DNA from: an uncultured virus (IMG/VR IMGVR_UViG_3300008120_000087)
Lineage: Duplodnaviria > Heunggongvirae > Uroviricota > Caudoviricetes
DNA: 64,000 bases
Direction: 5' to 3' (one strand)
IMG/VR virus record: IMGVR_UViG_3300008120_000087
Shown here: positions 1 through 64,000 of the stretch, piece after piece
Numbering within the stretch: position 1 is the first letter of the stretch
How the letters are laid out: each line of letters begins with the position of its first letter
The notes under the pieces: generated by a model
What the model saw: the letters and a program-made list of their open reading frames with translations, nothing else
Told to the model about the DNA's origin: nothing
Databases searched by the model: none
Translations under genes and position numbers: made by a program

Positions 1-1782
1 AAGTTTCAAAAACATATTGACAATCTTATTTCTAAAATCCTCAATGAGGAAATCGAGAGCAAGGTTAAACAAATTACCGAAGAAAAAGGTGAATGGCAGG
101 AAATTGAAGTTGAGGAAGGACTCAAAGGAGGTCAAAAGAAATTAGATGTTGCAGAGCCAAAGGGTAAATTAGATGCTGCAGACTTCAAAAAATTAAGAAG
201 TAAAAAGAAAGAGACTAAAGAAACCGAAGAAATGGATGAATGGTTTTTTTATGATAAAGATAAATCAACACATGGTGATTACGAAGGTGATGAAGAGGCT
301 GAAGAGGATGCAGAAGAATTGTCTCAGAATGAACCAACTTACGTTGGTAAAGGATTGGAAGACAATAAAATGAAAGCTAACCTCAAAAACAAAATATTTG
401 GTTCATTTAGCGATGAACATGGTTGGTTTGATGAAAAAGATAGAGCTCATATAGGAGATTTTGATTTCGATTTTGATGAAGAAGAATACGATGAGTTCGA
501 ACCTATGTTCCAAAAATTTGGTGAAAAAACTAATTGGTTTGCACCTGGTGAAGAAGGTAAGAAATTTTTCGACATGTATAAGGACAAATATGGTCCAATG
601 AAAATTAGAATCATGAAAGGTTTAGAAGAAGAAGCTGAGACTGAAGAAGGAAATGCTTTTACAGGGGCTTTAGCGGATGCTAAAAAAGACGGAAGAGATT
701 CTTTTGAAGTAGATGGAAAAAAATATCATGTTAAAGAATCTAAAGGTAAGAAGTGTGCGAAGTGTGGTATGATGAATTGTAAATGTAATCACAAAAAAGA
801 AACTAAAGAATCTGAAAAAAAATGGATTCAAAAAACTGATATTAAAAAAGGTGCACTTCACAAGAAATTGAATGTCCCAGATGATGAGAAAATTCCTCAA
901 TCAAAATTGAAATCATTGAAAAAAGAATTAATGAAGAAAGCTGAAGGGGATAAAAAATTGTCTTCTTCGGACTTAAAAACTTTGAAACAAGTTAATTTAG
1001 TTCTGACCCTCAAAGGAATAAAGGAAAATGAAAATAAAATCGTTTTCACTGAAAATGAACTTATAGATTTGATTGAAAATATTGTCATCGAGCAAAAAGA
1101 AAAAAAGGAAAAATCAAACATCTCAAAGAAAGAACCCGAAGGTTTGAAAAAAACAATGAAAGCTCTTAACGCGTCGAAAAAAGAAAATGAAGATTATGCT
1201 AAGAGTGTTGTGAAAAAAATGAAGGATTATCTCAAATCAGGTTCGAATGGTGAATTTAGTGAAAACCCTGAGGCGTTTCCAGAGAGTAATTATGACCTTT
1301 CAGGTATGAAAGAAAAAACAAAAAAGTATCATCCGTCTGAAGCAGTCGATGAATATATTGATGCATTCGCATACCCTGGTATGACAAATCTTGTTTATGA
1401 TGAAATCAAACCTGAAGATGAAAAAATCGAAATGTATTTGAAAGGAAATTCAAAAACAGGTAATGCTGTCAAGGACAAAGATGGTAAAGCGTTAGGTAAC
1501 GTGGTCCCGAGTGAGGTAGGTGAAAAGTTCATGAAAAATTATAAGGACAACCTATACGGTGCAGAACAACAAAACGCATCTTATAAAAGACAACCTCAAC
1601 CTGTAGACGTTGCAGGTGAGACCAAGTCAACTGGAAGTCTCAAAAAAATAAAATCATCAACTGAAAAATCTGCAAAAATATTCAACCAATTAGAATCAAC
1701 TGAGGACAAGAAATCAAAAATAATTTCTGAAGAAATGGAAAAGATGAAAAATCTTATTAGTTACGACAGAAAGACTCAGTAA
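1..1782 (+). CDS. Large acidic/Lys-rich mosaic protein, 5'-partial; possible head/internal protein
   Basis: Frame is open from base 1 (KFQKHIDNLISKILNEE...), upstream of the ORF-track Met at 232; short modules are separated by Glu-rich linkers. Confidence 0.6.
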   Translation, partial: KFQKHIDNLISKILNEEIESKVKQITEEKGEWQEIEVEEGLKGGQKKLDVAEPKGKLDAADFKKLRSKKKETKETEEMDEWFFYDKDKSTHGDYEGDEEAEEDAEELSQNEPTYVGKGLEDNKMKANLKNKIFGSFSDEHGWFDEKDRAHIGDFDFDFDEEEYDEFEPMFQKFGEKTNWFAPGEEGKKFFDMYKDKYGPMKIRIMKGLEEEAETEEGNAFTGALADAKKDGRDSFEVDGKKYHVKESKGKKCAKCGMMNCKCNHKKETKESEKKWIQKTDIKKGALHKKLNVPDDEKIPQSKLKSLKKELMKKAEGDKKLSSSDLKTLKQVNLVLTLKGIKENENKIVFTENELIDLIENIVIEQKEKKEKSNISKKEPEGLKKTMKALNASKKENEDYAKSVVKKMKDYLKSGSNGEFSENPEAFPESNYDLSGMKEKTKKYHPSEAVDEYIDAFAYPGMTNLVYDEIKPEDEKIEMYLKGNSKTGNAVKDKDGKALGNVVPSEVGEKFMKNYKDNLYGAEQQNASYKRQPQPVDVAGETKSTGSLKKIKSSTEKSAKIFNQLESTEDKKSKIISEEMEKMKNLISYDRKTQ

Positions 1783-1821
1783 AAATTCACATTGAAATTT
1801 AATTTATTATATTCTCCATAG

Positions 1822-2289
1822 ATGAACTCTATGGAGAATTTTTTTAATTGGATGTCCAAGACAATACCTAAAGATGAAGTTTTGATTTGGTTCAATACTC
1901 ATAACATGAGTTATGAAAAGATTGAGCTATATGGTGACCTATTCAAAAGTTTAAACCATATTATTATCAACACTTATATGGGAGACACCGAGGGTGAAAC
2001 TAAGATTTACCTTTCGCAAGAAGATAAAGAAAAACATTTCGAGTGGTGTTGGAATAAATTATTAGAGAATTTTCTAGCGGAAAATATTAAAATAAACAGA
2101 GAAGGGGACCACAAAGAGTATTTCAAAGAATTTTTTTCAGACAGTTTTTATAATCAACAACAAGATAACGTAAAAATGTCAATACCCAAATTCCTCAATG
2201 ATGTTTTTGATGTCGAAAAAGATTTTAGTAAGTCTGACTTGGACATACTGACCGAGCTATATAAGTTAATGGAAAAAAATATGATTTGA
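1822..2289 (+). CDS. Hypothetical protein
   Basis: 155 aa ORF with typical codon usage. Confidence 0.6.
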   Translation: MNSMENFFNWMSKTIPKDEVLIWFNTHNMSYEKIELYGDLFKSLNHIIINTYMGDTEGETKIYLSQEDKEKHFEWCWNKLLENFLAENIKINREGDHKEYFKEFFSDSFYNQQQDNVKMSIPKFLNDVFDVEKDFSKSDLDILTELYKLMEKNMI

Positions 2290-2369
2290 AAAAAATCTTG
2301 ATTCTATTTACACCAGACGTAAAAAAGTTAATATTATAACTATTAATAAACAACTATAACCATAGAAAA

Positions 2370-2552
2370 ATGGAAACATTAGAAAAAATCAAAGAATTGA
2401 CCGAACTACTTTCAGTTGACACAACAAAGTTTTTCAAAGGAAATAAGAGTGCGGGAACAAGAGCAAGAAAATCTGCACAAGAATTGAAAGCTCTTTTACA
2501 GAAACTCAGAGGTGAAATTCTTGAACACAAAAAGACAGAGGATAATGCATAA
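2370..2552 (+). CDS. Histone H1-like (Hc1-type) nucleoid protein
   Basis: KGNKSAGTRARK motif typical of the Bacteroidota/Chlamydia Hc1 family. Confidence 0.8.
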   Translation: METLEKIKELTELLSVDTTKFFKGNKSAGTRARKSAQELKALLQKLRGEILEHKKTEDNA

Positions 2553-2733
2553 TATTGAAACGATATATATTTTTATATTTGTTTTCACAATATTAGTAAC
2601 ATTAAAAAATGTCACAAAATTTTTAAGCGCCCTGTTACAAAAAGAACCAAAACCAATGGTTTATAGTAACAGGGAACTTATCTTCTTAGGTTTATCGTTG
2701 AGTTACATAATAACATATCTTATTACGAAATGA
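2545..2733 (+). CDS. Small membrane protein (2 TM)
   Basis: Two hydrophobic segments; overlaps neighbours as in an operon. Confidence 0.6.
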   Translation: MHNIETIYIFIFVFTILVTLKNVTKFLSALLQKEPKPMVYSNRELIFLGLSLSYIITYLITK

Positions 2734-3179
2734 GTTTTTACAAAGAAATAGCCCCGTTCATTGAATACATACGTTCAATCAGGAAGCTCAAAACCTATTT
2801 GAGTTTCGACATAGAGTTTCCTTCTAAATGGGTAATTCCAAAGAGTATGGTTGAGGAAGGACAAGTAGTTTCTTTCGAAACAGAGGATTCCAATAAAAAA
2901 GGGATTTCGTTCGTTACACCCTTGGATGAGGCCAACACCTCTTCTACCTTGTCTAAGATTTCAAAAATAATTAAATTGAATAAAGAAAAAGAAATCAAAG
3001 AAAAACTTTTCAAACATACAATAGAACAGTTGAAAGAAACTTTCGAAAAGACTGATTTAGATAAACTTAAAACATTATATTTCGATTTCGAATTAGAACA
3101 AACTGAATTAGAAATTAACGATGAGTCAGAGACAGGAGAAGATATTACAATGGCTGAACAGCGAGAAAGCGAAGGATAA
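2730..3179 (+). CDS. Hypothetical protein
   Basis: 149 aa ORF, ATGA overlap with upstream gene. Confidence 0.6.
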   Translation: MSFYKEIAPFIEYIRSIRKLKTYLSFDIEFPSKWVIPKSMVEEGQVVSFETEDSNKKGISFVTPLDEANTSSTLSKISKIIKLNKEKEIKEKLFKHTIEQLKETFEKTDLDKLKTLYFDFELEQTELEINDESETGEDITMAEQRESEG

Positions 3180-3309
3180 AAAAGAATTGGAAAGGGAAAA
3201 AGAAAGCTTCATACGTCAAATAAAAAAGTTGAATAAAGAAGACATATTTCCCAAACCAAAAAAACTAACCTTATGGCAGAAAATAAAAATACTGATTTTG
3301 GGGAATTAG
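3121..3309 (+). CDS. Hypothetical protein
   Basis: 62 aa ORF in operon. Confidence 0.5.
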   Translation: MSQRQEKILQWLNSEKAKDKKELEREKESFIRQIKKLNKEDIFPKPKKLTLWQKIKILILGN

Positions 3310-3503
3310 AAAAGTTAGCTTTGATTGCCGACGCTTGTCAAAACGTTTTTGTCGGAAAAGCAACAATGATATTCGAGCTGAAAAAGGAAGAATATACCAA
3401 AGTCATTAATCATTTCAGAGAGATTGAAAGACATCACAAACAATTTTCAATAGACATCTCAGGAACTGAATTTCACTTTATTCTTGATGAGGAAGAGAAG
3501 TAA
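3273..3503 (+). CDS. Hypothetical protein
   Basis: 76 aa ORF in operon. Confidence 0.55.
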   Translation: MAENKNTDFGELEKLALIADACQNVFVGKATMIFELKKEEYTKVINHFREIERHHKQFSIDISGTEFHFILDEEEK

Positions 3504-4122
3504 ATCTTCTGTATAAGATGGACTTATCAAATCCTTTATTTTCCAACAATTGATATAAGTATTTTTTCTGTGGTTTAGAAAAGTCCTTAACAAACAGACA
3601 ATCACCCCTTTTGATTTTCCAAAAGTAATTTGATAGACAATCAATAAAACGTGATGCTTCTGATTCATTTTTCAAAGTGAACAAAAAGACTTTTTCCTCA
3701 TCTTGAATGATAACCTTATTATTCAACATTGATATCATTTTTACACCTTCGCCCTTCAAATAAGTTTTTATCAACCTTTGGACTTCTATCTTCTTTTTCG
3801 TTTGAATGTCGAAAACCTTTTCCTCCTTTTTGTATGGAGATATTAAAATCAATGTCATACCAGGTTCATCAAGTTTTACTCTCAAATTTCTACCCAAATC
3901 GTCGGTTAGATAGATTGGCACTTCTTGTTTTGAACTCATATGTATTATACCCATTTCATAGTCGACTTCCTTTCCTGATTCATATTTTACATCAAAAATT
4001 ACGTCACTGGATTCTTTCATTTTTTTGTTGAAAAAATCCTTAGCCTTGGAAGGGGTGATAAACTTATTTATTATTCTTTTCTTTTTTTTATCCTTGAATA
4101 ATACCACGAGGTAATTAGCCAT
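3478..4122 (-). CDS. Hypothetical protein
   Basis: 214 aa ORF, divergent from dnaJ. Confidence 0.65.
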   Translation of the reverse strand: MANYLVVLFKDKKKKRIINKFITPSKAKDFFNKKMKESSDVIFDVKYESGKEVDYEMGIIHMSSKQEVPIYLTDDLGRNLRVKLDEPGMTLILISPYKKEEKVFDIQTKKKIEVQRLIKTYLKGEGVKMISMLNNKVIIQDEEKVFLFTLKNESEASRFIDCLSNYFWKIKRGDCLFVKDFSKPQKKYLYQLLENKGFDKSILYRRFTSLPHQE

Positions 4123-4124
4123 AT

Positions 4125-5045
4125 ATGAAAAATTACTACAAAATTCTAGAAGTTGAAGAGAATGCCTCAGAAGATGAAATCAAAAAGAGTTACAGAAACC
4201 TCTCAAAAAGATTTCATCCTGACATCAATCCCGATGGTGCTGAAAAATTTAAAGAGATAAACGAAGCTTACGAAGTTTTGGGAGACAGAGAAAAAAGAGC
4301 TCAGTATAATAATCAAAAGTCCAACCCATATCAAGGAACCAATTTTGAGAGTTTCTTTGATAACATGTTTGGTCGCAATCCTCATTTCCAAGGACAAAGA
4401 CCGAGGCATGCACCAGACAAAGTTGTGAGACTTCAAGTTTCACCAATTGAATCCTATTTGGGTGGGGAAAAGGAAATTCAATATAGTAGAGATATTCCGT
4501 GTAATTCTTGTCAAGGTAACGGGGGCCAGCATCAAACCTGTGGGTCTTGCGGTGGTCAAGGTTTCTTTATCAAAACATTTGGGACAGGATTCATGGTTCA
4601 ACAAATAAGGACAATTTGCGGGAACTGCAATGGTCAAGGAACCATTTTAGTTGAAAGGTGTTATTTGTGTGGTGGAAAAGGAACAAGTCAGACCATTCAT
4701 AGCATTAGGGTCAAAGTCCCACAAGGTATTGATAGTGGACAGTTTCTCAAACTACCAAACTTGGGTGATTTCAAAAACGGAGGTATGGGGGATTTGGTAA
4801 TTCAAGTGGAAATGGTCCCGAAAGATGGGTTTGAAAAGATTAATTCAGATTTGGTTTATAATTTGACACTGAATTTGGAACAAATACAAAATGATAAATT
4901 TTTAATTCCACATCCAGATGGTGATTTAAATTTACAAGCACCAAAAATAATAGACACATCTAAACCTTTAAGATTAAGAGGAAAAGGATATAAAGGTGGT
5001 GATTTTTATGTTAAACTCAATTTGAAATTCGAGAGACCTATTTAA
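4125..5045 (+). CDS. dnaJ: DnaJ chaperone
   Basis: J-domain with HPD, four CxxCxGxG motifs, C-terminal GDLVI domain. Confidence 0.92.
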   Translation: MKNYYKILEVEENASEDEIKKSYRNLSKRFHPDINPDGAEKFKEINEAYEVLGDREKRAQYNNQKSNPYQGTNFESFFDNMFGRNPHFQGQRPRHAPDKVVRLQVSPIESYLGGEKEIQYSRDIPCNSCQGNGGQHQTCGSCGGQGFFIKTFGTGFMVQQIRTICGNCNGQGTILVERCYLCGGKGTSQTIHSIRVKVPQGIDSGQFLKLPNLGDFKNGGMGDLVIQVEMVPKDGFEKINSDLVYNLTLNLEQIQNDKFLIPHPDGDLNLQAPKIIDTSKPLRLRGKGYKGGDFYVKLNLKFERPI

Positions 5046-5178
5046 AAAATTCTATTATAATTTTGAATATTTCGATTGTTCCGTAAACAGATGAGAAAAC
5101 AATATAACTTCCTAAAATTAACACGCCCCATTTAACTCTATTTATTGGACGATTTGATTTACAACTACTACATGCCAT
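5038..5178 (-). CDS. Small CxxC membrane peptide (46 aa, not in ORF track)
   Basis: Manual translation MACSSCKSNRPINRVKWGVLILGSYIVFSSVYGTIEIFKIIIEFFK*. Confidence 0.55.
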   Translation of the reverse strand: MACSSCKSNRPINRVKWGVLILGSYIVFSSVYGTIEIFKIIIEFFK

Positions 5179-5188
5179 ATTTATAATT

Positions 5189-5365
5189 ATGATTTTGGAA
5201 CAAATTATTAAAAGAGTTCTTTACCAATATTTGGACGAGAAAGAACAAAAGAAATTTAAGAAACCAAGGAAATATAGTAAATCATATTGTAAATCTACAT
5301 CATGCTCAGATATGGGATTTACTCAGAAAGCTTCATGTAGACCTTACAAAAATTGTTATAACTAA
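5189..5365 (+). CDS. Small Cys-rich basic protein (58 aa, not in ORF track)
   Basis: MILEQIIKRVLYQYLDE...YCKSTSCSDMGFTQKASCRPYKNCYN*; preceded by TATTTAT. Confidence 0.6.
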   Translation: MILEQIIKRVLYQYLDEKEQKKFKKPRKYSKSYCKSTSCSDMGFTQKASCRPYKNCYN

Positions 5366-5401
5366 ATTTGCTTTTTTGATTTTTTTTATTATATTTCTTA
5401 T

Positions 5402-6241
5402 ATGTTAAGTTATATCGGAGGAAAATCAAAAATTGGAAAATGGATAGTCGAATACTATCCTGAGGATATGGAAACATATGTCGAAACATTCGGGGGAATG
5501 TTTTGGTGTTATTTCAACATGAATTTAGAAAAATTCACAAACCTCAAACGAGTGGTCTACAATGACTTCAACCCACTAAACTACAATCTATTTCAATGTG
5601 TTCAGAATCCTGCTGAACTCCAAAGAGTTTTGGACACCATACCGGTTCAAGAGTTTGGTAAATTAGTTACAGACATAAGTTACAAGGATAGATTCAGAGA
5701 GTATCAAACTGAATTATTTTCATCGGGATTTACTATAAATTACCCTGACTACGAAGTTGCTGCAAAATACGTTTACATTGTCACTCAAGTGTTCAGTGGA
5801 AGTAAACCTGAAACTTCTAACTTTATAGATTTGAAGGGAAAGTATCGTTCAAAATATTTGTCTTTCAGAGACAAACTATCTAATCCAAAATGGGTCGAAC
5901 ACTTTAATAAGATTACTCATGTTGAAAATATGGATTTCCAAAAGGTTATAGAGAAATACGACTCCCCGTCAACTTATATTTACTTGGACCCACCATATTG
6001 GAAAACTGAAAATTACTATTCCAACCATGATTTCGACAGAGCAGACCACGAAAGATTGGCAAATGTGTTGAATTCAGTCCAAAGTAAGTTTAGTTTATCT
6101 TACTACGATTTTGACCTTTTAAGTCAATGGTATTCAACAGATAGATTCAGATGGGAAAAGAAGAAGTTTGCTAAAGCAGCTGCTGCGAAAAAAGGGACGA
6201 AACAAAATATGGGTGAAGAGCTCTTGATATTGAATTATTAG
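5402..6241 (+). CDS. DNA N6-adenine methyltransferase, D12/Dam-like class
   Basis: YIGGKS N-terminus, YVETFGG motif I, VYNDFN, DPPY motif IV. Confidence 0.9.
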   Translation: MLSYIGGKSKIGKWIVEYYPEDMETYVETFGGMFWCYFNMNLEKFTNLKRVVYNDFNPLNYNLFQCVQNPAELQRVLDTIPVQEFGKLVTDISYKDRFREYQTELFSSGFTINYPDYEVAAKYVYIVTQVFSGSKPETSNFIDLKGKYRSKYLSFRDKLSNPKWVEHFNKITHVENMDFQKVIEKYDSPSTYIYLDPPYWKTENYYSNHDFDRADHERLANVLNSVQSKFSLSYYDFDLLSQWYSTDRFRWEKKKFAKAAAAKKGTKQNMGEELLILNY

Positions 6242-6285
6242 TTATTTTTGTGTAATCAATATATTTATTAATAAATTCGTGGTAG

Positions 6286-7608
6286 ATGAAATTTACATCA
6301 TTACTTAAAGATATTTTGTTGGAGCAATCAAGATTTGAGATTTTGAGAAATGCTTTAACAAAACCTACTGAAGACAAGAAGGGAAAAAAACAAAAGCCCA
6401 AGATGACCGTGGCTGAATTTTTAAAATTGGTGCAGGCAGACCCTACCACTAAATTAAATAACGTTGACCCTGAGAGTGCAGACTCCAAAGAACTTGAAAA
6501 AATAAAGGCAGGTAAGTATGTTAACTGGCTCATCAAAAGTTTCTTGAACGTTAAGACTGAAAGACAACCTGGTGATACGGGTTATGAAAGAGAACTTGCT
6601 CAAGTAAAGGAAACATTCTTGGAAGACCTGTATAAGGTTACAGATGATTTGAAGAAATTCGGAAGATTTTACAAACGTATTCCTTTGGAAAAAAGGGATA
6701 TAATGAAGTTGACTCCTGACCAATTGTATGACGAAGTTAAAGACTTCGACCTTACGATGGCAACAACAACTAAAGCAGAAAGAAAAACTGCCGAAGTTCA
6801 CCCTGGTGCTGAACTCATGTATGACGGTGAAGATTGGAGAGTGATTAAGATTGAAGACAAGGGTTTATCAGGAAAAGAAGCCGCATGTTTTTACGGTGGA
6901 AATAATAGAGAGACTAGATGGTGCACTTCTGCACCTGGATTGTCTTGGTTTGATAGATATATTAAGGACGGTCCATTATATGTTGTGTTCAATCCAAATG
7001 ACCCTAACAAAGCCTCTGAAACAGGTTTACCTGTTGAAAGATTTCAATTCCATTTCCCATCCAATCAATTTATGGACAAGGATGACCGTCAACAAGATTT
7101 AGTTGGGCTACTCAATGGAAGAATGTCTGAATTGAAACCGTTATTCAAACCAGAATTTGCAAAAGGTTTGACTGTTGGAGGTGAAAAACTTGTTATTGAT
7201 AGTTTTTCTCATGGTGCAATTGGAAAATTCATTGCCCTTTATGGTTTAGACGATTTGATAGATAACTTACCATCTACCTTGACTGAATTTCAAATCCAAA
7301 ATAGAGACAAAAATAATATTATTATTAACATTCCTGAATCGATTTCTAGATTCAAAGACTTGAGAATGATATTACTTGATAATTGTGTTGAAACTGTGCC
7401 CGATTCAATTTGTGAATTACCAAAGTTGAAGTTCTTAGCACTTATTAATAACAAACAACTTACTTCTATCCCTGAATGTGTGTGTAACATGCCGAGTCTT
7501 TTCTTTATTAATCTGAAAGGAAGTGACAATTGTCAAGTTCCTGAATGTATCAAAAGAAAAGGTAGTGACATGGGTAACAATATGTGGGATTTGGAAGGTG
7601 AGGAATAA
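6286..7608 (+). CDS. WCT-motif domain protein with C-terminal leucine-rich repeats
   Basis: ACFYG...TRWCTS, FQFHF..QFMD; C-terminal IPESISRF/VPDSICEL/IPECVCNM LRRs. Confidence 0.7.
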   Translation: MKFTSLLKDILLEQSRFEILRNALTKPTEDKKGKKQKPKMTVAEFLKLVQADPTTKLNNVDPESADSKELEKIKAGKYVNWLIKSFLNVKTERQPGDTGYERELAQVKETFLEDLYKVTDDLKKFGRFYKRIPLEKRDIMKLTPDQLYDEVKDFDLTMATTTKAERKTAEVHPGAELMYDGEDWRVIKIEDKGLSGKEAACFYGGNNRETRWCTSAPGLSWFDRYIKDGPLYVVFNPNDPNKASETGLPVERFQFHFPSNQFMDKDDRQQDLVGLLNGRMSELKPLFKPEFAKGLTVGGEKLVIDSFSHGAIGKFIALYGLDDLIDNLPSTLTEFQIQNRDKNNIIINIPESISRFKDLRMILLDNCVETVPDSICELPKLKFLALINNKQLTSIPECVCNMPSLFFINLKGSDNCQVPECIKRKGSDMGNNMWDLEGEE

Positions 7609-7618
7609 TCATTTCACT

Positions 7619-7897
7619 ATGAGCGTAGATGTTGACATATATATGAATAACATCGTCAAGTTTTTCAAGGAAAATCCAAAAGACTTATTTAATCTTATTC
7701 CAAAAGACAAGGAAGAAGAATTTTATGTAAAGATTCGTGAGGTAGCCTTTGATAATATCGAAAATGGTAAAGAGGTTAGTTTAACTCAGAAACAACTCAT
7801 TGACGTGTGTAGAGAGCTTAATCAGAAACCAATCGAAACTAAAGAATTATTTGCACCTTTCTTCAAGACTAAATTTGGTCTAGTTTGTTTAAATTAA
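7619..7897 (+). CDS. Hypothetical protein
   Basis: Start reassigned to MSVDVDIY. Confidence 0.55.
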   Translation: MSVDVDIYMNNIVKFFKENPKDLFNLIPKDKEEEFYVKIREVAFDNIENGKEVSLTQKQLIDVCRELNQKPIETKELFAPFFKTKFGLVCLN

Positions 7898-7899
7898 TT

Positions 7900-7929
7900 T
7901 TTGTAATTCAAATTAATACTGTATCTTTG
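7900..7929 (+). promoter_or_regulatory. Bacteroidota sigmaA-type promoter
   Basis: TTTG-N18-TATCTTTG upstream of 7948. Confidence 0.6.
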
Positions 7930-7947
7930 TAATCTAAATTAATAAAC

Positions 7948-8703
7948 ATGATTACACTCGATTCTATTCGTAACACAGTTCCCGCCGTTTTCTCTACAAG
8001 TGCAGACCCTAAAATGTCTGAGAAGTATACCTTCGTTCCAACCATGGAAATTTTGGAAAATTTTGACCGTGAAGGTTGGAGACTCTATTCCGCAAAACAA
8101 ATAGGTCAAGGTCGTTTTTCGAGTCACGAACTACGTTTAAGAAATGGAGAATTACCTCAAGTCGGAGATTCATTGGTTGAGGCAGTGATTCGAAATTCAC
8201 ACAATGGCATGAGCACCTTTTCAGTGAGCGCCGGTCTTTTCCGTTTGGTTTGCTCAAATGGTCTTACTGTTCCAACATCAGTTGCTGACAGTATTTCTGT
8301 TAAACATATGCGTGTTGACATGGGGGTTGTTCGTCAAATCACTGATGAGTTCGCTGACCGTCTCCCACTTATCCAAAGAGCTGTAGGTCGTATGGAAACG
8401 ACAGAACTCAACGAAGAAAGAACAATTGATATGATGAATAAGGCATCCCTCCTTCGTTGGGAAAAAGGTTCAGTTCCTACCTCAATAAACGTTGAAGAAT
8501 TACTTCGTCCCGAGAGAGATGCTGATAGCGGTAATTCTGTTTGGAAAGTCTTTAATGTGATTCAAGAAAAATTTGTCCGTGGTGGAACTAAATATCAATC
8601 CAAGAGAGGTCGTTTGGTTACAATGAAGGAATTGAAAAACTTCCAAACCATTAATAAAATCAACACCGGTCTTTGGGAATTGGCTGAATCATATTGTGGT
8701 TAA
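7948..8703 (+). CDS. DUF932/DUF945-family protein
   Basis: NSHNG..SAGLFRLVCSNG..KH and WKVFNVIQE motifs. Confidence 0.8.
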   Translation: MITLDSIRNTVPAVFSTSADPKMSEKYTFVPTMEILENFDREGWRLYSAKQIGQGRFSSHELRLRNGELPQVGDSLVEAVIRNSHNGMSTFSVSAGLFRLVCSNGLTVPTSVADSISVKHMRVDMGVVRQITDEFADRLPLIQRAVGRMETTELNEERTIDMMNKASLLRWEKGSVPTSINVEELLRPERDADSGNSVWKVFNVIQEKFVRGGTKYQSKRGRLVTMKELKNFQTINKINTGLWELAESYCG

Positions 8704-8708
8704 TTTTT

Positions 8709-8735
8709 GAAGGGAGTTTTCTCCCTTCTTTTTTT
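8709..8735 (+). terminator. Intrinsic terminator
   Basis: GAAGGGAG-tttt-CTCCCTTC followed by T7. Confidence 0.8.
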
Positions 8736-8752
8736 ATTATATTTGTATACTA

Positions 8753-10366
8753 ATGACTGAAATCTATAAAGTAAATTTTACAAAATTCATTTCTGAAAAA
8801 TATAGAGACCACTCATCTTTGAATGAGAGGAATATAGTTTTTGGAGAAACAGAGGACTTGAGACATCCTTTATTCGTAATTGAAAACAAATTTCACGATG
8901 AGGAAACATTCGTAAAGAATTTTGCCAACCCCATCTATGCTGTAAACAGGTATTACAGTATGATTGTAATTGAAGAAAAAGATGATAAATTATCCTTGAA
9001 ATTTTTCTATGGTGGAAAGGCCAGAGGGGTTGGGAAGCCATGGTTCAAAGTCTCTAAAAATGTTGAATTTCTAACCGTAAACAAAAAGACGGGCGATTTT
9101 TATAGAGGATATTTGCACAATTACCAAAAGAAAAAAAAATTCACTAAATCCATACGAAGAAATTATTTTCCTAATAACCCTTTTTCCTCTATACTGTCAA
9201 GTATCAAAAATCATCTCTCCAATTTTTGTGACAACTCATCTGAGGTTATTTTCGAAGTTGCTAATAAATTCTTCGAAAGAATAGATTTAAATTTGGATAA
9301 ATTGGATAATGATGAAAAATTAATGAAATTCTATTTGGACAAAAAGGGTTTCAAGTATCCAAATAATTTTTGGATTTATGTGAATTTCATGTGGGGTAAG
9401 GATTACAGAAAAATCTTGAAAAAAAATGACAAGAAAATTGTTGATACATTTATGCAAGTTTGGAGTTTTAAAGGAAAAAAACTTAAAAAATATCTACATG
9501 AAGTAAATTTTCTCAATGTTGAACTTTATACTTGTGCTAAGAAATTATTCGGAGAGGATTGGTTAAATCAAGATGGTGATATCATCAAAGAAATTCTAAG
9601 TTCTCAAGGGAAATCCATATCAATACCTGATAATTTCAAAAATTATCTTTCCAACGAAGAATTGAAAAAAGTTTATTCTGTTTTTAAAGGAATGATTCTC
9701 AATGACACAATGAACAATTGGACATTTAATGACCATGTAAGAACCTACACTTCCTTAAAAGAATTCGGTGAGACTGAAACAAGGTGGACGACTGATGGTA
9801 ATGATTACAATAAATTCCAAGCAGAACACTTGGATTGGACTGATAAATTGGACCATTATCGTAAAGGGTCTTACATAAGACTTTATCCTGAGTATTTTTA
9901 TGACAGAATCGAAAAACCTTTAGATGATTTTTTTCCTGTCTTATTGAAAACTAGTGAAGAATATAATCATGAAAGTTTTAATCAATCCAACTGTGTAAAA
10001 GGATATATTGGTAAAGCGGGTTCCATGATAATTTCACTTAGAAAAAATTCAATTGATTCCACAGAAAGAGCAACGATTGAATATAGAATTGTTTTTCTGA
10101 AAAATATAGACAAAATACATGTGGATAGAGTTCAAACTTTAGGAAAATTCAATCAAAAACTTGATTCATCTTGGAGTAAGGTTCTATTGAAATTAGATGA
10201 AGTTGTCTTATCTTGCTTTGAGGATAAAAAATTCGAAACAGTCTCGATAGAAAAAGTTTGTAACAACGGAATCAAACTTTCCTCAGGTTCTCATTTTGAT
10301 GATGATGGAAACTTGATTTGGACTGAGAGAAAAACAACAAACAATTATTACACATGGGATTTTTAG
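8753..10366 (+). CDS. PcfJ-like domain protein
   Basis: C-terminal ES..QSNCVKGY...ATIEY...QTLGKFN pattern. Confidence 0.65.
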   Translation: MTEIYKVNFTKFISEKYRDHSSLNERNIVFGETEDLRHPLFVIENKFHDEETFVKNFANPIYAVNRYYSMIVIEEKDDKLSLKFFYGGKARGVGKPWFKVSKNVEFLTVNKKTGDFYRGYLHNYQKKKKFTKSIRRNYFPNNPFSSILSSIKNHLSNFCDNSSEVIFEVANKFFERIDLNLDKLDNDEKLMKFYLDKKGFKYPNNFWIYVNFMWGKDYRKILKKNDKKIVDTFMQVWSFKGKKLKKYLHEVNFLNVELYTCAKKLFGEDWLNQDGDIIKEILSSQGKSISIPDNFKNYLSNEELKKVYSVFKGMILNDTMNNWTFNDHVRTYTSLKEFGETETRWTTDGNDYNKFQAEHLDWTDKLDHYRKGSYIRLYPEYFYDRIEKPLDDFFPVLLKTSEEYNHESFNQSNCVKGYIGKAGSMIISLRKNSIDSTERATIEYRIVFLKNIDKIHVDRVQTLGKFNQKLDSSWSKVLLKLDEVVLSCFEDKKFETVSIEKVCNNGIKLSSGSHFDDDGNLIWTERKTTNNYYTWDF

Positions 10367-10713
10367 GTAAACCAGATTTTATTAATCAATTAGAAAAAAA
10401 AGAAGGTATTTTTTCCCTTTTGGATTTTCACAGATATCCAGATGATTTAATCAAGTATTTGGATGAAAAAAAACTTAAGAGAGTTTATGAGAGAGGAGTA
10501 GTTTCCAACCGAGGCAAAGCTAAATGGGAGGAAGTCATTTACGAAACAGCTCAAAAGTTCTATCTTCAAGTTAATACAATAAACGTAAATGGAGAAGATG
10601 AGTTTGGACTCACTATTTATTATAAACCTGAACAATTTAAAGAACTTGTTTTTTTAACAACTCAACTTTTAAAACCCTTCAAAGATGGAACAGATAACAA
10701 CGGAACAACTTAA
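10354..10713 (+). CDS. Hypothetical protein
   Basis: 119 aa ORF in operon. Confidence 0.55.
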   Translation: MGFLGKPDFINQLEKKEGIFSLLDFHRYPDDLIKYLDEKKLKRVYERGVVSNRGKAKWEEVIYETAQKFYLQVNTINVNGEDEFGLTIYYKPEQFKELVFLTTQLLKPFKDGTDNNGTT

Positions 10714-11008
10714 ACAAAAAATTAACAACGGAGAAAATTTTGTATTGGATTTGTTTGCAACATGGTGCGGACCTTGTAAAATAATGTTATACAATCTCGA
10801 AAAGGTGAACGAATCCCTGATTAGTGAGTCAACAAGTTCACCCAAGTATTCAATCTATAAGTTGGATATTGATTCCGATAGAGAGTATGTCGTAAACGAA
10901 CTTCAAATCAGAAGTGTTCCAACAATTAAAATATTTAAAGAAGGTAAAGAGGTGTTTTCTAAACCTGGTGTCATGACTGCACCCGAAGTATTAAATCTTT
11001 TAGATTAA
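10685..11008 (+). CDS. trxA: Thioredoxin
   Basis: WCGPC active site, SVPT cis-Pro loop. Confidence 0.9.
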   Translation: MEQITTEQLKQKINNGENFVLDLFATWCGPCKIMLYNLEKVNESLISESTSSPKYSIYKLDIDSDREYVVNELQIRSVPTIKIFKEGKEVFSKPGVMTAPEVLNLLD

Positions 11009-11009
11009 A

Positions 11010-11309
11010 ATGAAAAATTTAAACGTTATAGTATACACAATGAAAGGATGTCCTCATTGTGATGAATTCAAAAAAATGTTGAGAACCGAAAACATAGACT
11101 TCTTTGAACGAGACATCGATGAGTATTCCAAAGAATATAATATGTATTCTGAAGTGACGGAAAATGACATGGTTCCAGCTTTGATGATTATCGAAGGTGA
11201 CGATAAAGATTATGAACCTCATTTATATGCTCCAGAAAGAAATTATAATGAATTAACTGAGGCAATTCAAATTATACAAGGACACAGAAAAAAATTAGGT
11301 ATTATATAA
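11010..11309 (+). CDS. Glutaredoxin-like protein
   Basis: VYTMKGCPHC and MVP motifs. Confidence 0.85.
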   Translation: MKNLNVIVYTMKGCPHCDEFKKMLRTENIDFFERDIDEYSKEYNMYSEVTENDMVPALMIIEGDDKDYEPHLYAPERNYNELTEAIQIIQGHRKKLGII

Positions 11310-12015
11310 TAATAAATCCCTCAACCTTTTCTTTCAAAAAATCATATTCGTAAAGTGGGTCTGTGAGTTCGATACTCCAATCCACTTTTTTTATTTCTTT
11401 GGCGATTGGCTCCATATTGAAATCAAATATATCTAAGACCGCAGAACGAAGCACTTCATCCTTTGTTTTGTAAAATCCATCGTAAACGCTGAATCCAAAT
11501 TCATTTTCATCATTTCTCTCATTTGTTAGATGAAATTCCAAACTCGTGACAAGGTAATTGGATGGAATGTTGTAGAATATTTTTTTCCCATAATAATAAA
11601 GTAATCTACCCTGAGTTAGGGAATAACCGTGGGGAAATGAAGAAACGTATACTAATTCATCAGTTTCTTCGGAAATCTCATTTTTTTCGATTTCGGTTTG
11701 ATTATATGAACAGTTGGAGGTATTACTGTGGTATGTGTGGGAAATTGACTTTACATCAGGTAAATCAGAATCATATTCAATTAAGTCAATTGTATGGGTG
11801 AGTTTAGAGGGTATTTCGAATCTCTCATTAAATTTAGAAATTATGTTTGGTAAAAATAAAACTTCTTTTGAAGTGGTTTTTCCTTTGATAACAAAAAAAT
11901 TACCACAGTCGATTACTTTTATTATTGAGTTCTCTTCAGTTGATATCTCAGAAAGAATGTAGTCTGAAAGTAAGTTTACAACGTAAGATTTGCTACCTAT
12001 TTTTTTTAATGTCAT
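11302..12015 (-). CDS. Hypothetical protein, distant resemblance to the SAM synthetase fold
   Basis: LLSDYILSEI...FFVIKGKTTS resembles MetK ISDAILD...VLVGGEITT. Confidence 0.4.
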   Translation of the reverse strand: MTLKKIGSKSYVVNLLSDYILSEISTEENSIIKVIDCGNFFVIKGKTTSKEVLFLPNIISKFNERFEIPSKLTHTIDLIEYDSDLPDVKSISHTYHSNTSNCSYNQTEIEKNEISEETDELVYVSSFPHGYSLTQGRLLYYYGKKIFYNIPSNYLVTSLEFHLTNERNDENEFGFSVYDGFYKTKDEVLRSAVLDIFDFNMEPIAKEIKKVDWSIELTDPLYEYDFLKEKVEGFIII

Positions 12016-12088
12016 AAATTAATAATTATAATAGTGTCAATTATAAAATTTTCCAAAATAAAAATGAATACAAATTCTATTCAACTTG

Positions 12089-12095
12089 TATTTAT
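12089..12095 (+). promoter_or_regulatory. TATTTAT putative late promoter (representative; at least 18 copies just upstream of starts)
   Basis: Recurs on the sense strand shortly upstream of start codons on both strands. Confidence 0.65.
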
Positions 12096-12115
12096 ATAAA
12101 TAGAAAAAAACATTC

Positions 12116-14740
12116 ATGGGTGATATTTTAATAGTTCCGAGTAATTCCATTTCTAGAACACCAGACAGAGTCCCTTATATAAATTGGGTTAACAGTGGAA
12201 CAAGTGTTTGGAGAGTTGTGCCAACGGGTAAGATTAATCTTAGCTCAGCATCAGTTACTAATCAATTAGTTATTGACCGTTCTAGCCAAACAATTGGTGT
12301 TGTAACGCTTAATGTTTCTGATTATTTTGCTATTGACTCAGTTCAAGTAATTGATGGAACTTTGGATTGGATTGGACCAACCACAGGTATTGCAGGAGCT
12401 CAAGGGGCTCAGGGTCACCAAGGTGCGCAGGGCAATACAGGTGCACAGGGTGATACGGGTGCACAGGGAAATTTGGGTGCACAAGGGTTACAAGGAATAC
12501 AAGGTGCACAAGGTGATACAGGTGCACAAGGTCAGGTTGGACCCCAAGGGGCACAGGGTGCTAAAGGCACAACCCAGGGTGCACAGGGTAATACAGGTGC
12601 ACAAGGAGCCACGGGAAATACCGGTGCACAAGGAAATACAGGTGCACAGGGTAATACAGGTGCACAAGGAGCCACAGGTAACACAGGAGCGCAAGGTAAC
12701 ACGGGAGCTCAAGGAAATGTTGGACCACAAGGGGCCACAGGTAATACAGGAGCACAAGGAAATACAGGTGCACAGGGTCATACAGGTGCTCAAGGAGCTA
12801 CAGGTAACACAGGAGCACAAGGTAATACAGGAGCACAAGGAAATGTTGGTCCACAAGGGGCCACAGGTAATACAGGAGCACAAGGTAATACAGGAGCACA
12901 AGGAAATGTTGGACCACAAGGGGCCACAGGTAACACAGGGGCTCAGGGAGCTACCGGGGCTACAGGTAACGTAGGACCACAAGGAGCCACAGGTAACACA
13001 GGAGCACAAGGTAATACAGGAGCACAAGGAAATGTTGGCCCACAAGGAGCCACAGGTAATACAGGTGCACAAGGACCTACAGGTTCTACAGGTGCAGTAG
13101 GACCTCAAGGTGCTACAGGTCCTCAAGGGGCTCAAGGACCACAAGGTGCGACGGGTCATGCTGGTGCTCAGGGTGCTACAGGACCACAAGGAGCACAGGG
13201 ACCAACAGGAAATACAGGTCATCCAGGTGCACAAGGTGCTACGGGGAATGCTGGTTCTACTGGGGCACAAGGTGCGACGGGTCATGCGGGTGCTCAAGGT
13301 GCTACAGGACCACAAGGTGCACAGGGGCCAACAGGAAACACAGGTCACCCTGGTGCTCAAGGTGCTACAGGTAATGCAGGTTCGACGGGTGCTCAAGGAG
13401 CCACAGGACATCCAGGAGCTCAAGGAGCAACAGGACCAACAGGACCTCAAGGTGCTCAAGGTGCCGTTGGTCATACAGGAGCACAAGGAGCCACAGGACC
13501 ACAAGGTCCAACAGGTTCGGGTGGAGGAACAGGACATCCAGGAGCACAAGGAGCCACAGGACCACAAGGTCCTCAAGGTTCAGGTGGAGGAACAGGACAT
13601 CCAGGAGCACAGGGAGCCACAGGACCACAAGGTCCAACAGGTTCTGGTGGAGGAACAGGACATCCAGGAGCACAAGGTGCCACAGGACCACAAGGTGCAC
13701 AAGGTGCAGGGGGTAATACAGGTGCAATTGGTCCTCAGGGAGCAACAGGTGCTCAGGGTTCACAGGGTGGTAAGGGTGCTACAGGTCATCCAGGTGCACA
13801 AGGAGCAACAGGAAATCAAGGTGCTCAAGGTGCTCCAGGACCACAAGGTGGAACAGGAGGTCAGGGTGCTCAAGGTGCTCAAGGTCCTCAAGGTGGTGGG
13901 GGTGCTACGGGTAGCCAAGGGGCGCAAGGAGCTGCTGGACCGAAAGGTCCAAACGGAGGTCAAGGTGCTCAAGGTGCACCAGGTGTAACAGGACCTCAAG
14001 GTAACCAAGGTGCACAAGGACCAGGTGGTCCTACTGGTCCTACGGGTAACCAAGGTGCACAAGGGTCGGGTGGTCCTACGGGTCCTACGGGTCCTACGGG
14101 AGGACAAGGAGCCCAAGGTGCACAAGGTGCAACAGGACCTGGCTCGTTCACCTCTTGTTTTGTTCAGAATCTATGTGGTGATTCTTATTACGCCATTTGT
14201 GTAAACGCGGGGGCATGTCAAAACAGAACAGTTTATTCCCAAGATATTAACTGGCAAGCAAATTTTAGCATCCAACTCGCTTCAGATGTTACAACTTGTC
14301 AAAACTCAACATTTCAGTGGACCTATGGTTCAATTACGATTGGTGTTACATATTTGTATTATGGTTCTACTAACTTCAATGGTTATTTTACATACGGGGG
14401 CAGCTGCTCTGATAGAAGAGTCAAATATAATGTTAAATCACTTGATAATACACTTGAAAAAATTCTTGAACTTAGAGTCGTAGAATACGATTGGAATGAA
14501 AAGTTGACGAAAAGCGATTACATTAAAAGATTAAACAATAACAAGCTTCACTCGATTGGTCTGATAGCTCAAAATGTTAAAGAATTTTTCCCGACAGTAG
14601 TTAAAATCGGTTCTGATGGTTTTTATACTGTTGAATATAATAGAATGAACGCCGTTTTGATTGAAGGTATTAAAGAGCAACAAGTATTTATATCAGATAT
14701 CGAAAAACAAATAAATGAACTTGAAAACCTTCTTAATTAA
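12116..14740 (+). CDS. Collagen-like fibre 1 with Cys-containing head and peptidase S74 chaperone domain
   Basis: Gly-X-Y tract 12386-14143; [15 protein letters not shown]-terminal coiled coil. Confidence 0.9.
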
Positions 14741-17700
14741 TGTCTGACGTTATAATATATCCCAATGGTAAAAGTGGTGGAAACCCTAACCCTCATATGG
14801 AATTTGAAGGGATTTCATCCGCGGACAAAATACAATTATCTGTTAATGGTTCTGGAAATATCCAAGTTTCATCAACAACAAAAAGTAACATAGCAACTAT
14901 CGGAGCTGAATTACTCGTTGATGGTGCAAAGGTCACCGGAGGAATATATGGATTGTATGTGGGTGGTATAGAAATGATTAATGAAGTTGGCGAATGGGTA
15001 GGACCTGCTGAGGGTATATCTGGATTTACCGGTGCTCAAGGAGCACAAGGTGCTTCAGGAACTACAGGCTCTCAGGGGTCAATAGGTGCTCAAGGAGCGC
15101 AAGGTTCTCAAGGTGCTAAGGGAGCAATAGGAAATGTAGGTGCTCAAGGTTCACAAGGTTCGATAGGACCTCAAGGAGCTCAAGGTGCTACGGGTGGACA
15201 GGGAGCACAGGGAGCTCAAGGAGCGGATACGGGAGCTCAAGGTGGTCAAGGAGCTCAAGGTGGTCAAGGAGCTCAAGGTGCTCAAGGAGCTAACACAGGT
15301 GCTCAGGGTTCACAAGGTGCACAAGGAGGACAAGGTGCTCAAGGTGCTCAAGGTGGAACAATTGGTGCTCAAGGAGCTCAAGGAGCACAAGGAGGACAGG
15401 GTTCACAAGGAGCTCAGGGAGCTAATACAGGTGCTCAGGGTGCACAAGGAGCCCAAGGAGGACAAGGTGCACAAGGAGCCCAAGGAGGAACAACAGGTGC
15501 TCAGGGTGCACAGGGGGCACAAGGAGGACAAGGAGCTCAAGGAGCTCAAGGAGGAACAACAGGTGCTCAGGGTTCAACTGGAGCACAAGGTGCACAAGGT
15601 TCTCAAGGAGCACAAGGAGGAACAACAGGAGCCCAAGGAGCTCAAGGTTCACAAGGAGGACAGGGTGCTCAAGGAGCCCAAGGGGGAACCACGGGGGCAC
15701 AAGGAGGTCAAGGAGCTCAAGGTGGAACAGGAGCACAAGGAGCCCAAGGAGGAACAACAGGTGCTCAAGGTGGTCAAGGCTCACAAGGAGGACAGGGAGC
15801 GCAAGGTGCACAGGGTGCTTCAACAGGTGCACAAGGAAACCAAGGTGCACAAGGACCACAAGGTGCTCAAGGTGCACAAGGAGCCAATACAGGAGCTCAA
15901 GGTAATACAGGTGCTCAAGGAGCTCAAGGCTCTCAAGGAGCACAAGGAGCCAATACAGGTGCACAAGGAAACCAAGGTGCACAAGGACCACAAGGTGCTC
16001 AAGGAGCACAAGGAGCCAATACAGGAGCTCAAGGTAATACTGGAGCACAAGGGGCACAAGGTTCACAGGGTGCTCAAGGTGGTTCAACAGGTGCCCAAGG
16101 TGCGACAGGTAATCAGGGTGCCCAAGGAGCCCAAGGAGCTCAAGGTGGTTCAACGGGAGCACAGGGAGCTCCTGGTGTTCAGGGCTCTCAAGGGGCTCAG
16201 GGAGCTCAAGGAGCTTCAACAGGTGCACAAGGTGCTCCTGGTGTCCAAGGTTCACAAGGAGCTCAAGGAGCCCAAGGAGGAAATACGGGTGCACAAGGTG
16301 CTCCTGGTGTCCAAGGTTCACAAGGAGCCCAAGGAGCTCAAGGTGGTAACCAAGGTGCACAAGGTAACCAAGGTGCTCAAGGACCAACAGGTGCTCAAGG
16401 AGCTCAAGGTGGAACTACAGGTGCTCAAGGAAGCCAAGGTGGAGGTGGTTCCACAGGTGCTCAAGGAGCACAGGGTGGTGCTCAGGGAGCTCAAGGCGCT
16501 CAGGGTCCTGTTGGGGCTCAAGGTGGAACAGGAGGGGGAGGTGCAACAGGATTCCAAGGAGCACAGGGACCAACAGGACCTACAGGAGGAACAGGAGGAC
16601 AAGGTGCCCAAGGAGCAGTGGGGCCTGGTGGAGGACCAGGAGCTACGGGAGCCCAAGGGGCTCAAGGCTCGGGTGGTGGTCAAGGGGGTCAAGGTGCCCA
16701 AGGTGCTACAGGTTCAGGTGGGGGCCAAGGTGGTCAAGGTGCTCAAGGTAACGTAGGACCTACAGGTCCTCAGGGTGGAACTGGTCCAACAGGAGGTCAA
16801 GGAGCTCAAGGAGCTCAGGGTCCACCTTCAGACCAAAGACTTAAAGATAATATTCAATCCTTAACAAATGTATTAGAAAAAGTTAAAGGTATTGAGGGTG
16901 TTAGATTCGAATGGGTTGACCATCCTAAAATATCAATGAACCGTGCAATATCTCTTCCAAGTGCATTTACTGGTGAAACAATAGGTTTTATTGCACAGCA
17001 AATTGAAGATATCGTCCCAGAAGTTGTTTGGACAGACGAGGAGGGCTTTAAATCAGTTGAATATGGTCTTATGGTAAGTTTGGGTATTGGTGCACTTCAA
17101 GAACAACAGAAAAGAATAATCTCAATAATGGAGAGAATAAAAATTTTAAAAGATAATTTAAGTGTCTGAAAATATAATAATATATCCTGATTATGCGTTT
17201 CCCACGGTCGAATTCGTTGATTCTGGCTCAACCTCAACATATTTGAAGCTTGAAGACGATTCACCACTACTACATTTGCATTGGACAGATAATAGTAATA
17301 TTGTTTATCTTGCTTGGAGAAGTGATAAACCTTCATTTGTAACTTACAATAGTAACCTCAAGATAACAACTAGTTTAAAAAATTCAGCAGGAACACTTAT
17401 CAACTCTACAGGATGGGTTGGTAATAGAGAACCAACTGGTGCTCAAGGTAGTATTGGTTTTCAAGGGGGACAAGGTGCTCAAGGAAATCAAGGTTCCCAG
17501 GGAGTGACAGGTGGTCAAGGTGCTCAAGGTTCACAAGGGGGTCAAGGAGCACAAGGTCCAACAGGGGCTCAAGGTATTACTGGCTCACAAGGTTCCCAAG
17601 GTGCTGTAGGTCCACAAGGCGCACAAGGTGGTCAAGGTGCTCAGGGTGCAATAGGTGCACAAGGCGATACTGGTTCTCAGGGTTCACAAGGAGGTCAAGG

Positions 17701-19183
17701 TGCTCAAGGTGCCACAGGTTCACAGGGAGCGGTCGGTTCTCAGGGTTCACAAGGTGGACAAGGTGCTCAAGGGCCGGTAGGGTCACAAGGTGCTACAGGT
17801 TCTCAGGGTTCACAAGGAGGTCAAGGTGCTCAAGGTGCCACAGGTTCTCAGGGAGCGGTTGGTTCCCAAGGGTCACAAGGAGGTCAAGGAGCACAAGGAC
17901 CAGTTGGGTCACAAGGAGCTACAGGTTCCCAAGGTTCACAGGGAGGACAAGGAGCTCAAGGTGGACAAGGTTCACAAGGTGCCATAGGTTCACAAGGTTC
18001 ACAAGGTGGACAGGGAGCTCAGGGTCCCGTTGGTTCAGCAGGAGCCACAGGTTCCCAAGGTTCACAAGGTGGACAGGGAGCTCAAGGGCCAGTAGGTGCA
18101 CAAGGGGCCACGGGCTCACAAGGTTCGCAGGGAGGCCAAGGAGCACAAGGTCCAGTAGGTTCTGCGGGTGCCACAGGTTCCCAAGGCTCACAGGGTGGAC
18201 AAGGAGCTCAAGGAGCGCAAGGTTCGGGTGGTAATCAAGGAGCTCAAGGACCAACAGGTGGACAAGGAGCTCAAGGAGGACAAGGTTCTCAAGGTGGTAA
18301 GGGTGCTACAGGACCAACAGGTGGACAAGGAGCTCAAGGAGCGCAAGGTTCGGGTGGTAATCAAGGAGCACAAGGACCAACAGGTGGACAAGGAGCTCAA
18401 GGAGGACAAGGTTCACAAGGTGCCAAAGGTGGTCAAGGTTCACAAGGTGGACAGGGAGCACAAGGAGCACAGGGGCCTGTAGGTGCCACAGGTTCACAAG
18501 GTTCTCAAGGAGGACAAGGTGCTCAAGGAGCACAAGGTGGTAAAGGTAACCAAGGAGCTCAGGGACCAACAGGAGGACAAGGTGCGCAAGGAGCTCAAGG
18601 CCCAGGAGGAGCCCAAGGAGCACAAGGACCGGCAGGAGGACAAGGTGCGCAAGGAGCTCAAGGTGGTAAAGGTAACCAAGGAGCACAAGGACCGGCAGGA
18701 GGACAAGGTGCGCAAGGAGCTCAAGGCAGTGGTGGAAACCAAGGAGCCCAAGGTTCACAGGGAGGACAAGGTTCTCAAGGTGGTGGTGGTGCAACAGGAG
18801 CTCAAGGAGCTCAAGGTTCTCAAGGTGGACAAGGTGCTCAGGGTCCTGGCGGAGCACAAGGTGCTCAGGGTCCTGGCGGACCAACGGGTAACCGAGGTCC
18901 ACAGGGAGCTCAAGGTCACACAGGACCTCCTGGTGGAGGAGGTGGAACTGGTTCTCAAGGAGCCCAAGGTCCATCACAAGGTAATGGAAACCAAGGTGCA
19001 CAAGGTGCTCAAGGTCCTGGAGGACCAACCGGTCCTACGGGTAATCAAGGTGCTCAAGGGACTGGTGGTGGAACAGGAGGAACAGGTCCACAAGGTGCTC
19101 AAGGTGGAGGTGGTGGAACTGGTCCACAAGGTGGCACAGGACCAACAGGGGCACAAGGTGCATCAGGTGCACCTGGACCATCG
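12386..19183 (+). repeat. Three coding 9-nt-period tandem repeat tracts (ggNgcNcaR dominated)
   Basis: Tracts 12386-14143, 15013-16827 and 17438-19183. Confidence 0.95.
14740..17169 (+). CDS. Collagen-like fibre 2 with peptidase S74 chaperone domain
   Basis: Gly-X-Y tract 15013-16827; [14 protein letters not shown]. Confidence 0.9.
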
Positions 19184-19504
19184 GATTTAAGGTTCAAAAC
19201 TAATATCAGACCAATTACAGATAGTTTGGACAAAATATTAAAGACTAGAGGTGTTTCCTACCATCTAATAAAAGATGATGAAAGACCCGAGTTACTTCAG
19301 ATAGGTTTTATTGCACAAGAGTTGCAGTTGGTATTTCCTGAACTCGTTTATGAAGACCCAGAAACCACAATGTTATCAATAAGATTTGAAACGATTATAT
19401 CAGCTTGTTTAGAGGCAATCAAAGAACAATCCACCCTTTTAGATTTCCATGAAAGGAAATTAGAAAAATTGGAAATGTTAGCAAGCGGAAAAAAAGGGAT
19501 TTAA
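17162..19504 (+). CDS. Collagen-like fibre 3 with peptidase S74 chaperone domain
   Basis: Gly-X-Y tract 17438-19183; [18 protein letters not shown] start. Confidence 0.9.
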
Positions 19505-19518
19505 AAATCCCTTTTTTT
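19490..19518. terminator. Bidirectional intrinsic terminator
   Basis: AAAAAAGGGATTT-a-AAAATCCCTTTTTT between convergent genes. Confidence 0.75.
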
Positions 19519-20369
19519 TATTTATAGTTTTTGTTGATAATGTCTCTAATCTCGAAAGTTGTATTGTAGAACATACTTAGGAACTTTTTCCATATTTCAG
19601 GATTAAATTTCTTAATCAATTCGACATAGTGTAAATAATATGGTTCCTCACCTCTTTCAGGAAGTAAGTCCGCCAAATGGGGCATATCTGCGGTCAGATT
19701 CTTAAGAACTTTGAATGAATCTTGTCCTACGTGTTCGTCATTGATTCTGAAAAGAATGTCTTGACTGAGCTTATTTAATGGCTCACCCTTGGCAAAATAG
19801 TTGAGAATATTTTTCAAAGACTTATCCAAAATCTCTTTGTTTTCAATTTTTCTTAATCTTTTTGCTCTTCTTTCAAATTCTCTTACAAGACCTTCCAAGA
19901 ACTCATTTGATATCGCAAAGAATTCTATTGGATGACCCCAATACTTTTCATCAGACTTTTCATCATAGCTCAACATATATTTTGGAGACCAAGAACTACT
20001 TTGAGTTGGGTCACTGGCGTGTATCATCTCATGATAGATTGTAAGATAAAGATTTTTCTTAGATTCGTAATATTTTGGATTTACCTCGATATAAATGTCT
20101 GCGGGGTCATAAGATTTACTCGGTTTAGTTCCCATAAATCCCAAGTATTTCAATCTTGGATTAACAATCACTTTTACCAAACCGTCAACACCATTTGCAG
20201 TTTTGAAGGGGATAACATCAACAACCTCTTTCTTATTACCGTAATTTTTGTTTCGGTCATTCCAAAGGTTTTCTACGACCGAATTAATTTTTTGTAGTAA
20301 TTCAGGTGTGAATTTATATCTTTTAGCTTCAGATAAAATATCGGATAATATGTTGATGAATTTAGGCAT
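19518..20369 (-). CDS. Putative zincin (HExxH) protein
   Basis: YHEMIH plus downstream HPIE. Confidence 0.6.
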   Translation of the reverse strand: MPKFINILSDILSEAKRYKFTPELLQKINSVVENLWNDRNKNYGNKKEVVDVIPFKTANGVDGLVKVIVNPRLKYLGFMGTKPSKSYDPADIYIEVNPKYYESKKNLYLTIYHEMIHASDPTQSSSWSPKYMLSYDEKSDEKYWGHPIEFFAISNEFLEGLVREFERRAKRLRKIENKEILDKSLKNILNYFAKGEPLNKLSQDILFRINDEHVGQDSFKVLKNLTADMPHLADLLPERGEEPYYLHYVELIKKFNPEIWKKFLSMFYNTTFEIRDIINKNYK

Positions 20370-21144
20370 TCAAATCAGTCCTCCAATCTATGTTTATTTT
20401 ATTAGGTTTGATTTTACCTGTATAAGAATCAAATACTTGTTTGAAAGGTAATTGAGCTTGTTTGATGTTTTTGATTCTTGTCATGTTATCTCCTATCCCT
20501 GTAGATAAATAGGCTTGAATCTCATCATCTACCACATTTTCTCCATATCCCATACCAGTTATTTTTCTTGCTACCGATTCTCTTACATTTGGCTCGAGTC
20601 TTTCTATGTTTTTCATTTGTTTGTTCTTATAAATTGGAGATGAAAACCAAAGACCATGTGCTACTTCGTGAAAAATAAGTGAAGGGTCTTCACCATTACT
20701 TTGGTCAATACCAATTAAATAGAAATCCTCTCCACCTACTAACGTTCTAATCGTATCTATTACACTAAACATTATCAAATCATAAAAATTTACGTCTGGA
20801 ATAACTTTCATACAAGATTCAATTGAGTTACAAGGGATATTATAACCTGCCCAATCTTCATGATAAGAGAAATAATCTTTCTTGGTCTTTTTCTTGTAAT
20901 GTTTCACGTAGTCATACCATTTGAAACCTTTTCCTCTAAATGTCTCGGAATCTGACTCATAAAACTCCTGATACCTCATAAAAACTCTTGCTCTTAATTT
21001 GTCGTCTTTGATGACAAGAGCAAAAATCTTTGGATACATCTCGAAAAGTTCTATTTGGGATAAAATATTTTTGATGTTTGGTGGAGGAGTTTTTCTTGGA
21101 GTAAAGCCTCTTTGTTCAACTAATATGTATTTTACGTAAGCCAT
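20362..21144 (-). CDS. Putative zincin (HExxH) protein
   Basis: FHEVAH plus downstream DEIQAY. Confidence 0.6.
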   Translation of the reverse strand: MAYVKYILVEQRGFTPRKTPPPNIKNILSQIELFEMYPKIFALVIKDDKLRARVFMRYQEFYESDSETFRGKGFKWYDYVKHYKKKTKKDYFSYHEDWAGYNIPCNSIESCMKVIPDVNFYDLIMFSVIDTIRTLVGGEDFYLIGIDQSNGEDPSLIFHEVAHGLWFSSPIYKNKQMKNIERLEPNVRESVARKITGMGYGENVVDDEIQAYLSTGIGDNMTRIKNIKQAQLPFKQVFDSYTGKIKPNKINIDWRTDLNA

Positions 21145-22154
21145 TAAAAATAATCAGAAAATATTTCATTTATGTTTTTGTCAAGCAATCTTGAGTCAGG
21201 GTAATCAGGAAACCACAATCTGAGACAATCCTTTTCTTCCCTAATTATTTCTATAAAACTTCCATGGTAATCAAGTGTTCCTGAATTTCCATAACCTTTG
21301 TTAGAATGTAAAAAATCATTCACGATACCTTCGAAATCATATATTGGTATTTTGAATTTTTCAACCACAGTTTCTTTTTTGTATGGGTGGGGAACATTTA
21401 TCCATTGTTTTTTTTCGGTGTTGAAATATTCATCCAATTTATTGAAAATGCTATTATATACCTCACTTTCGTAAGCAGAATTATATGAATTAGAATGAAC
21501 AGAGTATAAATCAGATTTTACATCGGCAAGCTCATCTTTTAGTAAACTATTCATGGACTCCTCATCGTCGATTATTCTCGTCACATTTTCTGAATCTATA
21601 GTCCAATAATTTTCATGTCCTTGCTCAGTGGCTATTAACTCCATTTCTTCCGTATCAGGACTCAACTGTTGACCTGATAATTCTTTAACAATCCTTTCTT
21701 TAAAAATTTCTAAATTCTCTTTGGTTAGTTCTTCAATGACATCTCTGTAAACATCATCGGTTGTGTCCCAATAAGGTTCGAAAACATCCTCACCAACTAA
21801 AATACTTTCAATTGTATCTCTACTCGGACCGTCTCTTCTATCATCACAAAATAAAATTGCTAAATCAACTCTGTCACCTTGCCAATAAACATCTTTACCT
21901 TCTATTACAACATCAGATAAAATCTCATTCATCCATTTGTAATATTTTTCTCTATCATTATCGTATAACCACAAAAGATATTCATTTTGCCAATCTTCGG
22001 AACCCGCAGCATTCTTCGGGTCGATTTCACCCATCAAACCTCTTTTCTTCAACACATTGAACCATGTTTCATAATCACCAAAATATTTTTTTACATCCAA
22101 GTCATTATTATTGAATGATTCCAAGAAACCACGTATAGAATATTCATTTTCCAT
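21144..22154 (-). CDS. Acidic hypothetical protein
   Basis: Start reassigned to MENEYS, which follows a TATTTAT motif. Confidence 0.65.
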   Translation of the reverse strand: MENEYSIRGFLESFNNNDLDVKKYFGDYETWFNVLKKRGLMGEIDPKNAAGSEDWQNEYLLWLYDNDREKYYKWMNEILSDVVIEGKDVYWQGDRVDLAILFCDDRRDGPSRDTIESILVGEDVFEPYWDTTDDVYRDVIEELTKENLEIFKERIVKELSGQQLSPDTEEMELIATEQGHENYWTIDSENVTRIIDDEESMNSLLKDELADVKSDLYSVHSNSYNSAYESEVYNSIFNKLDEYFNTEKKQWINVPHPYKKETVVEKFKIPIYDFEGIVNDFLHSNKGYGNSGTLDYHGSFIEIIREEKDCLRLWFPDYPDSRLLDKNINEIFSDYF

Positions 22155-22220
22155 ATCATATAAATACAAAAAAAGGGACAAATTTTGTCCCTTGAATTAT
22201 TTTTTTGTGAAGTGGACATA

Positions 22221-22400
22221 TTAGTCCCTAATGTATCCGTTAGTTTGTCCTTTGTTGGTGTTATAATATTTTTCAACAGTTTTTTTAACTGTTTCTTTCA
22301 ATTCTTGATTTTTGGTCATAATTGTTTTTTGAACTGCCTCTTGAGCTAGCTTTTGAGCTTCAGGCGAGGTATTCTGTTTGTTTTTACATCCGCATCCCAT
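22221..22400 (-). CDS. Small MGCGCK protein (59 aa, not in ORF track)
   Basis: Manual translation MGCGCKNKQNTSPEAQKLAQEAVQK...; TATTTAT upstream and a hairpin downstream. Confidence 0.6.
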   Translation of the reverse strand: MGCGCKNKQNTSPEAQKLAQEAVQKTIMTKNQELKETVKKTVEKYYNTNKGQTNGYIRD

Positions 22401-22487
22401 GGTAAAAAGATTTTTTAGTTTTTATTTATATAAATATTACTTCCAACCAATTATAATTAAAAAAAGATATTTATTAAAGAAAACTTG

Positions 22488-24248
22488 ATGAAAATTTTAG
22501 AATTAATATTAGAAAACAAATCAGAAGAACTCAAAGCTAAGTATGGAACGAAATTTTCTGAGGAGCAATTGAAAAAAATCATTGATAACGTTCCTCAAAA
22601 ATTTTGGGATTGGGTTGCCAAAAACTTTGAGGTGATGAACTTTGAATCTAACTTTCAAGACTTAGTCAGAAAACTTAGAGAATTTGATAAGATTTCATCA
22701 AACCTACCTAAAACTGATATTAATTCATATAAAAGTGTTTCCGAACTCAGTGATGAATTACAAAAATATGCGAACAGACCAAGAAGAGATTATAAACAAG
22801 TTGAGGGTGGTAAAGTTGTTTTCGATGATGGAAGATTTTTTGTTGTGAATCCTCAAACACATCAGGCTTCATGCTATTACGGTAAAGGAACAAAGTGGTG
22901 CACCGTGGCAAGTTCAGACCACCAATTCAATTATTATAACACAGAGGGTAAATTGTTTTATATTTTAGATAGAAGTGCTGATTCATCTGACCCATTCTAC
23001 AAAGTAGCCTTGCTCAACAAATTTGACGGTAACAAAAGTTTTTTCACGGCCACAGACCAACAAACAAATATATATCCTGCTCATGTGGGCACCGCTAAAT
23101 ACAATGAGATAATTAATCAGATAACTGAATACATGAACTCAGAGTATTCTGAACAAATAAAGATTTTTAATGACAAAGAAGCCGCGAAAAAAGAAAAAGA
23201 GAGACAAGAAGCACTAAGACAAGCAAGAATATTAAGGCAAATGAGAGACGATGCTGAGGAGAGAAGGATGGAAAATGAATGGGCTCTTGGTCCCGATTGT
23301 CCTGAAGAGGGTTTGAAAGCCCACGCCCTTTTAGATTGGTTGGTTGACACAAGTGACGTTTCAGCGTTGACAAATGAGGACAGAATAGAAATTCAGAGAC
23401 TTAAAGATGAAATCGAGAGACTTAAAAACCAATACGATAATAGTGAGGAAGTAGAAACAGACATTTTAGACGAAATCAGTGACTTAGAGGATGAGTTGAA
23501 TGAATTAGAGGAAAAAATTGATGTATACAACATAATACCCACAGGAGAGTATTATGATTGCACGGAATTTGAGGTAATAGATGCAGGTTTGAGTGATAGA
23601 AAATATGCGGTGGGAACGGAGGGTGAAATGCAATCAAGTTGTGAGGAAAGGGTGGATTCATTAATTGACGATATTGGTTATGGCGGTTTCAGTAGTGGGT
23701 TTGCGAGAGGTTTCATTGACGATGAACAAGTCGCGGACTATGCAAGAGACTACTTAGGGGACGATGTATATCAAAATCCTGAGGTTTATTTGGATGAAAG
23801 TGAGAGACAATTATCTTCCAAACAAAAAGAAGAAATCGAAATTCTCAAAATGAGAATAAAAAGAACCGAAGTAGAAATTGAGAGATTTGAGGAACTAATT
23901 GGGGACGGGGGAGATGATGATTCGATTCAAGATAAAATAGATGAACTAAGTGAATTGATAGTAGAATATCAGGATGAAATCGATGATATTGAGAACGACC
24001 CTGATGGAGAATTCCCTGATGATTTGGTTGAAGAAAAAGTTGATGAATTAGTTGATGATGTTATGAGAGACCCCGAAGGTTTTTTAAATGAGCATGGGAT
24101 TGACTGGGAACAATTTATAGACAAAGATGAATTTATACAAGGGGTGATAGATGCTGATGGATTTGGGCAAACACTTAATTCTTACGATGGGAATGCTGAT
24201 GAGGTGAAAATTCAAGACCAATGGTTTTACGTAATGAGAATTGATTAA
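22488..24248 (+). CDS. WCT-motif domain protein with acidic coiled-coil C-terminus
   Basis: ASCYYGKGTKWCT motif; heptad-rich acidic C-terminal half. Confidence 0.65.
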   Translation: MKILELILENKSEELKAKYGTKFSEEQLKKIIDNVPQKFWDWVAKNFEVMNFESNFQDLVRKLREFDKISSNLPKTDINSYKSVSELSDELQKYANRPRRDYKQVEGGKVVFDDGRFFVVNPQTHQASCYYGKGTKWCTVASSDHQFNYYNTEGKLFYILDRSADSSDPFYKVALLNKFDGNKSFFTATDQQTNIYPAHVGTAKYNEIINQITEYMNSEYSEQIKIFNDKEAAKKEKERQEALRQARILRQMRDDAEERRMENEWALGPDCPEEGLKAHALLDWLVDTSDVSALTNEDRIEIQRLKDEIERLKNQYDNSEEVETDILDEISDLEDELNELEEKIDVYNIIPTGEYYDCTEFEVIDAGLSDRKYAVGTEGEMQSSCEERVDSLIDDIGYGGFSSGFARGFIDDEQVADYARDYLGDDVYQNPEVYLDESERQLSSKQKEEIEILKMRIKRTEVEIERFEELIGDGGDDDSIQDKIDELSELIVEYQDEIDDIENDPDGEFPDDLVEEKVDELVDDVMRDPEGFLNEHGIDWEQFIDKDEFIQGVIDADGFGQTLNSYDGNADEVKIQDQWFYVMRID

Positions 24249-24274
24249 TAGTTATAATAAATTATCTTTTTGTT

Positions 24275-25054
24275 ATGGCTAGACAAAAGAAACAACCGTT
24301 CAGATTGAAGCCCGATTGGATGTTGAAAAAACCTGTTGACTTCGAATACAACAAATATACTTTATTGGATTACCTTCAGAAGTGCGAAAACAATTTCAAC
24401 AATCTACAAATTTATCCTGACTTTGTAGAACTTTCACTTCATTTGGCTAACATACAATCACTTGTCAAAGAAAATAGGTTACTACTTACAAATAAGACAT
24501 TCGAGTCATGTGATGATGAGATTCTTCTTAAAGAATTGGTTCAAAAAAAACCAAGACAATTAAGTGATTCTGAATCCAATGAACTTGACAAGACAATCAA
24601 ATATTCTGGTAACAAATTATTTGACGCCTTCAATATGGCTAAGTCAATTTGGAACATGGCTTACGACCACATGGACCTCAGTCTCAAAAGAAATAAAAAT
24701 AATTTAGCCGCGGGGAAGGGGTATGTTTACTATTTCAAAAAATCCTTGAATGAAATTTTCATTTGGGAATATGAAATAAAAAAACCCGAGAACGAGAATT
24801 TCAATAGTAAAATTTATTTAAACCTCATATACAACACATTACCAAGTGATGTAACGTTGAACTCAATTATAGAAACCTTCTCAACTTGGAATGAAGAAGA
24901 ACATTTTAAAGATTTACCTATTTTTGAATTGAAGTCCACGAATGATTTCCCAATGGAGGAAACTTTCTTACCCATAATGAAAAGAAAAATAATGGCATAC
25001 GTTTTTCAGATTGTTAATTTAGAAAAAATAAATAATTTTGACTCTGAACTATAA
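24275..25054 (+). CDS. Hypothetical protein
   Basis: 259 aa ORF. Confidence 0.65.
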   Translation: MARQKKQPFRLKPDWMLKKPVDFEYNKYTLLDYLQKCENNFNNLQIYPDFVELSLHLANIQSLVKENRLLLTNKTFESCDDEILLKELVQKKPRQLSDSESNELDKTIKYSGNKLFDAFNMAKSIWNMAYDHMDLSLKRNKNNLAAGKGYVYYFKKSLNEIFIWEYEIKKPENENFNSKIYLNLIYNTLPSDVTLNSIIETFSTWNEEEHFKDLPIFELKSTNDFPMEETFLPIMKRKIMAYVFQIVNLEKINNFDSEL

Positions 25055-25072
25055 AATTATTATTTTTGTTTT

Positions 25073-25285
25073 ATGGGATTCAACAAAAGAATTATTTCAG
25101 CTGAATACACATTGAAAGCACTTGAAAACAATAGTCTTAAAGATTATTATGGAAAAAGTGATATGTTAATTTTTGAAGATGAACTGAGTTCAAAAGTTTA
25201 TGAATATTACAAAAGTGGAAAAAACGAAAAAGAAATTCTATTAACTATAAAAAACATGGAGGAAAAAACCAATGAAGTGTATTAA
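25073..25285 (+). CDS. Hypothetical protein
   Basis: 70 aa ORF in operon. Confidence 0.55.
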   Translation: MGFNKRIISAEYTLKALENNSLKDYYGKSDMLIFEDELSSKVYEYYKSGKNEKEILLTIKNMEEKTNEVY

Positions 25286-25505
25286 AGCTTTAAAAGCATC
25301 GAAAGACGTTGAGGTCGGTGACATCAAAAGAGTTGATGACAAAACCGCTTACAACATGGTTGGGAGTATGTGGGCATATATTCCCAAATCAGAATGGAAA
25401 CTTGTAAACCGTAAAACTAAAACTACAGAGCAAGTAACCGAACAAGTAGAAAAGAAACCCTACAAGAAGGGTCAAAAATCTGAAAAACATAAAAACAAAC
25501 AATAA
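25272..25505 (+). CDS. Hypothetical basic protein
   Basis: 77 aa ORF in operon. Confidence 0.55.
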   Translation: MKCIKALKASKDVEVGDIKRVDDKTAYNMVGSMWAYIPKSEWKLVNRKTKTTEQVTEQVEKKPYKKGQKSEKHKNKQ

Positions 25506-25720
25506 TGGGAAACGTTAAGAATCATTTAATCGAAATGCTTCGTTTAGAAGCTGAAGCACAAAAAGCCAAAGCATTACTTACTTTGGAATTGTTATCAAAT
25601 CATGCATCAGGAATTGGAGACCACTCTACAGGAGATTTCTATAAAAATGCTGAAGAAGCACTCCAAATGTTGGTGGATGCCGATGATAAATTAGAAACAT
25701 TACAAAAATACTTTTTATAA
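25505..25720 (+). CDS. Hypothetical helical protein
   Basis: GIGDHS motif, TAATG coupling. Confidence 0.6.
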   Translation: MGNVKNHLIEMLRLEAEAQKAKALLTLELLSNHASGIGDHSTGDFYKNAEEALQMLVDADDKLETLQKYFL

Positions 25721-25721
25721 T

Positions 25722-25910
25722 ATGAAAAGATTCACAATCGTAGGTGTGAGAACTATTGATGAATATGTCACCTACACCGTTGAAGCCGAGACTGAAGATG
25801 AGGCAATCGAAATGGTTGAGAGTGGTGAGATTGATGACAATGACGACCATTGGCAAAAAGAAACATCAGGAGGTGAAGACTTTCACGTTCAAAACGTAGA
25901 AGAAATTTAA
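25722..25910 (+). CDS. Small acidic protein
   Basis: VEAETEDEAIEMV motif common in phage small proteins. Confidence 0.6.
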   Translation: MKRFTIVGVRTIDEYVTYTVEAETEDEAIEMVESGEIDDNDDHWQKETSGGEDFHVQNVEEI

Positions 25911-25915
25911 TTACA

Positions 25916-26041
25916 TTGAAAAAAATATTAAAAAAAATAGATTGGTGGTTTGACTATTACATTGTATGGATGTTGTATAATGGAAATAAGACTCATAGAT
26001 ATATTGAATACATGGAAAACAAATGGGGCTCAAAAAAATGA
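25916..26041 (+). CDS. Small hypothetical protein (41 aa, TTG start)
   Basis: MKKILKKIDWWFDYYIVWMLYNGNK...; ATGA-coupled to the next gene. Confidence 0.5.
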   Translation: MKKILKKIDWWFDYYIVWMLYNGNKTHRYIEYMENKWGSKK

Positions 26042-26226
26042 ACAAATTAGATGATGGACTTAAAATATACTTGTCTATTTTGTTAGCTTCTTGGGTAACA
26101 ATTATAATTTATTTGGTTAACTATGAAAATCAAAATCACATCCAAGAAGAGTTCATAAAAAAAGAATTGGATTCATATCCCACAAATCACAGTCAAATCT
26201 CAGATTCAACTTTAAATGCTAGATAA
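26038..26226 (+). CDS. Small membrane protein
   Basis: One TM segment. Confidence 0.5.
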   Translation: MNKLDDGLKIYLSILLASWVTIIIYLVNYENQNHIQEEFIKKELDSYPTNHSQISDSTLNAR

Positions 26227-26453
26227 TGAGTAAAGAAATGGTAAACCACCCGAATCATTATGGTGGAGAAGAAAATCCTTACGAGGTGATTAAAGTTTGT
26301 GAGGCTTGGGAGTTACACAAAGATGCATATCTCTTCAATGTAGTCAAATACGTTGCAAGAGCCGGTAAAAAAGATTCTTCAAAAGAATTAGAAGACCTCA
26401 AAAAGGCTTCATTTTACTTAAACCGAAAAATACAAAATTTAGAAAATGAATAA
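26226..26453 (+). CDS. DUF3310 / SaV-like protein
   Basis: VNHPNHY...NVVKYVARAGKK...EDLKKA. Confidence 0.85.
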   Translation: MSKEMVNHPNHYGGEENPYEVIKVCEAWELHKDAYLFNVVKYVARAGKKDSSKELEDLKKASFYLNRKIQNLENE

Positions 26454-26628
26454 ATTGAGTTTACTAGCAAAGACCTGTTTCTTGTTAGGTTTTATTGGTG
26501 TGATAGGTTCGATAATACTTTCTTTTATTGATGGTAAAGACTTTACTTGGCAGTTCATTACACTTCTTTGGATGGGTTCATCATTCGTTAATGAATTGAG
26601 AATAAAACAATTGGAGGACAAAAAATGA
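26446..26628 (+). CDS. Small membrane protein (2 TM)
   Basis: Two hydrophobic helices. Confidence 0.55.
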   Translation: MNKLSLLAKTCFLLGFIGVIGSIILSFIDGKDFTWQFITLLWMGSSFVNELRIKQLEDKK

Positions 26629-27074
26629 TATACTGGTTAACAGGACAGCCTGGTGCTGGCAAAACAACAATCTGTAACGAAATCTTGGACATTAGAGACC
26701 ATAGAATATTTCATATCGACGGTGATGACCTAAGAGATTTATTCGATAATAAAGATTATTCTGAAACAGGGAGAAGAAAGAACATAGAACTCGCACAACA
26801 AATCGCTCAATACCTTCACAACAAAGGTAAAGATGTATTAGTATCGTTGGTTTCCCCTTACAAAGACCAACGAGACAAGTTCAAACAGAAGATGGGGGAT
26901 AATATGGTTGAGGTTTATATTCATACAACAGAGGTAAGAGGAAGAGAAAGTTTCTTTGTTAAAGAATATGAGGCACCTACCGAAAGATATCTTAGTATCG
27001 ACACCACAAATGAAAGTGTTGAGGTATCTGCAAAAAAAGTTTTAGACTATGCAAAAAATTCACGTAGAGGGTGA
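26625..27074 (+). CDS. cysC: Adenylyl-sulfate (APS) kinase
   Basis: WLTGQPGAGKTT, IDGDDLR, DYSETGRRKNI, VSPY, YEAP. Confidence 0.88.
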   Translation: MIYWLTGQPGAGKTTICNEILDIRDHRIFHIDGDDLRDLFDNKDYSETGRRKNIELAQQIAQYLHNKGKDVLVSLVSPYKDQRDKFKQKMGDNMVEVYIHTTEVRGRESFFVKEYEAPTERYLSIDTTNESVEVSAKKVLDYAKNSRRG

Positions 27075-27450
27075 CCCTAAGTTAAAAAACACGGGGGCAA
27101 AACAGTATTCCATGTTTATCGGAAGATGGCAACCGTGGCATGCTGGACACAGATGGTTGATTGACCAAAGACTCAACGAAGGTAAAAATGTTTTGATTTG
27201 TATTAGGGATATTGCCCCTGATGAAAAAAATCCTTTTTCCGCTCAAGAAGTTGAGGCGAACATAAAAAAAGAATTATGGCAATTGCTCAGTGACCAAACG
27301 GTAAAAGTAATTGTCATACCCGATATTGAATCTGTCAATTTTGGAAGAGGAGTAGGTTATGATATTATTGAACATGTTCCACCTCAGGACATTCATGATA
27401 TCTCTGCAACAAAGATTAGAGAACAAATGAAACAAGAGGGAAAGTTGTAA
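27049..27450 (+). CDS. HIGH-superfamily nucleotidyltransferase (cytidyltransferase-like)
   Basis: GRWQPWHAGH, NPFS, ISATKIRE. Confidence 0.85.
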   Translation: MQKIHVEGDPKLKNTGAKQYSMFIGRWQPWHAGHRWLIDQRLNEGKNVLICIRDIAPDEKNPFSAQEVEANIKKELWQLLSDQTVKVIVIPDIESVNFGRGVGYDIIEHVPPQDIHDISATKIREQMKQEGKL

Positions 27451-28313
27451 TGGAAAATTATATAAGAAAAATAACTCAAGGAGATTGTGTTGAAGTCATG
27501 AAGACCCTACCTGAGAAATCAATTGATTTAATTGTAACATCACCACCGTATGGTGTTGGAATCGAATACGATGTTCATGACGACGACGTTCAATTTGAAG
27601 ATTACAAGGAATTTTCAAAAAAATGGTTGACCCAAGCTTTCAGACTTTTGAAAGACGACGGAAGAATTGCCCTGAACATACCTTATGAAATCAATAGACA
27701 AGATAAAGGTGGGAGAATTTTCATGGTTTCGGAATTATGGTCAATCATGCAAAAAATTGGTTATAAGTTTTACGGACTGGTTGACCTGAATGAAAACTCA
27801 CCACATAGAAGTAAGACCACTGCTTGGGGCTCATGGATGTCACCGTCCTCTCCTTATATCTACAATCCGAAAGAATGTGTGATTTTAGCATATAAAAAAG
27901 ATAGAATCAAAAAGATTAAGGGGGAGCCGCAATGGGTTGGAGTTGTTGAGGAAATCGAGAGTGAGGATGGAAAAAAAAGAAATAAGACAATGTATACTGA
28001 GGAGCAAAAACGTGAGTTTATGGATTTAGTATATGGTCAATGGGACTATTTCGCTGATACAAAACAACTTACCAAGGCAACCTTCTCAATGGATATTCCA
28101 GCGAAAGCCATAAAAATATTAACCTATAAGAACGATTTGGTTCTTGACCCATTCATGGGAAGTGGAACAAGTGCATGTGCGGCAGAGATATTAGATAGAA
28201 GGTGGATAGGGATTGAACTCAGTCCTAATTATGCGGAAGTCGCTCGAAAAAGAGTTCAACATTTTATAGATAAAAAAAATCAACCAGAACTTGATTTTGA
28301 AAAGGAGGTCTAA
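27450..28313 (+). CDS. DNA methyltransferase, beta class (N4-C/N6-A)
   Basis: TSPPY precedes VLDPFMGSGT. Confidence 0.9.
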   Translation: MENYIRKITQGDCVEVMKTLPEKSIDLIVTSPPYGVGIEYDVHDDDVQFEDYKEFSKKWLTQAFRLLKDDGRIALNIPYEINRQDKGGRIFMVSELWSIMQKIGYKFYGLVDLNENSPHRSKTTAWGSWMSPSSPYIYNPKECVILAYKKDRIKKIKGEPQWVGVVEEIESEDGKKRNKTMYTEEQKREFMDLVYGQWDYFADTKQLTKATFSMDIPAKAIKILTYKNDLVLDPFMGSGTSACAAEILDRRWIGIELSPNYAEVARKRVQHFIDKKNQPELDFEKEV

Positions 28314-28325
28314 CCTCCTTTTTTT
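28301..28325 (+). terminator. Intrinsic terminator
   Basis: AAGGAGGT-cta-ACCTCCTT followed by a T tract. Confidence 0.75.
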
Positions 28326-28358
28326 ATATCCGAGGGATATTTATAAGAAAAAGTATCC

Positions 28359-29573
28359 ATGGCAGAATTTATAATTTCTGAAAAACAACTCCAACTTTTG
28401 AATTTAGAAATTCTCAAGCAAGACAATTATAGGCTTGCCGAAGAAAGTTGGTCAAAGTTTTCCAAAGAGGAAAAAAAACAAATCGTCGAAACACTGTGTG
28501 TTCTATATCCATCAAAGGGTAAATTAGTAAACGAAGCAAAGTGGTATAACACCCTTGGTGATATCGTTGGAATTTTTGACCCAACAGGGGTAGTTGATTT
28601 AGTAAACGGTATCTCTTATTTGAAACAAGGAGATAAATTATTCGGATTATTATCAATCATTTCAGCTTTACCATATGCTGGAGACATCGTTGCCAAACCT
28701 ATGATGGCAGCCCTCAAAATTGGTGGTCCTGGCGTGAAGAATTTGAGAAAAGTTACCGCCTTGGTTGAAGCAGGAAAAACAGCCGAAGCGGCTAAAATGC
28801 TTGATAATATAACCGCGATGGGTGGTGTGACAGGAAGATTTGTTTCAGCTTTCAGTAAAATCGCTGGTAAGTTAAGAGGATATATCGAAAGAGTTCCGAT
28901 GCCATTGATGGGAGGGTTAAAGAAAACTGTTTTACAATGGTTTGATTTATTCGCTAATTATAATAAAGCAACAGCACCTTTGAGAAAAACAGGTCAAGAA
29001 ATAGTGAGGGGTATGACAGGATTGAAAACTGCAACTACATCTGTTGGAGTATGGTCAAAAGCTAAACAACTAGCGGCACTCGAAGAACTTACCAAACTAG
29101 CTAAAGAAGCACCAGGTTTATTTTCAGGTTATAGAACAACCAAAGGAATTTTGTCTTGGAAAAGTGTTTTCAGAGGAATGCCTCAACTATTGAATAGAAA
29201 TGCATCCGTAAGAAGTTTAATGAGACAAACAAAATGGTGGATGGGATTATTAGATTATATGAATATTGCAAATTTTGTCGGACCCGATGAATTGGCGGCT
29301 AAAATTGGTGAAGACGAACTTCTGAAAAATATGGAAAACTATAATAAAACAGAAGAAGCTCAAAATAATTTTGAGTCGGACTTTAACCAAGCAATAAACG
29401 CTGATGCAGGTCAAGATGGTGGTTCAGGTAAAGTAGGGTATGGGCAAATTCAACCTCTTTTTGGTTCTGGTGCTTACAAACCTCAAAGTTCATCTGAAAA
29501 ACCGAAAGAAAATAATCCAGTTCAAAACATGTTTAGTAATATGTTTTCGGGTTCGTTAAATCCTTTACCTTAG
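28359..29573 (+). CDS. Hypothetical protein with hydrophobic PT-TG-like segment
   Basis: GIFDPTGVVDLVNG...SALPYAGD; MAEFIISEKQL leader. Confidence 0.55.
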   Translation: MAEFIISEKQLQLLNLEILKQDNYRLAEESWSKFSKEEKKQIVETLCVLYPSKGKLVNEAKWYNTLGDIVGIFDPTGVVDLVNGISYLKQGDKLFGLLSIISALPYAGDIVAKPMMAALKIGGPGVKNLRKVTALVEAGKTAEAAKMLDNITAMGGVTGRFVSAFSKIAGKLRGYIERVPMPLMGGLKKTVLQWFDLFANYNKATAPLRKTGQEIVRGMTGLKTATTSVGVWSKAKQLAALEELTKLAKEAPGLFSGYRTTKGILSWKSVFRGMPQLLNRNASVRSLMRQTKWWMGLLDYMNIANFVGPDELAAKIGEDELLKNMENYNKTEEAQNNFESDFNQAINADAGQDGGSGKVGYGQIQPLFGSGAYKPQSSSEKPKENNPVQNMFSNMFSGSLNPLP

Positions 29574-29588
29574 TAATATTTAAATTAT

Positions 29589-29960
29589 ATGAAAGAAGAA
29601 TTGATAAAAAAATTAGTCCAAATCCAAATTCAATGGAGATTTTTACACTGGCAGACGTTTGGTGATGCAAAACATAAAACCTACGGTGCAATTTATGAGG
29701 GATTAGATGGTCTCATTGATGAGTTCACTGAAACCATGATGGGAAAGTATGGTAGACCTGAATTTGAACCTGAGTTTGGATTGATGTTTCAAGACATCAG
29801 TAAGTTAAGTATTCAGAATTTCATGGACGGAATCACAGAATTTTTAGTTGGAATCTCTGACCAATTGGACTCGAGATATGATACAGATTTATTGAATCTA
29901 AGAGATGAAATGTTAGGTTTGATTAATAAATCGAAATACTTGTTGACTCTGAAATATTAA
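29589..29960 (+). CDS. Ferritin/Dps-like four-helix protein
   Basis: LHWQT..H...YE..D...E and RDEM..INKSKYLL. Confidence 0.7.
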   Translation: MKEELIKKLVQIQIQWRFLHWQTFGDAKHKTYGAIYEGLDGLIDEFTETMMGKYGRPEFEPEFGLMFQDISKLSIQNFMDGITEFLVGISDQLDSRYDTDLLNLRDEMLGLINKSKYLLTLKY

Positions 29961-32116
29961 TGAAGAACCTAATAACTGAGACAGGTTTAAGAGATATTTC
30001 CGCATTAAGAAAAAGATACCCGAAGGCTGAAATATATTTCCACCAAGATTTAGATGGTGTAACTACTGCTATTGCGATGAAAAAATACCTTGAGAACAAT
30101 GGTATTGATGTGGTAGATGTTCACGTAATACAATATGGGGAAAAAGAATTTGCGGTTAAGAAGAATGACGCTAAGGGTGATACCATGCCTGTTTTGGTTG
30201 ACTTTGCTCATGGTAAACCAATGTTCGTTATCCACACGGACCATCATGACAAACAAATAGGTGCGGAAAAAGGTGCTTCGAAATCATTTAGACAAGCACG
30301 TTCAAACGTGGAAACAATCTCACAAATAATTTCACCCAAAGATTTATTTCCCTCATCTGACGTTTTATTGATTAACACTGTTGACTCCGCAGATTTCGCT
30401 AGACAAGATATAAGTCCCGAGGAGGTAGTCAATTATCTTTTTAGATTAGATAAAGAAAAGCCGTTACAAAGAAACAAAATGTTATTGGGTTTCGTTATAA
30501 ACAAACTCATTTTAGCATTCAAAAACAAGAAAGGATTTTTGGAGCGACTTGTAATGAATTCAGAACCATCTTTGATGAATATACTTAGTAACATCAAAAC
30601 ATGGATGAAAGATACAAATGCACCAAAACCAGAAGAACTACAAAAACACGCACAAGATTATGCAAAACAAATGAAAGGATTTCCCCATGTTGAAGATAAT
30701 ATCATTTACCAATATGGTGGAGGTAGTATGGTTAAGCCTGGCTCTTATGACAGGTATACCCCATTTAGAAATAACCCTGAAGCAGACTTTCTCATCATGG
30801 CATGGCCGATGGGATTACTTCAAGTATCATGCAATCCTTTTAAAAAGGAAAGGAAGCTCAAAGGTGTTAATCTCGGAGAGATTGCTAAAGAGGTCATTGC
30901 AAAGTATGAAGCTCAACTCAAGGAAAGAAAAGTCCCGTTATCAACGATAAAATGGATTAGTGAAACAGGTGTTAACCCTGAAAGTGTTGGGTTTACATTC
31001 GAGGATTTTAATGCGGTTTATGGTGAAAAATTTGCAGAACAAGAAAGAGGAGAAGAGGCTTTGAATAGACTTAAAGAAATGATGTCAAAACCATTTACAT
31101 CATTAACAGATGAAGAAAAAAGTATCTTAGATAATATTAATGTAAGTGCTTGGGAATTAATCAACGCAAACTCTGGAGGTCACAAGTGTATCACGAATAT
31201 AAGTGGATTGAACTATCTTGGTAGGTCCAAAAGACCACCCGAAGGTCAATATAGATATGACCCTGAAAGAGAAGATGCACCATATGTAAAATTTACAAAA
31301 ATGTTGGCTTCAGATTTCTTCAGAAAGTTAAAGGAAAAAATTTCTCAATCTGAGTCAAAATTGGAGGAACAGTACAATCCCTCTTCGGGGGACATTAGAG
31401 TACCAAGTTTATCAATTGCAAGACAGAAGGATGATTTTGTTTTTAAGTCACTTCAACCCATAGACAAAAATCAATCAGGTTTTTTTATGTTCTTTGTTTT
31501 TCCGAAATATAGACCTTCAATGACAGATTCTTGGATTGCTCGCATATTAGCATTCCACGGAAGAGCATTGGAGTGGGTAGAGGATTATTTAGGTTTGAAT
31601 GAACAAGTTGGAAAGAGAGAAATCAAAATATATGCCACTGGACATGGAGGTTGTATTTTAGTTGACCATACAGGTATTGTAAAATTATATGAGTTTGGAC
31701 CTTACGATAACGATGGAAACGGAAAGGTTTTGAAAACTGAAATGGGGAAAATTGCGACTATAGATTCACAAGGAAACTTCACAAATGCTGGTGATGTTGC
31801 AAGAACTTGTAAAGCCAAAACTTTCAAAGACGGTCCAAATCTAACAATGTGGACAAATGTTATGAGATTACCTAATTTCACAGACTCTGTGAACGAGGCT
31901 AGTAAACCAAGAAGTTACTCATTCATAGATTTGACAGAGGGTGGTGATTCGAATTGTGCAACCTTTGCAGTAGATGTTGCTAAAGCAGGTGGTATTTCAG
32001 ATATTAGTATAGGTTCAACCACAATACCATTTTTTGGAACAGTGCCTGAGAAACCAAAAACAATATTTTTGAGAATGAGGTCAAGTAAATTTTTTGTGAG
32101 AGATTTCACAGTTTAG
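29960..32116 (+). CDS. DHH phosphoesterase-like protein fused to a putative His/Cys peptidase domain
   Basis: HQDLDG, VDF, TDHH, GGH; C-terminal GHGG...NCATF. Confidence 0.65.
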   Translation: MKNLITETGLRDISALRKRYPKAEIYFHQDLDGVTTAIAMKKYLENNGIDVVDVHVIQYGEKEFAVKKNDAKGDTMPVLVDFAHGKPMFVIHTDHHDKQIGAEKGASKSFRQARSNVETISQIISPKDLFPSSDVLLINTVDSADFARQDISPEEVVNYLFRLDKEKPLQRNKMLLGFVINKLILAFKNKKGFLERLVMNSEPSLMNILSNIKTWMKDTNAPKPEELQKHAQDYAKQMKGFPHVEDNIIYQYGGGSMVKPGSYDRYTPFRNNPEADFLIMAWPMGLLQVSCNPFKKERKLKGVNLGEIAKEVIAKYEAQLKERKVPLSTIKWISETGVNPESVGFTFEDFNAVYGEKFAEQERGEEALNRLKEMMSKPFTSLTDEEKSILDNINVSAWELINANSGGHKCITNISGLNYLGRSKRPPEGQYRYDPEREDAPYVKFTKMLASDFFRKLKEKISQSESKLEEQYNPSSGDIRVPSLSIARQKDDFVFKSLQPIDKNQSGFFMFFVFPKYRPSMTDSWIARILAFHGRALEWVEDYLGLNEQVGKREIKIYATGHGGCILVDHTGIVKLYEFGPYDNDGNGKVLKTEMGKIATIDSQGNFTNAGDVARTCKAKTFKDGPNLTMWTNVMRLPNFTDSVNEASKPRSYSFIDLTEGGDSNCATFAVDVAKAGGISDISIGSTTIPFFGTVPEKPKTIFLRMRSSKFFVRDFTV

Positions 32117-32460
32117 AAGATATATTCTACCGTATCTCCAGCTTCAATCCCTAACATTTCACAGGTCCCACCCTCGAGTTCTAATACGATATTTCCATTT
32201 CCACAATAACTCGGACAAGGTTCCTCTAAACAAGGAGGACAGTCGTGATGTATATTGACAATAACATTATTTTTTATCATTATTATATCAAGTGGGATGA
32301 TACAATTTTTCATCCAAAAACATTGTTTTTTACCACCCATTAAAAATAATAAACCATTGAATGAATCATCGAATTTTCTTCTCATCATCCCAATAGCTTG
32401 GGATTTTGGGTCAACCAATGTTTTAACATTAAAATAATTTTCATTAATTTCAACAATCAT
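32113..32460 (-). CDS. DUF192-family protein
   Basis: GMM..GLLF..FWMKNC.IPLDII..VLEL.GG. Confidence 0.85.
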   Translation of the reverse strand: MIVEINENYFNVKTLVDPKSQAIGMMRRKFDDSFNGLLFLMGGKKQCFWMKNCIIPLDIIMIKNNVIVNIHHDCPPCLEEPCPSYCGNGNIVLELEGGTCEMLGIEAGDTVEYIF

Positions 32461-32474
32461 ATTTAATAAATACA

Positions 32475-32894
32475 ATGAAACAACAAAGCTATGTAGGAAT
32501 TATGGTAAAATGTAAGGATAAAGTTTTACTATGTAAAAGAAACAATCTCGGTTCTTTCCCAGGTATGTGGTCGATTCCAGGTGGAAAACTCGAAGAAAAT
32601 GAAACAACACAAGAAGGTGCCAAACGCGAATTTTTCGAAGAAACAGCGGTTAGTATCGATGACCAAGAAATTACTTTTATTGGACTCATTCCAAGACACA
32701 CTCGTGACGGTAAAAAAGTTAAAGGGTTGATGTATGTGTATTTGTTAATTGTTGAAGAATGTATTGAACCAGATTTCGAGAAAGCCATTGACGGAGAAGA
32801 ACATACTGATTGGAAGTATTTCAGTTTCGATGAAATCCGTGCTGAAAACACAGGTGACTATATGTATAAATTAGCTGAAATTATTTTACAATGA
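32475..32894 (+). CDS. NUDIX hydrolase
   Basis: PGGKLEENETTQEGAKREFFEET Nudix box. Confidence 0.9.
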   Translation: MKQQSYVGIMVKCKDKVLLCKRNNLGSFPGMWSIPGGKLEENETTQEGAKREFFEETAVSIDDQEITFIGLIPRHTRDGKKVKGLMYVYLLIVEECIEPDFEKAIDGEEHTDWKYFSFDEIRAENTGDYMYKLAEIILQ

Positions 32895-32995
32895 TTGTAT
32901 TAGGTTTAATTATGTTTGTCATCGTTATAGGAATCATAGGATGGTTCGATATGATGAGACAACTCAGAAGAATGGTTGACGATTTGGACCACTAA
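32891..32995 (+). CDS. Small membrane peptide (34 aa)
   Basis: MIVLGLIMFVIVIGIIGWFDMMRQLRRMVDDLDH*; ATGA overlap. Confidence 0.5.
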   Translation: MIVLGLIMFVIVIGIIGWFDMMRQLRRMVDDLDH

Positions 32996-33125
32996 AAAAA
33001 AATATTTTTTCTTAGGGTTACTTTTTGAACTTTTCGGAATATTTATATGTTCATGTCCGAGAGGACGAACACCCCAAACACTCGAGATGAATAAAAGAGT
33101 AATCTCGAAATAATAGTCCCACGAA

Positions 33126-33157
33126 TTTGGTTATTTGAGAAAATCTCCGTATATTTG
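33126..33157 (+). promoter_or_regulatory. Bacteroidota sigmaA-type promoter P1 of the RNA island
   Basis: TTTG-N20-TATATTTG. Confidence 0.7.
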
Positions 33158-33278
33158 TGGGACTTCTTTTTCAAAACAACATAGTTCTTAAAAATATTGA
33201 AATGATGACTCCTGCTGGTTCAACCAGCGCATGACGTGGATAGGTGACCGAGGGGTAAGTAGGAGTTAATCATTATAT

Positions 33279-33351
33279 TGCGGGCGGGGGGCAAGGTGTT
33301 CCATGGGTCTCATAAGCCCACTTAGCTTGGTTCGATTCCAAGGCGACGCAA
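33279..33351 (+). tRNA. tRNA with CAT anticodon (Met or Ile2), atypical acceptor stem
   Basis: Anticodon arm TGGGT-CTCATAA-GCCCA; T arm CTTGG-TTCGATT-CCAAG; D arm GGGG/TTCC. Confidence 0.75.
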
Positions 33352-33362
33352 CAAAAAAAAGA

Positions 33363-33427
33363 TTTGAGAGTTTAAAAAAACCTTCTTATCTTTGTAAAAC
33401 ACACGATGAGAGTCGTATGTTCTTTGA
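33363..33427 (+). promoter_or_regulatory. SigmaA-type promoter P2 plus boxA-like element
   Basis: TTTG-N20-TATCTTTG; GTTCTTTGA at 33419. Confidence 0.7.
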
Positions 33428-33511
33428 CAAAGACTGAATTTGAACCTGTCCCATTAAGAGTGGGGGGTATTAGAATCGAATCAGAAAAAGTCAAAAAAAG
33501 TTTCAAAAAGA

Positions 33512-33632
33512 TTTGACAGTTCCAAAAACGTGTCTTAACTTTGTGAAACAATTGAAGGGGAGGAGTTGTAAGTGTTCCAACTTCGGATGGTCGTCAAGAT
33601 TCTTCTTCCCTTTAAATTTGAAAGTTCTTTGA
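33512..33632 (+). promoter_or_regulatory. SigmaA-type promoter P3 plus boxA-like element
   Basis: TTTG-N20-TAACTTTG; GTTCTTTGA at 33624. Confidence 0.7.
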
Positions 33633-33704
33633 ATTAAGATATTATCTTCACAGTTAGTTGATGATGAAACCTTCGGGTTTATTCTGAGACATTCTGTTCA
33701 AGAT

Positions 33705-34505
33705 ATTGGCCGCCTATGGTCATTAAATAAACTATGAAAATAGTATAAAGTGGAACTCCCTGGTTTGGGAGGTCTGCGGTTTCCGAAAGGGAACTCGAGT
33801 AGGCAATCAGGATATTATCTGACCTTTAGTACTGAGGGTGACACTGTAGGGAACGTGGTTGGGTAATCAAGCGATACGGGTCGTTTGATTGAGGTGGGAA
33901 CACCAATAAGAATAACCTGAAGGATTAATGTAAGAAACTATGGCATCCACCATAGTAATTGCGTGATTCAATATTAGAGTTGGCTTAACACCGAACAAGG
34001 TAAGTTTCATAACAGGTGGTGCTGATGGAACCTTAACTTTCTCTCTACCAAGAGGTTAGTTATGAAGTTGACTCAAAATATGGAGGTCGGGAGACTTCAG
34101 AGAGTAGCTTAGTATCGTGTCGTCCAAAAGATGGCATGGCTTCAGACGGGCCGCTACTTTCATCATCCGTAAACCAACTTTGTTAATTAAGGTTTAACAA
34201 ACTCAAAATTAAACAAGGAAAAGTGCTCGTCAGTTGTGTGCGACAGGTCACTACATAGTTAAGAGATGTTCTTAGCCTTGAAGGGTCCCAAGCCCGACAG
34301 GATTTTCTTGAAAGTTCTCTAATCCCGCAAGGATTAATTGGGGTGGCAACCTCGAAGAGTGATGAGTAACGAGAGAGTGGTACACAACTTAAGGATTGGT
34401 TAATCTAATTGACCGTGACTGAGGATTACTTCTCAAAAGGAAGTGGAAACGAAGGGAAATCATAATCCTTCCAAAGATTCTCACCAAAACTTGTATTCTC
34501 AGAGT
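33705..34505 (+). ncRNA. Large structured ncRNA, GOLLD-like (~800 nt; ends approximate)
   Basis: No ORF across almost all of it; GC-richer than flanks; many tetraloop hairpins (TCC-GAAA-GGG, TCCC-GCAA-GGA, GG-CAA-CC); downstream of a tRNA; size, context and 3' motifs recalled from GOLLD. Confidence 0.7.
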
Positions 34506-34512
34506 TTTTTGC

Positions 34513-34552
34513 CAACCCCGTCAGTTTCTACTGGTGGGGTTTTTTGTTTTTT
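34513..34552 (+). terminator. Intrinsic terminator closing the RNA island
   Basis: AACCCCGTCAGT-ttct-ACTGGTGGGGTT followed by a T tract. Confidence 0.85.
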
Positions 34553-36687
34553 TAACAACCGTAGCTATCAGTTATTGAACCATTCGTTGCGATTCTATAC
34601 CAATCGGAGGAACCTAAAGTGTTGTTGGTATAATACAAGTCATTACCATTGTATGGTGTTGTTAGGTTTGAATCTGAATAAAATTTGGTAATTGTATACC
34701 AACTTGATTCTGCGGCATATAAGGTCTGAGTTAAAACAACAGGATTACAATCTATCGATACAAAAGTTTGTCCTGAGGTAACTGAATAAGGGTAAAATAC
34801 AAATGATTGCGTAGGTGTTTGAGATGGTGTTACAGACTGTGTAACTGTTGGTTCTGTTTGTGTTGGTGTAGGAGTTTGAGTTACAGAGGCCGTCGGAGTC
34901 TGTGTAAGCGTTGGTGTAGGTGAGTTGGTAGTTGTTGGTGAGTTAGTTGGTGTACTAGTAGTTGTTGGAGTTGGAGTATTAGAAGCGGTCAATGTTGGTG
35001 TGTTAGTAGTTGTTGGAGTTGGAGTATTAGAGGCTGTCAATGTTGGTGTGGGTGTCGGACACGCACAAGGTGAATTATAATACAAATTATTGAACTCACC
35101 TGAAATAACAGTTACTGAACCATATTCTATACAACCCTCGGGTGCACCCCAAGAATCAACACCAGCTTCAACGCTCAGGATATTTACTTCTCCACTACAA
35201 CAATCTGTGTAACTGAAAAAAGTTTCAGTTAATGTTACATCGAAATAAATTTTTTGATAACAATCGGCAAGTCTCGTTTGTGTTGGTGTAGGAGTAAGTG
35301 TGCCTGTGACTGTCGGACTGGTTGTTGGTGTTGGTGTAGAGGTCGAGGTCGATGTAGGAGTTAATGTAGGAGTTGAGGTCAATGTAGGGGTTAGAGATGG
35401 TGTCGTGGTCGGTGTTGGTGTTGAGGTCGGGTTTATTGTAGGAGTTGGGGATGGTGTTGGACAAAGTCCCTGACAACACTCACAACTATCGAAACATTCT
35501 AAAACATCATTCGAATTCACGACAACCGAAGGGCTTACATTATCAAAACATTGAGGAACTCCCCCACATTCAGTATGAGGTGCCTCATCACAATAACCGT
35601 AAATTACAGAACAACTGTCGGTTAAATTTGGATTCGACGAACGGAAATATCTCAAGAAAGATGGGTCCCCACATAGAAGAGCTGAATAATAGTAAACAGG
35701 AGGGGTCTGTGTAGGTGTTTGAGTGTTGGTAGGTGTTTGAGTGTTGGTAGGTGTTTGAGTGTTAGTTGGCGTTGGAGTCGGGGTAGAGGTGTTGGTAGGT
35801 GTTTGAGTGTTAGTTGGCGTTGGAGTTTGTGTAGAAGTATTTGTTGGTGTTTGAGTGTTGGTTGGTGTTTGTGTAACGGTCGATGTTGGAGTTGGGGTAG
35901 TGCAGTTGGTTATGTTTCCTGGAGGAGATTTCAATACCATCCAAACATCTTGAGCGAAGGGAATTTGGGATGGTTCAAATAAATAAATCGAAATACCATC
36001 TATAGAACAACCAGAAAATAATAAGTCCCAAATTCTAGGTATTGAATTGATGTTACAAGGGTCCTCTCCAGGTCCGAAACAGGTTTCAGGGTAAATAATG
36101 TAATAGTAATTCAATCTATTGTCAGATAAGTCCCTCACTCTATATTGGATAGCCAAAGAAGGAGAAGAGATATAAACAGTTCCTGCTAAGTTATAATTGG
36201 GACACTCACCAACTTGAAAATTCGTTACTAAATTTGTCCAAGGAATACCGTTGAACACTGTTGGGTCGATGTAAGGAGGATTGTATGTTGCAATTCTATA
36301 ATCTATATTAACGTTGGGTGGTAAGGCATATTCACTTGAAATTCTTAAAGTGACTGGAAACGGATATGGGTATTCATATACATAACAAGATTCGGTGTTG
36401 ACATTCACAACATCCCCCAAAGAATATGTCTGTATCATGTTTAATATATCTCCGTCATCTTGACTAACTAAATTCTCAGAAAAGTAATTTGGAATTTGTA
36501 TTGATGATGGAACAGCCCAAATCCTTTTGGATTGTTGAGGTAGTATTTCGTCTTGGTAAACCCACTGAAAATTCGAACTCTTCTGATAATTTATTGTTAT
36601 GACAGAGTCAGTAGGATTGGAAAAAGAAATTTTCTCAGTTTTTTTTACAATTCTTTGTTGACCAATAATTATAACGGGATTTGACAT
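34552..36687 (-). CDS. Pro/Thr-rich (mucin-like) repeat protein with Cys-rich domains; likely virion/surface
   Basis: Three TPTxT tracts separating Cys-containing modules; TATTTAT before MSNPV. Confidence 0.75.
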   Translation of the reverse strand: MSNPVIIIGQQRIVKKTEKISFSNPTDSVITINYQKSSNFQWVYQDEILPQQSKRIWAVPSSIQIPNYFSENLVSQDDGDILNMIQTYSLGDVVNVNTESCYVYEYPYPFPVTLRISSEYALPPNVNIDYRIATYNPPYIDPTVFNGIPWTNLVTNFQVGECPNYNLAGTVYISSPSLAIQYRVRDLSDNRLNYYYIIYPETCFGPGEDPCNINSIPRIWDLLFSGCSIDGISIYLFEPSQIPFAQDVWMVLKSPPGNITNCTTPTPTSTVTQTPTNTQTPTNTSTQTPTPTNTQTPTNTSTPTPTPTNTQTPTNTQTPTNTQTPTQTPPVYYYSALLCGDPSFLRYFRSSNPNLTDSCSVIYGYCDEAPHTECGGVPQCFDNVSPSVVVNSNDVLECFDSCECCQGLCPTPSPTPTINPTSTPTPTTTPSLTPTLTSTPTLTPTSTSTSTPTPTTSPTVTGTLTPTPTQTRLADCYQKIYFDVTLTETFFSYTDCCSGEVNILSVEAGVDSWGAPEGCIEYGSVTVISGEFNNLYYNSPCACPTPTPTLTASNTPTPTTTNTPTLTASNTPTPTTTSTPTNSPTTTNSPTPTLTQTPTASVTQTPTPTQTEPTVTQSVTPSQTPTQSFVFYPYSVTSGQTFVSIDCNPVVLTQTLYAAESSWYTITKFYSDSNLTTPYNGNDLYYTNNTLGSSDWYRIATNGSITDSYGC

Positions 36688-36749
36688 ACTTAGATAAATA
36701 CAAACAAGTTTCATTCAGGATTGAAAAACGGAGCCAAAATGTAATTTTT

Positions 36750-36780
36750 TTTGGTAATTGAATTTAAAAGTTTATCTTTG
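36750..36780 (+). promoter_or_regulatory. SigmaA-type promoter
   Basis: TTTG-N19-TATCTTTG. Confidence 0.65.
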
Positions 36781-36795
36781 TAGAAATTAAAGAAT

Positions 36796-37077
36796 ATGAA
36801 CATGTCAGGTCTCAACATCAAAATTCTACATGAAACTTTCGGAACCCTTTTGGATGAAACTTTTGTTAATCAAATTCAGTTCAAACTTTTTCTTAAAATG
36901 GTTCAAAGTTCAATTGAGATGAAAACTGATTTAACCTTCTTCAATGGTGTGGATTTCTTGGTTCATATCCCACACAAACATTTGGTTAATTCAATTGTTA
37001 TGACTAAACTTGATTTCTATTCTTTAACTGACCATCTTATTAATAAATCTAAAATCGAAGCGGAGGTAACAAAATGA
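36796..37077 (+). CDS. Hypothetical protein
   Basis: 93 aa ORF after a promoter. Confidence 0.6.
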   Translation: MNMSGLNIKILHETFGTLLDETFVNQIQFKLFLKMVQSSIEMKTDLTFFNGVDFLVHIPHKHLVNSIVMTKLDFYSLTDHLINKSKIEAEVTK

Positions 37078-37358
37078 AATTCAGTGATTTAGTAAAAATA
37101 GTAGCAGTTGGTGCCTTGGTTTATGGTGCCTATAAATTGGGTGAGAAAAAAGGGCAAAAAAGCTCCTTACCTTACACACCTGCAGATGAACCTATGGGTG
37201 ACATACAGGACGCCGAAGTGGTTCAAGAGAAAAGTGAATCTGATTTTATACAGGAACTCATAGATTCGTTAAGGAAAAAACCAAATAAAACCGCAAAGGA
37301 TAAGAACACATTAGAACTTTTAGAAATCAAATTAAGACAATTACTCAAAGGATTATGA
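37074..37358 (+). CDS. Membrane-anchored hypothetical protein
   Basis: N-terminal hydrophobic helix. Confidence 0.6.
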   Translation: MKFSDLVKIVAVGALVYGAYKLGEKKGQKSSLPYTPADEPMGDIQDAEVVQEKSESDFIQELIDSLRKKPNKTAKDKNTLELLEIKLRQLLKGL

Positions 37359-37654
37359 TAACGATTGAAAATATTATAGAACACTCCAAACCCCATAGAA
37401 ATATGGTTGAGGGTGCACGTCAGACATATATGACTGATGGAAAAATTGGACTCTCAATTGTTGGGGGTGCTCAAGGGTTGTATGGTGATTTCAAAGATGA
37501 TTTCGAAATTGCAATTATGGACAGTGAGACTGGTGATTTCGTGACAAAATATTACTTACCTGAAGCTAACGATGATGTTGTTGGATATTTAAGTTCTGAG
37601 GCTCTTACCTCTTTAGCCAACACATTATTTCCAAAAGGTTTCCAAGTTCGTTAA
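37355..37654 (+). CDS. Hypothetical phage protein
   Basis: SIVGG..GLYG...FEIAI..DVVGY pattern. Confidence 0.6.
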   Translation: MITIENIIEHSKPHRNMVEGARQTYMTDGKIGLSIVGGAQGLYGDFKDDFEIAIMDSETGDFVTKYYLPEANDDVVGYLSSEALTSLANTLFPKGFQVR

Positions 37655-37696
37655 ACTTGGTGGTGGAGTGGCTGGCAAAACCGTTCAGCCCCTATT

Positions 37697-37724
37697 GGGA
37701 GACTTCGGTCTCCCCTTTTTTTTT
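37697..37724 (+). terminator. Intrinsic terminator
   Basis: GGGAGAC-TTCG-GTCTCCC followed by a T tract. Confidence 0.85.
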
Positions 37725-38203
37725 TATTCCCACCAAACACCGAAACCACAGTTTTGGAATACTATGTTGTAGGCTTGTTCTTTGATGTGGTCCAATAACT
37801 CGTCCAAGTCACTCCAACCACCCATGTCTGTATTGTCGATTACTACTTGAATTGTAAAGTAGCTCTCATCACCTGTTTCTGGGTCTGAACTCAATATGTT
37901 TGAATCGCCCCAACTACTTTTAGCAATCACATCATTTTCCGATTCCCTCTCGTCGTAGTATTGTGGAAATATTTTTATGTAACAATATTCGTCTCCACCC
38001 AAGTCAACCCTGACTCCATCTTCACCTTGCAATTTATTTATTGCTTTTTCACAAAAATCGATTACACCTTCCTCACCAACTCTGTCTCTTATACCAAGGA
38101 GAAAATAATCTAAGTTGTATCCAACCATCTTGGCAATAGATTGAATGTCAGGATTTGGATAACCCTCTTTTTCTAATACCTTTAAAAAATATTTTACATC
38201 CAT
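37724..38203 (-). CDS. Acidic hypothetical protein
   Basis: 159 aa ORF. Confidence 0.6.
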   Translation of the reverse strand: MDVKYFLKVLEKEGYPNPDIQSIAKMVGYNLDYFLLGIRDRVGEEGVIDFCEKAINKLQGEDGVRVDLGGDEYCYIKIFPQYYDERESENDVIAKSSWGDSNILSSDPETGDESYFTIQVVIDNTDMGGWSDLDELLDHIKEQAYNIVFQNCGFGVWWE

Positions 38204-38213
38204 TCTATATAAA

Positions 38214-39071
38214 TTATTGGAGATGGCTTATGTCCCAACTTGGTGTTGTGAAGAATTTAGGTTTTCTCGGTTCAAATCTAACATTTGGAAGTTGATTATA
38301 AAGTCCCAAACAATATATTTGGTCTGGGGTTACTTCATCAGAAAGTTCAGCGTGTTCTTGTGTCACTTCTCCGAGTATAATTATAGATTTACTATTATAG
38401 AATCTATCTGTTGGTATAACTTCTTCAAATTCTTCCTCTTTGATTTCGAATAAGTCGTAAAGGTTTCTATTCCAACAAACTATAAATTGAATGTCAAATA
38501 GTTTTTCATCGGTTTCGAGATTTCCATCACCATTACAATCATCACAATATACATCCCCATCACCACCACATATGTGACATGTAACCTTACCTGTTCCATT
38601 ACATTCGTCACACTCCCTTTGTCCTTTACCTTCGCACTCATCACAGTCCTCAGGTCCGTCATCTCCATCTATTTTACCATCACCATCACAAAAATGACAA
38701 GTGACTTCAAGGTCACCCTCACACTCATCACATTCCAAATCACCTATTCCATTACAGTTATCACATCGTACATGTCCTCCTCCATCACACATACCACATT
38801 CATCGTAGTAGGTTTCGTCTTCCGTTGAAAAGACTGTTGCAAAAAAGACTTTATCATACCATTCTTCTATTTGTTCTTGGGGTATGTTTTGTGAAACACC
38901 CCAAGTGGCAATACATAATTTAATGAAGTTGTCAGGACCCATATACTTAAAGTAATCCCAATAGTTTTTTTCTCCCGTCAATGTGTTGTAAACATCATTT
39001 GGAGTCTGAGGTGGTTTAGTAAAGTCACTAAACATCCTTTTGGCTAATCTATAAATCTTACTGTTGGTCAT
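38214..39071 (-). CDS. Protein with eight DnaJ-type CxxCxGxG zinc-finger repeats
   Basis: CGMCDGGG through CDDCNGDG. Confidence 0.8.
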   Translation of the reverse strand: MTNSKIYRLAKRMFSDFTKPPQTPNDVYNTLTGEKNYWDYFKYMGPDNFIKLCIATWGVSQNIPQEQIEEWYDKVFFATVFSTEDETYYDECGMCDGGGHVRCDNCNGIGDLECDECEGDLEVTCHFCDGDGKIDGDDGPEDCDECEGKGQRECDECNGTGKVTCHICGGDGDVYCDDCNGDGNLETDEKLFDIQFIVCWNRNLYDLFEIKEEEFEEVIPTDRFYNSKSIIILGEVTQEHAELSDEVTPDQIYCLGLYNQLPNVRFEPRKPKFFTTPSWDISHLQ

Positions 39072-39471
39072 AGTTCATCGTTATGTATAAAAGAACTTTA
39101 TGTAGTTCATCTAATTTGTAATGGAATTCTAATATCATAGGGTCATTAATAATTAAACCATCAACATCACCTCCTTTAAACTTAAAGGTTACTGGGTCGA
39201 TTTGGTGTTTGAAAAAAAATTCATGCACTTGGTTTGAGATTATTGATAACATATGTCCAACACTGTGTGCGTCTCCGTCACAAGCGCCCTGATAATCAAT
39301 TTCGACATCAACATCCATTCCCTCCATTACATCACCATTATATGAAATGTCTGTCACTTGGAGGTTTATCAACTCAAAGTGTTTGTGCATTTCACTTAGG
39401 AAAAGATACTTGAACTTTTCCGTAAGCGTTTCTTTGTATCTATATTTCCATTCTTTAGAAAATTTTTCCAT
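39058..39471 (-). CDS. Hypothetical protein
   Basis: Start MEKFS follows a TATTTAT motif. Confidence 0.6.
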   Translation of the reverse strand: MEKFSKEWKYRYKETLTEKFKYLFLSEMHKHFELINLQVTDISYNGDVMEGMDVDVEIDYQGACDGDAHSVGHMLSIISNQVHEFFFKHQIDPVTFKFKGGDVDGLIINDPMILEFHYKLDELHKVLLYITMNYDQQ

Positions 39472-39531
39472 ATTAATATAAATAGATTTGTCTTTTGAAT
39501 ATTTTCCTTTAGTTTTTAAAAAACAAATCAT

Positions 39532-39954
39532 ATGGGAATCACTGTAACACTAACAGCAGAAGAAATCCTAAACACACCTAACGACTTCGAACTTGGTGGT
39601 CTTGCAAGAAACAAATACTGGCAAGAAAGAAGAAACCTTGAGGGTCCTCCTCAAGATGATGAACATTTCATGATGGAAATTGCTCCTGATGGAAGTGTAA
39701 AGAAAATCATTCGACCTTGGACTTGTTCAATCTGTGGTAAAGATACTTCTGAAGTTGAATATGATTATCTTGTAGGATATGACCATTTGGGATGTGTTCT
39801 CCAAGGAGACCCAAAGATGGATGAGAAAGACAGATGTGTAATCTGTGGACAAGAATCACCATACCTTCGTTCAACAAATATAAATGAAAGAATTGGATAT
39901 GTGGAAGGTGGGGGACAAGCTTGTTTCCAACCACACATTTGTGATAAAGTTTAA
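39532..39954 (+). CDS. Hypothetical Zn-binding protein
   Basis: CSIC and CVIC motifs, GYVEGGGQAC. Confidence 0.6.
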   Translation: MGITVTLTAEEILNTPNDFELGGLARNKYWQERRNLEGPPQDDEHFMMEIAPDGSVKKIIRPWTCSICGKDTSEVEYDYLVGYDHLGCVLQGDPKMDEKDRCVICGQESPYLRSTNINERIGYVEGGGQACFQPHICDKV

Positions 39955-39960
39955 AATATA

Positions 39961-39992
39961 TTTGGCTGGTAAATTGTGGTTCCCTATCTTTG
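39961..39992 (+). promoter_or_regulatory. SigmaA-type promoter
   Basis: TTTG-N20-TATCTTTG. Confidence 0.7.
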
Positions 39993-40011
39993 TGTAACAA
40001 AACACAACAAT

Positions 40012-40467
40012 ATGACACAAACCACTACCCTTCCCGCAGTAAACATCAACACCAACAACGCCTATTCTTCTGACGTTTTTTACGGTTCATTCAGAACTTT
40101 CGTTAAAGGTAAATCTCTCGACGTTTCAGTTTCAAACCACCTGAAAGATATCAACAAAGAATATGAATTCCGCATCGCAGGCAAATGCAAAGCTGGGTTT
40201 ATCAACATCCACGACACCAAAGGAACTGTTGATGTAATCCGTGGATATGGCAAGAATTCTTTGGTCAACATTCAAGTTAAGAACGAATACGGTCAGTGGA
40301 TGAACGTTTACACTACAAAAGGTGGTAAGTGGTATTCAATCGACCTTGGTTTCTTAAAGGTAATCACCGTTGGAACCATGAGAACTTGTTTCCCTGACAT
40401 GTGTGATATGAACTTGTGGACATTGGTTGGAGCAAAGACTTGGGCAGATAAAGCATTCGCGAAATGA
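40012..40467 (+). CDS. Hypothetical early protein
   Basis: Start MTQTTT after a promoter; C-ending codon bias. Confidence 0.65.
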   Translation: MTQTTTLPAVNINTNNAYSSDVFYGSFRTFVKGKSLDVSVSNHLKDINKEYEFRIAGKCKAGFINIHDTKGTVDVIRGYGKNSLVNIQVKNEYGQWMNVYTTKGGKWYSIDLGFLKVITVGTMRTCFPDMCDMNLWTLVGAKTWADKAFAK

Positions 40468-40694
40468 TGTGGGAAATATATGGATATATCGGGAGCGTCC
40501 TCATTTTAGGTTCATTCCTAATTGAGGACGTTTTCCGTCTTAGAGCGGTCAACACGGTTGGCGCAATTTTTTGGTTAGTTTATGGATTCGGAATTTCGGC
40601 AGGTCCGACAATTGTTGTAAATTCGTGCGTTATCATCATTCACTCCTATTGGTTTTACAAACACAGAAAAGAATGGACATCAAAGAAAAAATAA
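40464..40694 (+). CDS. YgjV-like inner membrane protein
   Basis: GYIGSVLI..LRAVN..GA.FW.VYG..P..VN. Confidence 0.7.
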   Translation: MMWEIYGYIGSVLILGSFLIEDVFRLRAVNTVGAIFWLVYGFGISAGPTIVVNSCVIIIHSYWFYKHRKEWTSKKK

Positions 40695-41938
40695 AATCAG
40701 CTCCCAAATACCCTGGTTGTTACATCTACAAAGATGGCAAAGACCAGGTAATATATGTGGGGATGTCCAAGTTCCTTCCCAAACGTGTTGCGTCTTATTT
40801 CAATAAGAAACACGATGACAAGAAGACAAGGACCCTTGTTGAACAAATACGTGACGTTGAGTATCAGATTGCTTCATCTGAGGCTGAGGCTCTCATCATG
40901 GAGGAAGAACTCATCAAAATTTACAAACCCAAGTTCAACATCAAAGGTAAAGATGATAAGTCAAGAACTTGGCATTTGTCTTTGACTGGTGGACCATACT
41001 CCAAACTTCAAATAACTCATGGGAAAGGTGAGGACACCTGTGGAATCAACTTCACCTCAGGTCAAAGGGCGTATGAAGTTATGGAACTTATCAACGACAT
41101 CCTTCCACTTAGAACTTGTTCCTATACTTTGAATCAAGAAAACATCGGGGCAGGTAAATTCAAACCATGTCTTGAGTATCATATTGGTCGTTGTAACGCA
41201 CCCTGCATTGCCTTGGAATCGAACCTTGAATATCTGAAGTATCAATTAATTGTTCGAAAGATATTCGAACTTGATTATAAGATGTTAAAGGTGTTTCTCA
41301 CAGGAAAAATGCATGAGTTTGCCAAGAACTTGGAGTTCGAAAAGGCGGACAACTACCTCAACAGGGTTAATCAAATCAAAAAACTTGAAGAGAAACTCGA
41401 ACCCATCCGTGTAAGGAAATATAACAAGATTGCCTTTGGTATAAAAAAGGTTTTGGGTCTTAAAAATCTTCCTTTGATTATCGAGGCGTTTGACAACTCA
41501 CACAATCAGGGTGACTCAAATGTTGCGGCCTCTGTAAGATATGTGAATAACAAACCTCTCAAGAGTGAATACCGTAAGTATATCATTCGTGAGGAGTCAA
41601 ACAATGGTAATGATTGTCTGTCATTCGAGGAAGTGGTTTACAGACGTTTTAAGAGACTCTTGGATGAAAAGGGTCAACTACCTGACCTTGTTCTAATTGA
41701 TGGGGGAATTGGTCAATTAAACGTTGCAAAGAAGGTATTTGAGTCTCTTGGACTTACCAACAGGATTGATTTGATATCAATTTCGAAAGACCAAAAACAC
41801 AGGTCACAGACCGTTCATACAACTGATGGTAAACAACATCCAATGGATTGGTCCGTTCTCGGAGTTATTCAAGAAGAGGTTCACAGGTTTGCAATAAAGT
41901 TTCATAGAGAAAGAGCAGGAAAAAAACTTTTGGCATAA
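40673..41938 (+). CDS. uvrC: Excinuclease UvrC-like, lacking the C-terminal HhH domain
   Basis: PGCYIY..IYVG GIY-YIG domain, Cys cluster, LEFEKA UVR domain, IEAFDNSH, LIDGGIGQL, EEVHRFA. Confidence 0.88.
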   Translation: MDIKEKIKSAPKYPGCYIYKDGKDQVIYVGMSKFLPKRVASYFNKKHDDKKTRTLVEQIRDVEYQIASSEAEALIMEEELIKIYKPKFNIKGKDDKSRTWHLSLTGGPYSKLQITHGKGEDTCGINFTSGQRAYEVMELINDILPLRTCSYTLNQENIGAGKFKPCLEYHIGRCNAPCIALESNLEYLKYQLIVRKIFELDYKMLKVFLTGKMHEFAKNLEFEKADNYLNRVNQIKKLEEKLEPIRVRKYNKIAFGIKKVLGLKNLPLIIEAFDNSHNQGDSNVAASVRYVNNKPLKSEYRKYIIREESNNGNDCLSFEEVVYRRFKRLLDEKGQLPDLVLIDGGIGQLNVAKKVFESLGLTNRIDLISISKDQKHRSQTVHTTDGKQHPMDWSVLGVIQEEVHRFAIKFHRERAGKKLLA

Positions 41939-41973
41939 TAGGGTTTGTGTCTTATATTTGCACAAATATTTAT
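41929..41973 (+). promoter_or_regulatory. SigmaA-type promoter plus TATTTAT motif in tandem
   Basis: TTTG-N20-TATATTTG, then TATTTAT at 41967. Confidence 0.65.
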
Positions 41974-41977
41974 AGAT

Positions 41978-43462
41978 ATGATGTCCAAAAGTTTGGCAAT
42001 AGCCCTCAATGAAAAAGATGTTGAAAATTCCTACCGACACGAATTCAAAAAGAAATTCAAGGATATGGAAATCACATCTCCTTTTGGATGCGATGGATTC
42101 GGAGTTTCCAAATCTCACAAGGTCAGAACTCTTATGGAGTTCAAAGATGATTTGAATTTGTCAAACAAATCTGAACTTGTAAAAGTTCTTGCTCAATCTG
42201 TTTTCTATGTAAAGCGTTTCTACGATAAAGGAATTGTTCCTCCATCTACAATTTTCATCGGGGATAGAAACGAGTGCTTAACATTACATGTCAATGATAT
42301 CATTAAGTATTTAGAAATGGATTTGGATTGGAGTGTTCCACCCTCATCTGCTCATTCAATTACTGATTTAGTATTAACCATGATGAAGGACGAATCAATC
42401 AAACCATTCGTCTATGATTCTCATCATTTTCCTGAGTGTATTCAAAAGGTTAAAGACCTCACTGATAATGTTCAAAGAAAAGTTCTCGTTACGGACAAAA
42501 ACATTACAGAGGTATTCCGTTATTTTGATGAAAAAGTTCTTGTAAAAAATAAGTTCACTACCAATGAAAGAGCGAATCTATTTGTTCAAATTTTGGTGAA
42601 CAAGGACGACAACTATCTTCACCCTGTCAAGAAAAGAAAGACAGTTGTTTCAAAGGCGTTAGGTGAGGTTCCTGTAGTATCTCGTGAAGCCTTCGAATCA
42701 TTCTTCGGACACTTTTCGTCTTCTTATACGCCATCTCAGAAACATAAGTTAGCCGCTGTTGTTGACCGCATTGTTGAAGATACTGTTCGTCGTAAACAAG
42801 GTGAGTTCTTCACACCTTCAATTTGGGTAGACAAAGCCCACGAATATATCACATCAGTGTTCGGTGAAGATTGGAAAGAAAAATATATTGTTTGGGACCC
42901 TGCTTGGGGGACGGGGAATCTTACCCGTGATTATAAGTTCAAAGAACTTTATTGTTCAACTTTAATTCAGGCAGATATTGATACTGCAAATCAAATGGGA
43001 TATAACCCTGAAGCGGTTAAGTTTCAATATGACTTCTTGAATGATGATTATGAGAAACTCCCTATTGGTTTGAGAAATGCGATTGAGGGAGGTAAGGAGA
43101 TTATTGTATTGATGAATCCACCCTACACCACGGGTTCGAAAAAAACATCTTATAAAGAAGAGGGACATGATAGGGCGGGTGCAAGTAAAACTAAGATAAA
43201 TGAAATCATGGTTAAAGAAAAAATGGGAAATTCGGCTCAACAACTCTACCTTCAATTCATATATAGAATTCAAAAAGAGTTCAAAACGAATATTGCAATA
43301 TTCTCTCCATTAACATGGATTTCAGGACCATCTTCCGAAACATTTAGAAAACTTTTTTTTGGTGAATATTCATTTTCAGGAGGTTACATAATGGATTCAT
43401 CCAACTTCGCGGATGTGTCTTCTTGGGCACTTTCATTTTCAATTTTCTCAAATAAAAAATAA
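41978..43462 (+). CDS. Type IIG-like restriction-modification protein (PD-(D/E)xK-like plus N6-adenine MTase)
   Basis: CDG..LMEFK; GEFFTP, WDPAWGTGN, MNPPY. Confidence 0.75.
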   Translation: MMSKSLAIALNEKDVENSYRHEFKKKFKDMEITSPFGCDGFGVSKSHKVRTLMEFKDDLNLSNKSELVKVLAQSVFYVKRFYDKGIVPPSTIFIGDRNECLTLHVNDIIKYLEMDLDWSVPPSSAHSITDLVLTMMKDESIKPFVYDSHHFPECIQKVKDLTDNVQRKVLVTDKNITEVFRYFDEKVLVKNKFTTNERANLFVQILVNKDDNYLHPVKKRKTVVSKALGEVPVVSREAFESFFGHFSSSYTPSQKHKLAAVVDRIVEDTVRRKQGEFFTPSIWVDKAHEYITSVFGEDWKEKYIVWDPAWGTGNLTRDYKFKELYCSTLIQADIDTANQMGYNPEAVKFQYDFLNDDYEKLPIGLRNAIEGGKEIIVLMNPPYTTGSKKTSYKEEGHDRAGASKTKINEIMVKEKMGNSAQQLYLQFIYRIQKEFKTNIAIFSPLTWISGPSSETFRKLFFGEYSFSGGYIMDSSNFADVSSWALSFSIFSNKK

Positions 43463-43487
43463 GTCCTATCTTTACAAAAAAAACAAA

Positions 43488-44399
43488 ATGTTTACATACG
43501 ATTTACTTGAATTAAATAAAGATTTTCAAATAGAAAATAAATCAACCAAATTTGTTTATAATACAGACCAACTCAAGTCACTAAAAGATTATGCGAAAGG
43601 TCAAATAAAAGGGGCGAAAGATGCTCCTCAACTTTCTTCATCTCTGAAAGTGAAACAAAAAGGGTATGGTTCACTATTACCTAATAGTTTTGGTTATTTA
43701 CTTTCTACCGCCAACAATGTAGGAAAGAGCATGGAAGATGTCGCTTTGTTTACAAGCACCTGTAGTGTTGGTCATGGATTTTCAGTTACTCAAAAAAATT
43801 TTATAGAGTCTTTATTATTATTTTCAGTTCGAAGAATGATTACTGCAGATTGGAAAAACGAAAAGGACGAATATCTCGCTCCAAATGAACAACATGAATT
43901 GTTCAATCAATTCAAGTATGATTCTGTTGTTTATTCTTTATTCGAGTCTAAATCAAATCAATCTTCTCTTCGTCAAGTTGAATACAAAGACCAATTATGG
44001 GATATAAAAAACGAATTCTTTTGGATGTCCTTAGACAAGATGAAAGAACTTGCGGACCAAAACGGATATGATGAACTTTACAACGACGCAAGGACATCTT
44101 CAGACCGTTATGTTCACAAAATTCTATTTGGTGAAGAAAGAATCTACGACAAACTTTCTCCTGATGCAAAAGCAGTATTAGATAAAGCAACAGAACTTGT
44201 TGAAAGGTCTATGGAACTTCGTCAAGTTATGGCAAACGATGAAAATCATCTCAACTCTTGGGATGCAGGGTATGCTCAACTTAAACTTGTGTGGAAAGAA
44301 TATTTCCAAGAAGAGTTCAAAGAGTTTCGTCAGTTATATAAGAACTTGGAAGATAGAATGAGACCATTAGTATATGAACTTGGTTTTTTAAAAAAATAA
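43488..44399 (+). CDS. Probable target-recognition/C-terminal partner of the upstream MTase
   Basis: Immediately downstream; no catalytic motifs seen. Confidence 0.5.
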   Translation: MFTYDLLELNKDFQIENKSTKFVYNTDQLKSLKDYAKGQIKGAKDAPQLSSSLKVKQKGYGSLLPNSFGYLLSTANNVGKSMEDVALFTSTCSVGHGFSVTQKNFIESLLLFSVRRMITADWKNEKDEYLAPNEQHELFNQFKYDSVVYSLFESKSNQSSLRQVEYKDQLWDIKNEFFWMSLDKMKELADQNGYDELYNDARTSSDRYVHKILFGEERIYDKLSPDAKAVLDKATELVERSMELRQVMANDENHLNSWDAGYAQLKLVWKEYFQEEFKEFRQLYKNLEDRMRPLVYELGFLKK

Positions 44400-44400
44400 T

Positions 44401-44431
44401 TTTGGTGAATTGTGTGAAATGATTATCTTTG
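44401..44431 (+). promoter_or_regulatory. SigmaA-type promoter
   Basis: TTTG-N19-TATCTTTG. Confidence 0.7.
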
Positions 44432-44452
44432 TATTCACAAAACACATCCACC

Positions 44453-45093
44453 ATGACTACCACAACCCAAGTTTCAGTTCAAGACAAAGTTCGTAACTAC
44501 CAAGGTCAAAACCGTTTCATCCTCAAGAGGATGTGAAGCGTATCGTTGACTACAAGGGCGAGAACCCTTTCGTAAAGGACATCGCCTCCAAATTTCAGAA
44601 GTGGGGTACACTTACCTCAAAGCAAATCTCAGCCGCTGTGGCTCAGATTCAGAAGGAAGAAGATAAGGAGAAGACCATTCGTATGAACTGGCCTACCGAA
44701 GGTGAGACCATTAAACTTGGTCGTAAAAAGGGTATGGAACTCAAAGAGACCTACGGTCTTCAGTTTAACCCCATCCTTATCGACATCACTCGTGTGAAGG
44801 CGGTGTCACCAAAGGCGGTACAGTTCACAGGTAAGTTGACTATCAAGCGTGGTAAGGTTTGTACATGTTGCATGAAGACTCTCACAGATGAGTTCTCTAT
44901 GTTGACTGGTCTCGGTAAGATTTGTGCGGGTCATATGGGTGTGGAATATATCAAGGACGCTTCAGAAGCAGAAAGATTCCGTCAAGATTATCTTCGTCGG
45001 GTGGAAGAAATTGGTGAATTGACTTTTTGGGTTCCTAAATCCCAAATCAAAAAGTGGGATGGTGAGACTGAAGCAATCCTTCGAGCAATGTAA
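44453..45093 (+). pseudogene. Interrupted early gene: 27-aa ORF (44453-44536) plus continuation in the -1 frame (44533-45093)
   Basis: MTTTTQ...VRNYQGQNRFILKRM* followed by VKRIVDYKGENPF...CTCC..GLGKIC. Confidence 0.55.
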
Positions 45094-45096
45094 TAA

Positions 45097-45125
45097 GAAC
45101 CCCTCCAATAAGGAGGGGTTTTTTT
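45097..45125 (+). terminator. Intrinsic terminator (CCCCTC/GAGGGG family)
   Basis: AACCCCTCC-aataa-GGAGGGGTT followed by a T tract. Confidence 0.85.
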
Positions 45126-45164
45126 ATTTGGTTTATTTGAAATAATTTTTTATAATTTTAAACT

Positions 45165-45323
45165 ATGACAAAACAAGAAGTAAAAGATGCGATTTTTTCT
45201 TTAGACTACGTCTCAGGGCAATTGAAAGTTTATGGTGAGAAAAACGATTATGACCACGAGCTTTTACTAAGACACCTCAAAGACGTTGTTAATAAAATCG
45301 AATCAGACAAACCATCCAATTAA
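45165..45323 (+). CDS. Small hypothetical protein (52 aa)
   Basis: MTKQEVKDAIFSLDYV... between two terminators. Confidence 0.55.
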   Translation: MTKQEVKDAIFSLDYVSGQLKVYGEKNDYDHELLLRHLKDVVNKIESDKPSN

Positions 45324-45327
45324 TTTC

Positions 45328-45356
45328 AAACCTCTCCAATCAGGAGGGGTTTTTTA
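45328..45356 (+). terminator. Intrinsic terminator (CCCCTC/GAGGGG family)
   Basis: AAACCTCTCC-aatca-GGAGGGGTTT followed by a T tract. Confidence 0.85.
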
Positions 45357-45377
45357 TTTTGTTTTGTATTTATAATC

Positions 45378-45806
45378 ATGAGAGAACTCATCAAAAAAAT
45401 ATTAAGGGAGGCAATTGTTTTGACATCAGACACACCTGATTGGGTGGAGAAGTTTCATGAACTTTCAAAAGAGGAGAGAATTCAATTTATTAAGGACTAC
45501 AAAGTTCGTATCGAACGTATACTTCCAAAGATTATAGAATTTTTTAAAGTTAAGTTTGGGGATGAGTTGGTGAAGATTGAGATTGGGGAGAAAGGAACTC
45601 ATTATGGAAATGAAGGTTTCTCCATTCAAAGACCAAACATCAAATTTTACTTTGACTTCAGCAAACAAAAGAAGGATAGGAATTGGTCTTTACTTGCCAA
45701 GAGGGAAGTATATAAGGACCTCAAATCTTATTTCAATTTGGATATTGCCTATTATGGAACACCACTCGAATATGAGGTTTTTGAAATGACCTGGACAAAA
45801 GTATGA
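45378..45806 (+). CDS. Hypothetical protein with MRELIKKILRE leader
   Basis: TATTTAT at 45367. Confidence 0.65.
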   Translation: MRELIKKILREAIVLTSDTPDWVEKFHELSKEERIQFIKDYKVRIERILPKIIEFFKVKFGDELVKIEIGEKGTHYGNEGFSIQRPNIKFYFDFSKQKKDRNWSLLAKREVYKDLKSYFNLDIAYYGTPLEYEVFEMTWTKV

Positions 45807-46120
45807 TGAAAAGATATATTATTACAGAACAACAAAACGATAGGATAAAAGAAATTATCAAACAGGTTGCTGAGACTTTCACAAACAACTCTGTTATGAA
45901 AACTGAGGTTGCGATTGAAGAAGGTAAAGCAATGATGGGTGGAACCTATTATATTCTTCATCCAATATTTTATGTTACCGAAAGAACTATGGGTCCTGAT
46001 TTTCATTTTTTTAAACACCAACTTGCACAGTTCGTTGAGGATATGGTTGGAGTTCCCGTTCATTCAGCCACCGCAACAATAAGAAATATTAACCATGAAG
46101 TACGTAATAACAGAAAATAG
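45803..46120 (+). CDS. Hypothetical protein with KxYIITE leader
   Basis: MMKRYIITEQQ. Confidence 0.6.
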   Translation: MMKRYIITEQQNDRIKEIIKQVAETFTNNSVMKTEVAIEEGKAMMGGTYYILHPIFYVTERTMGPDFHFFKHQLAQFVEDMVGVPVHSATATIRNINHEVRNNRK

Positions 46121-46448
46121 GTTAAAAAATTTGATATTATCTTATCTTGATTCAATCGATTGGTGGGAGTGGGATATTGGTGATGGTGAGTTTAATCTTG
46201 CAGACGGACAGTATAATACAAGCAAAATTCTTTACAGAATTCAATATTCAAGTATGCATCCACACAGAGAGTTTGAAGTGATTTACCTTAGTGATGGATT
46301 AGTTACTCAATTAACTAAACTTTTTTCAATTCCTAATCTCGACGCCATCAAAACCATAATAAATTGGTTCAATGAGAGATATGATAAATCCCTCACAATG
46401 GATAATTTTGAGTGGATGCATGAAGAAGACCAAAATGAAGACGAGTAA
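46095..46448 (+). CDS. Hypothetical protein, MKYxITENRL paralog
   Basis: Shared N-terminus and WF C-terminal pattern. Confidence 0.65.
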   Translation: MKYVITENRLKNLILSYLDSIDWWEWDIGDGEFNLADGQYNTSKILYRIQYSSMHPHREFEVIYLSDGLVTQLTKLFSIPNLDAIKTIINWFNERYDKSLTMDNFEWMHEEDQNEDE

Positions 46449-46449
46449 T

Positions 46450-46758
46450 ATGAAATACATTATTTCTGAAAATAGGTTGAATCAGTTTATTATCGACTAC
46501 CTTAACAATTTGATTGAAAGGAAGGTTGTTAACCGACTTCATCCTTATATTGTAGTATCTCACCAAATTGGGGATGGTGAAGACGATTGGGAGGACATTA
46601 TGGAATTTGACCACACAGATGGAAGATTATGGGTTAACCGCCACTTCCAAAAAAATATGACCGATATGTTTGCTTTGAGTGAAGAAAAAATGAAACTCTT
46701 AATTAAACTATGGTTCGAAAATAAATTCAATGTTAAGGTGGAATTCGTAGAGCCATGA
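46450..46758 (+). CDS. Hypothetical protein, MKYxISENRL paralog
   Basis: Start reassigned to MKYIISENRL. Confidence 0.65.
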   Translation: MKYIISENRLNQFIIDYLNNLIERKVVNRLHPYIVVSHQIGDGEDDWEDIMEFDHTDGRLWVNRHFQKNMTDMFALSEEKMKLLIKLWFENKFNVKVEFVEP

Positions 46759-47072
46759 AATACATCATCACAGAAAATAGATTAAACAAGTTCCTTGGAA
46801 TTGTTGGAGAATCTAAAATAAATGACAAGATTTTTTTATTTCTTGACAGTTACCTTGAGGACTATTCTCCTGAGGAAACTAACAACCTAGTCTTGTTCGG
46901 AAAAGGTAAGGAAAACAAGATGGCATATGAGAAAGGTGACCAAATTTTATTCGTTACTGACCAACTTTTCGAACTCGTAAAAATCATGTTTAACCTATCC
47001 AAAACAGGAACAAAAGAGGTTTTCAAGGATTACTTGGGTAACATGGGTTACAGGGTCAAAAGGTTCATGTAA
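46755..47072 (+). CDS. Hypothetical protein, MKYxITENRL paralog
   Basis: Shared N-terminus. Confidence 0.65.
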   Translation: MKYIITENRLNKFLGIVGESKINDKIFLFLDSYLEDYSPEETNNLVLFGKGKENKMAYEKGDQILFVTDQLFELVKIMFNLSKTGTKEVFKDYLGNMGYRVKRFM

Positions 47073-47186
47073 GACGATTTTCGGATTTTCAAAGATATTT
47101 ATAAGAGAATATAAATCCCATCCCATCTCAACTTAGTTGTAGGTGAAGATGGGTTTTTTATTTATAAACCGTTAAATAAAACGAAA

Positions 47187-47633
47187 ATGAAGAAACAATT
47201 TTTGTTATTTTTTGCTCTCGTATGTTCGCTAGTAACATTTGCACAAGATAAAAAGGGATGGGATATCTCTGTTGGTGCAACTGTGAACGCTCCGTTAGCA
47301 GGAAATGTTGGTTGGGATTCCAAAGCATGGGGTCAGAAAGTTAACTTTCATAAAAAGAATTTGAATGTATCTTTCCAGTTCATGCAAGACAAGGCGTCTT
47401 TTGTAAGAATGCCTGTTTTAGTTGGATACCGTAAGCACCTTAAGAAGAACCTTTATGTTGGTCTTGACGGGGGTGTTACTTTGTTCGATGGACAAAAAGG
47501 GCAATTTACTTATGTCCCTACCATTGGATACAAGATAAACAAGAAGTGGTGCTTAGAACAATCAATTCTAAGAACTGTAAAAGATGGTAAGCATTCCAAC
47601 CTTGTAGGTTTGGGTCTGAACTATCATTTATAG
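47187..47633 (+). CDS. Small outer-membrane beta-barrel-like protein with signal peptide
   Basis: MKKQFLLFFAL..FAQ; alternating beta strands; C-terminal GLGLNYHL. Confidence 0.7.
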   Translation: MKKQFLLFFALVCSLVTFAQDKKGWDISVGATVNAPLAGNVGWDSKAWGQKVNFHKKNLNVSFQFMQDKASFVRMPVLVGYRKHLKKNLYVGLDGGVTLFDGQKGQFTYVPTIGYKINKKWCLEQSILRTVKDGKHSNLVGLGLNYHL

Positions 47634-47663
47634 TCTAAACAAAATTAAACCTTTTAAAAAACT

Positions 47664-47771
47664 ATGGAACAATTAGAATTTTTATGGCATTGGCACTTTT
47701 TATTAGGTGTCGTTGTCGGAGTTGTGGTGGGACCACATATTCTAAAGCTTGTTTCTAAAATCAAGAAATAA
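47664..47771 (+). CDS. Small membrane peptide (35 aa)
   Basis: MEQLEFLWHWHFLLGVVVGVVVGPHILKLVSKIKK*. Confidence 0.55.
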   Translation: MEQLEFLWHWHFLLGVVVGVVVGPHILKLVSKIKK

Positions 47772-47775
47772 GTAA

Positions 47776-47803
47776 AGGCCCCCGAGAAATCGGGGGTTTT
47801 TTT
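47776..47803 (+). terminator. Intrinsic terminator
   Basis: GGCCCCCGA-gaaa-TCGGGGGTT followed by a T tract. Confidence 0.85.
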
Positions 47804-47825
47804 ATGTCCAAAGTATTTATAAAAC

Positions 47826-49391
47826 ATGGAACTACGCTCCCTCATTTGGAAAGTATTAAAAGAACAAGTTGACCAAAATGTTCTCAATCTCAAAAACAAA
47901 TATGTAGGTGAGGGAAAGCCCATTTCAGAAGATGACTTCAATAAAATAGTTGAAGTTACGGGTAACAAATTTTATTTATTGAGTTGGCTCACAAAGAAGG
48001 TGGGAACTGGTATTATCAAAGCCGAGGATGTATACAAGTATAAAGAATACTTCGACCTATACGAGAAAAATAAGAAAAAGTTTGAATACAAGGACATTCA
48101 CCTGTATAGGACCGCCGAAGATGTTAAGAAATTTTTGCAAGAGATTGTTAAACTTAGAGAAGGAAATATTGTCTATGATGAAATACAGGGTAAAGATAAC
48201 TTTGTTTCACAAAATGATATCGAGAAGTTGGAATCCTCAGGTGGAATAAAATACTTGGGGATATATGACAATGGCGACTACAAGTATCAGGTATTCGAAG
48301 TTTTTGGTGTAAACAAAGATGTTTGGAAGTTATATAGAGACATTCTAGGAAGATGCAAAGGAAGAGACAAAGGTGCTAAAATTGATATATGTACCATAGG
48401 TCAATATAGTTACTTCAAAAATTATCTGACTGACCCAAAGGGTTCAAGTTATTTTTTACTTTTTAATTTGGATGATAGGAGGTCTCCTTATCAATTACAT
48501 CATGAGTCAGGTCAGTTTATGGACAAAAATGACTATGAAACGCATAAGATAAAACAAATAGATTTTTTCAAATTTGTTGGTGATAGGGTTCCAAAATATA
48601 GTATCGAAGCTGAAAATTTTCCAAGCCAATTTGAAATCCCCGTTAAAGATAAAGGTTTCGAAGACGACAATGGTAGAAAGCAGGGTGTGTGGAAATACTT
48701 TTACGGTGGAGGACAACTTGCGGGAATTAAGACTTATAAAAATGGTGAAGAAGAAGGGCCTTTTGTTCAATACTATTCCGACGGAAAAATTGAGAAAAAG
48801 GGAACCACTTTAAGTGGAGGTTTAGTAGGTGAATATGAAGAGAATTTCAAAAACGGAAAAATTTACAGAAAAGGCACATATAATAATAACGGAAAACGAA
48901 TAGGTATATGGATGATGGGTGATTGGGACGGAGTTTATAAGAATATGAATTATTCAGATATGACTCAAACGGGCTATACTGGTACAGGTAAAATTAGATA
49001 TGTTTCCAACATGAGAGACGAACGGGATTCTTACCCATATGGTAAAACTATTTTTTTCGGAAGAACAGGAAAAGTTGAAGCCATGGGTAAAATCGGAGCT
49101 ACTAAGTCTTACTTAGGTAAATGGACTTATTATTTTCCAAATGGAGCTATTCGCTCCCAAGGTAGTTTTCGAGGGGGTTACCGAAGTGGTCTTTGGACTG
49201 ACGTGGTCAAATCGAAAGATGGAAACATGTATATTTTCGAGGCTGATTTCTCATTAGGGACGCCATCAGACAAAGTAAACGTTTATGATATCAATGGTGA
49301 GTTTTTGAAAAAAGTAAGTCCAAAAAAAATTAATCCACCTTATTGGGAAAATACTTATTTAAGTACAGAAAAATTTAAAGCAATAACATGA
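47826..49391 (+). CDS. WCT-like domain protein with C-terminal MORN-variant repeats
   Basis: DICT...YQLHHESGQFMD; GxWxYY..G repeats. Confidence 0.7.
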   Translation: MELRSLIWKVLKEQVDQNVLNLKNKYVGEGKPISEDDFNKIVEVTGNKFYLLSWLTKKVGTGIIKAEDVYKYKEYFDLYEKNKKKFEYKDIHLYRTAEDVKKFLQEIVKLREGNIVYDEIQGKDNFVSQNDIEKLESSGGIKYLGIYDNGDYKYQVFEVFGVNKDVWKLYRDILGRCKGRDKGAKIDICTIGQYSYFKNYLTDPKGSSYFLLFNLDDRRSPYQLHHESGQFMDKNDYETHKIKQIDFFKFVGDRVPKYSIEAENFPSQFEIPVKDKGFEDDNGRKQGVWKYFYGGGQLAGIKTYKNGEEEGPFVQYYSDGKIEKKGTTLSGGLVGEYEENFKNGKIYRKGTYNNNGKRIGIWMMGDWDGVYKNMNYSDMTQTGYTGTGKIRYVSNMRDERDSYPYGKTIFFGRTGKVEAMGKIGATKSYLGKWTYYFPNGAIRSQGSFRGGYRSGLWTDVVKSKDGNMYIFEADFSLGTPSDKVNVYDINGEFLKKVSPKKINPPYWENTYLSTEKFKAIT

Positions 49392-49708
49392 AAAAAATCA
49401 CATTAATTCTGCTCGGTGTATTTGCCACACTTACACTAGCAGCTCAACCGCCTATGAGACCACAAGGCCAAAGACCTCTTCCTAATCAATTTAGAGACTT
49501 TATAGACCATCGACAAAGATGGGAAATGGAAAGACCTCAGATTGAAAAGAAAGACGGTAAAGTCATTATAACAATGTCTGAAGAACAATTCAAAAGAATG
49601 CAACAAATGAGAGCGGCTCAAAGAATTAGAATGGCTCAACATAAACCACAACCTGTGTGTTCCAAATGTCAAAGACATCATGGTAAACCACACAGAAGAA
49701 AAGTTTAA
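49388..49708 (+). CDS. Secreted hypothetical protein
   Basis: Signal peptide MKKITLILLGVFATLTLAAQ. Confidence 0.6.
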   Translation: MKKITLILLGVFATLTLAAQPPMRPQGQRPLPNQFRDFIDHRQRWEMERPQIEKKDGKVIITMSEEQFKRMQQMRAAQRIRMAQHKPQPVCSKCQRHHGKPHRRKV

Positions 49709-49714
49709 TAAATC

Positions 49715-49786
49715 ATGAAACAAATCTGTAATTTCATCACGAAAATAACTTTTGGTAAAGTATGTTTCGGATGGTGTAAAAAGTAA
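49715..49786 (+). CDS. Cys-rich cationic micropeptide (23 aa)
   Basis: MKQICNFITKITFGKVCFGWCKK* directly before a terminator. Confidence 0.45.
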   Translation: MKQICNFITKITFGKVCFGWCKK

Positions 49787-49789
49787 AAG

Positions 49790-49815
49790 AGCCCCTCATT
49801 AGAGGGGTTTTTTTT
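49790..49815 (+). terminator. Intrinsic terminator (CCCCTC/GAGGGG family)
   Basis: GCCCCTC-atta-GAGGGGT followed by a T tract. Confidence 0.8.
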
Positions 49816-49854
49816 GTCACAAAATTTTCCTATATTTGTGAAAATATAAATAAT

Positions 49855-50070
49855 ATGAAAATAGATTTTGACTCACCGAAAACAACTTCCAAAACTGTTT
49901 GGTTTAATGGAGAAACTGATGATGAAAGAAAATTCACAATCGTTGCCACTTGGGATGAGTGGGATGATTGGACTGCGGACTCATCTGAAATTATGTGGGA
50001 CGATGAAGCTGGTAATGAAGATGAGTGTCAAGAAATAATCCATGAGTTCCTTTCACAAATGAATTCATAA
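49855..50070 (+). CDS. Small acidic protein
   Basis: Follows TATATTTG at 49831. Confidence 0.6.
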   Translation: MKIDFDSPKTTSKTVWFNGETDDERKFTIVATWDEWDDWTADSSEIMWDDEAGNEDECQEIIHEFLSQMNS

Positions 50071-50130
50071 TATCGGAATACTTTACTTGTTCAGGGTTTC
50101 AGGTTATAATCCCATAATAAATTAATCATT

Positions 50131-50469
50131 ATGAGTATTATCGCAATTATCGGGTGGGTTCTTTCAGTTGTCACCTCTCTTTTTTTAGGTAAAGGAGCAA
50201 TTGAAAAAATCGTTGGAACCCAAGAAATGGTTGGAAATTTTGCTTACATGAAACTCGAAAAGTATAGAGTTATTACAGGCGTAGGTGAACTTATTGGAGC
50301 AATCCTCCTTTCAGTTCCAATGACATCTGTTATCGGTGCTTTTATTATTTGTTGTTTCATGAGTGCGGCTGTTGTTTTACACTTATCTTTGATGGGTGGA
50401 AACAAAACAGAAATGCCAGCTCTTGTTGGCTTAGCTGCAGTTATAAGTTATCTCCTTAGACTTTTCTAA
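50131..50469 (+). CDS. DoxX-family membrane protein
   Basis: Four TMs; G..ELIGA.LL..P and M.AAV..H. Confidence 0.8.
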   Translation: MSIIAIIGWVLSVVTSLFLGKGAIEKIVGTQEMVGNFAYMKLEKYRVITGVGELIGAILLSVPMTSVIGAFIICCFMSAAVVLHLSLMGGNKTEMPALVGLAAVISYLLRLF

Positions 50470-50486
50470 AACGAAACGTAAAATTC

Positions 50487-50514
50487 AAACCCCTCCTTAG
50501 TGAGGGGTTTTTTT
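50487..50514 (+). terminator. Intrinsic terminator (CCCCTC/GAGGGG family)
   Basis: AAACCCCTC-cttagt-GAGGGGTTT followed by a T tract. Confidence 0.8.
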
Positions 50515-50536
50515 GTTAATAAAGGTATTTATTTTT

Positions 50537-51208
50537 ATGAAGTATATCATAACCAAATCACAGTTGGCGAAGTTACAAGAACAAAAGGCTTGGTATAAAC
50601 CGAGCACTTGGTTTGATGATGAAGAAGAGAAACCAAAGGTTACCGATTGTAGTCCTGAAATAATTGAAGCTGAAGATTGGAAAGAACTTTATTCTGAATT
50701 GGTTGAAAAGGGAATGATAAAACAGGGAGAAAAACTTCTGATAGTTTGGGGACCTGAACAAAGAATGTATTACACACAAGACGGTAAAACCGCAATCAAA
50801 ACTGTTATTGTATCAACTGGTGCGAATGGTTTTAACAATCGTCCTGATAATAAGGAAACACCAACAGGTTTGTTACAAGTAAAAGGAAAAGTTGAGGCAA
50901 AACCATATGAGGTGATTGTGGCTAAAACTCCAACAGGTAAAATTTTGGGTCCTGACAAAGACTCGATGAGAGTGGATGAGAAGGGACAAAGACACGTGGC
51001 TGAGGTTCTCACAGGTATTTTGGAACTCGATGGGTTAGAGCCATGTAACAAAAACGCATTTTCAAGGAACATATATTTCCACGGAACAAACAAAGAGAAA
51101 AACTTAGGAACTCCTCGTTCCAACGGTTGTATTAGAGTTTCAAACAATGCAATTCAATGGATGTTGAACTCAATTCCTTCAGGCACCAAGGTATACATAA
51201 AACCGTAA
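50537..51208 (+). CDS. L,D-transpeptidase (YkuD) domain protein
   Basis: VSTG, TPTG, IYFHGT..LGTPRSNGCIR. Confidence 0.85.
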   Translation: MKYIITKSQLAKLQEQKAWYKPSTWFDDEEEKPKVTDCSPEIIEAEDWKELYSELVEKGMIKQGEKLLIVWGPEQRMYYTQDGKTAIKTVIVSTGANGFNNRPDNKETPTGLLQVKGKVEAKPYEVIVAKTPTGKILGPDKDSMRVDEKGQRHVAEVLTGILELDGLEPCNKNAFSRNIYFHGTNKEKNLGTPRSNGCIRVSNNAIQWMLNSIPSGTKVYIKP

Positions 51209-51245
51209 TTTTCCTTTATAAATTTTATTTTTTATTATTCTTCTC

Positions 51246-51578
51246 ATGAGTAACAAAATCATTGAGCAAGAAAACAAAATGATTGCCGAGATTCTCGACA
51301 ATTTCGATTTCCGTAAATGTGAAATCGCTATGAAGACTCTTCGATGGACTTGGGCTTTTGATTCAAATACACCCACAATCGAAATGTTGAAATCATCTGC
51401 TGTCGGTAGGCTGAGAGATGCTATGGAATTGGCAAAAAAAGGGAAATGTTCGAAAGCAACTTACTTTTCTTCGAGTGGTGGACTCAAGGGAAATGCTTGG
51501 GTAAATAGGTATGGACATATCGAGGCAGTTAGATTAGAATTCGTATTAACAGATTGGGATTCAGATGGAGATGTTTAA
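51246..51578 (+). CDS. Hypothetical protein
   Basis: 110 aa ORF. Confidence 0.6.
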   Translation: MSNKIIEQENKMIAEILDNFDFRKCEIAMKTLRWTWAFDSNTPTIEMLKSSAVGRLRDAMELAKKGKCSKATYFSSSGGLKGNAWVNRYGHIEAVRLEFVLTDWDSDGDV

Positions 51579-51885
51579 AAAAGGTGATAAATTCATTCAC
51601 TTCACAAAATATGGTGGAATCAACAAAGGAGAGGTTCAAGGACTTCATTCCACAACGGTATGGGACTTCGATAATTTATGTAGATATGAATCAATTTCCA
51701 TCTTTACAACCGAAGGTGTAAGATTAAATTTAGATGGAACGGATGGTCGAATTTACAAAATTGATTCTGAAATGGTCAAAGACCAAGCAAGACAGTTTGA
51801 AAAAATGATGAAAAAAGCTTCAGATAAAAAGAATAGACCATCCAAAGAAACAATTCACCACTTAGATGAAGACAAAAAAACCTAG
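51565..51885 (+). CDS. Hypothetical protein
   Basis: 106 aa ORF. Confidence 0.55.
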   Translation: MEMFKKGDKFIHFTKYGGINKGEVQGLHSTTVWDFDNLCRYESISIFTTEGVRLNLDGTDGRIYKIDSEMVKDQARQFEKMMKKASDKKNRPSKETIHHLDEDKKT

Positions 51886-53113
51886 TGCGATAGTTTACGG
51901 TTGGGTTTCCACAGGGAAATTCATTTTAGAATCTGATATTTACTTCGAGGAAAGACTTTATGATGAAGTCACCATTTATGCATTACCCTATACCAATGAT
52001 GTGGCGGGGGATTATACGAAATATCAACCTGATGTTATCCTGTCCTTTATAGATGAAATCGAAGTTCCTCATTATTTCTTAAAACAAAAACATGTTCATT
52101 ACGAATTCTTACCTCAGGATAACGTTTTAGCAAACATAGTTGTTTGTCAAACGGTATTCAAAAATACTGACTATCAAAGACCGAGATTCTCAATTTTTAC
52201 ACCAACATATAAAACAGGAGAGAGAATAAGGAGAACTTATGAAAGTTTGAAGAATCAAACATTCACAAATTGGGAATGGGTTGTTGTTGATGATTCGCCA
52301 GATGACGAGACTTGGAACTTGTTGAAGGAATTTTCGAACATTGATTACAGAGTAAAGATACACAAAATATATCCCACTTCAGGGGGTAATGTAGGGTTAG
52401 CTAAAAACAGGGCGGCTATGTTGTGTGATGGAGATTGGCTTTGTGAATTGGACCACGATGATGCACTCATAAGTGATTGTTTGGAGGTTTGTAATGACGC
52501 AATCGAAAAATACCCTGATGCTGGTTTCTTGTATACTGATGTATGTGAGTTATACGATGATGGTGAAATGAAGTCTTATGACCATGATTGGTCAGGTAAT
52601 TGGTATGCTAGACCTGATAACTTTTTTGACTTCGGTTATGCAGGACACTCGTGGGTTTATGCTGATGGACAAAAGTATCTGGCACATTGGTATCCAGATA
52701 TCAATCCATTGACAATCCGTTTCAACATCTCAATGCCCGACCACATAAGAATGTGGGAAAGAAAGCTCTATCATGAACTCGGTGGTCACAACAAACTAAC
52801 CCCGGTAGCCGATGACTTTGAAATGATTGTCAGAACATTCTTACATACAAGGTTTATTCACGTGAAAAGAATGTTATACTTACAATACAACAATCGTAAT
52901 AGCACTGTTGATAACAATGCTTATGATATAAACAGAAGGGCGAGATTAATCAGAGACCACTACGACAAAAGGATTCATGATAGAATCAAAGAGCTTGGTT
53001 TCGATGATTGGTATTGGAATGAAGAGAGAGGACACTCCCACAAATTTCAAAACCACGTTCCAATAAAAAAATACTTCGACGAAGAAGGAGTAATGAACTA
53101 CACTTATGAATAA
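51866..53113 (+). CDS. Glycosyltransferase family 2
   Basis: SIFTPTY, EWVVVDDS, ELDHDD, DDFEM. Confidence 0.88.
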   Translation: MKTKKPSAIVYGWVSTGKFILESDIYFEERLYDEVTIYALPYTNDVAGDYTKYQPDVILSFIDEIEVPHYFLKQKHVHYEFLPQDNVLANIVVCQTVFKNTDYQRPRFSIFTPTYKTGERIRRTYESLKNQTFTNWEWVVVDDSPDDETWNLLKEFSNIDYRVKIHKIYPTSGGNVGLAKNRAAMLCDGDWLCELDHDDALISDCLEVCNDAIEKYPDAGFLYTDVCELYDDGEMKSYDHDWSGNWYARPDNFFDFGYAGHSWVYADGQKYLAHWYPDINPLTIRFNISMPDHIRMWERKLYHELGGHNKLTPVADDFEMIVRTFLHTRFIHVKRMLYLQYNNRNSTVDNNAYDINRRARLIRDHYDKRIHDRIKELGFDDWYWNEERGHSHKFQNHVPIKKYFDEEGVMNYTYE

Positions 53114-54260
53114 GAAAGCAAAAATTGTATTGAACTCGATGGTTGGAAATGAATCCAAAACCATCATGAGAATGTTAGAATCAGTGGCACCTTATATTGA
53201 TTACTATGTAATCCAATGTAATGGAAACGATGACACAGAGTCCAAAATTAATGTTTTTTTTCAAACCAAAAACATTCCAGGTTTCACTTATAAAATCGAT
53301 TGGAATTTTCCTGGTTGGAATAGAGACCATACCCTACAAAAATGTCTTTCATCAGAACATGGTTGTGACTGGGTTTTGAGGATGGATGCGGATGAGACCC
53401 TTCATGTTGATTCAGATTTCGATTGGTCAATTTTAGAAAACACACAAATACAAAGTTACAATATTGCAGCACAAGCCGGCGATACAAATTATTTCAGAAC
53501 TTGGTTTTGGAATGCTAAATTACCTTGGTTTTTTGCACACGACAAAAGACACGAAACAATTCATCTTCCTGAAATTGGTGAAGATTTTCAAAGAATTAAC
53601 ATGCCCTATGGGCTCAGACACATCGTTTCACAAGATGGTGATACTTGGGCGGCACCAAGAAAGTTTTTAAGAGATGCACTCGAACTGGAAATTGATAAAG
53701 TTGTAGGAAACAAGGTTCATGAAGATTACTATCACCTTTGGTATATTGCTAAGAGTTATGCTGATTGTTATGGGAACTCGAGCGAATTACCTTTCGGAAG
53801 AAAACACTCAGAAGAATATGCTAGAAGGTCTTTGTGGTATTATGAAAGATTCATGGAATTGACACATGTTTGGGGTGTTGAGAAAAAACCAAAATATGAA
53901 GATGAGATGGCTTACTTTGGTTTGATTGTTATGGGATGGTCTTATGATTTCTTGGGTGAACATGCGAAAGCCGAGGAGGTTTTCAAGTTAGCGAGCGAGT
54001 TTAGTAAAGATAGAAATGAAAACTTACTTTATCTTGCATTCCATTATGATTCATTAGGTAAAACTCAAGAAGCAATTCAGGTAATCGACAAGATGATGGA
54101 ACCTGAAAGAAAAAACCCTTTCCCTGTCAAATCCTTTTTAATTGAAAGTAGGGCTTATACCAACACAGGGAATTTTCTTGTTGAATACAAAGAGAGATTG
54201 ACAAGAAAAACTGAGGAACATGTTATTGATTCTGAAAGTTTCAATTTTGATTTCAAATGA
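53106..54260 (+). CDS. GT2-like glycosyltransferase with TPR-like C-terminus
   Basis: NES..RMLESV, RMDADE, RHE; helical repeats. Confidence 0.8.
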   Translation: MNKKAKIVLNSMVGNESKTIMRMLESVAPYIDYYVIQCNGNDDTESKINVFFQTKNIPGFTYKIDWNFPGWNRDHTLQKCLSSEHGCDWVLRMDADETLHVDSDFDWSILENTQIQSYNIAAQAGDTNYFRTWFWNAKLPWFFAHDKRHETIHLPEIGEDFQRINMPYGLRHIVSQDGDTWAAPRKFLRDALELEIDKVVGNKVHEDYYHLWYIAKSYADCYGNSSELPFGRKHSEEYARRSLWYYERFMELTHVWGVEKKPKYEDEMAYFGLIVMGWSYDFLGEHAKAEEVFKLASEFSKDRNENLLYLAFHYDSLGKTQEAIQVIDKMMEPERKNPFPVKSFLIESRAYTNTGNFLVEYKERLTRKTEEHVIDSESFNFDFK

Positions 54261-55363
54261 TTTTATTGAATTTTCCAAAATATGATTATTTGATAGTAGG
54301 GGCGGGACCATTCGGTTCCGTTTGTGCTTACGAACTAACTAAGAAAGGAAAAAAATGTTTGGTAATTGATAAAAGACCTGTAATAGGTGGAAACTGTTAT
54401 ACTGAAAACGTGGACGGTATTCACGTTCACAAATATGGTGCACATATTTTCCATACCAACGACAAACATATTTGGGATTACGTGAATCAATTTGCCGAGT
54501 TTAGACAATACACACATAATGTAATTGCGAACTACAAGGGCGAAATGTTTACATTACCATTCAACATGTGGACATTCAATCAACTTTGGAAAGTCAACGA
54601 ACCTGAAAGAGCGAAACAAATTATTGAGGAGATTAAATATAAGGGAAAGATAACCAATCTCGAAGAACAGGCAATGTCAATGGTGGGTGATGAAATTTAT
54701 CAGAAACTCATCAAGGGATATACTGAAAAACAATGGAACAAAAACTGTCAGGAACTACCCCCGTCAATTATCAAAAGATTACCTTTAAGGTTTACTTGGG
54801 ATAGTAATTACTTCAATGACAAATATACAGGGATGCCAATTGGAGGTTATACTCAAATATTTGAAAAGATGTTACAGAAATGTGATGTTGAATTAGGGGT
54901 AGACTACTTCGAATCGAAGTTATATCATGATTCGCTAGCTCAAAAGGTAATCTACACAGGTCCCATAGATAGATTTTTTGACTACCTTTATGGAAATTTA
55001 GAATATAGAAGTTTGGAATGGGAAACAAAACGTTTGGAAAAAGATAATTTTCAAGGGGTTCCCGTGGTTAACTATACTGACCGAGAAACACCATACACAA
55101 GAATATTAGAACATAAGTGGTTTGACCCACAAAATCAAAAAGGAACAATTATTAGTTATGAATTCCCTGCAGATTATAATGGTGAGAATGAACCTTACTA
55201 TCCAATAAGAGACGATAGAAATACCCTAATTTACGAAAAGTATAAAGAATTGACGAATGATTTACCAAATTATTATTTTGGTGGTAGATTAGCAACATAC
55301 GTTTATTACGACATGCACCAAATAATTGCACAAGCGTTAAATTTGGTTAAGCAACTTGACTAA
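54257..55363 (+). CDS. glf: UDP-galactopyranose mutase
   Basis: VGAG, HKYGAHIFHT, YTEKQW, EPYYP, GRLATYVYYDMH. Confidence 0.93.
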   Translation: MILLNFPKYDYLIVGAGPFGSVCAYELTKKGKKCLVIDKRPVIGGNCYTENVDGIHVHKYGAHIFHTNDKHIWDYVNQFAEFRQYTHNVIANYKGEMFTLPFNMWTFNQLWKVNEPERAKQIIEEIKYKGKITNLEEQAMSMVGDEIYQKLIKGYTEKQWNKNCQELPPSIIKRLPLRFTWDSNYFNDKYTGMPIGGYTQIFEKMLQKCDVELGVDYFESKLYHDSLAQKVIYTGPIDRFFDYLYGNLEYRSLEWETKRLEKDNFQGVPVVNYTDRETPYTRILEHKWFDPQNQKGTIISYEFPADYNGENEPYYPIRDDRNTLIYEKYKELTNDLPNYYFGGRLATYVYYDMHQIIAQALNLVKQLD

Positions 55364-55404
55364 GATGTCTTTATACACTATACTTCTGAACTAAATACAA
55401 ATTT

Positions 55405-55833
55405 ATGAATATTAAACAAGCATTGAAATACAAGAACAAACTTGTAAAAAAAATCGGAGACGCGTTTCAAAAAGTGTATACATACAATACTGTTACCGAT
55501 GGTCAGAACAGACCGTATGATGTTAACGATGCGCTTATGGAATATTTCAAATTGTCTTCAGAGTTGGTAAGTCTAAAAGAAAAAATACACCTTGCCAACC
55601 AACCAATATATGGTAAGATTTTTTTGATGTCCGAACTCAAGTCTCAGGCTCAAAAACTAGCCGCTCTAAGTTGTGAAGAGGGTAAAAGTAAAAACCGATA
55701 CAGCGATGAGACTGAATATAAGACAAGTGTCATCAATATTATCTCAAGGGATAATATGATAAAAAATATCGAGGACCAAATCGAAATGTTACAGGATGAG
55801 TTAGATGCTCACAACGCAACAACTCAGATATAA
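55405..55833 (+). CDS. Coiled-coil hairpin protein, DIP1984-like
   Basis: MNIKQALK..LVSLKEKIHLAN..IEMLQDELDAHNATTQI pattern. Confidence 0.6.
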   Translation: MNIKQALKYKNKLVKKIGDAFQKVYTYNTVTDGQNRPYDVNDALMEYFKLSSELVSLKEKIHLANQPIYGKIFLMSELKSQAQKLAALSCEEGKSKNRYSDETEYKTSVINIISRDNMIKNIEDQIEMLQDELDAHNATTQI

Positions 55834-55838
55834 GTTAT

Positions 55839-56031
55839 AAGGTCGGGTGGGATTGTGATAAAATCAGAGAGATAGTTGGCTTCATGTCAACCAGCAACAA
55901 TTATAGTATGTGATATCCGATGAAGATTTTGTTTAATCAAGATTCAAATCTCAAGTATTCAAAAACAGACCAACCCTCATCCAATCAAAATTCATATAAC
56001 TTTTTGATTTTTGAACTTTCTCCCTGACCTT
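55839..56031 (+). ncRNA. Candidate structured RNA with periodic TCAA repeats
   Basis: Ends pair (AAGGTCGGGTGGGA / TTTCTCCCTGACCTT); internal hairpin GTTGGC-ttcat-GTCAAC. Confidence 0.55.
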
Positions 56032-56055
56032 TCCCTTTCATGGATATTTATTTAC

Positions 56056-56457
56056 ATGAAAGTTTGTCTCAAAAACATATCAAAATCAAATTTATCGGAT
56101 TCAATTGATGTAATTAAGGATTTTTGTCAGTTATTACAAGATGAATTGAAATTAAAAAAAGACGTTCATATTCATTTTGAAAATGAGAGAAATGAAAATA
56201 TGACAACAGGTGTTAGAATGCCCGAAAGTGAGATTTTTGTTCTTTGTAAAGGTAGACTTTTAATTGATATTTTAAGGACGTTAGCCCATGAATGGGTTCA
56301 CGAATATCAACATCAGTCAATGGGTGTTCCTGAGGATGAACCTATACAAGATATTGGAGGTCCTGAAGAAAATATGGCGAGTGTTCTATCATCCGTCTTT
56401 TTGAAAAAGTTTCAAAAACAATTTCCTCAACATATAAAAAAAATATTCGGAGAGTGA
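56056..56457 (+). CDS. Putative zincin (HExxH) protein
   Basis: RTLAHEWVHEYQH...E; TATTTAT at 56045. Confidence 0.65.
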   Translation: MKVCLKNISKSNLSDSIDVIKDFCQLLQDELKLKKDVHIHFENERNENMTTGVRMPESEIFVLCKGRLLIDILRTLAHEWVHEYQHQSMGVPEDEPIQDIGGPEENMASVLSSVFLKKFQKQFPQHIKKIFGE

Positions 56458-57071
56458 TTTTACGTGAACAAATATTAAGAATTAAAAGACTCATAAATGA
56501 GTTATCACCTGATTCTTCAGGTGTTCAGGAATTTCTTGATGACGTGAAAAAACATCCTGAGCTCCTCAAACATTTGAAATTTAACAAATTCAAAGACTTA
56601 GAAGATTACGTCTATGATGCTGGCATTTCAGATTTTGATGACCTAAGAAATGAGGTCAACTATTTTATGGAGAGAAGGAAAAGATACTTGAAGTCAGAAA
56701 TGGACGAAATAGAAAGAGTAGTTCAAGATTTGAATAGAGACGAAAATATCGATATATCTGTCGAAGATGTTTATCGTGCATTAGACAACGCCATCGAAGT
56801 TAAAATACCCGACGAGGTTTGGAACAATCTTGAAAATACGGAATGTAATCAAATCAAAAAAGGTGAGATGAAAAAAGTAATGGCTCTTGCAAAAAAGTAT
56901 AACAAACAAGACCCACGAGAGTTGAAAAAAGCCCTTCAAAGTGGTGACTACAAAAGACCACTAATACTCAAATTTGGTGACAGATTCCATTTAGTTGCTG
57001 GTAACACAAGACTTTGCACTGCAGCTGCGATGGGAATCAAACCACAAGTTCTCATAGGAGAGATATTTTAA
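56454..57071 (+). CDS. Protein with C-terminal ParB/Srx-like domain
   Basis: PLIL..HLVAGNTRL; leader MILREQILRIKRLI. Confidence 0.6.
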   Translation: MILREQILRIKRLINELSPDSSGVQEFLDDVKKHPELLKHLKFNKFKDLEDYVYDAGISDFDDLRNEVNYFMERRKRYLKSEMDEIERVVQDLNRDENIDISVEDVYRALDNAIEVKIPDEVWNNLENTECNQIKKGEMKKVMALAKKYNKQDPRELKKALQSGDYKRPLILKFGDRFHLVAGNTRLCTAAAMGIKPQVLIGEIF

Positions 57072-57082
57072 TAGACAATATA

Positions 57083-57113
57083 TTTGAAGATACAAAATAT
57101 TTTACTATTTTTG
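57083..57113 (+). promoter_or_regulatory. SigmaA-type promoter of the umu operon
   Basis: TTTG-N19-TATTTTTG. Confidence 0.55.
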
Positions 57114-57117
57114 TATC

Positions 57118-57435
57118 GTGAATACAACTGCGAAAGAGTTAAATATTAAGTCAAGAACAACAGGATTTGCATCTCCCGCCGAATCTTATGTAGACAAACG
57201 TTTAGACCTCAATGATTTAATCATTCAGAACACGTATACGACCTTTTATTTCCGTTATATGGGTCCAAACACACTTGGAGTCAAGACAGGAAATATCCTC
57301 GTCATAGACCGTTCTATTGACCCTACAGAAGGTGAGTTAGTTGTCCTCACAGAGAAAGACCATTTTAAAATTAGAAAATACGAAGGACAAGAGAATGTTT
57401 GGGGGAGAGTCTCTTGGATTTTAAACAAGTTATAA
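57118..57435 (+). CDS. umuD: UmuD-like protein, S24 catalytic residues apparently lost
   Basis: GFASPAESYVDKRLDLNDLII, G.ILVIDRS, VWGRV. Confidence 0.8.
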   Translation: MNTTAKELNIKSRTTGFASPAESYVDKRLDLNDLIIQNTYTTFYFRYMGPNTLGVKTGNILVIDRSIDPTEGELVVLTEKDHFKIRKYEGQENVWGRVSWILNKL

Positions 57436-57436
57436 G

Positions 57437-58006
57437 ATGAAGAATTTAATTATCATTGCACATCCTGACAAACAGAGTTTTTGTTACAACGGAATACAAA
57501 AAACAATTGCAGATACCTTAGAATCTAATAAAGAAGATTTCTATATTGTAGACCTCTATGCGGAAAACAAGACATTTGATTTTGGTAAAGATAAAGTTAG
57601 GGAATATAAAGACTTAATTACATGGACAGATAGAATATATTTCATATCTCCTGTTTGGTGGTTTAGGACAACACCAATGTTAGAGGCGTTCTTTGACCAA
57701 ATATTCACACCAGGGTTTGCATACAAGTTCATACCAGTCACAAAAAAATACGGATATCCAAAACCTTTGTTGAAGGATAAAAAGGTTCGAACTTATTTGA
57801 CTCATGGTGCACCATCATTACCCGTCCTTACTTTATATCTAAACTCAGTTAAACTAAGATTAGTAATGGGGGTTTATTCATTTGTTTTTGGTTGGTTCAG
57901 AACAAAGACACGTCAGTTTTGGAGTGTTCCATTCGTGAGTCAAAATGAGAGATTGGTCTATCTCGATAAAGTAAAATCAGATGTAAGAGGAGATTTAAAA
58001 AAATGA
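57437..58006 (+). CDS. Flavodoxin-like NAD(P)H dehydrogenase (quinone)
   Basis: IIAHP, SPVWW..P.L..FFD, PGFAY. Confidence 0.85.
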   Translation: MKNLIIIAHPDKQSFCYNGIQKTIADTLESNKEDFYIVDLYAENKTFDFGKDKVREYKDLITWTDRIYFISPVWWFRTTPMLEAFFDQIFTPGFAYKFIPVTKKYGYPKPLLKDKKVRTYLTHGAPSLPVLTLYLNSVKLRLVMGVYSFVFGWFRTKTRQFWSVPFVSQNERLVYLDKVKSDVRGDLKK

Positions 58007-58383
58007 AATATAGAACAAGAAAGTTAATTAAACCGAGTGATTTGAATGCTAGGGGAACATTATTTGGAGGACAAGTTTTAAAGTGGATTGACGAAGAGGC
58101 TGCAATATTTGCTGTCTGTCAATTAGGAGAAAGAAACATTGTAACCAAAGCGATGAGTGAAATAAATTTTGTTTCAACCGCAGTGGTAGGTGATATAGTG
58201 GAATTTGGTATGGAACTGATTAATGTTGGAAATACCTCAATTACAATTGCGTGTGATGTTAGAAACAAAATGACAAAACAATCTGTAATCAAAATTGACA
58301 AAATTGTTTTTGTTAATTTAGATGAGAATGGAAAACCAAAACCACACGGAAAACCTAAAATAGATAAAAATGCAGTCCAATAA
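58003..58383 (+). CDS. Acyl-CoA thioesterase (hotdog fold)
   Basis: [30 protein letters not shown]. Confidence 0.88.
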
Positions 58384-59578
58384 AAAAATCGGTATTGTAG
58401 ATTGTAACAATTTTTACGTTAGTTGTGAAAGAGTTTTCAATCCAATCTCCATTGGGAGACCTACAGTTGTTTTATCTAACAACGATGGTTGTGTTATTGC
58501 CCGCTCTCAAGAAGCCAAAGCCCTTGGAATCAAAATGGGTGAACCTTTCTTTATGAAAAAAGACTTCATGGAAGAACATAGATTCTGTGTTTATTCATCA
58601 AACTATAACTTGTATGGAGATATGTCAGACAGAGTCATGACAACCATAAAGAAGTATGCTAAAGAAGTTGAGGTCTATTCTATTGATGAGTGTTTTGTGG
58701 ATTTTTCTAATATACCCGATGATGAACTTTTAGATAGATTACATCTTATTCGTAATGAGGTTAAAAGACTTACAGGAGTTCCTGTTTCAATAGGTGTCGG
58801 TCCAAATAAGACATTAGCCAAACTTACATCACATATAGCCAAACAACAACAATCATACGATGGTGTTTGTTCATATTGGAGTTTGCATGATTTTAGGGAA
58901 TCACTTTACACAATATCTGTAGATGAGGTTTGGGGTATTGGTAGACAGTGGAATAAAAAATTAAAAAACTTAGGAGTTGAGAGTGTTGGTCAATTTGTTA
59001 TGATGTCTGATAGTATTGTCAGAAAAATGATGAATGTAAATGGACTTAGAACAAAGTGTGAACTTCTTGGTATGTATTGTCATCCTGTAAAACCATTACC
59101 AAAGTTAAAAAAGAACATAGCATCAACAAGGTCATTCGGACAAGACGTAAATGATTTTAATCAATTATCTGAGGCCATGTATACATATATTAAAAACGGG
59201 GTGAAAAAACTTATTGATAATGAAATATCACCAAACCGAGCAACCATATTTTTAAGTGGAAATGTTCATAAAGGTGAAAAACATTACTCGAGTAAACAGA
59301 TTACATTTCAAAAACAAACAAGAGATGTGGATGAAATATGGAGCCAGGTATATCCACACTTAAAGAAAATTTATAACTCAAGTAAGAATTATAAAAAATG
59401 TGGAATTATATTTAATGAACTTATGCCCGAGAATATAGAACAACCCACTTTATTTACAACTTCAATACAGTTAGTTCAGGCACCCATAAACAAAAAAAAA
59501 GAGTGGGAGATGAGACAAGATTTCATGTCCCAAAAGTATACCACATCTTGGGATGAAATACCCAAAGTTTTCGTATGA
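58370..59578 (+). CDS. umuC: Y-family DNA polymerase V catalytic subunit
   Basis: [43 protein letters not shown]. Confidence 0.93.
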
Positions 59579-60159
59579 ACATATCAGAAATTAATAAATC
59601 ATTTGTTTGGTTACAAGCTAGAACAGGTTCGGTTCATTGTGTAAAAGTTTTGAAAAACTACGGATTTTCAACTTACAAAAAAACGCCTGATGGTTTGAAA
59701 GTAATCCCGTTAAACAATAACCATTCCTTCGATTATCCAAGCGGACACAAAGATTATATTTTTTTATCTACGGCTCGAAATCCATTTTCAAGAATTTTAT
59801 CTTTTTATAAATTTAATCACAAAAATCCGAATATTTGGAGTCCTGAAAGTTTTCAGAACTATTTTTATATGAACTTTCCTAAAACAACATTGAGATGTAT
59901 AATTTGGCCATTTAAGGAAAGGACTCCGGATTATTTTATCAGAATCGAAAATCTTTATGATGATTACAATAAAATACCTTTCATAGCAAATTCCGATTTC
60001 GATAAATTAGTTCAAATTAGAAATTTATGTTCTATTAAAGATAATGATACCGATGTCATAAATGACGTTGACAAATATTTCACTCAGGAAATCAAAGATA
60101 TTATTTTTTCCTGTTCTCAAGACTACTGTAGTATGTTAAACTATGATTATCCATTCTGA
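59575..60159 (+). CDS. Sulfotransferase family 2-like protein
   Basis: [23 protein letters not shown]. Confidence 0.75.
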
Positions 60160-60161
60160 CA

Positions 60162-60779
60162 ATGAGAACAACTAAATTGTTAAATATATCTGAGGAAATG
60201 AAATCATTTCTTTGGACACCACCCAAAACAGGTTCACACCATGCGGTAACAGTATTCAGTTGTCTACCTTTCACTTTCATGGAGTGCAGTTCAGATAGGT
60301 CTGAAGTTAAGAGGAAATCCAATTTTCCAGGTCATTTCCACAACACGGATTTGTTTGACGGTCACGAAAACTACTCTCTCATTTGCACGGCTAGAAACCC
60401 ACTCACAAGATTGGTCTCAGCCTACAAATTCCAAAACCAAGTTAAGGAAATCAGTCCAAAAGGATTCAAGGAATTTTTTTCGAATTACATCAGGAGCACA
60501 TCATTTGATTATTTTCTTTCAGGGACTGTCGAAGTTCCTAGAGTTCCTGATTTTTATGTCAGAACCGAGAGTTTATATGAAGATTACGTAAAAATTCCAT
60601 TCATATCAGATAGTAATCTTTCCAAATCAGGTTTATTGAAAGAGCTTTGTGGAAAACTCAAAAATGAGTCCCACAGGGAGTTGGATTTAAAAGAATGTTA
60701 TACAGATGATATGATTGAATACTTATACGAAAAAAATCGTTGGTATTTTGATAAATTGGGTTATGAACCAAAAATATGA
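60162..60779 (+). CDS. Sulfotransferase family 2-like protein
   Basis: PKTGS, RNPLTRLVSAY, VRTESL..D, FDKLGY. Confidence 0.8.
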   Translation: MRTTKLLNISEEMKSFLWTPPKTGSHHAVTVFSCLPFTFMECSSDRSEVKRKSNFPGHFHNTDLFDGHENYSLICTARNPLTRLVSAYKFQNQVKEISPKGFKEFFSNYIRSTSFDYFLSGTVEVPRVPDFYVRTESLYEDYVKIPFISDSNLSKSGLLKELCGKLKNESHRELDLKECYTDDMIEYLYEKNRWYFDKLGYEPKI

Positions 60780-60961
60780 GTGATAAGAAACAAACAGGAA
60801 TTTTTATTCCGATTAAGGTTGGTGATATAATTTACACGGGTAGATTTAGAAATAGAAGAACCACGGTCAAGACAATCGGTGTTGATGAATTTGGTATGCC
60901 AACAATCAATGGAAAGCGGGTTTGTAATTTCAAAATTACGAATAAGGAGAAAAAAGATTAG
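60776..60961 (+). CDS. Small basic hypothetical protein
   Basis: IKVGDIIYTGRFRN..MPTINGK. Confidence 0.6.
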   Translation: MSDKKQTGIFIPIKVGDIIYTGRFRNRRTTVKTIGVDEFGMPTINGKRVCNFKITNKEKKD

Positions 60962-61707
60962 ATTTTTTTGTGATAAATCGATGCAACAAAGTAATCGATA
61001 TCTCCACCTGATTTTTTGAATTCCTCCTCAGGATTTATTTTTACAAAATCGTTTTTGGATTTACCAGTATCACTTGAACTATCCTTATACCAAACATTCG
61101 AATATTTTGGTAAAACTTTCGACCATATTCTGAATGAACCTGTGAACAACACCGAACTACTCATAAGGTAATCACAGTTCTCAAGTATCGAAAGATACAT
61201 TTTAAGACCATAACCCATCCCGATTAATTTTCTCTCGGCTGCAGATGTTTGAACAGTTAATGAATTACCTTTCATATTCGCCTCATCTGTCGAAATTTTA
61301 CCTACAAAAATTTGAAACATTGGGTCAAAAAAATAAAACTCTTTCTCACTCCCGTTTTTATTGATAAAATAACTCAAACCTAATCCTGCTGATTTGAGAT
61401 TGAATATTTTTTTTGCTAAGTAGTAAGCGAAACCCGTTAATGAGTCGTATCGAGTAAGTTCTCTTGGCTTGGTTTGTTGCCTTAATCCGAAGTAATTGTA
61501 TAAGTCGAGGAGTTTGTAATCGGTGATTTTTGTAGGCTGATAACCCAATTTATCAATGTAATATTTTTTTGCTAATTTGGAAAATTCTTTGAACTTCAAT
61601 TTCTCACTCATCATCTTTAAAAAATCCTCTAATGGTTGAGTTTCGAAATGGCCTCTAGACCTGTGAAGTTCATTTATTTCTATATCTTTTTTTTCGTAAA
61701 TTAACAT
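60958..61707 (-). CDS. Hypothetical protein, possible GNAT-like C-terminus
   Basis: IGMGYGLKMY..S..RIW. Confidence 0.5.
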   Translation of the reverse strand: MLIYEKKDIEINELHRSRGHFETQPLEDFLKMMSEKLKFKEFSKLAKKYYIDKLGYQPTKITDYKLLDLYNYFGLRQQTKPRELTRYDSLTGFAYYLAKKIFNLKSAGLGLSYFINKNGSEKEFYFFDPMFQIFVGKISTDEANMKGNSLTVQTSAAERKLIGMGYGLKMYLSILENCDYLMSSSVLFTGSFRIWSKVLPKYSNVWYKDSSSDTGKSKNDFVKINPEEEFKKSGGDIDYFVASIYHKKI

Positions 61708-61715
61708 ATCAATAC

Positions 61716-61991
61716 TTATTCGTCACACTTTTTTGCCGTAGAACCGACCATCACATCAATTCCCGTAAAATTTTTTATAGATTCTTTGACACCGTTTCTC
61801 ATTCTCTTTGCAACAAATTCAGGTTTTGTTTGAATTGATTGGACAAAGTCGATGTTCAGAATAATGTATACCCAAATATTATCGTGCTCATCAAGTTCCT
61901 TATCAATGAAGAAACCACATATCCCTTCAACATCCCATTGATTGAGGAAGTTTTCGAGAACCGAAACAATTTTATCATGTTTGTTTTCCAT
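61716..61991 (-). CDS. Hypothetical protein
   Basis: Start MENKHD follows a TATTTAT motif. Confidence 0.6.
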   Translation of the reverse strand: MENKHDKIVSVLENFLNQWDVEGICGFFIDKELDEHDNIWVYIILNIDFVQSIQTKPEFVAKRMRNGVKESIKNFTGIDVMVGSTAKKCDE

Positions 61992-62055
61992 TATTAATAA
62001 ATATAACAAAGAAATATTCAAAACAATTGTTTGGACCTCAGATATTTATTTTTGG

Positions 62056-63393
62056 ATGAATCTGCAAGAAAACATACGAAGAATCAGAGTTCTCATGGGG
62101 GAAGCGGTCGAAGACGAAAGTTTCGAAATATCCTATGACGTTGACCCTAAAATTAAGGATTTACAAAATTTCTTAACATCAAAGAAATATTACATTGGAA
62201 AGTTTGGTCCGAACAAGGATGGTGTTGACGGGAAGTATGGTCCATTCACAAAGGCGGCACACGAGGCATTTAAAGCTGGAATGAAACCAGAGGTTTTCAA
62301 CAATCGAAGAGAACAAATTGCGCAGAAATATATTGGTGATGTAAAAGATGAGACACTCAGTAAAGAGTTCAATTTTCACTTGATTCCTGATGGGAAAAAT
62401 AATTACCGTTCTGCACAGATACCTGTAACACTTAATGGTAAAGATTATTTGTCAGAGCTTATCGACAAATACCGAATAAAAACTATCATCAGATTCAACG
62501 GAGACGGTCGTGATTCAAGACATTACTCGACACACCCGATGACAACAATACAATCAGAAAAGAATTTAGCAGAATCAAAAGGGGTTAAATTCTTTAAACT
62601 TTCATCTACTAAAGACCAAGATAAAGTTAATTCATTACTTAGCCAAGGTAATGTTCTCATACACTGTGCTCACGGTGCCGATAGAACAGGTGGAAATGTT
62701 GGAGGTTACCTTTACCAAAACGGTTGGGGTGACACTAAAAAAATATGGGATTATACAACTAACTACAATGGTTGGAACCGAATGCTAATGTCTAATCCAA
62801 AACTTTTTGTCATGACAGGGTTTTTACCACAAGCACAAAAATTCGGTGTGAAGGATTTAGAACAAGCCATAGACTTAGCCAATAACAAAAAGACGATAAC
62901 TAAAGGTAAGAATACTATTTCTCAAGGTAAAAATATCATTATTGGGGATTCACAAGTCCCATATGTTGATATGAATACAACTAAAGCGTCGAGGTTGACC
63001 AAATCAGGTGGAATTGATGGTCTTTGGGAAGGTGGAAAAACTGTTTCATGGTTGACAGACGCAGTTTCACAATATCCCAAGAGTAATGACGTTTCCAATG
63101 TAATTATAGTAATTGGGACTAATGGGGGATTTGGTAAATTTACCAAGGATGATATACCCAGATTGTTTAGCGTTCTGAAATCAAAGTTTCCAAACGCTAA
63201 CTTTTACGTCGTTCAAGGTTCTTGGGGATGGGGTGGATTGAAAAACATAACAGAAAAAGAAGTGAGAAATTACTATAAACAATTTAAACAACAGGGGGCA
63301 ACCTTGATTGAACCACCGATAGGTAAAATTGAGCCACATTCGAATCATCCTATTTATCAATCTATTGGTTCGAGTATTGATGGTATGTTATAA
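62056..63393 (+). CDS. Peptidoglycan-binding + Cys-phosphatase (PTP/DSP) + SGNH hydrolase multidomain protein
   Basis: LQNFL..GVDGKYGPFT; HCAHGADRTG; IGDSQ, GTNG, C-terminal His. Confidence 0.75.
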   Translation: MNLQENIRRIRVLMGEAVEDESFEISYDVDPKIKDLQNFLTSKKYYIGKFGPNKDGVDGKYGPFTKAAHEAFKAGMKPEVFNNRREQIAQKYIGDVKDETLSKEFNFHLIPDGKNNYRSAQIPVTLNGKDYLSELIDKYRIKTIIRFNGDGRDSRHYSTHPMTTIQSEKNLAESKGVKFFKLSSTKDQDKVNSLLSQGNVLIHCAHGADRTGGNVGGYLYQNGWGDTKKIWDYTTNYNGWNRMLMSNPKLFVMTGFLPQAQKFGVKDLEQAIDLANNKKTITKGKNTISQGKNIIIGDSQVPYVDMNTTKASRLTKSGGIDGLWEGGKTVSWLTDAVSQYPKSNDVSNVIIVIGTNGGFGKFTKDDIPRLFSVLKSKFPNANFYVVQGSWGWGGLKNITEKEVRNYYKQFKQQGATLIEPPIGKIEPHSNHPIYQSIGSSIDGML

Positions 63394-63403
63394 ATAAAAA
63401 GGA

Positions 63404-64000
63404 ATGAAGATAAGATTAACTGAAGAAAAATTAGTCCAAATTATAACTGAAATTGTTGAACAAGTTAATCAACAACCAACAAAGTTATTGGAGGTTCCTC
63501 ATTTTTTGCAATCAGATGATAGCACCTGTGGACCCGCATCACTCAGGATGGTATTTGGTTACTACGGAAAAAACATGAGTGAAAAAGATATTGCGGAGAT
63601 TTGTGACCATACCTATGAATTGGGGTGTAAAAGTGAAGATATGGCATGTGCTGCAGAGGCACTCGGATTTGATGTTTATCTTAAAAATAATTCTACAATT
63701 GATGAAGTTATTAAGTTGGTTGATGCTAACGTCCCTGTAATTGTTGATTGGTTTTGTGGTGACCCACCTGAAGGTCACTCTTCAGTTGTTATAGGGTATA
63801 ATGATGATAACTTATTCATACTTGACCCTTACTTAGAAGAAATGAGGGTTGTCAGTAAAACTGACTTCAGAAGATGTTGGTTTGACTTTTACGAAACGCC
63901 AATCAATCCACAAAACTTATACGTCGGACAAATAATTGTCATAAGACCTAAGTCGGGTCAAAAGATGGAACAAACAGAAGGAGAACTGAAAGAGAGATGC
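63404..64000 (+). CDS. C39-like cysteine peptidase, 3'-partial (not in ORF track)
   Basis: Manual translation: MKIRLTEEKLVQIITEIVE leader, QSDDSTCGPASL, GHSSVVIGY, ILDP; open to the window end. Confidence 0.8.
   Translation, partial: MKIRLTEEKLVQIITEIVEQVNQQPTKLLEVPHFLQSDDSTCGPASLRMVFGYYGKNMSEKDIAEICDHTYELGCKSEDMACAAEALGFDVYLKNNSTIDEVIKLVDANVPVIVDWFCGDPPEGHSSVVIGYNDDNLFILDPYLEEMRVVSKTDFRRCWFDFYETPINPQNLYVGQIIVIRPKSGQKMEQTEGELKERC

Follow-up and report, generated by a model that had tools for sequence, protein, structure and literature searches.

Three length-matched and phase-locked collagen-like chains encoded by a bacteriophage cassette: a candidate heterotrimeric phage collagen

In complement C1q, the A, B and C chains derive from clustered paralogous genes, form helices of equal length and carry a break confined to single chains. 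Collagen-like proteins are also made by prokaryotes, e.g., Scl1/Scl2 of Streptococcus and BclA of Bacillus; to our knowledge, however, a mixed three-chain collagen has so far been physically shown only in animals. A heterotrimeric make-up is regarded as an invention of animals, with the collagens of prokaryotes viewed as homotrimers, and the making of defined heterotrimeric collagens is an unsolved practical problem (PMC8968730). Chain selection by the C-propeptide has been described (PMC5353611), as have fusions of collagen with S74 domains in viral fibres (PMC12220804).

Long Gly-X-Y tracts made without hydroxyproline machinery, non-collagenous trimerisation flanks and a Thr/Gln-rich composition link the phage cassette analysed here to the collagen-like proteins of prokaryotes and phages, but it differs from them in its three co-evolving chains, its 195 units and its almost complete lack of charged residues. 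Clustered paralogues, equal helices, end domains that possibly select chains and single-chain breaks are features in common with C1q and the animal heterotrimeric collagens (types I, IV and IX), in which non-collagenous domains determine the choice of chains. In contrast to these, the end domains are unrelated in sequence, an S74 chaperone predicted to cleave itself is the candidate selector, the breaks recur with strict periodicity and are encoded by a bacteriophage, and the heterotrimer is a proposed one. As in S74-tipped phage and viral fibres or spikes (PF13884), a C-terminal intramolecular chaperone is present, with Ser and Lys aligning to PDB entry 6f45; whereas the two best-scoring solved S74 examples (6f45, 7dc3) each list one sequence three times, the cassette keeps three ancient S74 paralogue types together, with their shafts register-locked.

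The window, i.e., the whole stretch of 64,000 nucleotides that was analysed, contains three overlapping plus-strand genes (12116-19504), each encoding an N-domain, a collagen tract and a Peptidase_S74 domain. The source of the cassette is an uncultured freshwater phage of ~321 kb. The chain 1 gene (12116..14740; 874 aa, as defined by ORF, Pfam and unit count) comprises the N1 domain (12116..12385; aa 1-90), a tract of 195 Gly-X-Y units plus 1 extra residue at unit 21 (12386..14143; aa 91-676, 586 aa), a Cys/Tyr-rich tip domain of ~88 aa (14144..14407) and an S74 intramolecular-chaperone domain of type C1 beginning with SDRRVK (14408..14737). In the chain 2 gene (14740..17169; 809 aa), N2 is followed by a tract of 195 units with 20 single extra residues (15013..16827; aa 92-696, 605 aa) and a type C2 S74 domain (16828..17166; SDQRLK), and in the chain 3 gene (17162..19504; 780 aa, GTG start), N3 is followed by 193 strict units plus 3 extra residues (17438..19183; aa 93-674, 582 aa) and a type C3 S74 domain (19184..19501; S-DLRFK). 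All of these features lie on the plus strand. The three paralogs with this common layout had been recognised in a preliminary description of this DNA, and they were borne out by the ORFs and by Pfam Collagen and Peptidase_S74 matches in 3/3 proteins; that account of the domains had, however, missed the Cys/Tyr-rich domain, which lies between helix and S74 in chain 1 only.

The distinct chains are thus encoded by separate genes, with the stop of chain 1 and the start of chain 2 overlapping in TAATG and an 8-nt overlap between the chain 2 and chain 3 genes. A terminator-like hairpin with a T-run is located at the end of chain 3 (19488..19519, plus strand), and no terminator-like site was found on the plus strand between the three genes, which is consistent with a single, translationally coupled operon. 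The genes neighbouring the cassette are not structural, and a complete relative gave a weak sheath match (26.7 bits, below the cut-off).

The collagen nature of the tracts was reflected in Pfam Collagen (PF01391) E-values of 1e-73, 1e-33 and 3e-40 for chains 1, 2 and 3, respectively. The earlier counts of 195/195/194 units were confirmed, chain 3 having 193 strict units, or 194 by length. Since Pro makes up only 3-8% of the residues (2.8% in chain 2) and charged residues are nearly absent, the stability of a triple helix formed by these tracts is itself an assumption. Periods of 63, 66 and 63 nt were detected with Tandem Repeats Finder in chains 1, 2 and 3, which points to a 7-triplet super-unit common to all three chains. 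For the window, the longest DNA word common to the tracts measured 23-24 nt; for eight relatives, the corresponding values were 20-43 nt. The proposal that different repeat units had expanded independently therefore held for the DNA itself, which is unshared, but not for the period. Gene conversion as the cause of the matching was excluded because the tracts share no DNA longer than ~40 nt.

With regard to the end domains, the C-terminal matches to Peptidase_S74 (PF13884) scored 52.3, 48.8 and 60.0 bits (cut-off, 22 bits), and a profile of the cassette S74 domains matched 6f45 ('Long tail fiber distal subunit'), 8jov ('Putative tail fiber protein') and 7dc3 (myelin regulatory factor ICA domain), while a single-sequence PDB search with the C3 domain gave no match. 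The S, D, R and K residues, which align to SDRRIK of 6f45, were invariant in 6/6 aligned S74 domains; the conserved Ser and Lys of this S-D-x-R-x-K motif are presumably catalytic for cleavage, as in the endosialidase literature. Identity was 35-64% between S74 orthologues and 24-39% between paralogues. Every cassette contained exactly one N1, N2 and N3, one C1, C2 and C3, and one tip, and the same one-each composition was seen, as far as readable, in L088, a rearranged locus with an incomplete first gene. The tip domain is hypervariable among relatives and is carried by one chain per cassette. The cassette C-termini also matched PHROG tail-fibre families, via S74 only. The N-domains (~90 aa) are weak paralogues with the common frame 'xxIIIxP...W.G', and N1 shows 57% identity to N1 of the relative L011. 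No family match was found for the N-domains, including N1, in PHROG/Pfam, PDB profile and protein Atlas searches; all Atlas scores with N2 were < 0.9, and the PDB profile search with N3 returned nothing meaningful. The model of N3 was all-beta (pLDDT 54.5) and the monomer model of tip plus S74 reached pLDDT 42, both too poor for a fold search.

If the chains co-assemble, their tract lengths should co-vary within a genome, as the preliminary description had pointed out. This was the case in 19 related cassettes with at least two complete tracts each (98-360 units), in which tract lengths within one genome tracked each other with Pearson r = 0.978-0.995. The median absolute difference between chains was 2.5-4 units, compared to 42-58 units in permutations across relatives (p <= 3e-4). 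As is characteristic of heterotrimeric collagen, helical regions were of equal length and in register, with a match within 3 units at 12/19 loci when non-Gly triplets are counted (e.g., 195/195/193, 224/224/223, 172/172/171, 254/253/252, 233/233/232 and 360/359). At the other 7/19 loci, one chain deviated by 5-36 units, and just one of these, L067, was shown to be a unit-sized deletion variant, by comparison with its 100%-identical twin L074 (39 aa difference). In phylogenetic contrasts between chains 2 and 3, from which L067 was left out as a zero-branch twin of L074, r was 0.925 (p = 4e-8; same sign in 15/17), as against r = 0.40 with all 19 loci; with L067 excluded, the length lock thus survives phylogenetic correction.

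Between the sister phages L046 and L047, whose proteins are 89-95% identical, the length difference is +42 aa for chain 1, +22+22 aa for chain 2 and +30+12 aa for chain 3, i.e., two 7-triplet units for each chain, which arose from separate indels. Furthermore, the 13-39 residues inserted in chain 2 do not come at the expense of triplets: the slope of triplet deficit against inserted residues was 0.000 +/- 0.013 at 11 loci (-0.137 +/- 0.111 for all 18), compared to the 0.333 expected were residue number conserved. The conserved quantity is therefore the triplet count and not the contour length, in line with the earlier proposal that the chains agree in triplets and not in residues. In L059, a ~180-aa insertion is present in chain 1, and the triplet total still matches that of chain 3 (173 vs 171).

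The agreement between the chains extends to the phase of their repeats. In the window, an array of exactly 20 seven-triplet units occupies triplets 22-161 of each chain. The chain 1 array (12578..13837, plus strand) is marked by GAT at triplets 25+7k, the chain 2 insertion nodes (mostly Thr) lie at triplets 24+7k, with a spacing of 7 in 19/19 cases, and GGQ occurs in chain 3 at triplets 22+7k (20 units). Each chain 2 insertion is found one triplet after a chain 1 hydrophobic triplet and two after the chain 3 GGQ marker. Across genomes, the chain 2 array has the same first and last unit as the chain 3 array in 6/9 cases (11, 13, 20, 27, 30 and 30 units), GGQ stands two triplets ahead of the chain 2 node in 9/9 genomes, and the chain 1 hydrophobic triplet stands one triplet ahead of it in 8/10. 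GGQ was adopted as a data-driven phase marker for chain 3 because the phase of the hydrophobic triplets of this chain is not conserved across lineages (offset 0 in the window, -3 in L074). The breaks in chain 2 have no counterparts in the other two chains, and one motif common to chains 1 and 3 is out of register (triplets 182-186 and 175-179, respectively).

In the L067/L068 lineage, the period has changed jointly. Chain 3 of both loci has a 13-triplet period, as does chain 1 of L067 (that of L068 is incomplete), and the chain 2 nodes are 6 or 7 triplets apart in both loci. Despite this irregular spacing, 12/21 nodes matched in L067, a value reached by 1/172 circular shifts. Seven Gly-less triplets are also confined to chain 2 in this lineage; a triple helix would tolerate them more easily in a single strand than in every strand. 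Because unit-sized indels preserve phase, part of the conserved phase could have been inherited passively.

Taken together, the length co-variation in 19 cassettes and the co-extensive, phase-locked arrays make in-register co-assembly of the three chains well supported, and to this extent back the side-by-side arrangement proposed previously. In its simplest form, the chains would wind into one mixed A-B-C collagen triple helix, a reading to which we assign a probability of roughly 0.65. Each gene would supply one strand of a single helix of 195 triplets, with a 1:1:1 composition. Collagen rises by 0.286 nm per residue, and such a helix would be ~168 nm long. The three different N-domains would form the virion-proximal end, and the three different S74 domains would associate at the C-terminus, help to nucleate or register the helix, possibly selecting the chains, and finally be released by self-cleavage at the conserved Ser. 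What remains, the mature rope, would bear one hypervariable Cys/Tyr-rich tip, which is contributed by chain 1 and is the likely receptor-binding element. The extra chain 2 residue found every 7 triplets (~6 nm) would be looped out, as it is never compensated in length, and would adjoin the chain 1 hydrophobic triplet and the fixed GGQ position of chain 3, giving rise to periodic one-sided nodes. The complete picture, i.e., an obligate A-B-C phage collagen with S74 paralogues as a chain-selecting 'propeptide', one looped-out residue per 7 triplets, a 168-nm rope with one-sided nodes at intervals of ~6 nm and one monomeric tip for receptor binding, is slightly less probable than the mixed helix itself, and we still favour it.

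Some features of the S74 domains speak against the mixed helix. In 6f45 and 7dc3, the two best-scoring solved S74/ICA entries, three chains of one sequence are listed, and a heterotrimeric S74 would thus be without precedent. Moreover, the 88-aa tip intervenes between helix and S74 domain in chain 1, whereas in chains 2 and 3 the S74 domain follows the helix directly, so the tip would have to be looped out asymmetrically in a mixed S74 trimer. Both difficulties would disappear if each chain were homotrimeric and the three triple helices were packed in axial register as a nine-chain bundle or fibre with laterally interlocking nodes: length, period and phase would then have to match, S74 would stay homotrimeric as in the solved examples, and an equimolar operon would fit equally. 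We nevertheless regard this bundle, for which we know of no precedent in phage fibres, as unlikely. A chain 2 homotrimer would have breaks in all strands every 6-7 triplets at 2.8% Pro and, in the L067 lineage, Gly-less triplets in all strands; insertions in all strands should lengthen the chain 2 helix, yet no compensation was observed; and after S74 cleavage, chains 2 and 3 would be rods without a distal domain. The one-sequence trimers 6f45 and 7dc3 would equally suit three separate homotrimeric fibres, equal because they span the same virion distance or bind the same periodic partner. This is less probable still, since physical length and not triplet count would then be conserved (slope 0.333 instead of the 0.000 found), co-extensive arrays, single-triplet phase locks and the joint change of period to 13 would have no reason, and just one of the three fibres would bear a tip.

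Chance, shared ancestry alone or an assembly artefact has also to be considered as the origin of the match, as repeats can collapse in short-read assemblies and 7/19 loci are mismatched. The identical cassette was found on seven IMG/VR contigs (L004-L010; 0 mismatches over 17.4 kb) and one metagenome contig, and these eight matching assemblies represent one clonal sequence. In IMG/VR scans with N1, N2 and flank alignments, one set of 8 contigs was recovered each time. About 90% of the words of the cassette were present in 20 runs from 14 studies, and the Logan contigs of 4/20 runs matched without differences but spanned no tract; their many 'joints' had sides of < 33 nt inside repeats. Neither a long read nor a single independent-assembler contig across a tract was found. 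An upstream-flank DNA search of the phage collection gave no match. A protein word search with the N1 region (proteins of 480-1530 aa) found nothing either, because assemblies evidently break inside these genes: the N2 profile matched 41 proteins among 1.84 billion representatives, 40 of which were fragments of 39-203 aa. On the other hand, the longest exact internal repeat in the tracts is just 50-51 nt, artefacts would not yield equal counts in arrays as dissimilar as these three, separate indels have arisen in parallel in each of the three genes among close relatives, and both the permutations (p <= 3e-4) and the phylogenetic contrasts (p = 4e-8) speak against coincidence. We therefore consider an origin of this kind highly improbable.

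If the mixed A-B-C helix is correct, this would be a natural, obligate heterotrimeric collagen of a bacteriophage and the first outside animals, suggested by a comparative signal that is unusually quantitative. The system of three short phage genes would provide a minimal, bacterially expressible model of chain selection and registration, as well as a ready-made scaffold for defined heterotrimeric collagens. For the phages themselves, it would represent a new principle of fibre construction, in which one monomeric tip is borne by a three-gene shaft that evolves in joint 7-triplet steps.

The three plus-strand genes of the cassette encode chain 1 (12116–14740), chain 2 (14740–17169) and chain 3 (17162–19504), each with a ~90-aa β-rich N-terminal domain (N-domain), a Pfam Collagen tract and a C-terminal Peptidase_S74 (S74) domain, with a conserved S-D-x-R-x-K motif that can be aligned with the solved structure 6f45 (long tail fiber distal subunit). 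The first two genes are joined by a TAATG overlap; the third starts at a GTG codon and overlaps the second by 8 nt. A terminator-like hairpin was located only 3′ of the third gene, and no terminator-like sites were found on the + strand between the three genes. The N-domains did not match any family in Pfam, PHROG or PDB. Chain 1 alone carries, between helix and S74 domain, a ~88-aa Cys/Tyr-rich domain which looks like a putative receptor-binding tip; it is hypervariable in 17 relatives, in which the S74 part is conserved. The composition of the tracts (12386–19183) was unusual for collagen, with 15–23% Gln, 2.8–7.7% Pro, GAQ as the commonest triplet, Lys and Asp at no more than 0.7% and 0.3%, respectively, and Glu outside the twelve commonest residues listed for every tract. 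Charged residues are thus very scarce, and KGE/KGD triplets next to absent. A 2025 paper credits the folding fidelity of collagen to KGE/KGD salt bridges, a proposed ‘folding code’ (PMC11923368).

The window corresponds to the initial 64 kb of an IMG/VR virus record of 181,846 bp, and an identical cassette is present in a relative of 321,283 bp, rated complete and with terminal repeats; its source is therefore an uncultured jumbo phage. Around 90% of the cassette words were present in 20 sequencing runs from 14 studies, 11 runs being labelled as lake-water or freshwater metagenomes and 9 as fungus metagenomes. A recount agreed with the 195, 195 and 194 Gly-X-Y units (triplets) of the preliminary description: the tract of chain 1 has 195 units and 1 extra residue, that of chain 2 has 195 units and 20 single extra residues, and that of chain 3 has 193 strict units plus 3 residues, that is, 194 by length. 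The same cassette was found on one metagenome contig and on seven other IMG/VR contigs (L004–L010), the latter with 0 mismatches to the window over 17.4 kb; they thus stem from a single clonal phage that has been assembled at least eight times. Since the longest exact internal repeat of the tracts is only 50–51 nt, their repeats are within reach of paired short reads. Logan contigs of four runs matched the cassette perfectly, but ended inside the tracts, so tract lengths rest on short-read assemblies.

When metagenome contigs were scanned with a conserved flanking gene (20362–21144), 80 loci were recovered, 46 of them with collagen ORFs. The sample, which included the window and its IMG/VR relative L011 and left out L028, identical to the window, consisted of 19 distinct cassettes with at least two complete tracts, all three being complete in 10. 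Across phages, the tracts were 98–360 units long, and the chains within one genome agreed, as the preliminary description had expected of triplet counts in relatives, with Pearson r values of 0.995 (chains 1 and 2), 0.978 (2 and 3) and 0.985 (1 and 3). Median absolute differences were 3, 4 and 2.5 units for these pairs, compared to 42–58 after cross-genome permutation (p ≤ 3e-4). On a tree built from two flanking proteins, the independent contrasts for chains 2 and 3 correlated with r = 0.925 (p = 4e-8; same sign in 15/17) once L067, a zero-branch twin of L074, was left out; with all 19 loci, r was 0.40, because the zero-length branch inflates one contrast. Between the sister loci L046 and L047 (89–95% protein identity), chain 1 differed by +42 aa, chain 2 by +22 and +22 aa, and chain 3 by +30 and +12 aa, i.e., by two 7-triplet units per gene. 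Gene conversion was excluded as the source of the length match, given that the tracts have no long DNA in common (≤24 nt shared in the window and 20–43 nt in eight relatives).

At some breaks of chain 2, a Gly-less triplet is found together with one residue (e.g., ‘GSQ-SST-Q’). Counting Gly-less triplets too, totals for chains 1/2/3 were 195/195/193 in the window, 224/224/223 in L011, 144/143/141 in L046, 158/157/155 in L047, 172/172/171 for L067 and L074 taken together, 254/253/252 in L082 and L083, and 233/233/232 in L094; for chains 2/3, they were 268/267 in L086, 140/139 in L068, 141/139 in L061 and 360/359 in L088. The 13–39 single residues inserted in chain 2 were uncompensated in triplets, with a deficit per inserted residue of 0.000 ± 0.013 across 11 loci (−0.137 ± 0.111 with all 18 included), compared to the 0.333 expected under conserved residue number. 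Similarly, chain 1 of L059, which bears a ~180-aa globular insertion, has 173 triplets versus 171 in chain 3. Such insertions without compensation in triplets argue that the target of selection is triplet number, i.e., register, rather than contour length. The L059 insertion itself (aa ~369–548 of the ORF) lies mid-tract, with 91 and 82 triplets on either side, and by eye looks like a candidate PA14-type sugar-binding domain; a Cys-containing insertion of ~91 aa follows 14 triplets of chain 3 in L071.

With seven triplets written per row, each chain of the window displayed a strict 7-triplet period of constant phase, and Tandem Repeats Finder returned periods of 63, 66 and 63 nt for chains 1, 2 and 3. 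Data-driven markers defined exactly 20 co-located units per chain, spanning triplets 25..158 for GAT in chain 1, 24..157 for the insertions in chain 2 and 22..155 for GGQ in chain 3; block boundaries were less sharp with a smoothed similarity score (17–146, 20–168 and 20–158). The GGQ of chain 3 lay two triplets ahead of the chain 2 insertion in 9/9 genomes, and the arrays of both chains shared their first and last unit in six of these nine (11, 13, 20, 27, 30 and 30 units). Hydrophobic triplets of chain 1 were enriched one triplet ahead of the chain 2 node, or single-residue insertion site, in 8/10 genomes (0.27–0.57 versus a base of 0.07–0.17) and depleted at the node itself. In L067, where nodes are irregularly spaced by 6 or 7 triplets, as they are in L068, a chain 1 partner was present at 12 of the 21 nodes, which was matched by only 1 of 172 circular shifts. 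Chain 3 had a 13-triplet period in both loci, as did chain 1 in L067 (that of L068 is incomplete), and the period in other lineages was 7 or 14 triplets. Phase conservation could in part be passively inherited, because unit-sized indels keep phase; the joint change in period and the irregular L067 pattern cannot be explained by passive inheritance.

The sequences give good support for a side-by-side arrangement of the three chains, with axial register kept across 140 triplets or more. The simplest structure in register would be one A-B-C triple helix, to which we assign a probability of about 0.65. In this helix, the extra residues of chain 2 would be looped out, forming nodes ~6 nm apart, and its two intact neighbouring strands would make its Gly-less triplets tolerable. 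Three homotrimers bundled in fixed register would also be compatible with the co-variation of the chains; this is an improbable arrangement, as the chain 2 homotrimer would be interrupted in each of its strands at 20-residue intervals. We consider separate fibres of equal length to be less probable still, given that they would leave both the conservation of triplet number and the cross-chain phase unexplained. With regard to the A-B-C helix, every cassette has kept a single copy of each type of N-domain and of S74 domain, together with a single tip, and L088, as far as it is readable (its first gene is incomplete), retains this set despite domains shuffled between genes. Such retention is what a one-of-each assembly would predict. 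On this metagenome contig, the tip and a chain 1-type S74 domain are found on a chain with a chain 3-type N-domain, a chain 2-type N-domain is fused to a chain 3-type S74 domain, and gene order differs too.

Other results stand against register or a heterotrimer. One chain deviated in 7/19 loci, namely by −12 to −14 units in chain 2 of L059, −32 to −36 in chain 3 of L038, −14 in chain 3 of L067, −29 in L031, +12 in L034, −36 in L091 and −5 in L066. The deviations were near whole repeat units, and L074, the 100%-identical twin of L067, has the 39 aa absent from the latter; plausible origins include collapsed assemblies, mixed strains and natural slippage. Furthermore, the best-scoring two solved S74/ICA relatives, 6f45 and 7dc3 (myelin regulatory factor ICA domain), are each listed with 3 chains of one sequence. 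The tip parts the S74 domain of chain 1 from the helix, those of chains 2 and 3 abut it, and a C-terminal motif common to chains 1 and 3 is 7 triplets out of register. Predicted structure models (tip plus S74; N-domain of chain 3) were of poor quality.

The phage also encodes a full DnaJ (4125–5045), a UvrC-like GIY-YIG nuclease (40673–41938) and a DinB/ImpB-family polymerase (58370–59578). A full-length GOLLD RNA (34100–34505, +; Rfam RF02032, 322 bits, E 1.9e-91, model positions 1–416 of 416) sits within an ORF-free gap (32895–34551), and a 720-aa ORF at 34552–36714 (−), with Cys/Tyr-rich modules linked by long (T/S)PTPT stretches, had phrog_15511, whose function is unknown, as its sole match. 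In the complete relative, a similar ORF adjoins a fourth collagen-like ORF of ~2197 aa, outside the window (C1:320273–321283 joined to 1–5207; loci L108 and L109), with ~630 triplets of the GTS/GSS/GID type, 99 extra residues and a 158-aa C-terminal domain; an S74 domain is absent from it. This collagen is unmatched in length to the trio, and a 344-bp terminal repeat lies inside its gene, which casts doubt on the gene's length as well as on the ‘terminal repeat’ call. Glycosylation of Thr-rich collagens occurs in some bacteria and giant viruses; on these grounds, the GT2 glycosyltransferase and UDP-galactopyranose mutase (PF03275, E 7e-76) genes, found with an unknown ORF at 51866–55363 (+), might, speculatively, modify the fibre.

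Viral fibres combining collagen and S74 have already been described (PMC12220804), and our full-text literature search returned no phage collagen described as heterotrimeric or as locked in length; parts of the system are known, and their combination is without description in the literature searched. The closest functional analogues of the trio are to our knowledge C1q and the animal heterotrimeric collagens (for the latter, PMC5353611).
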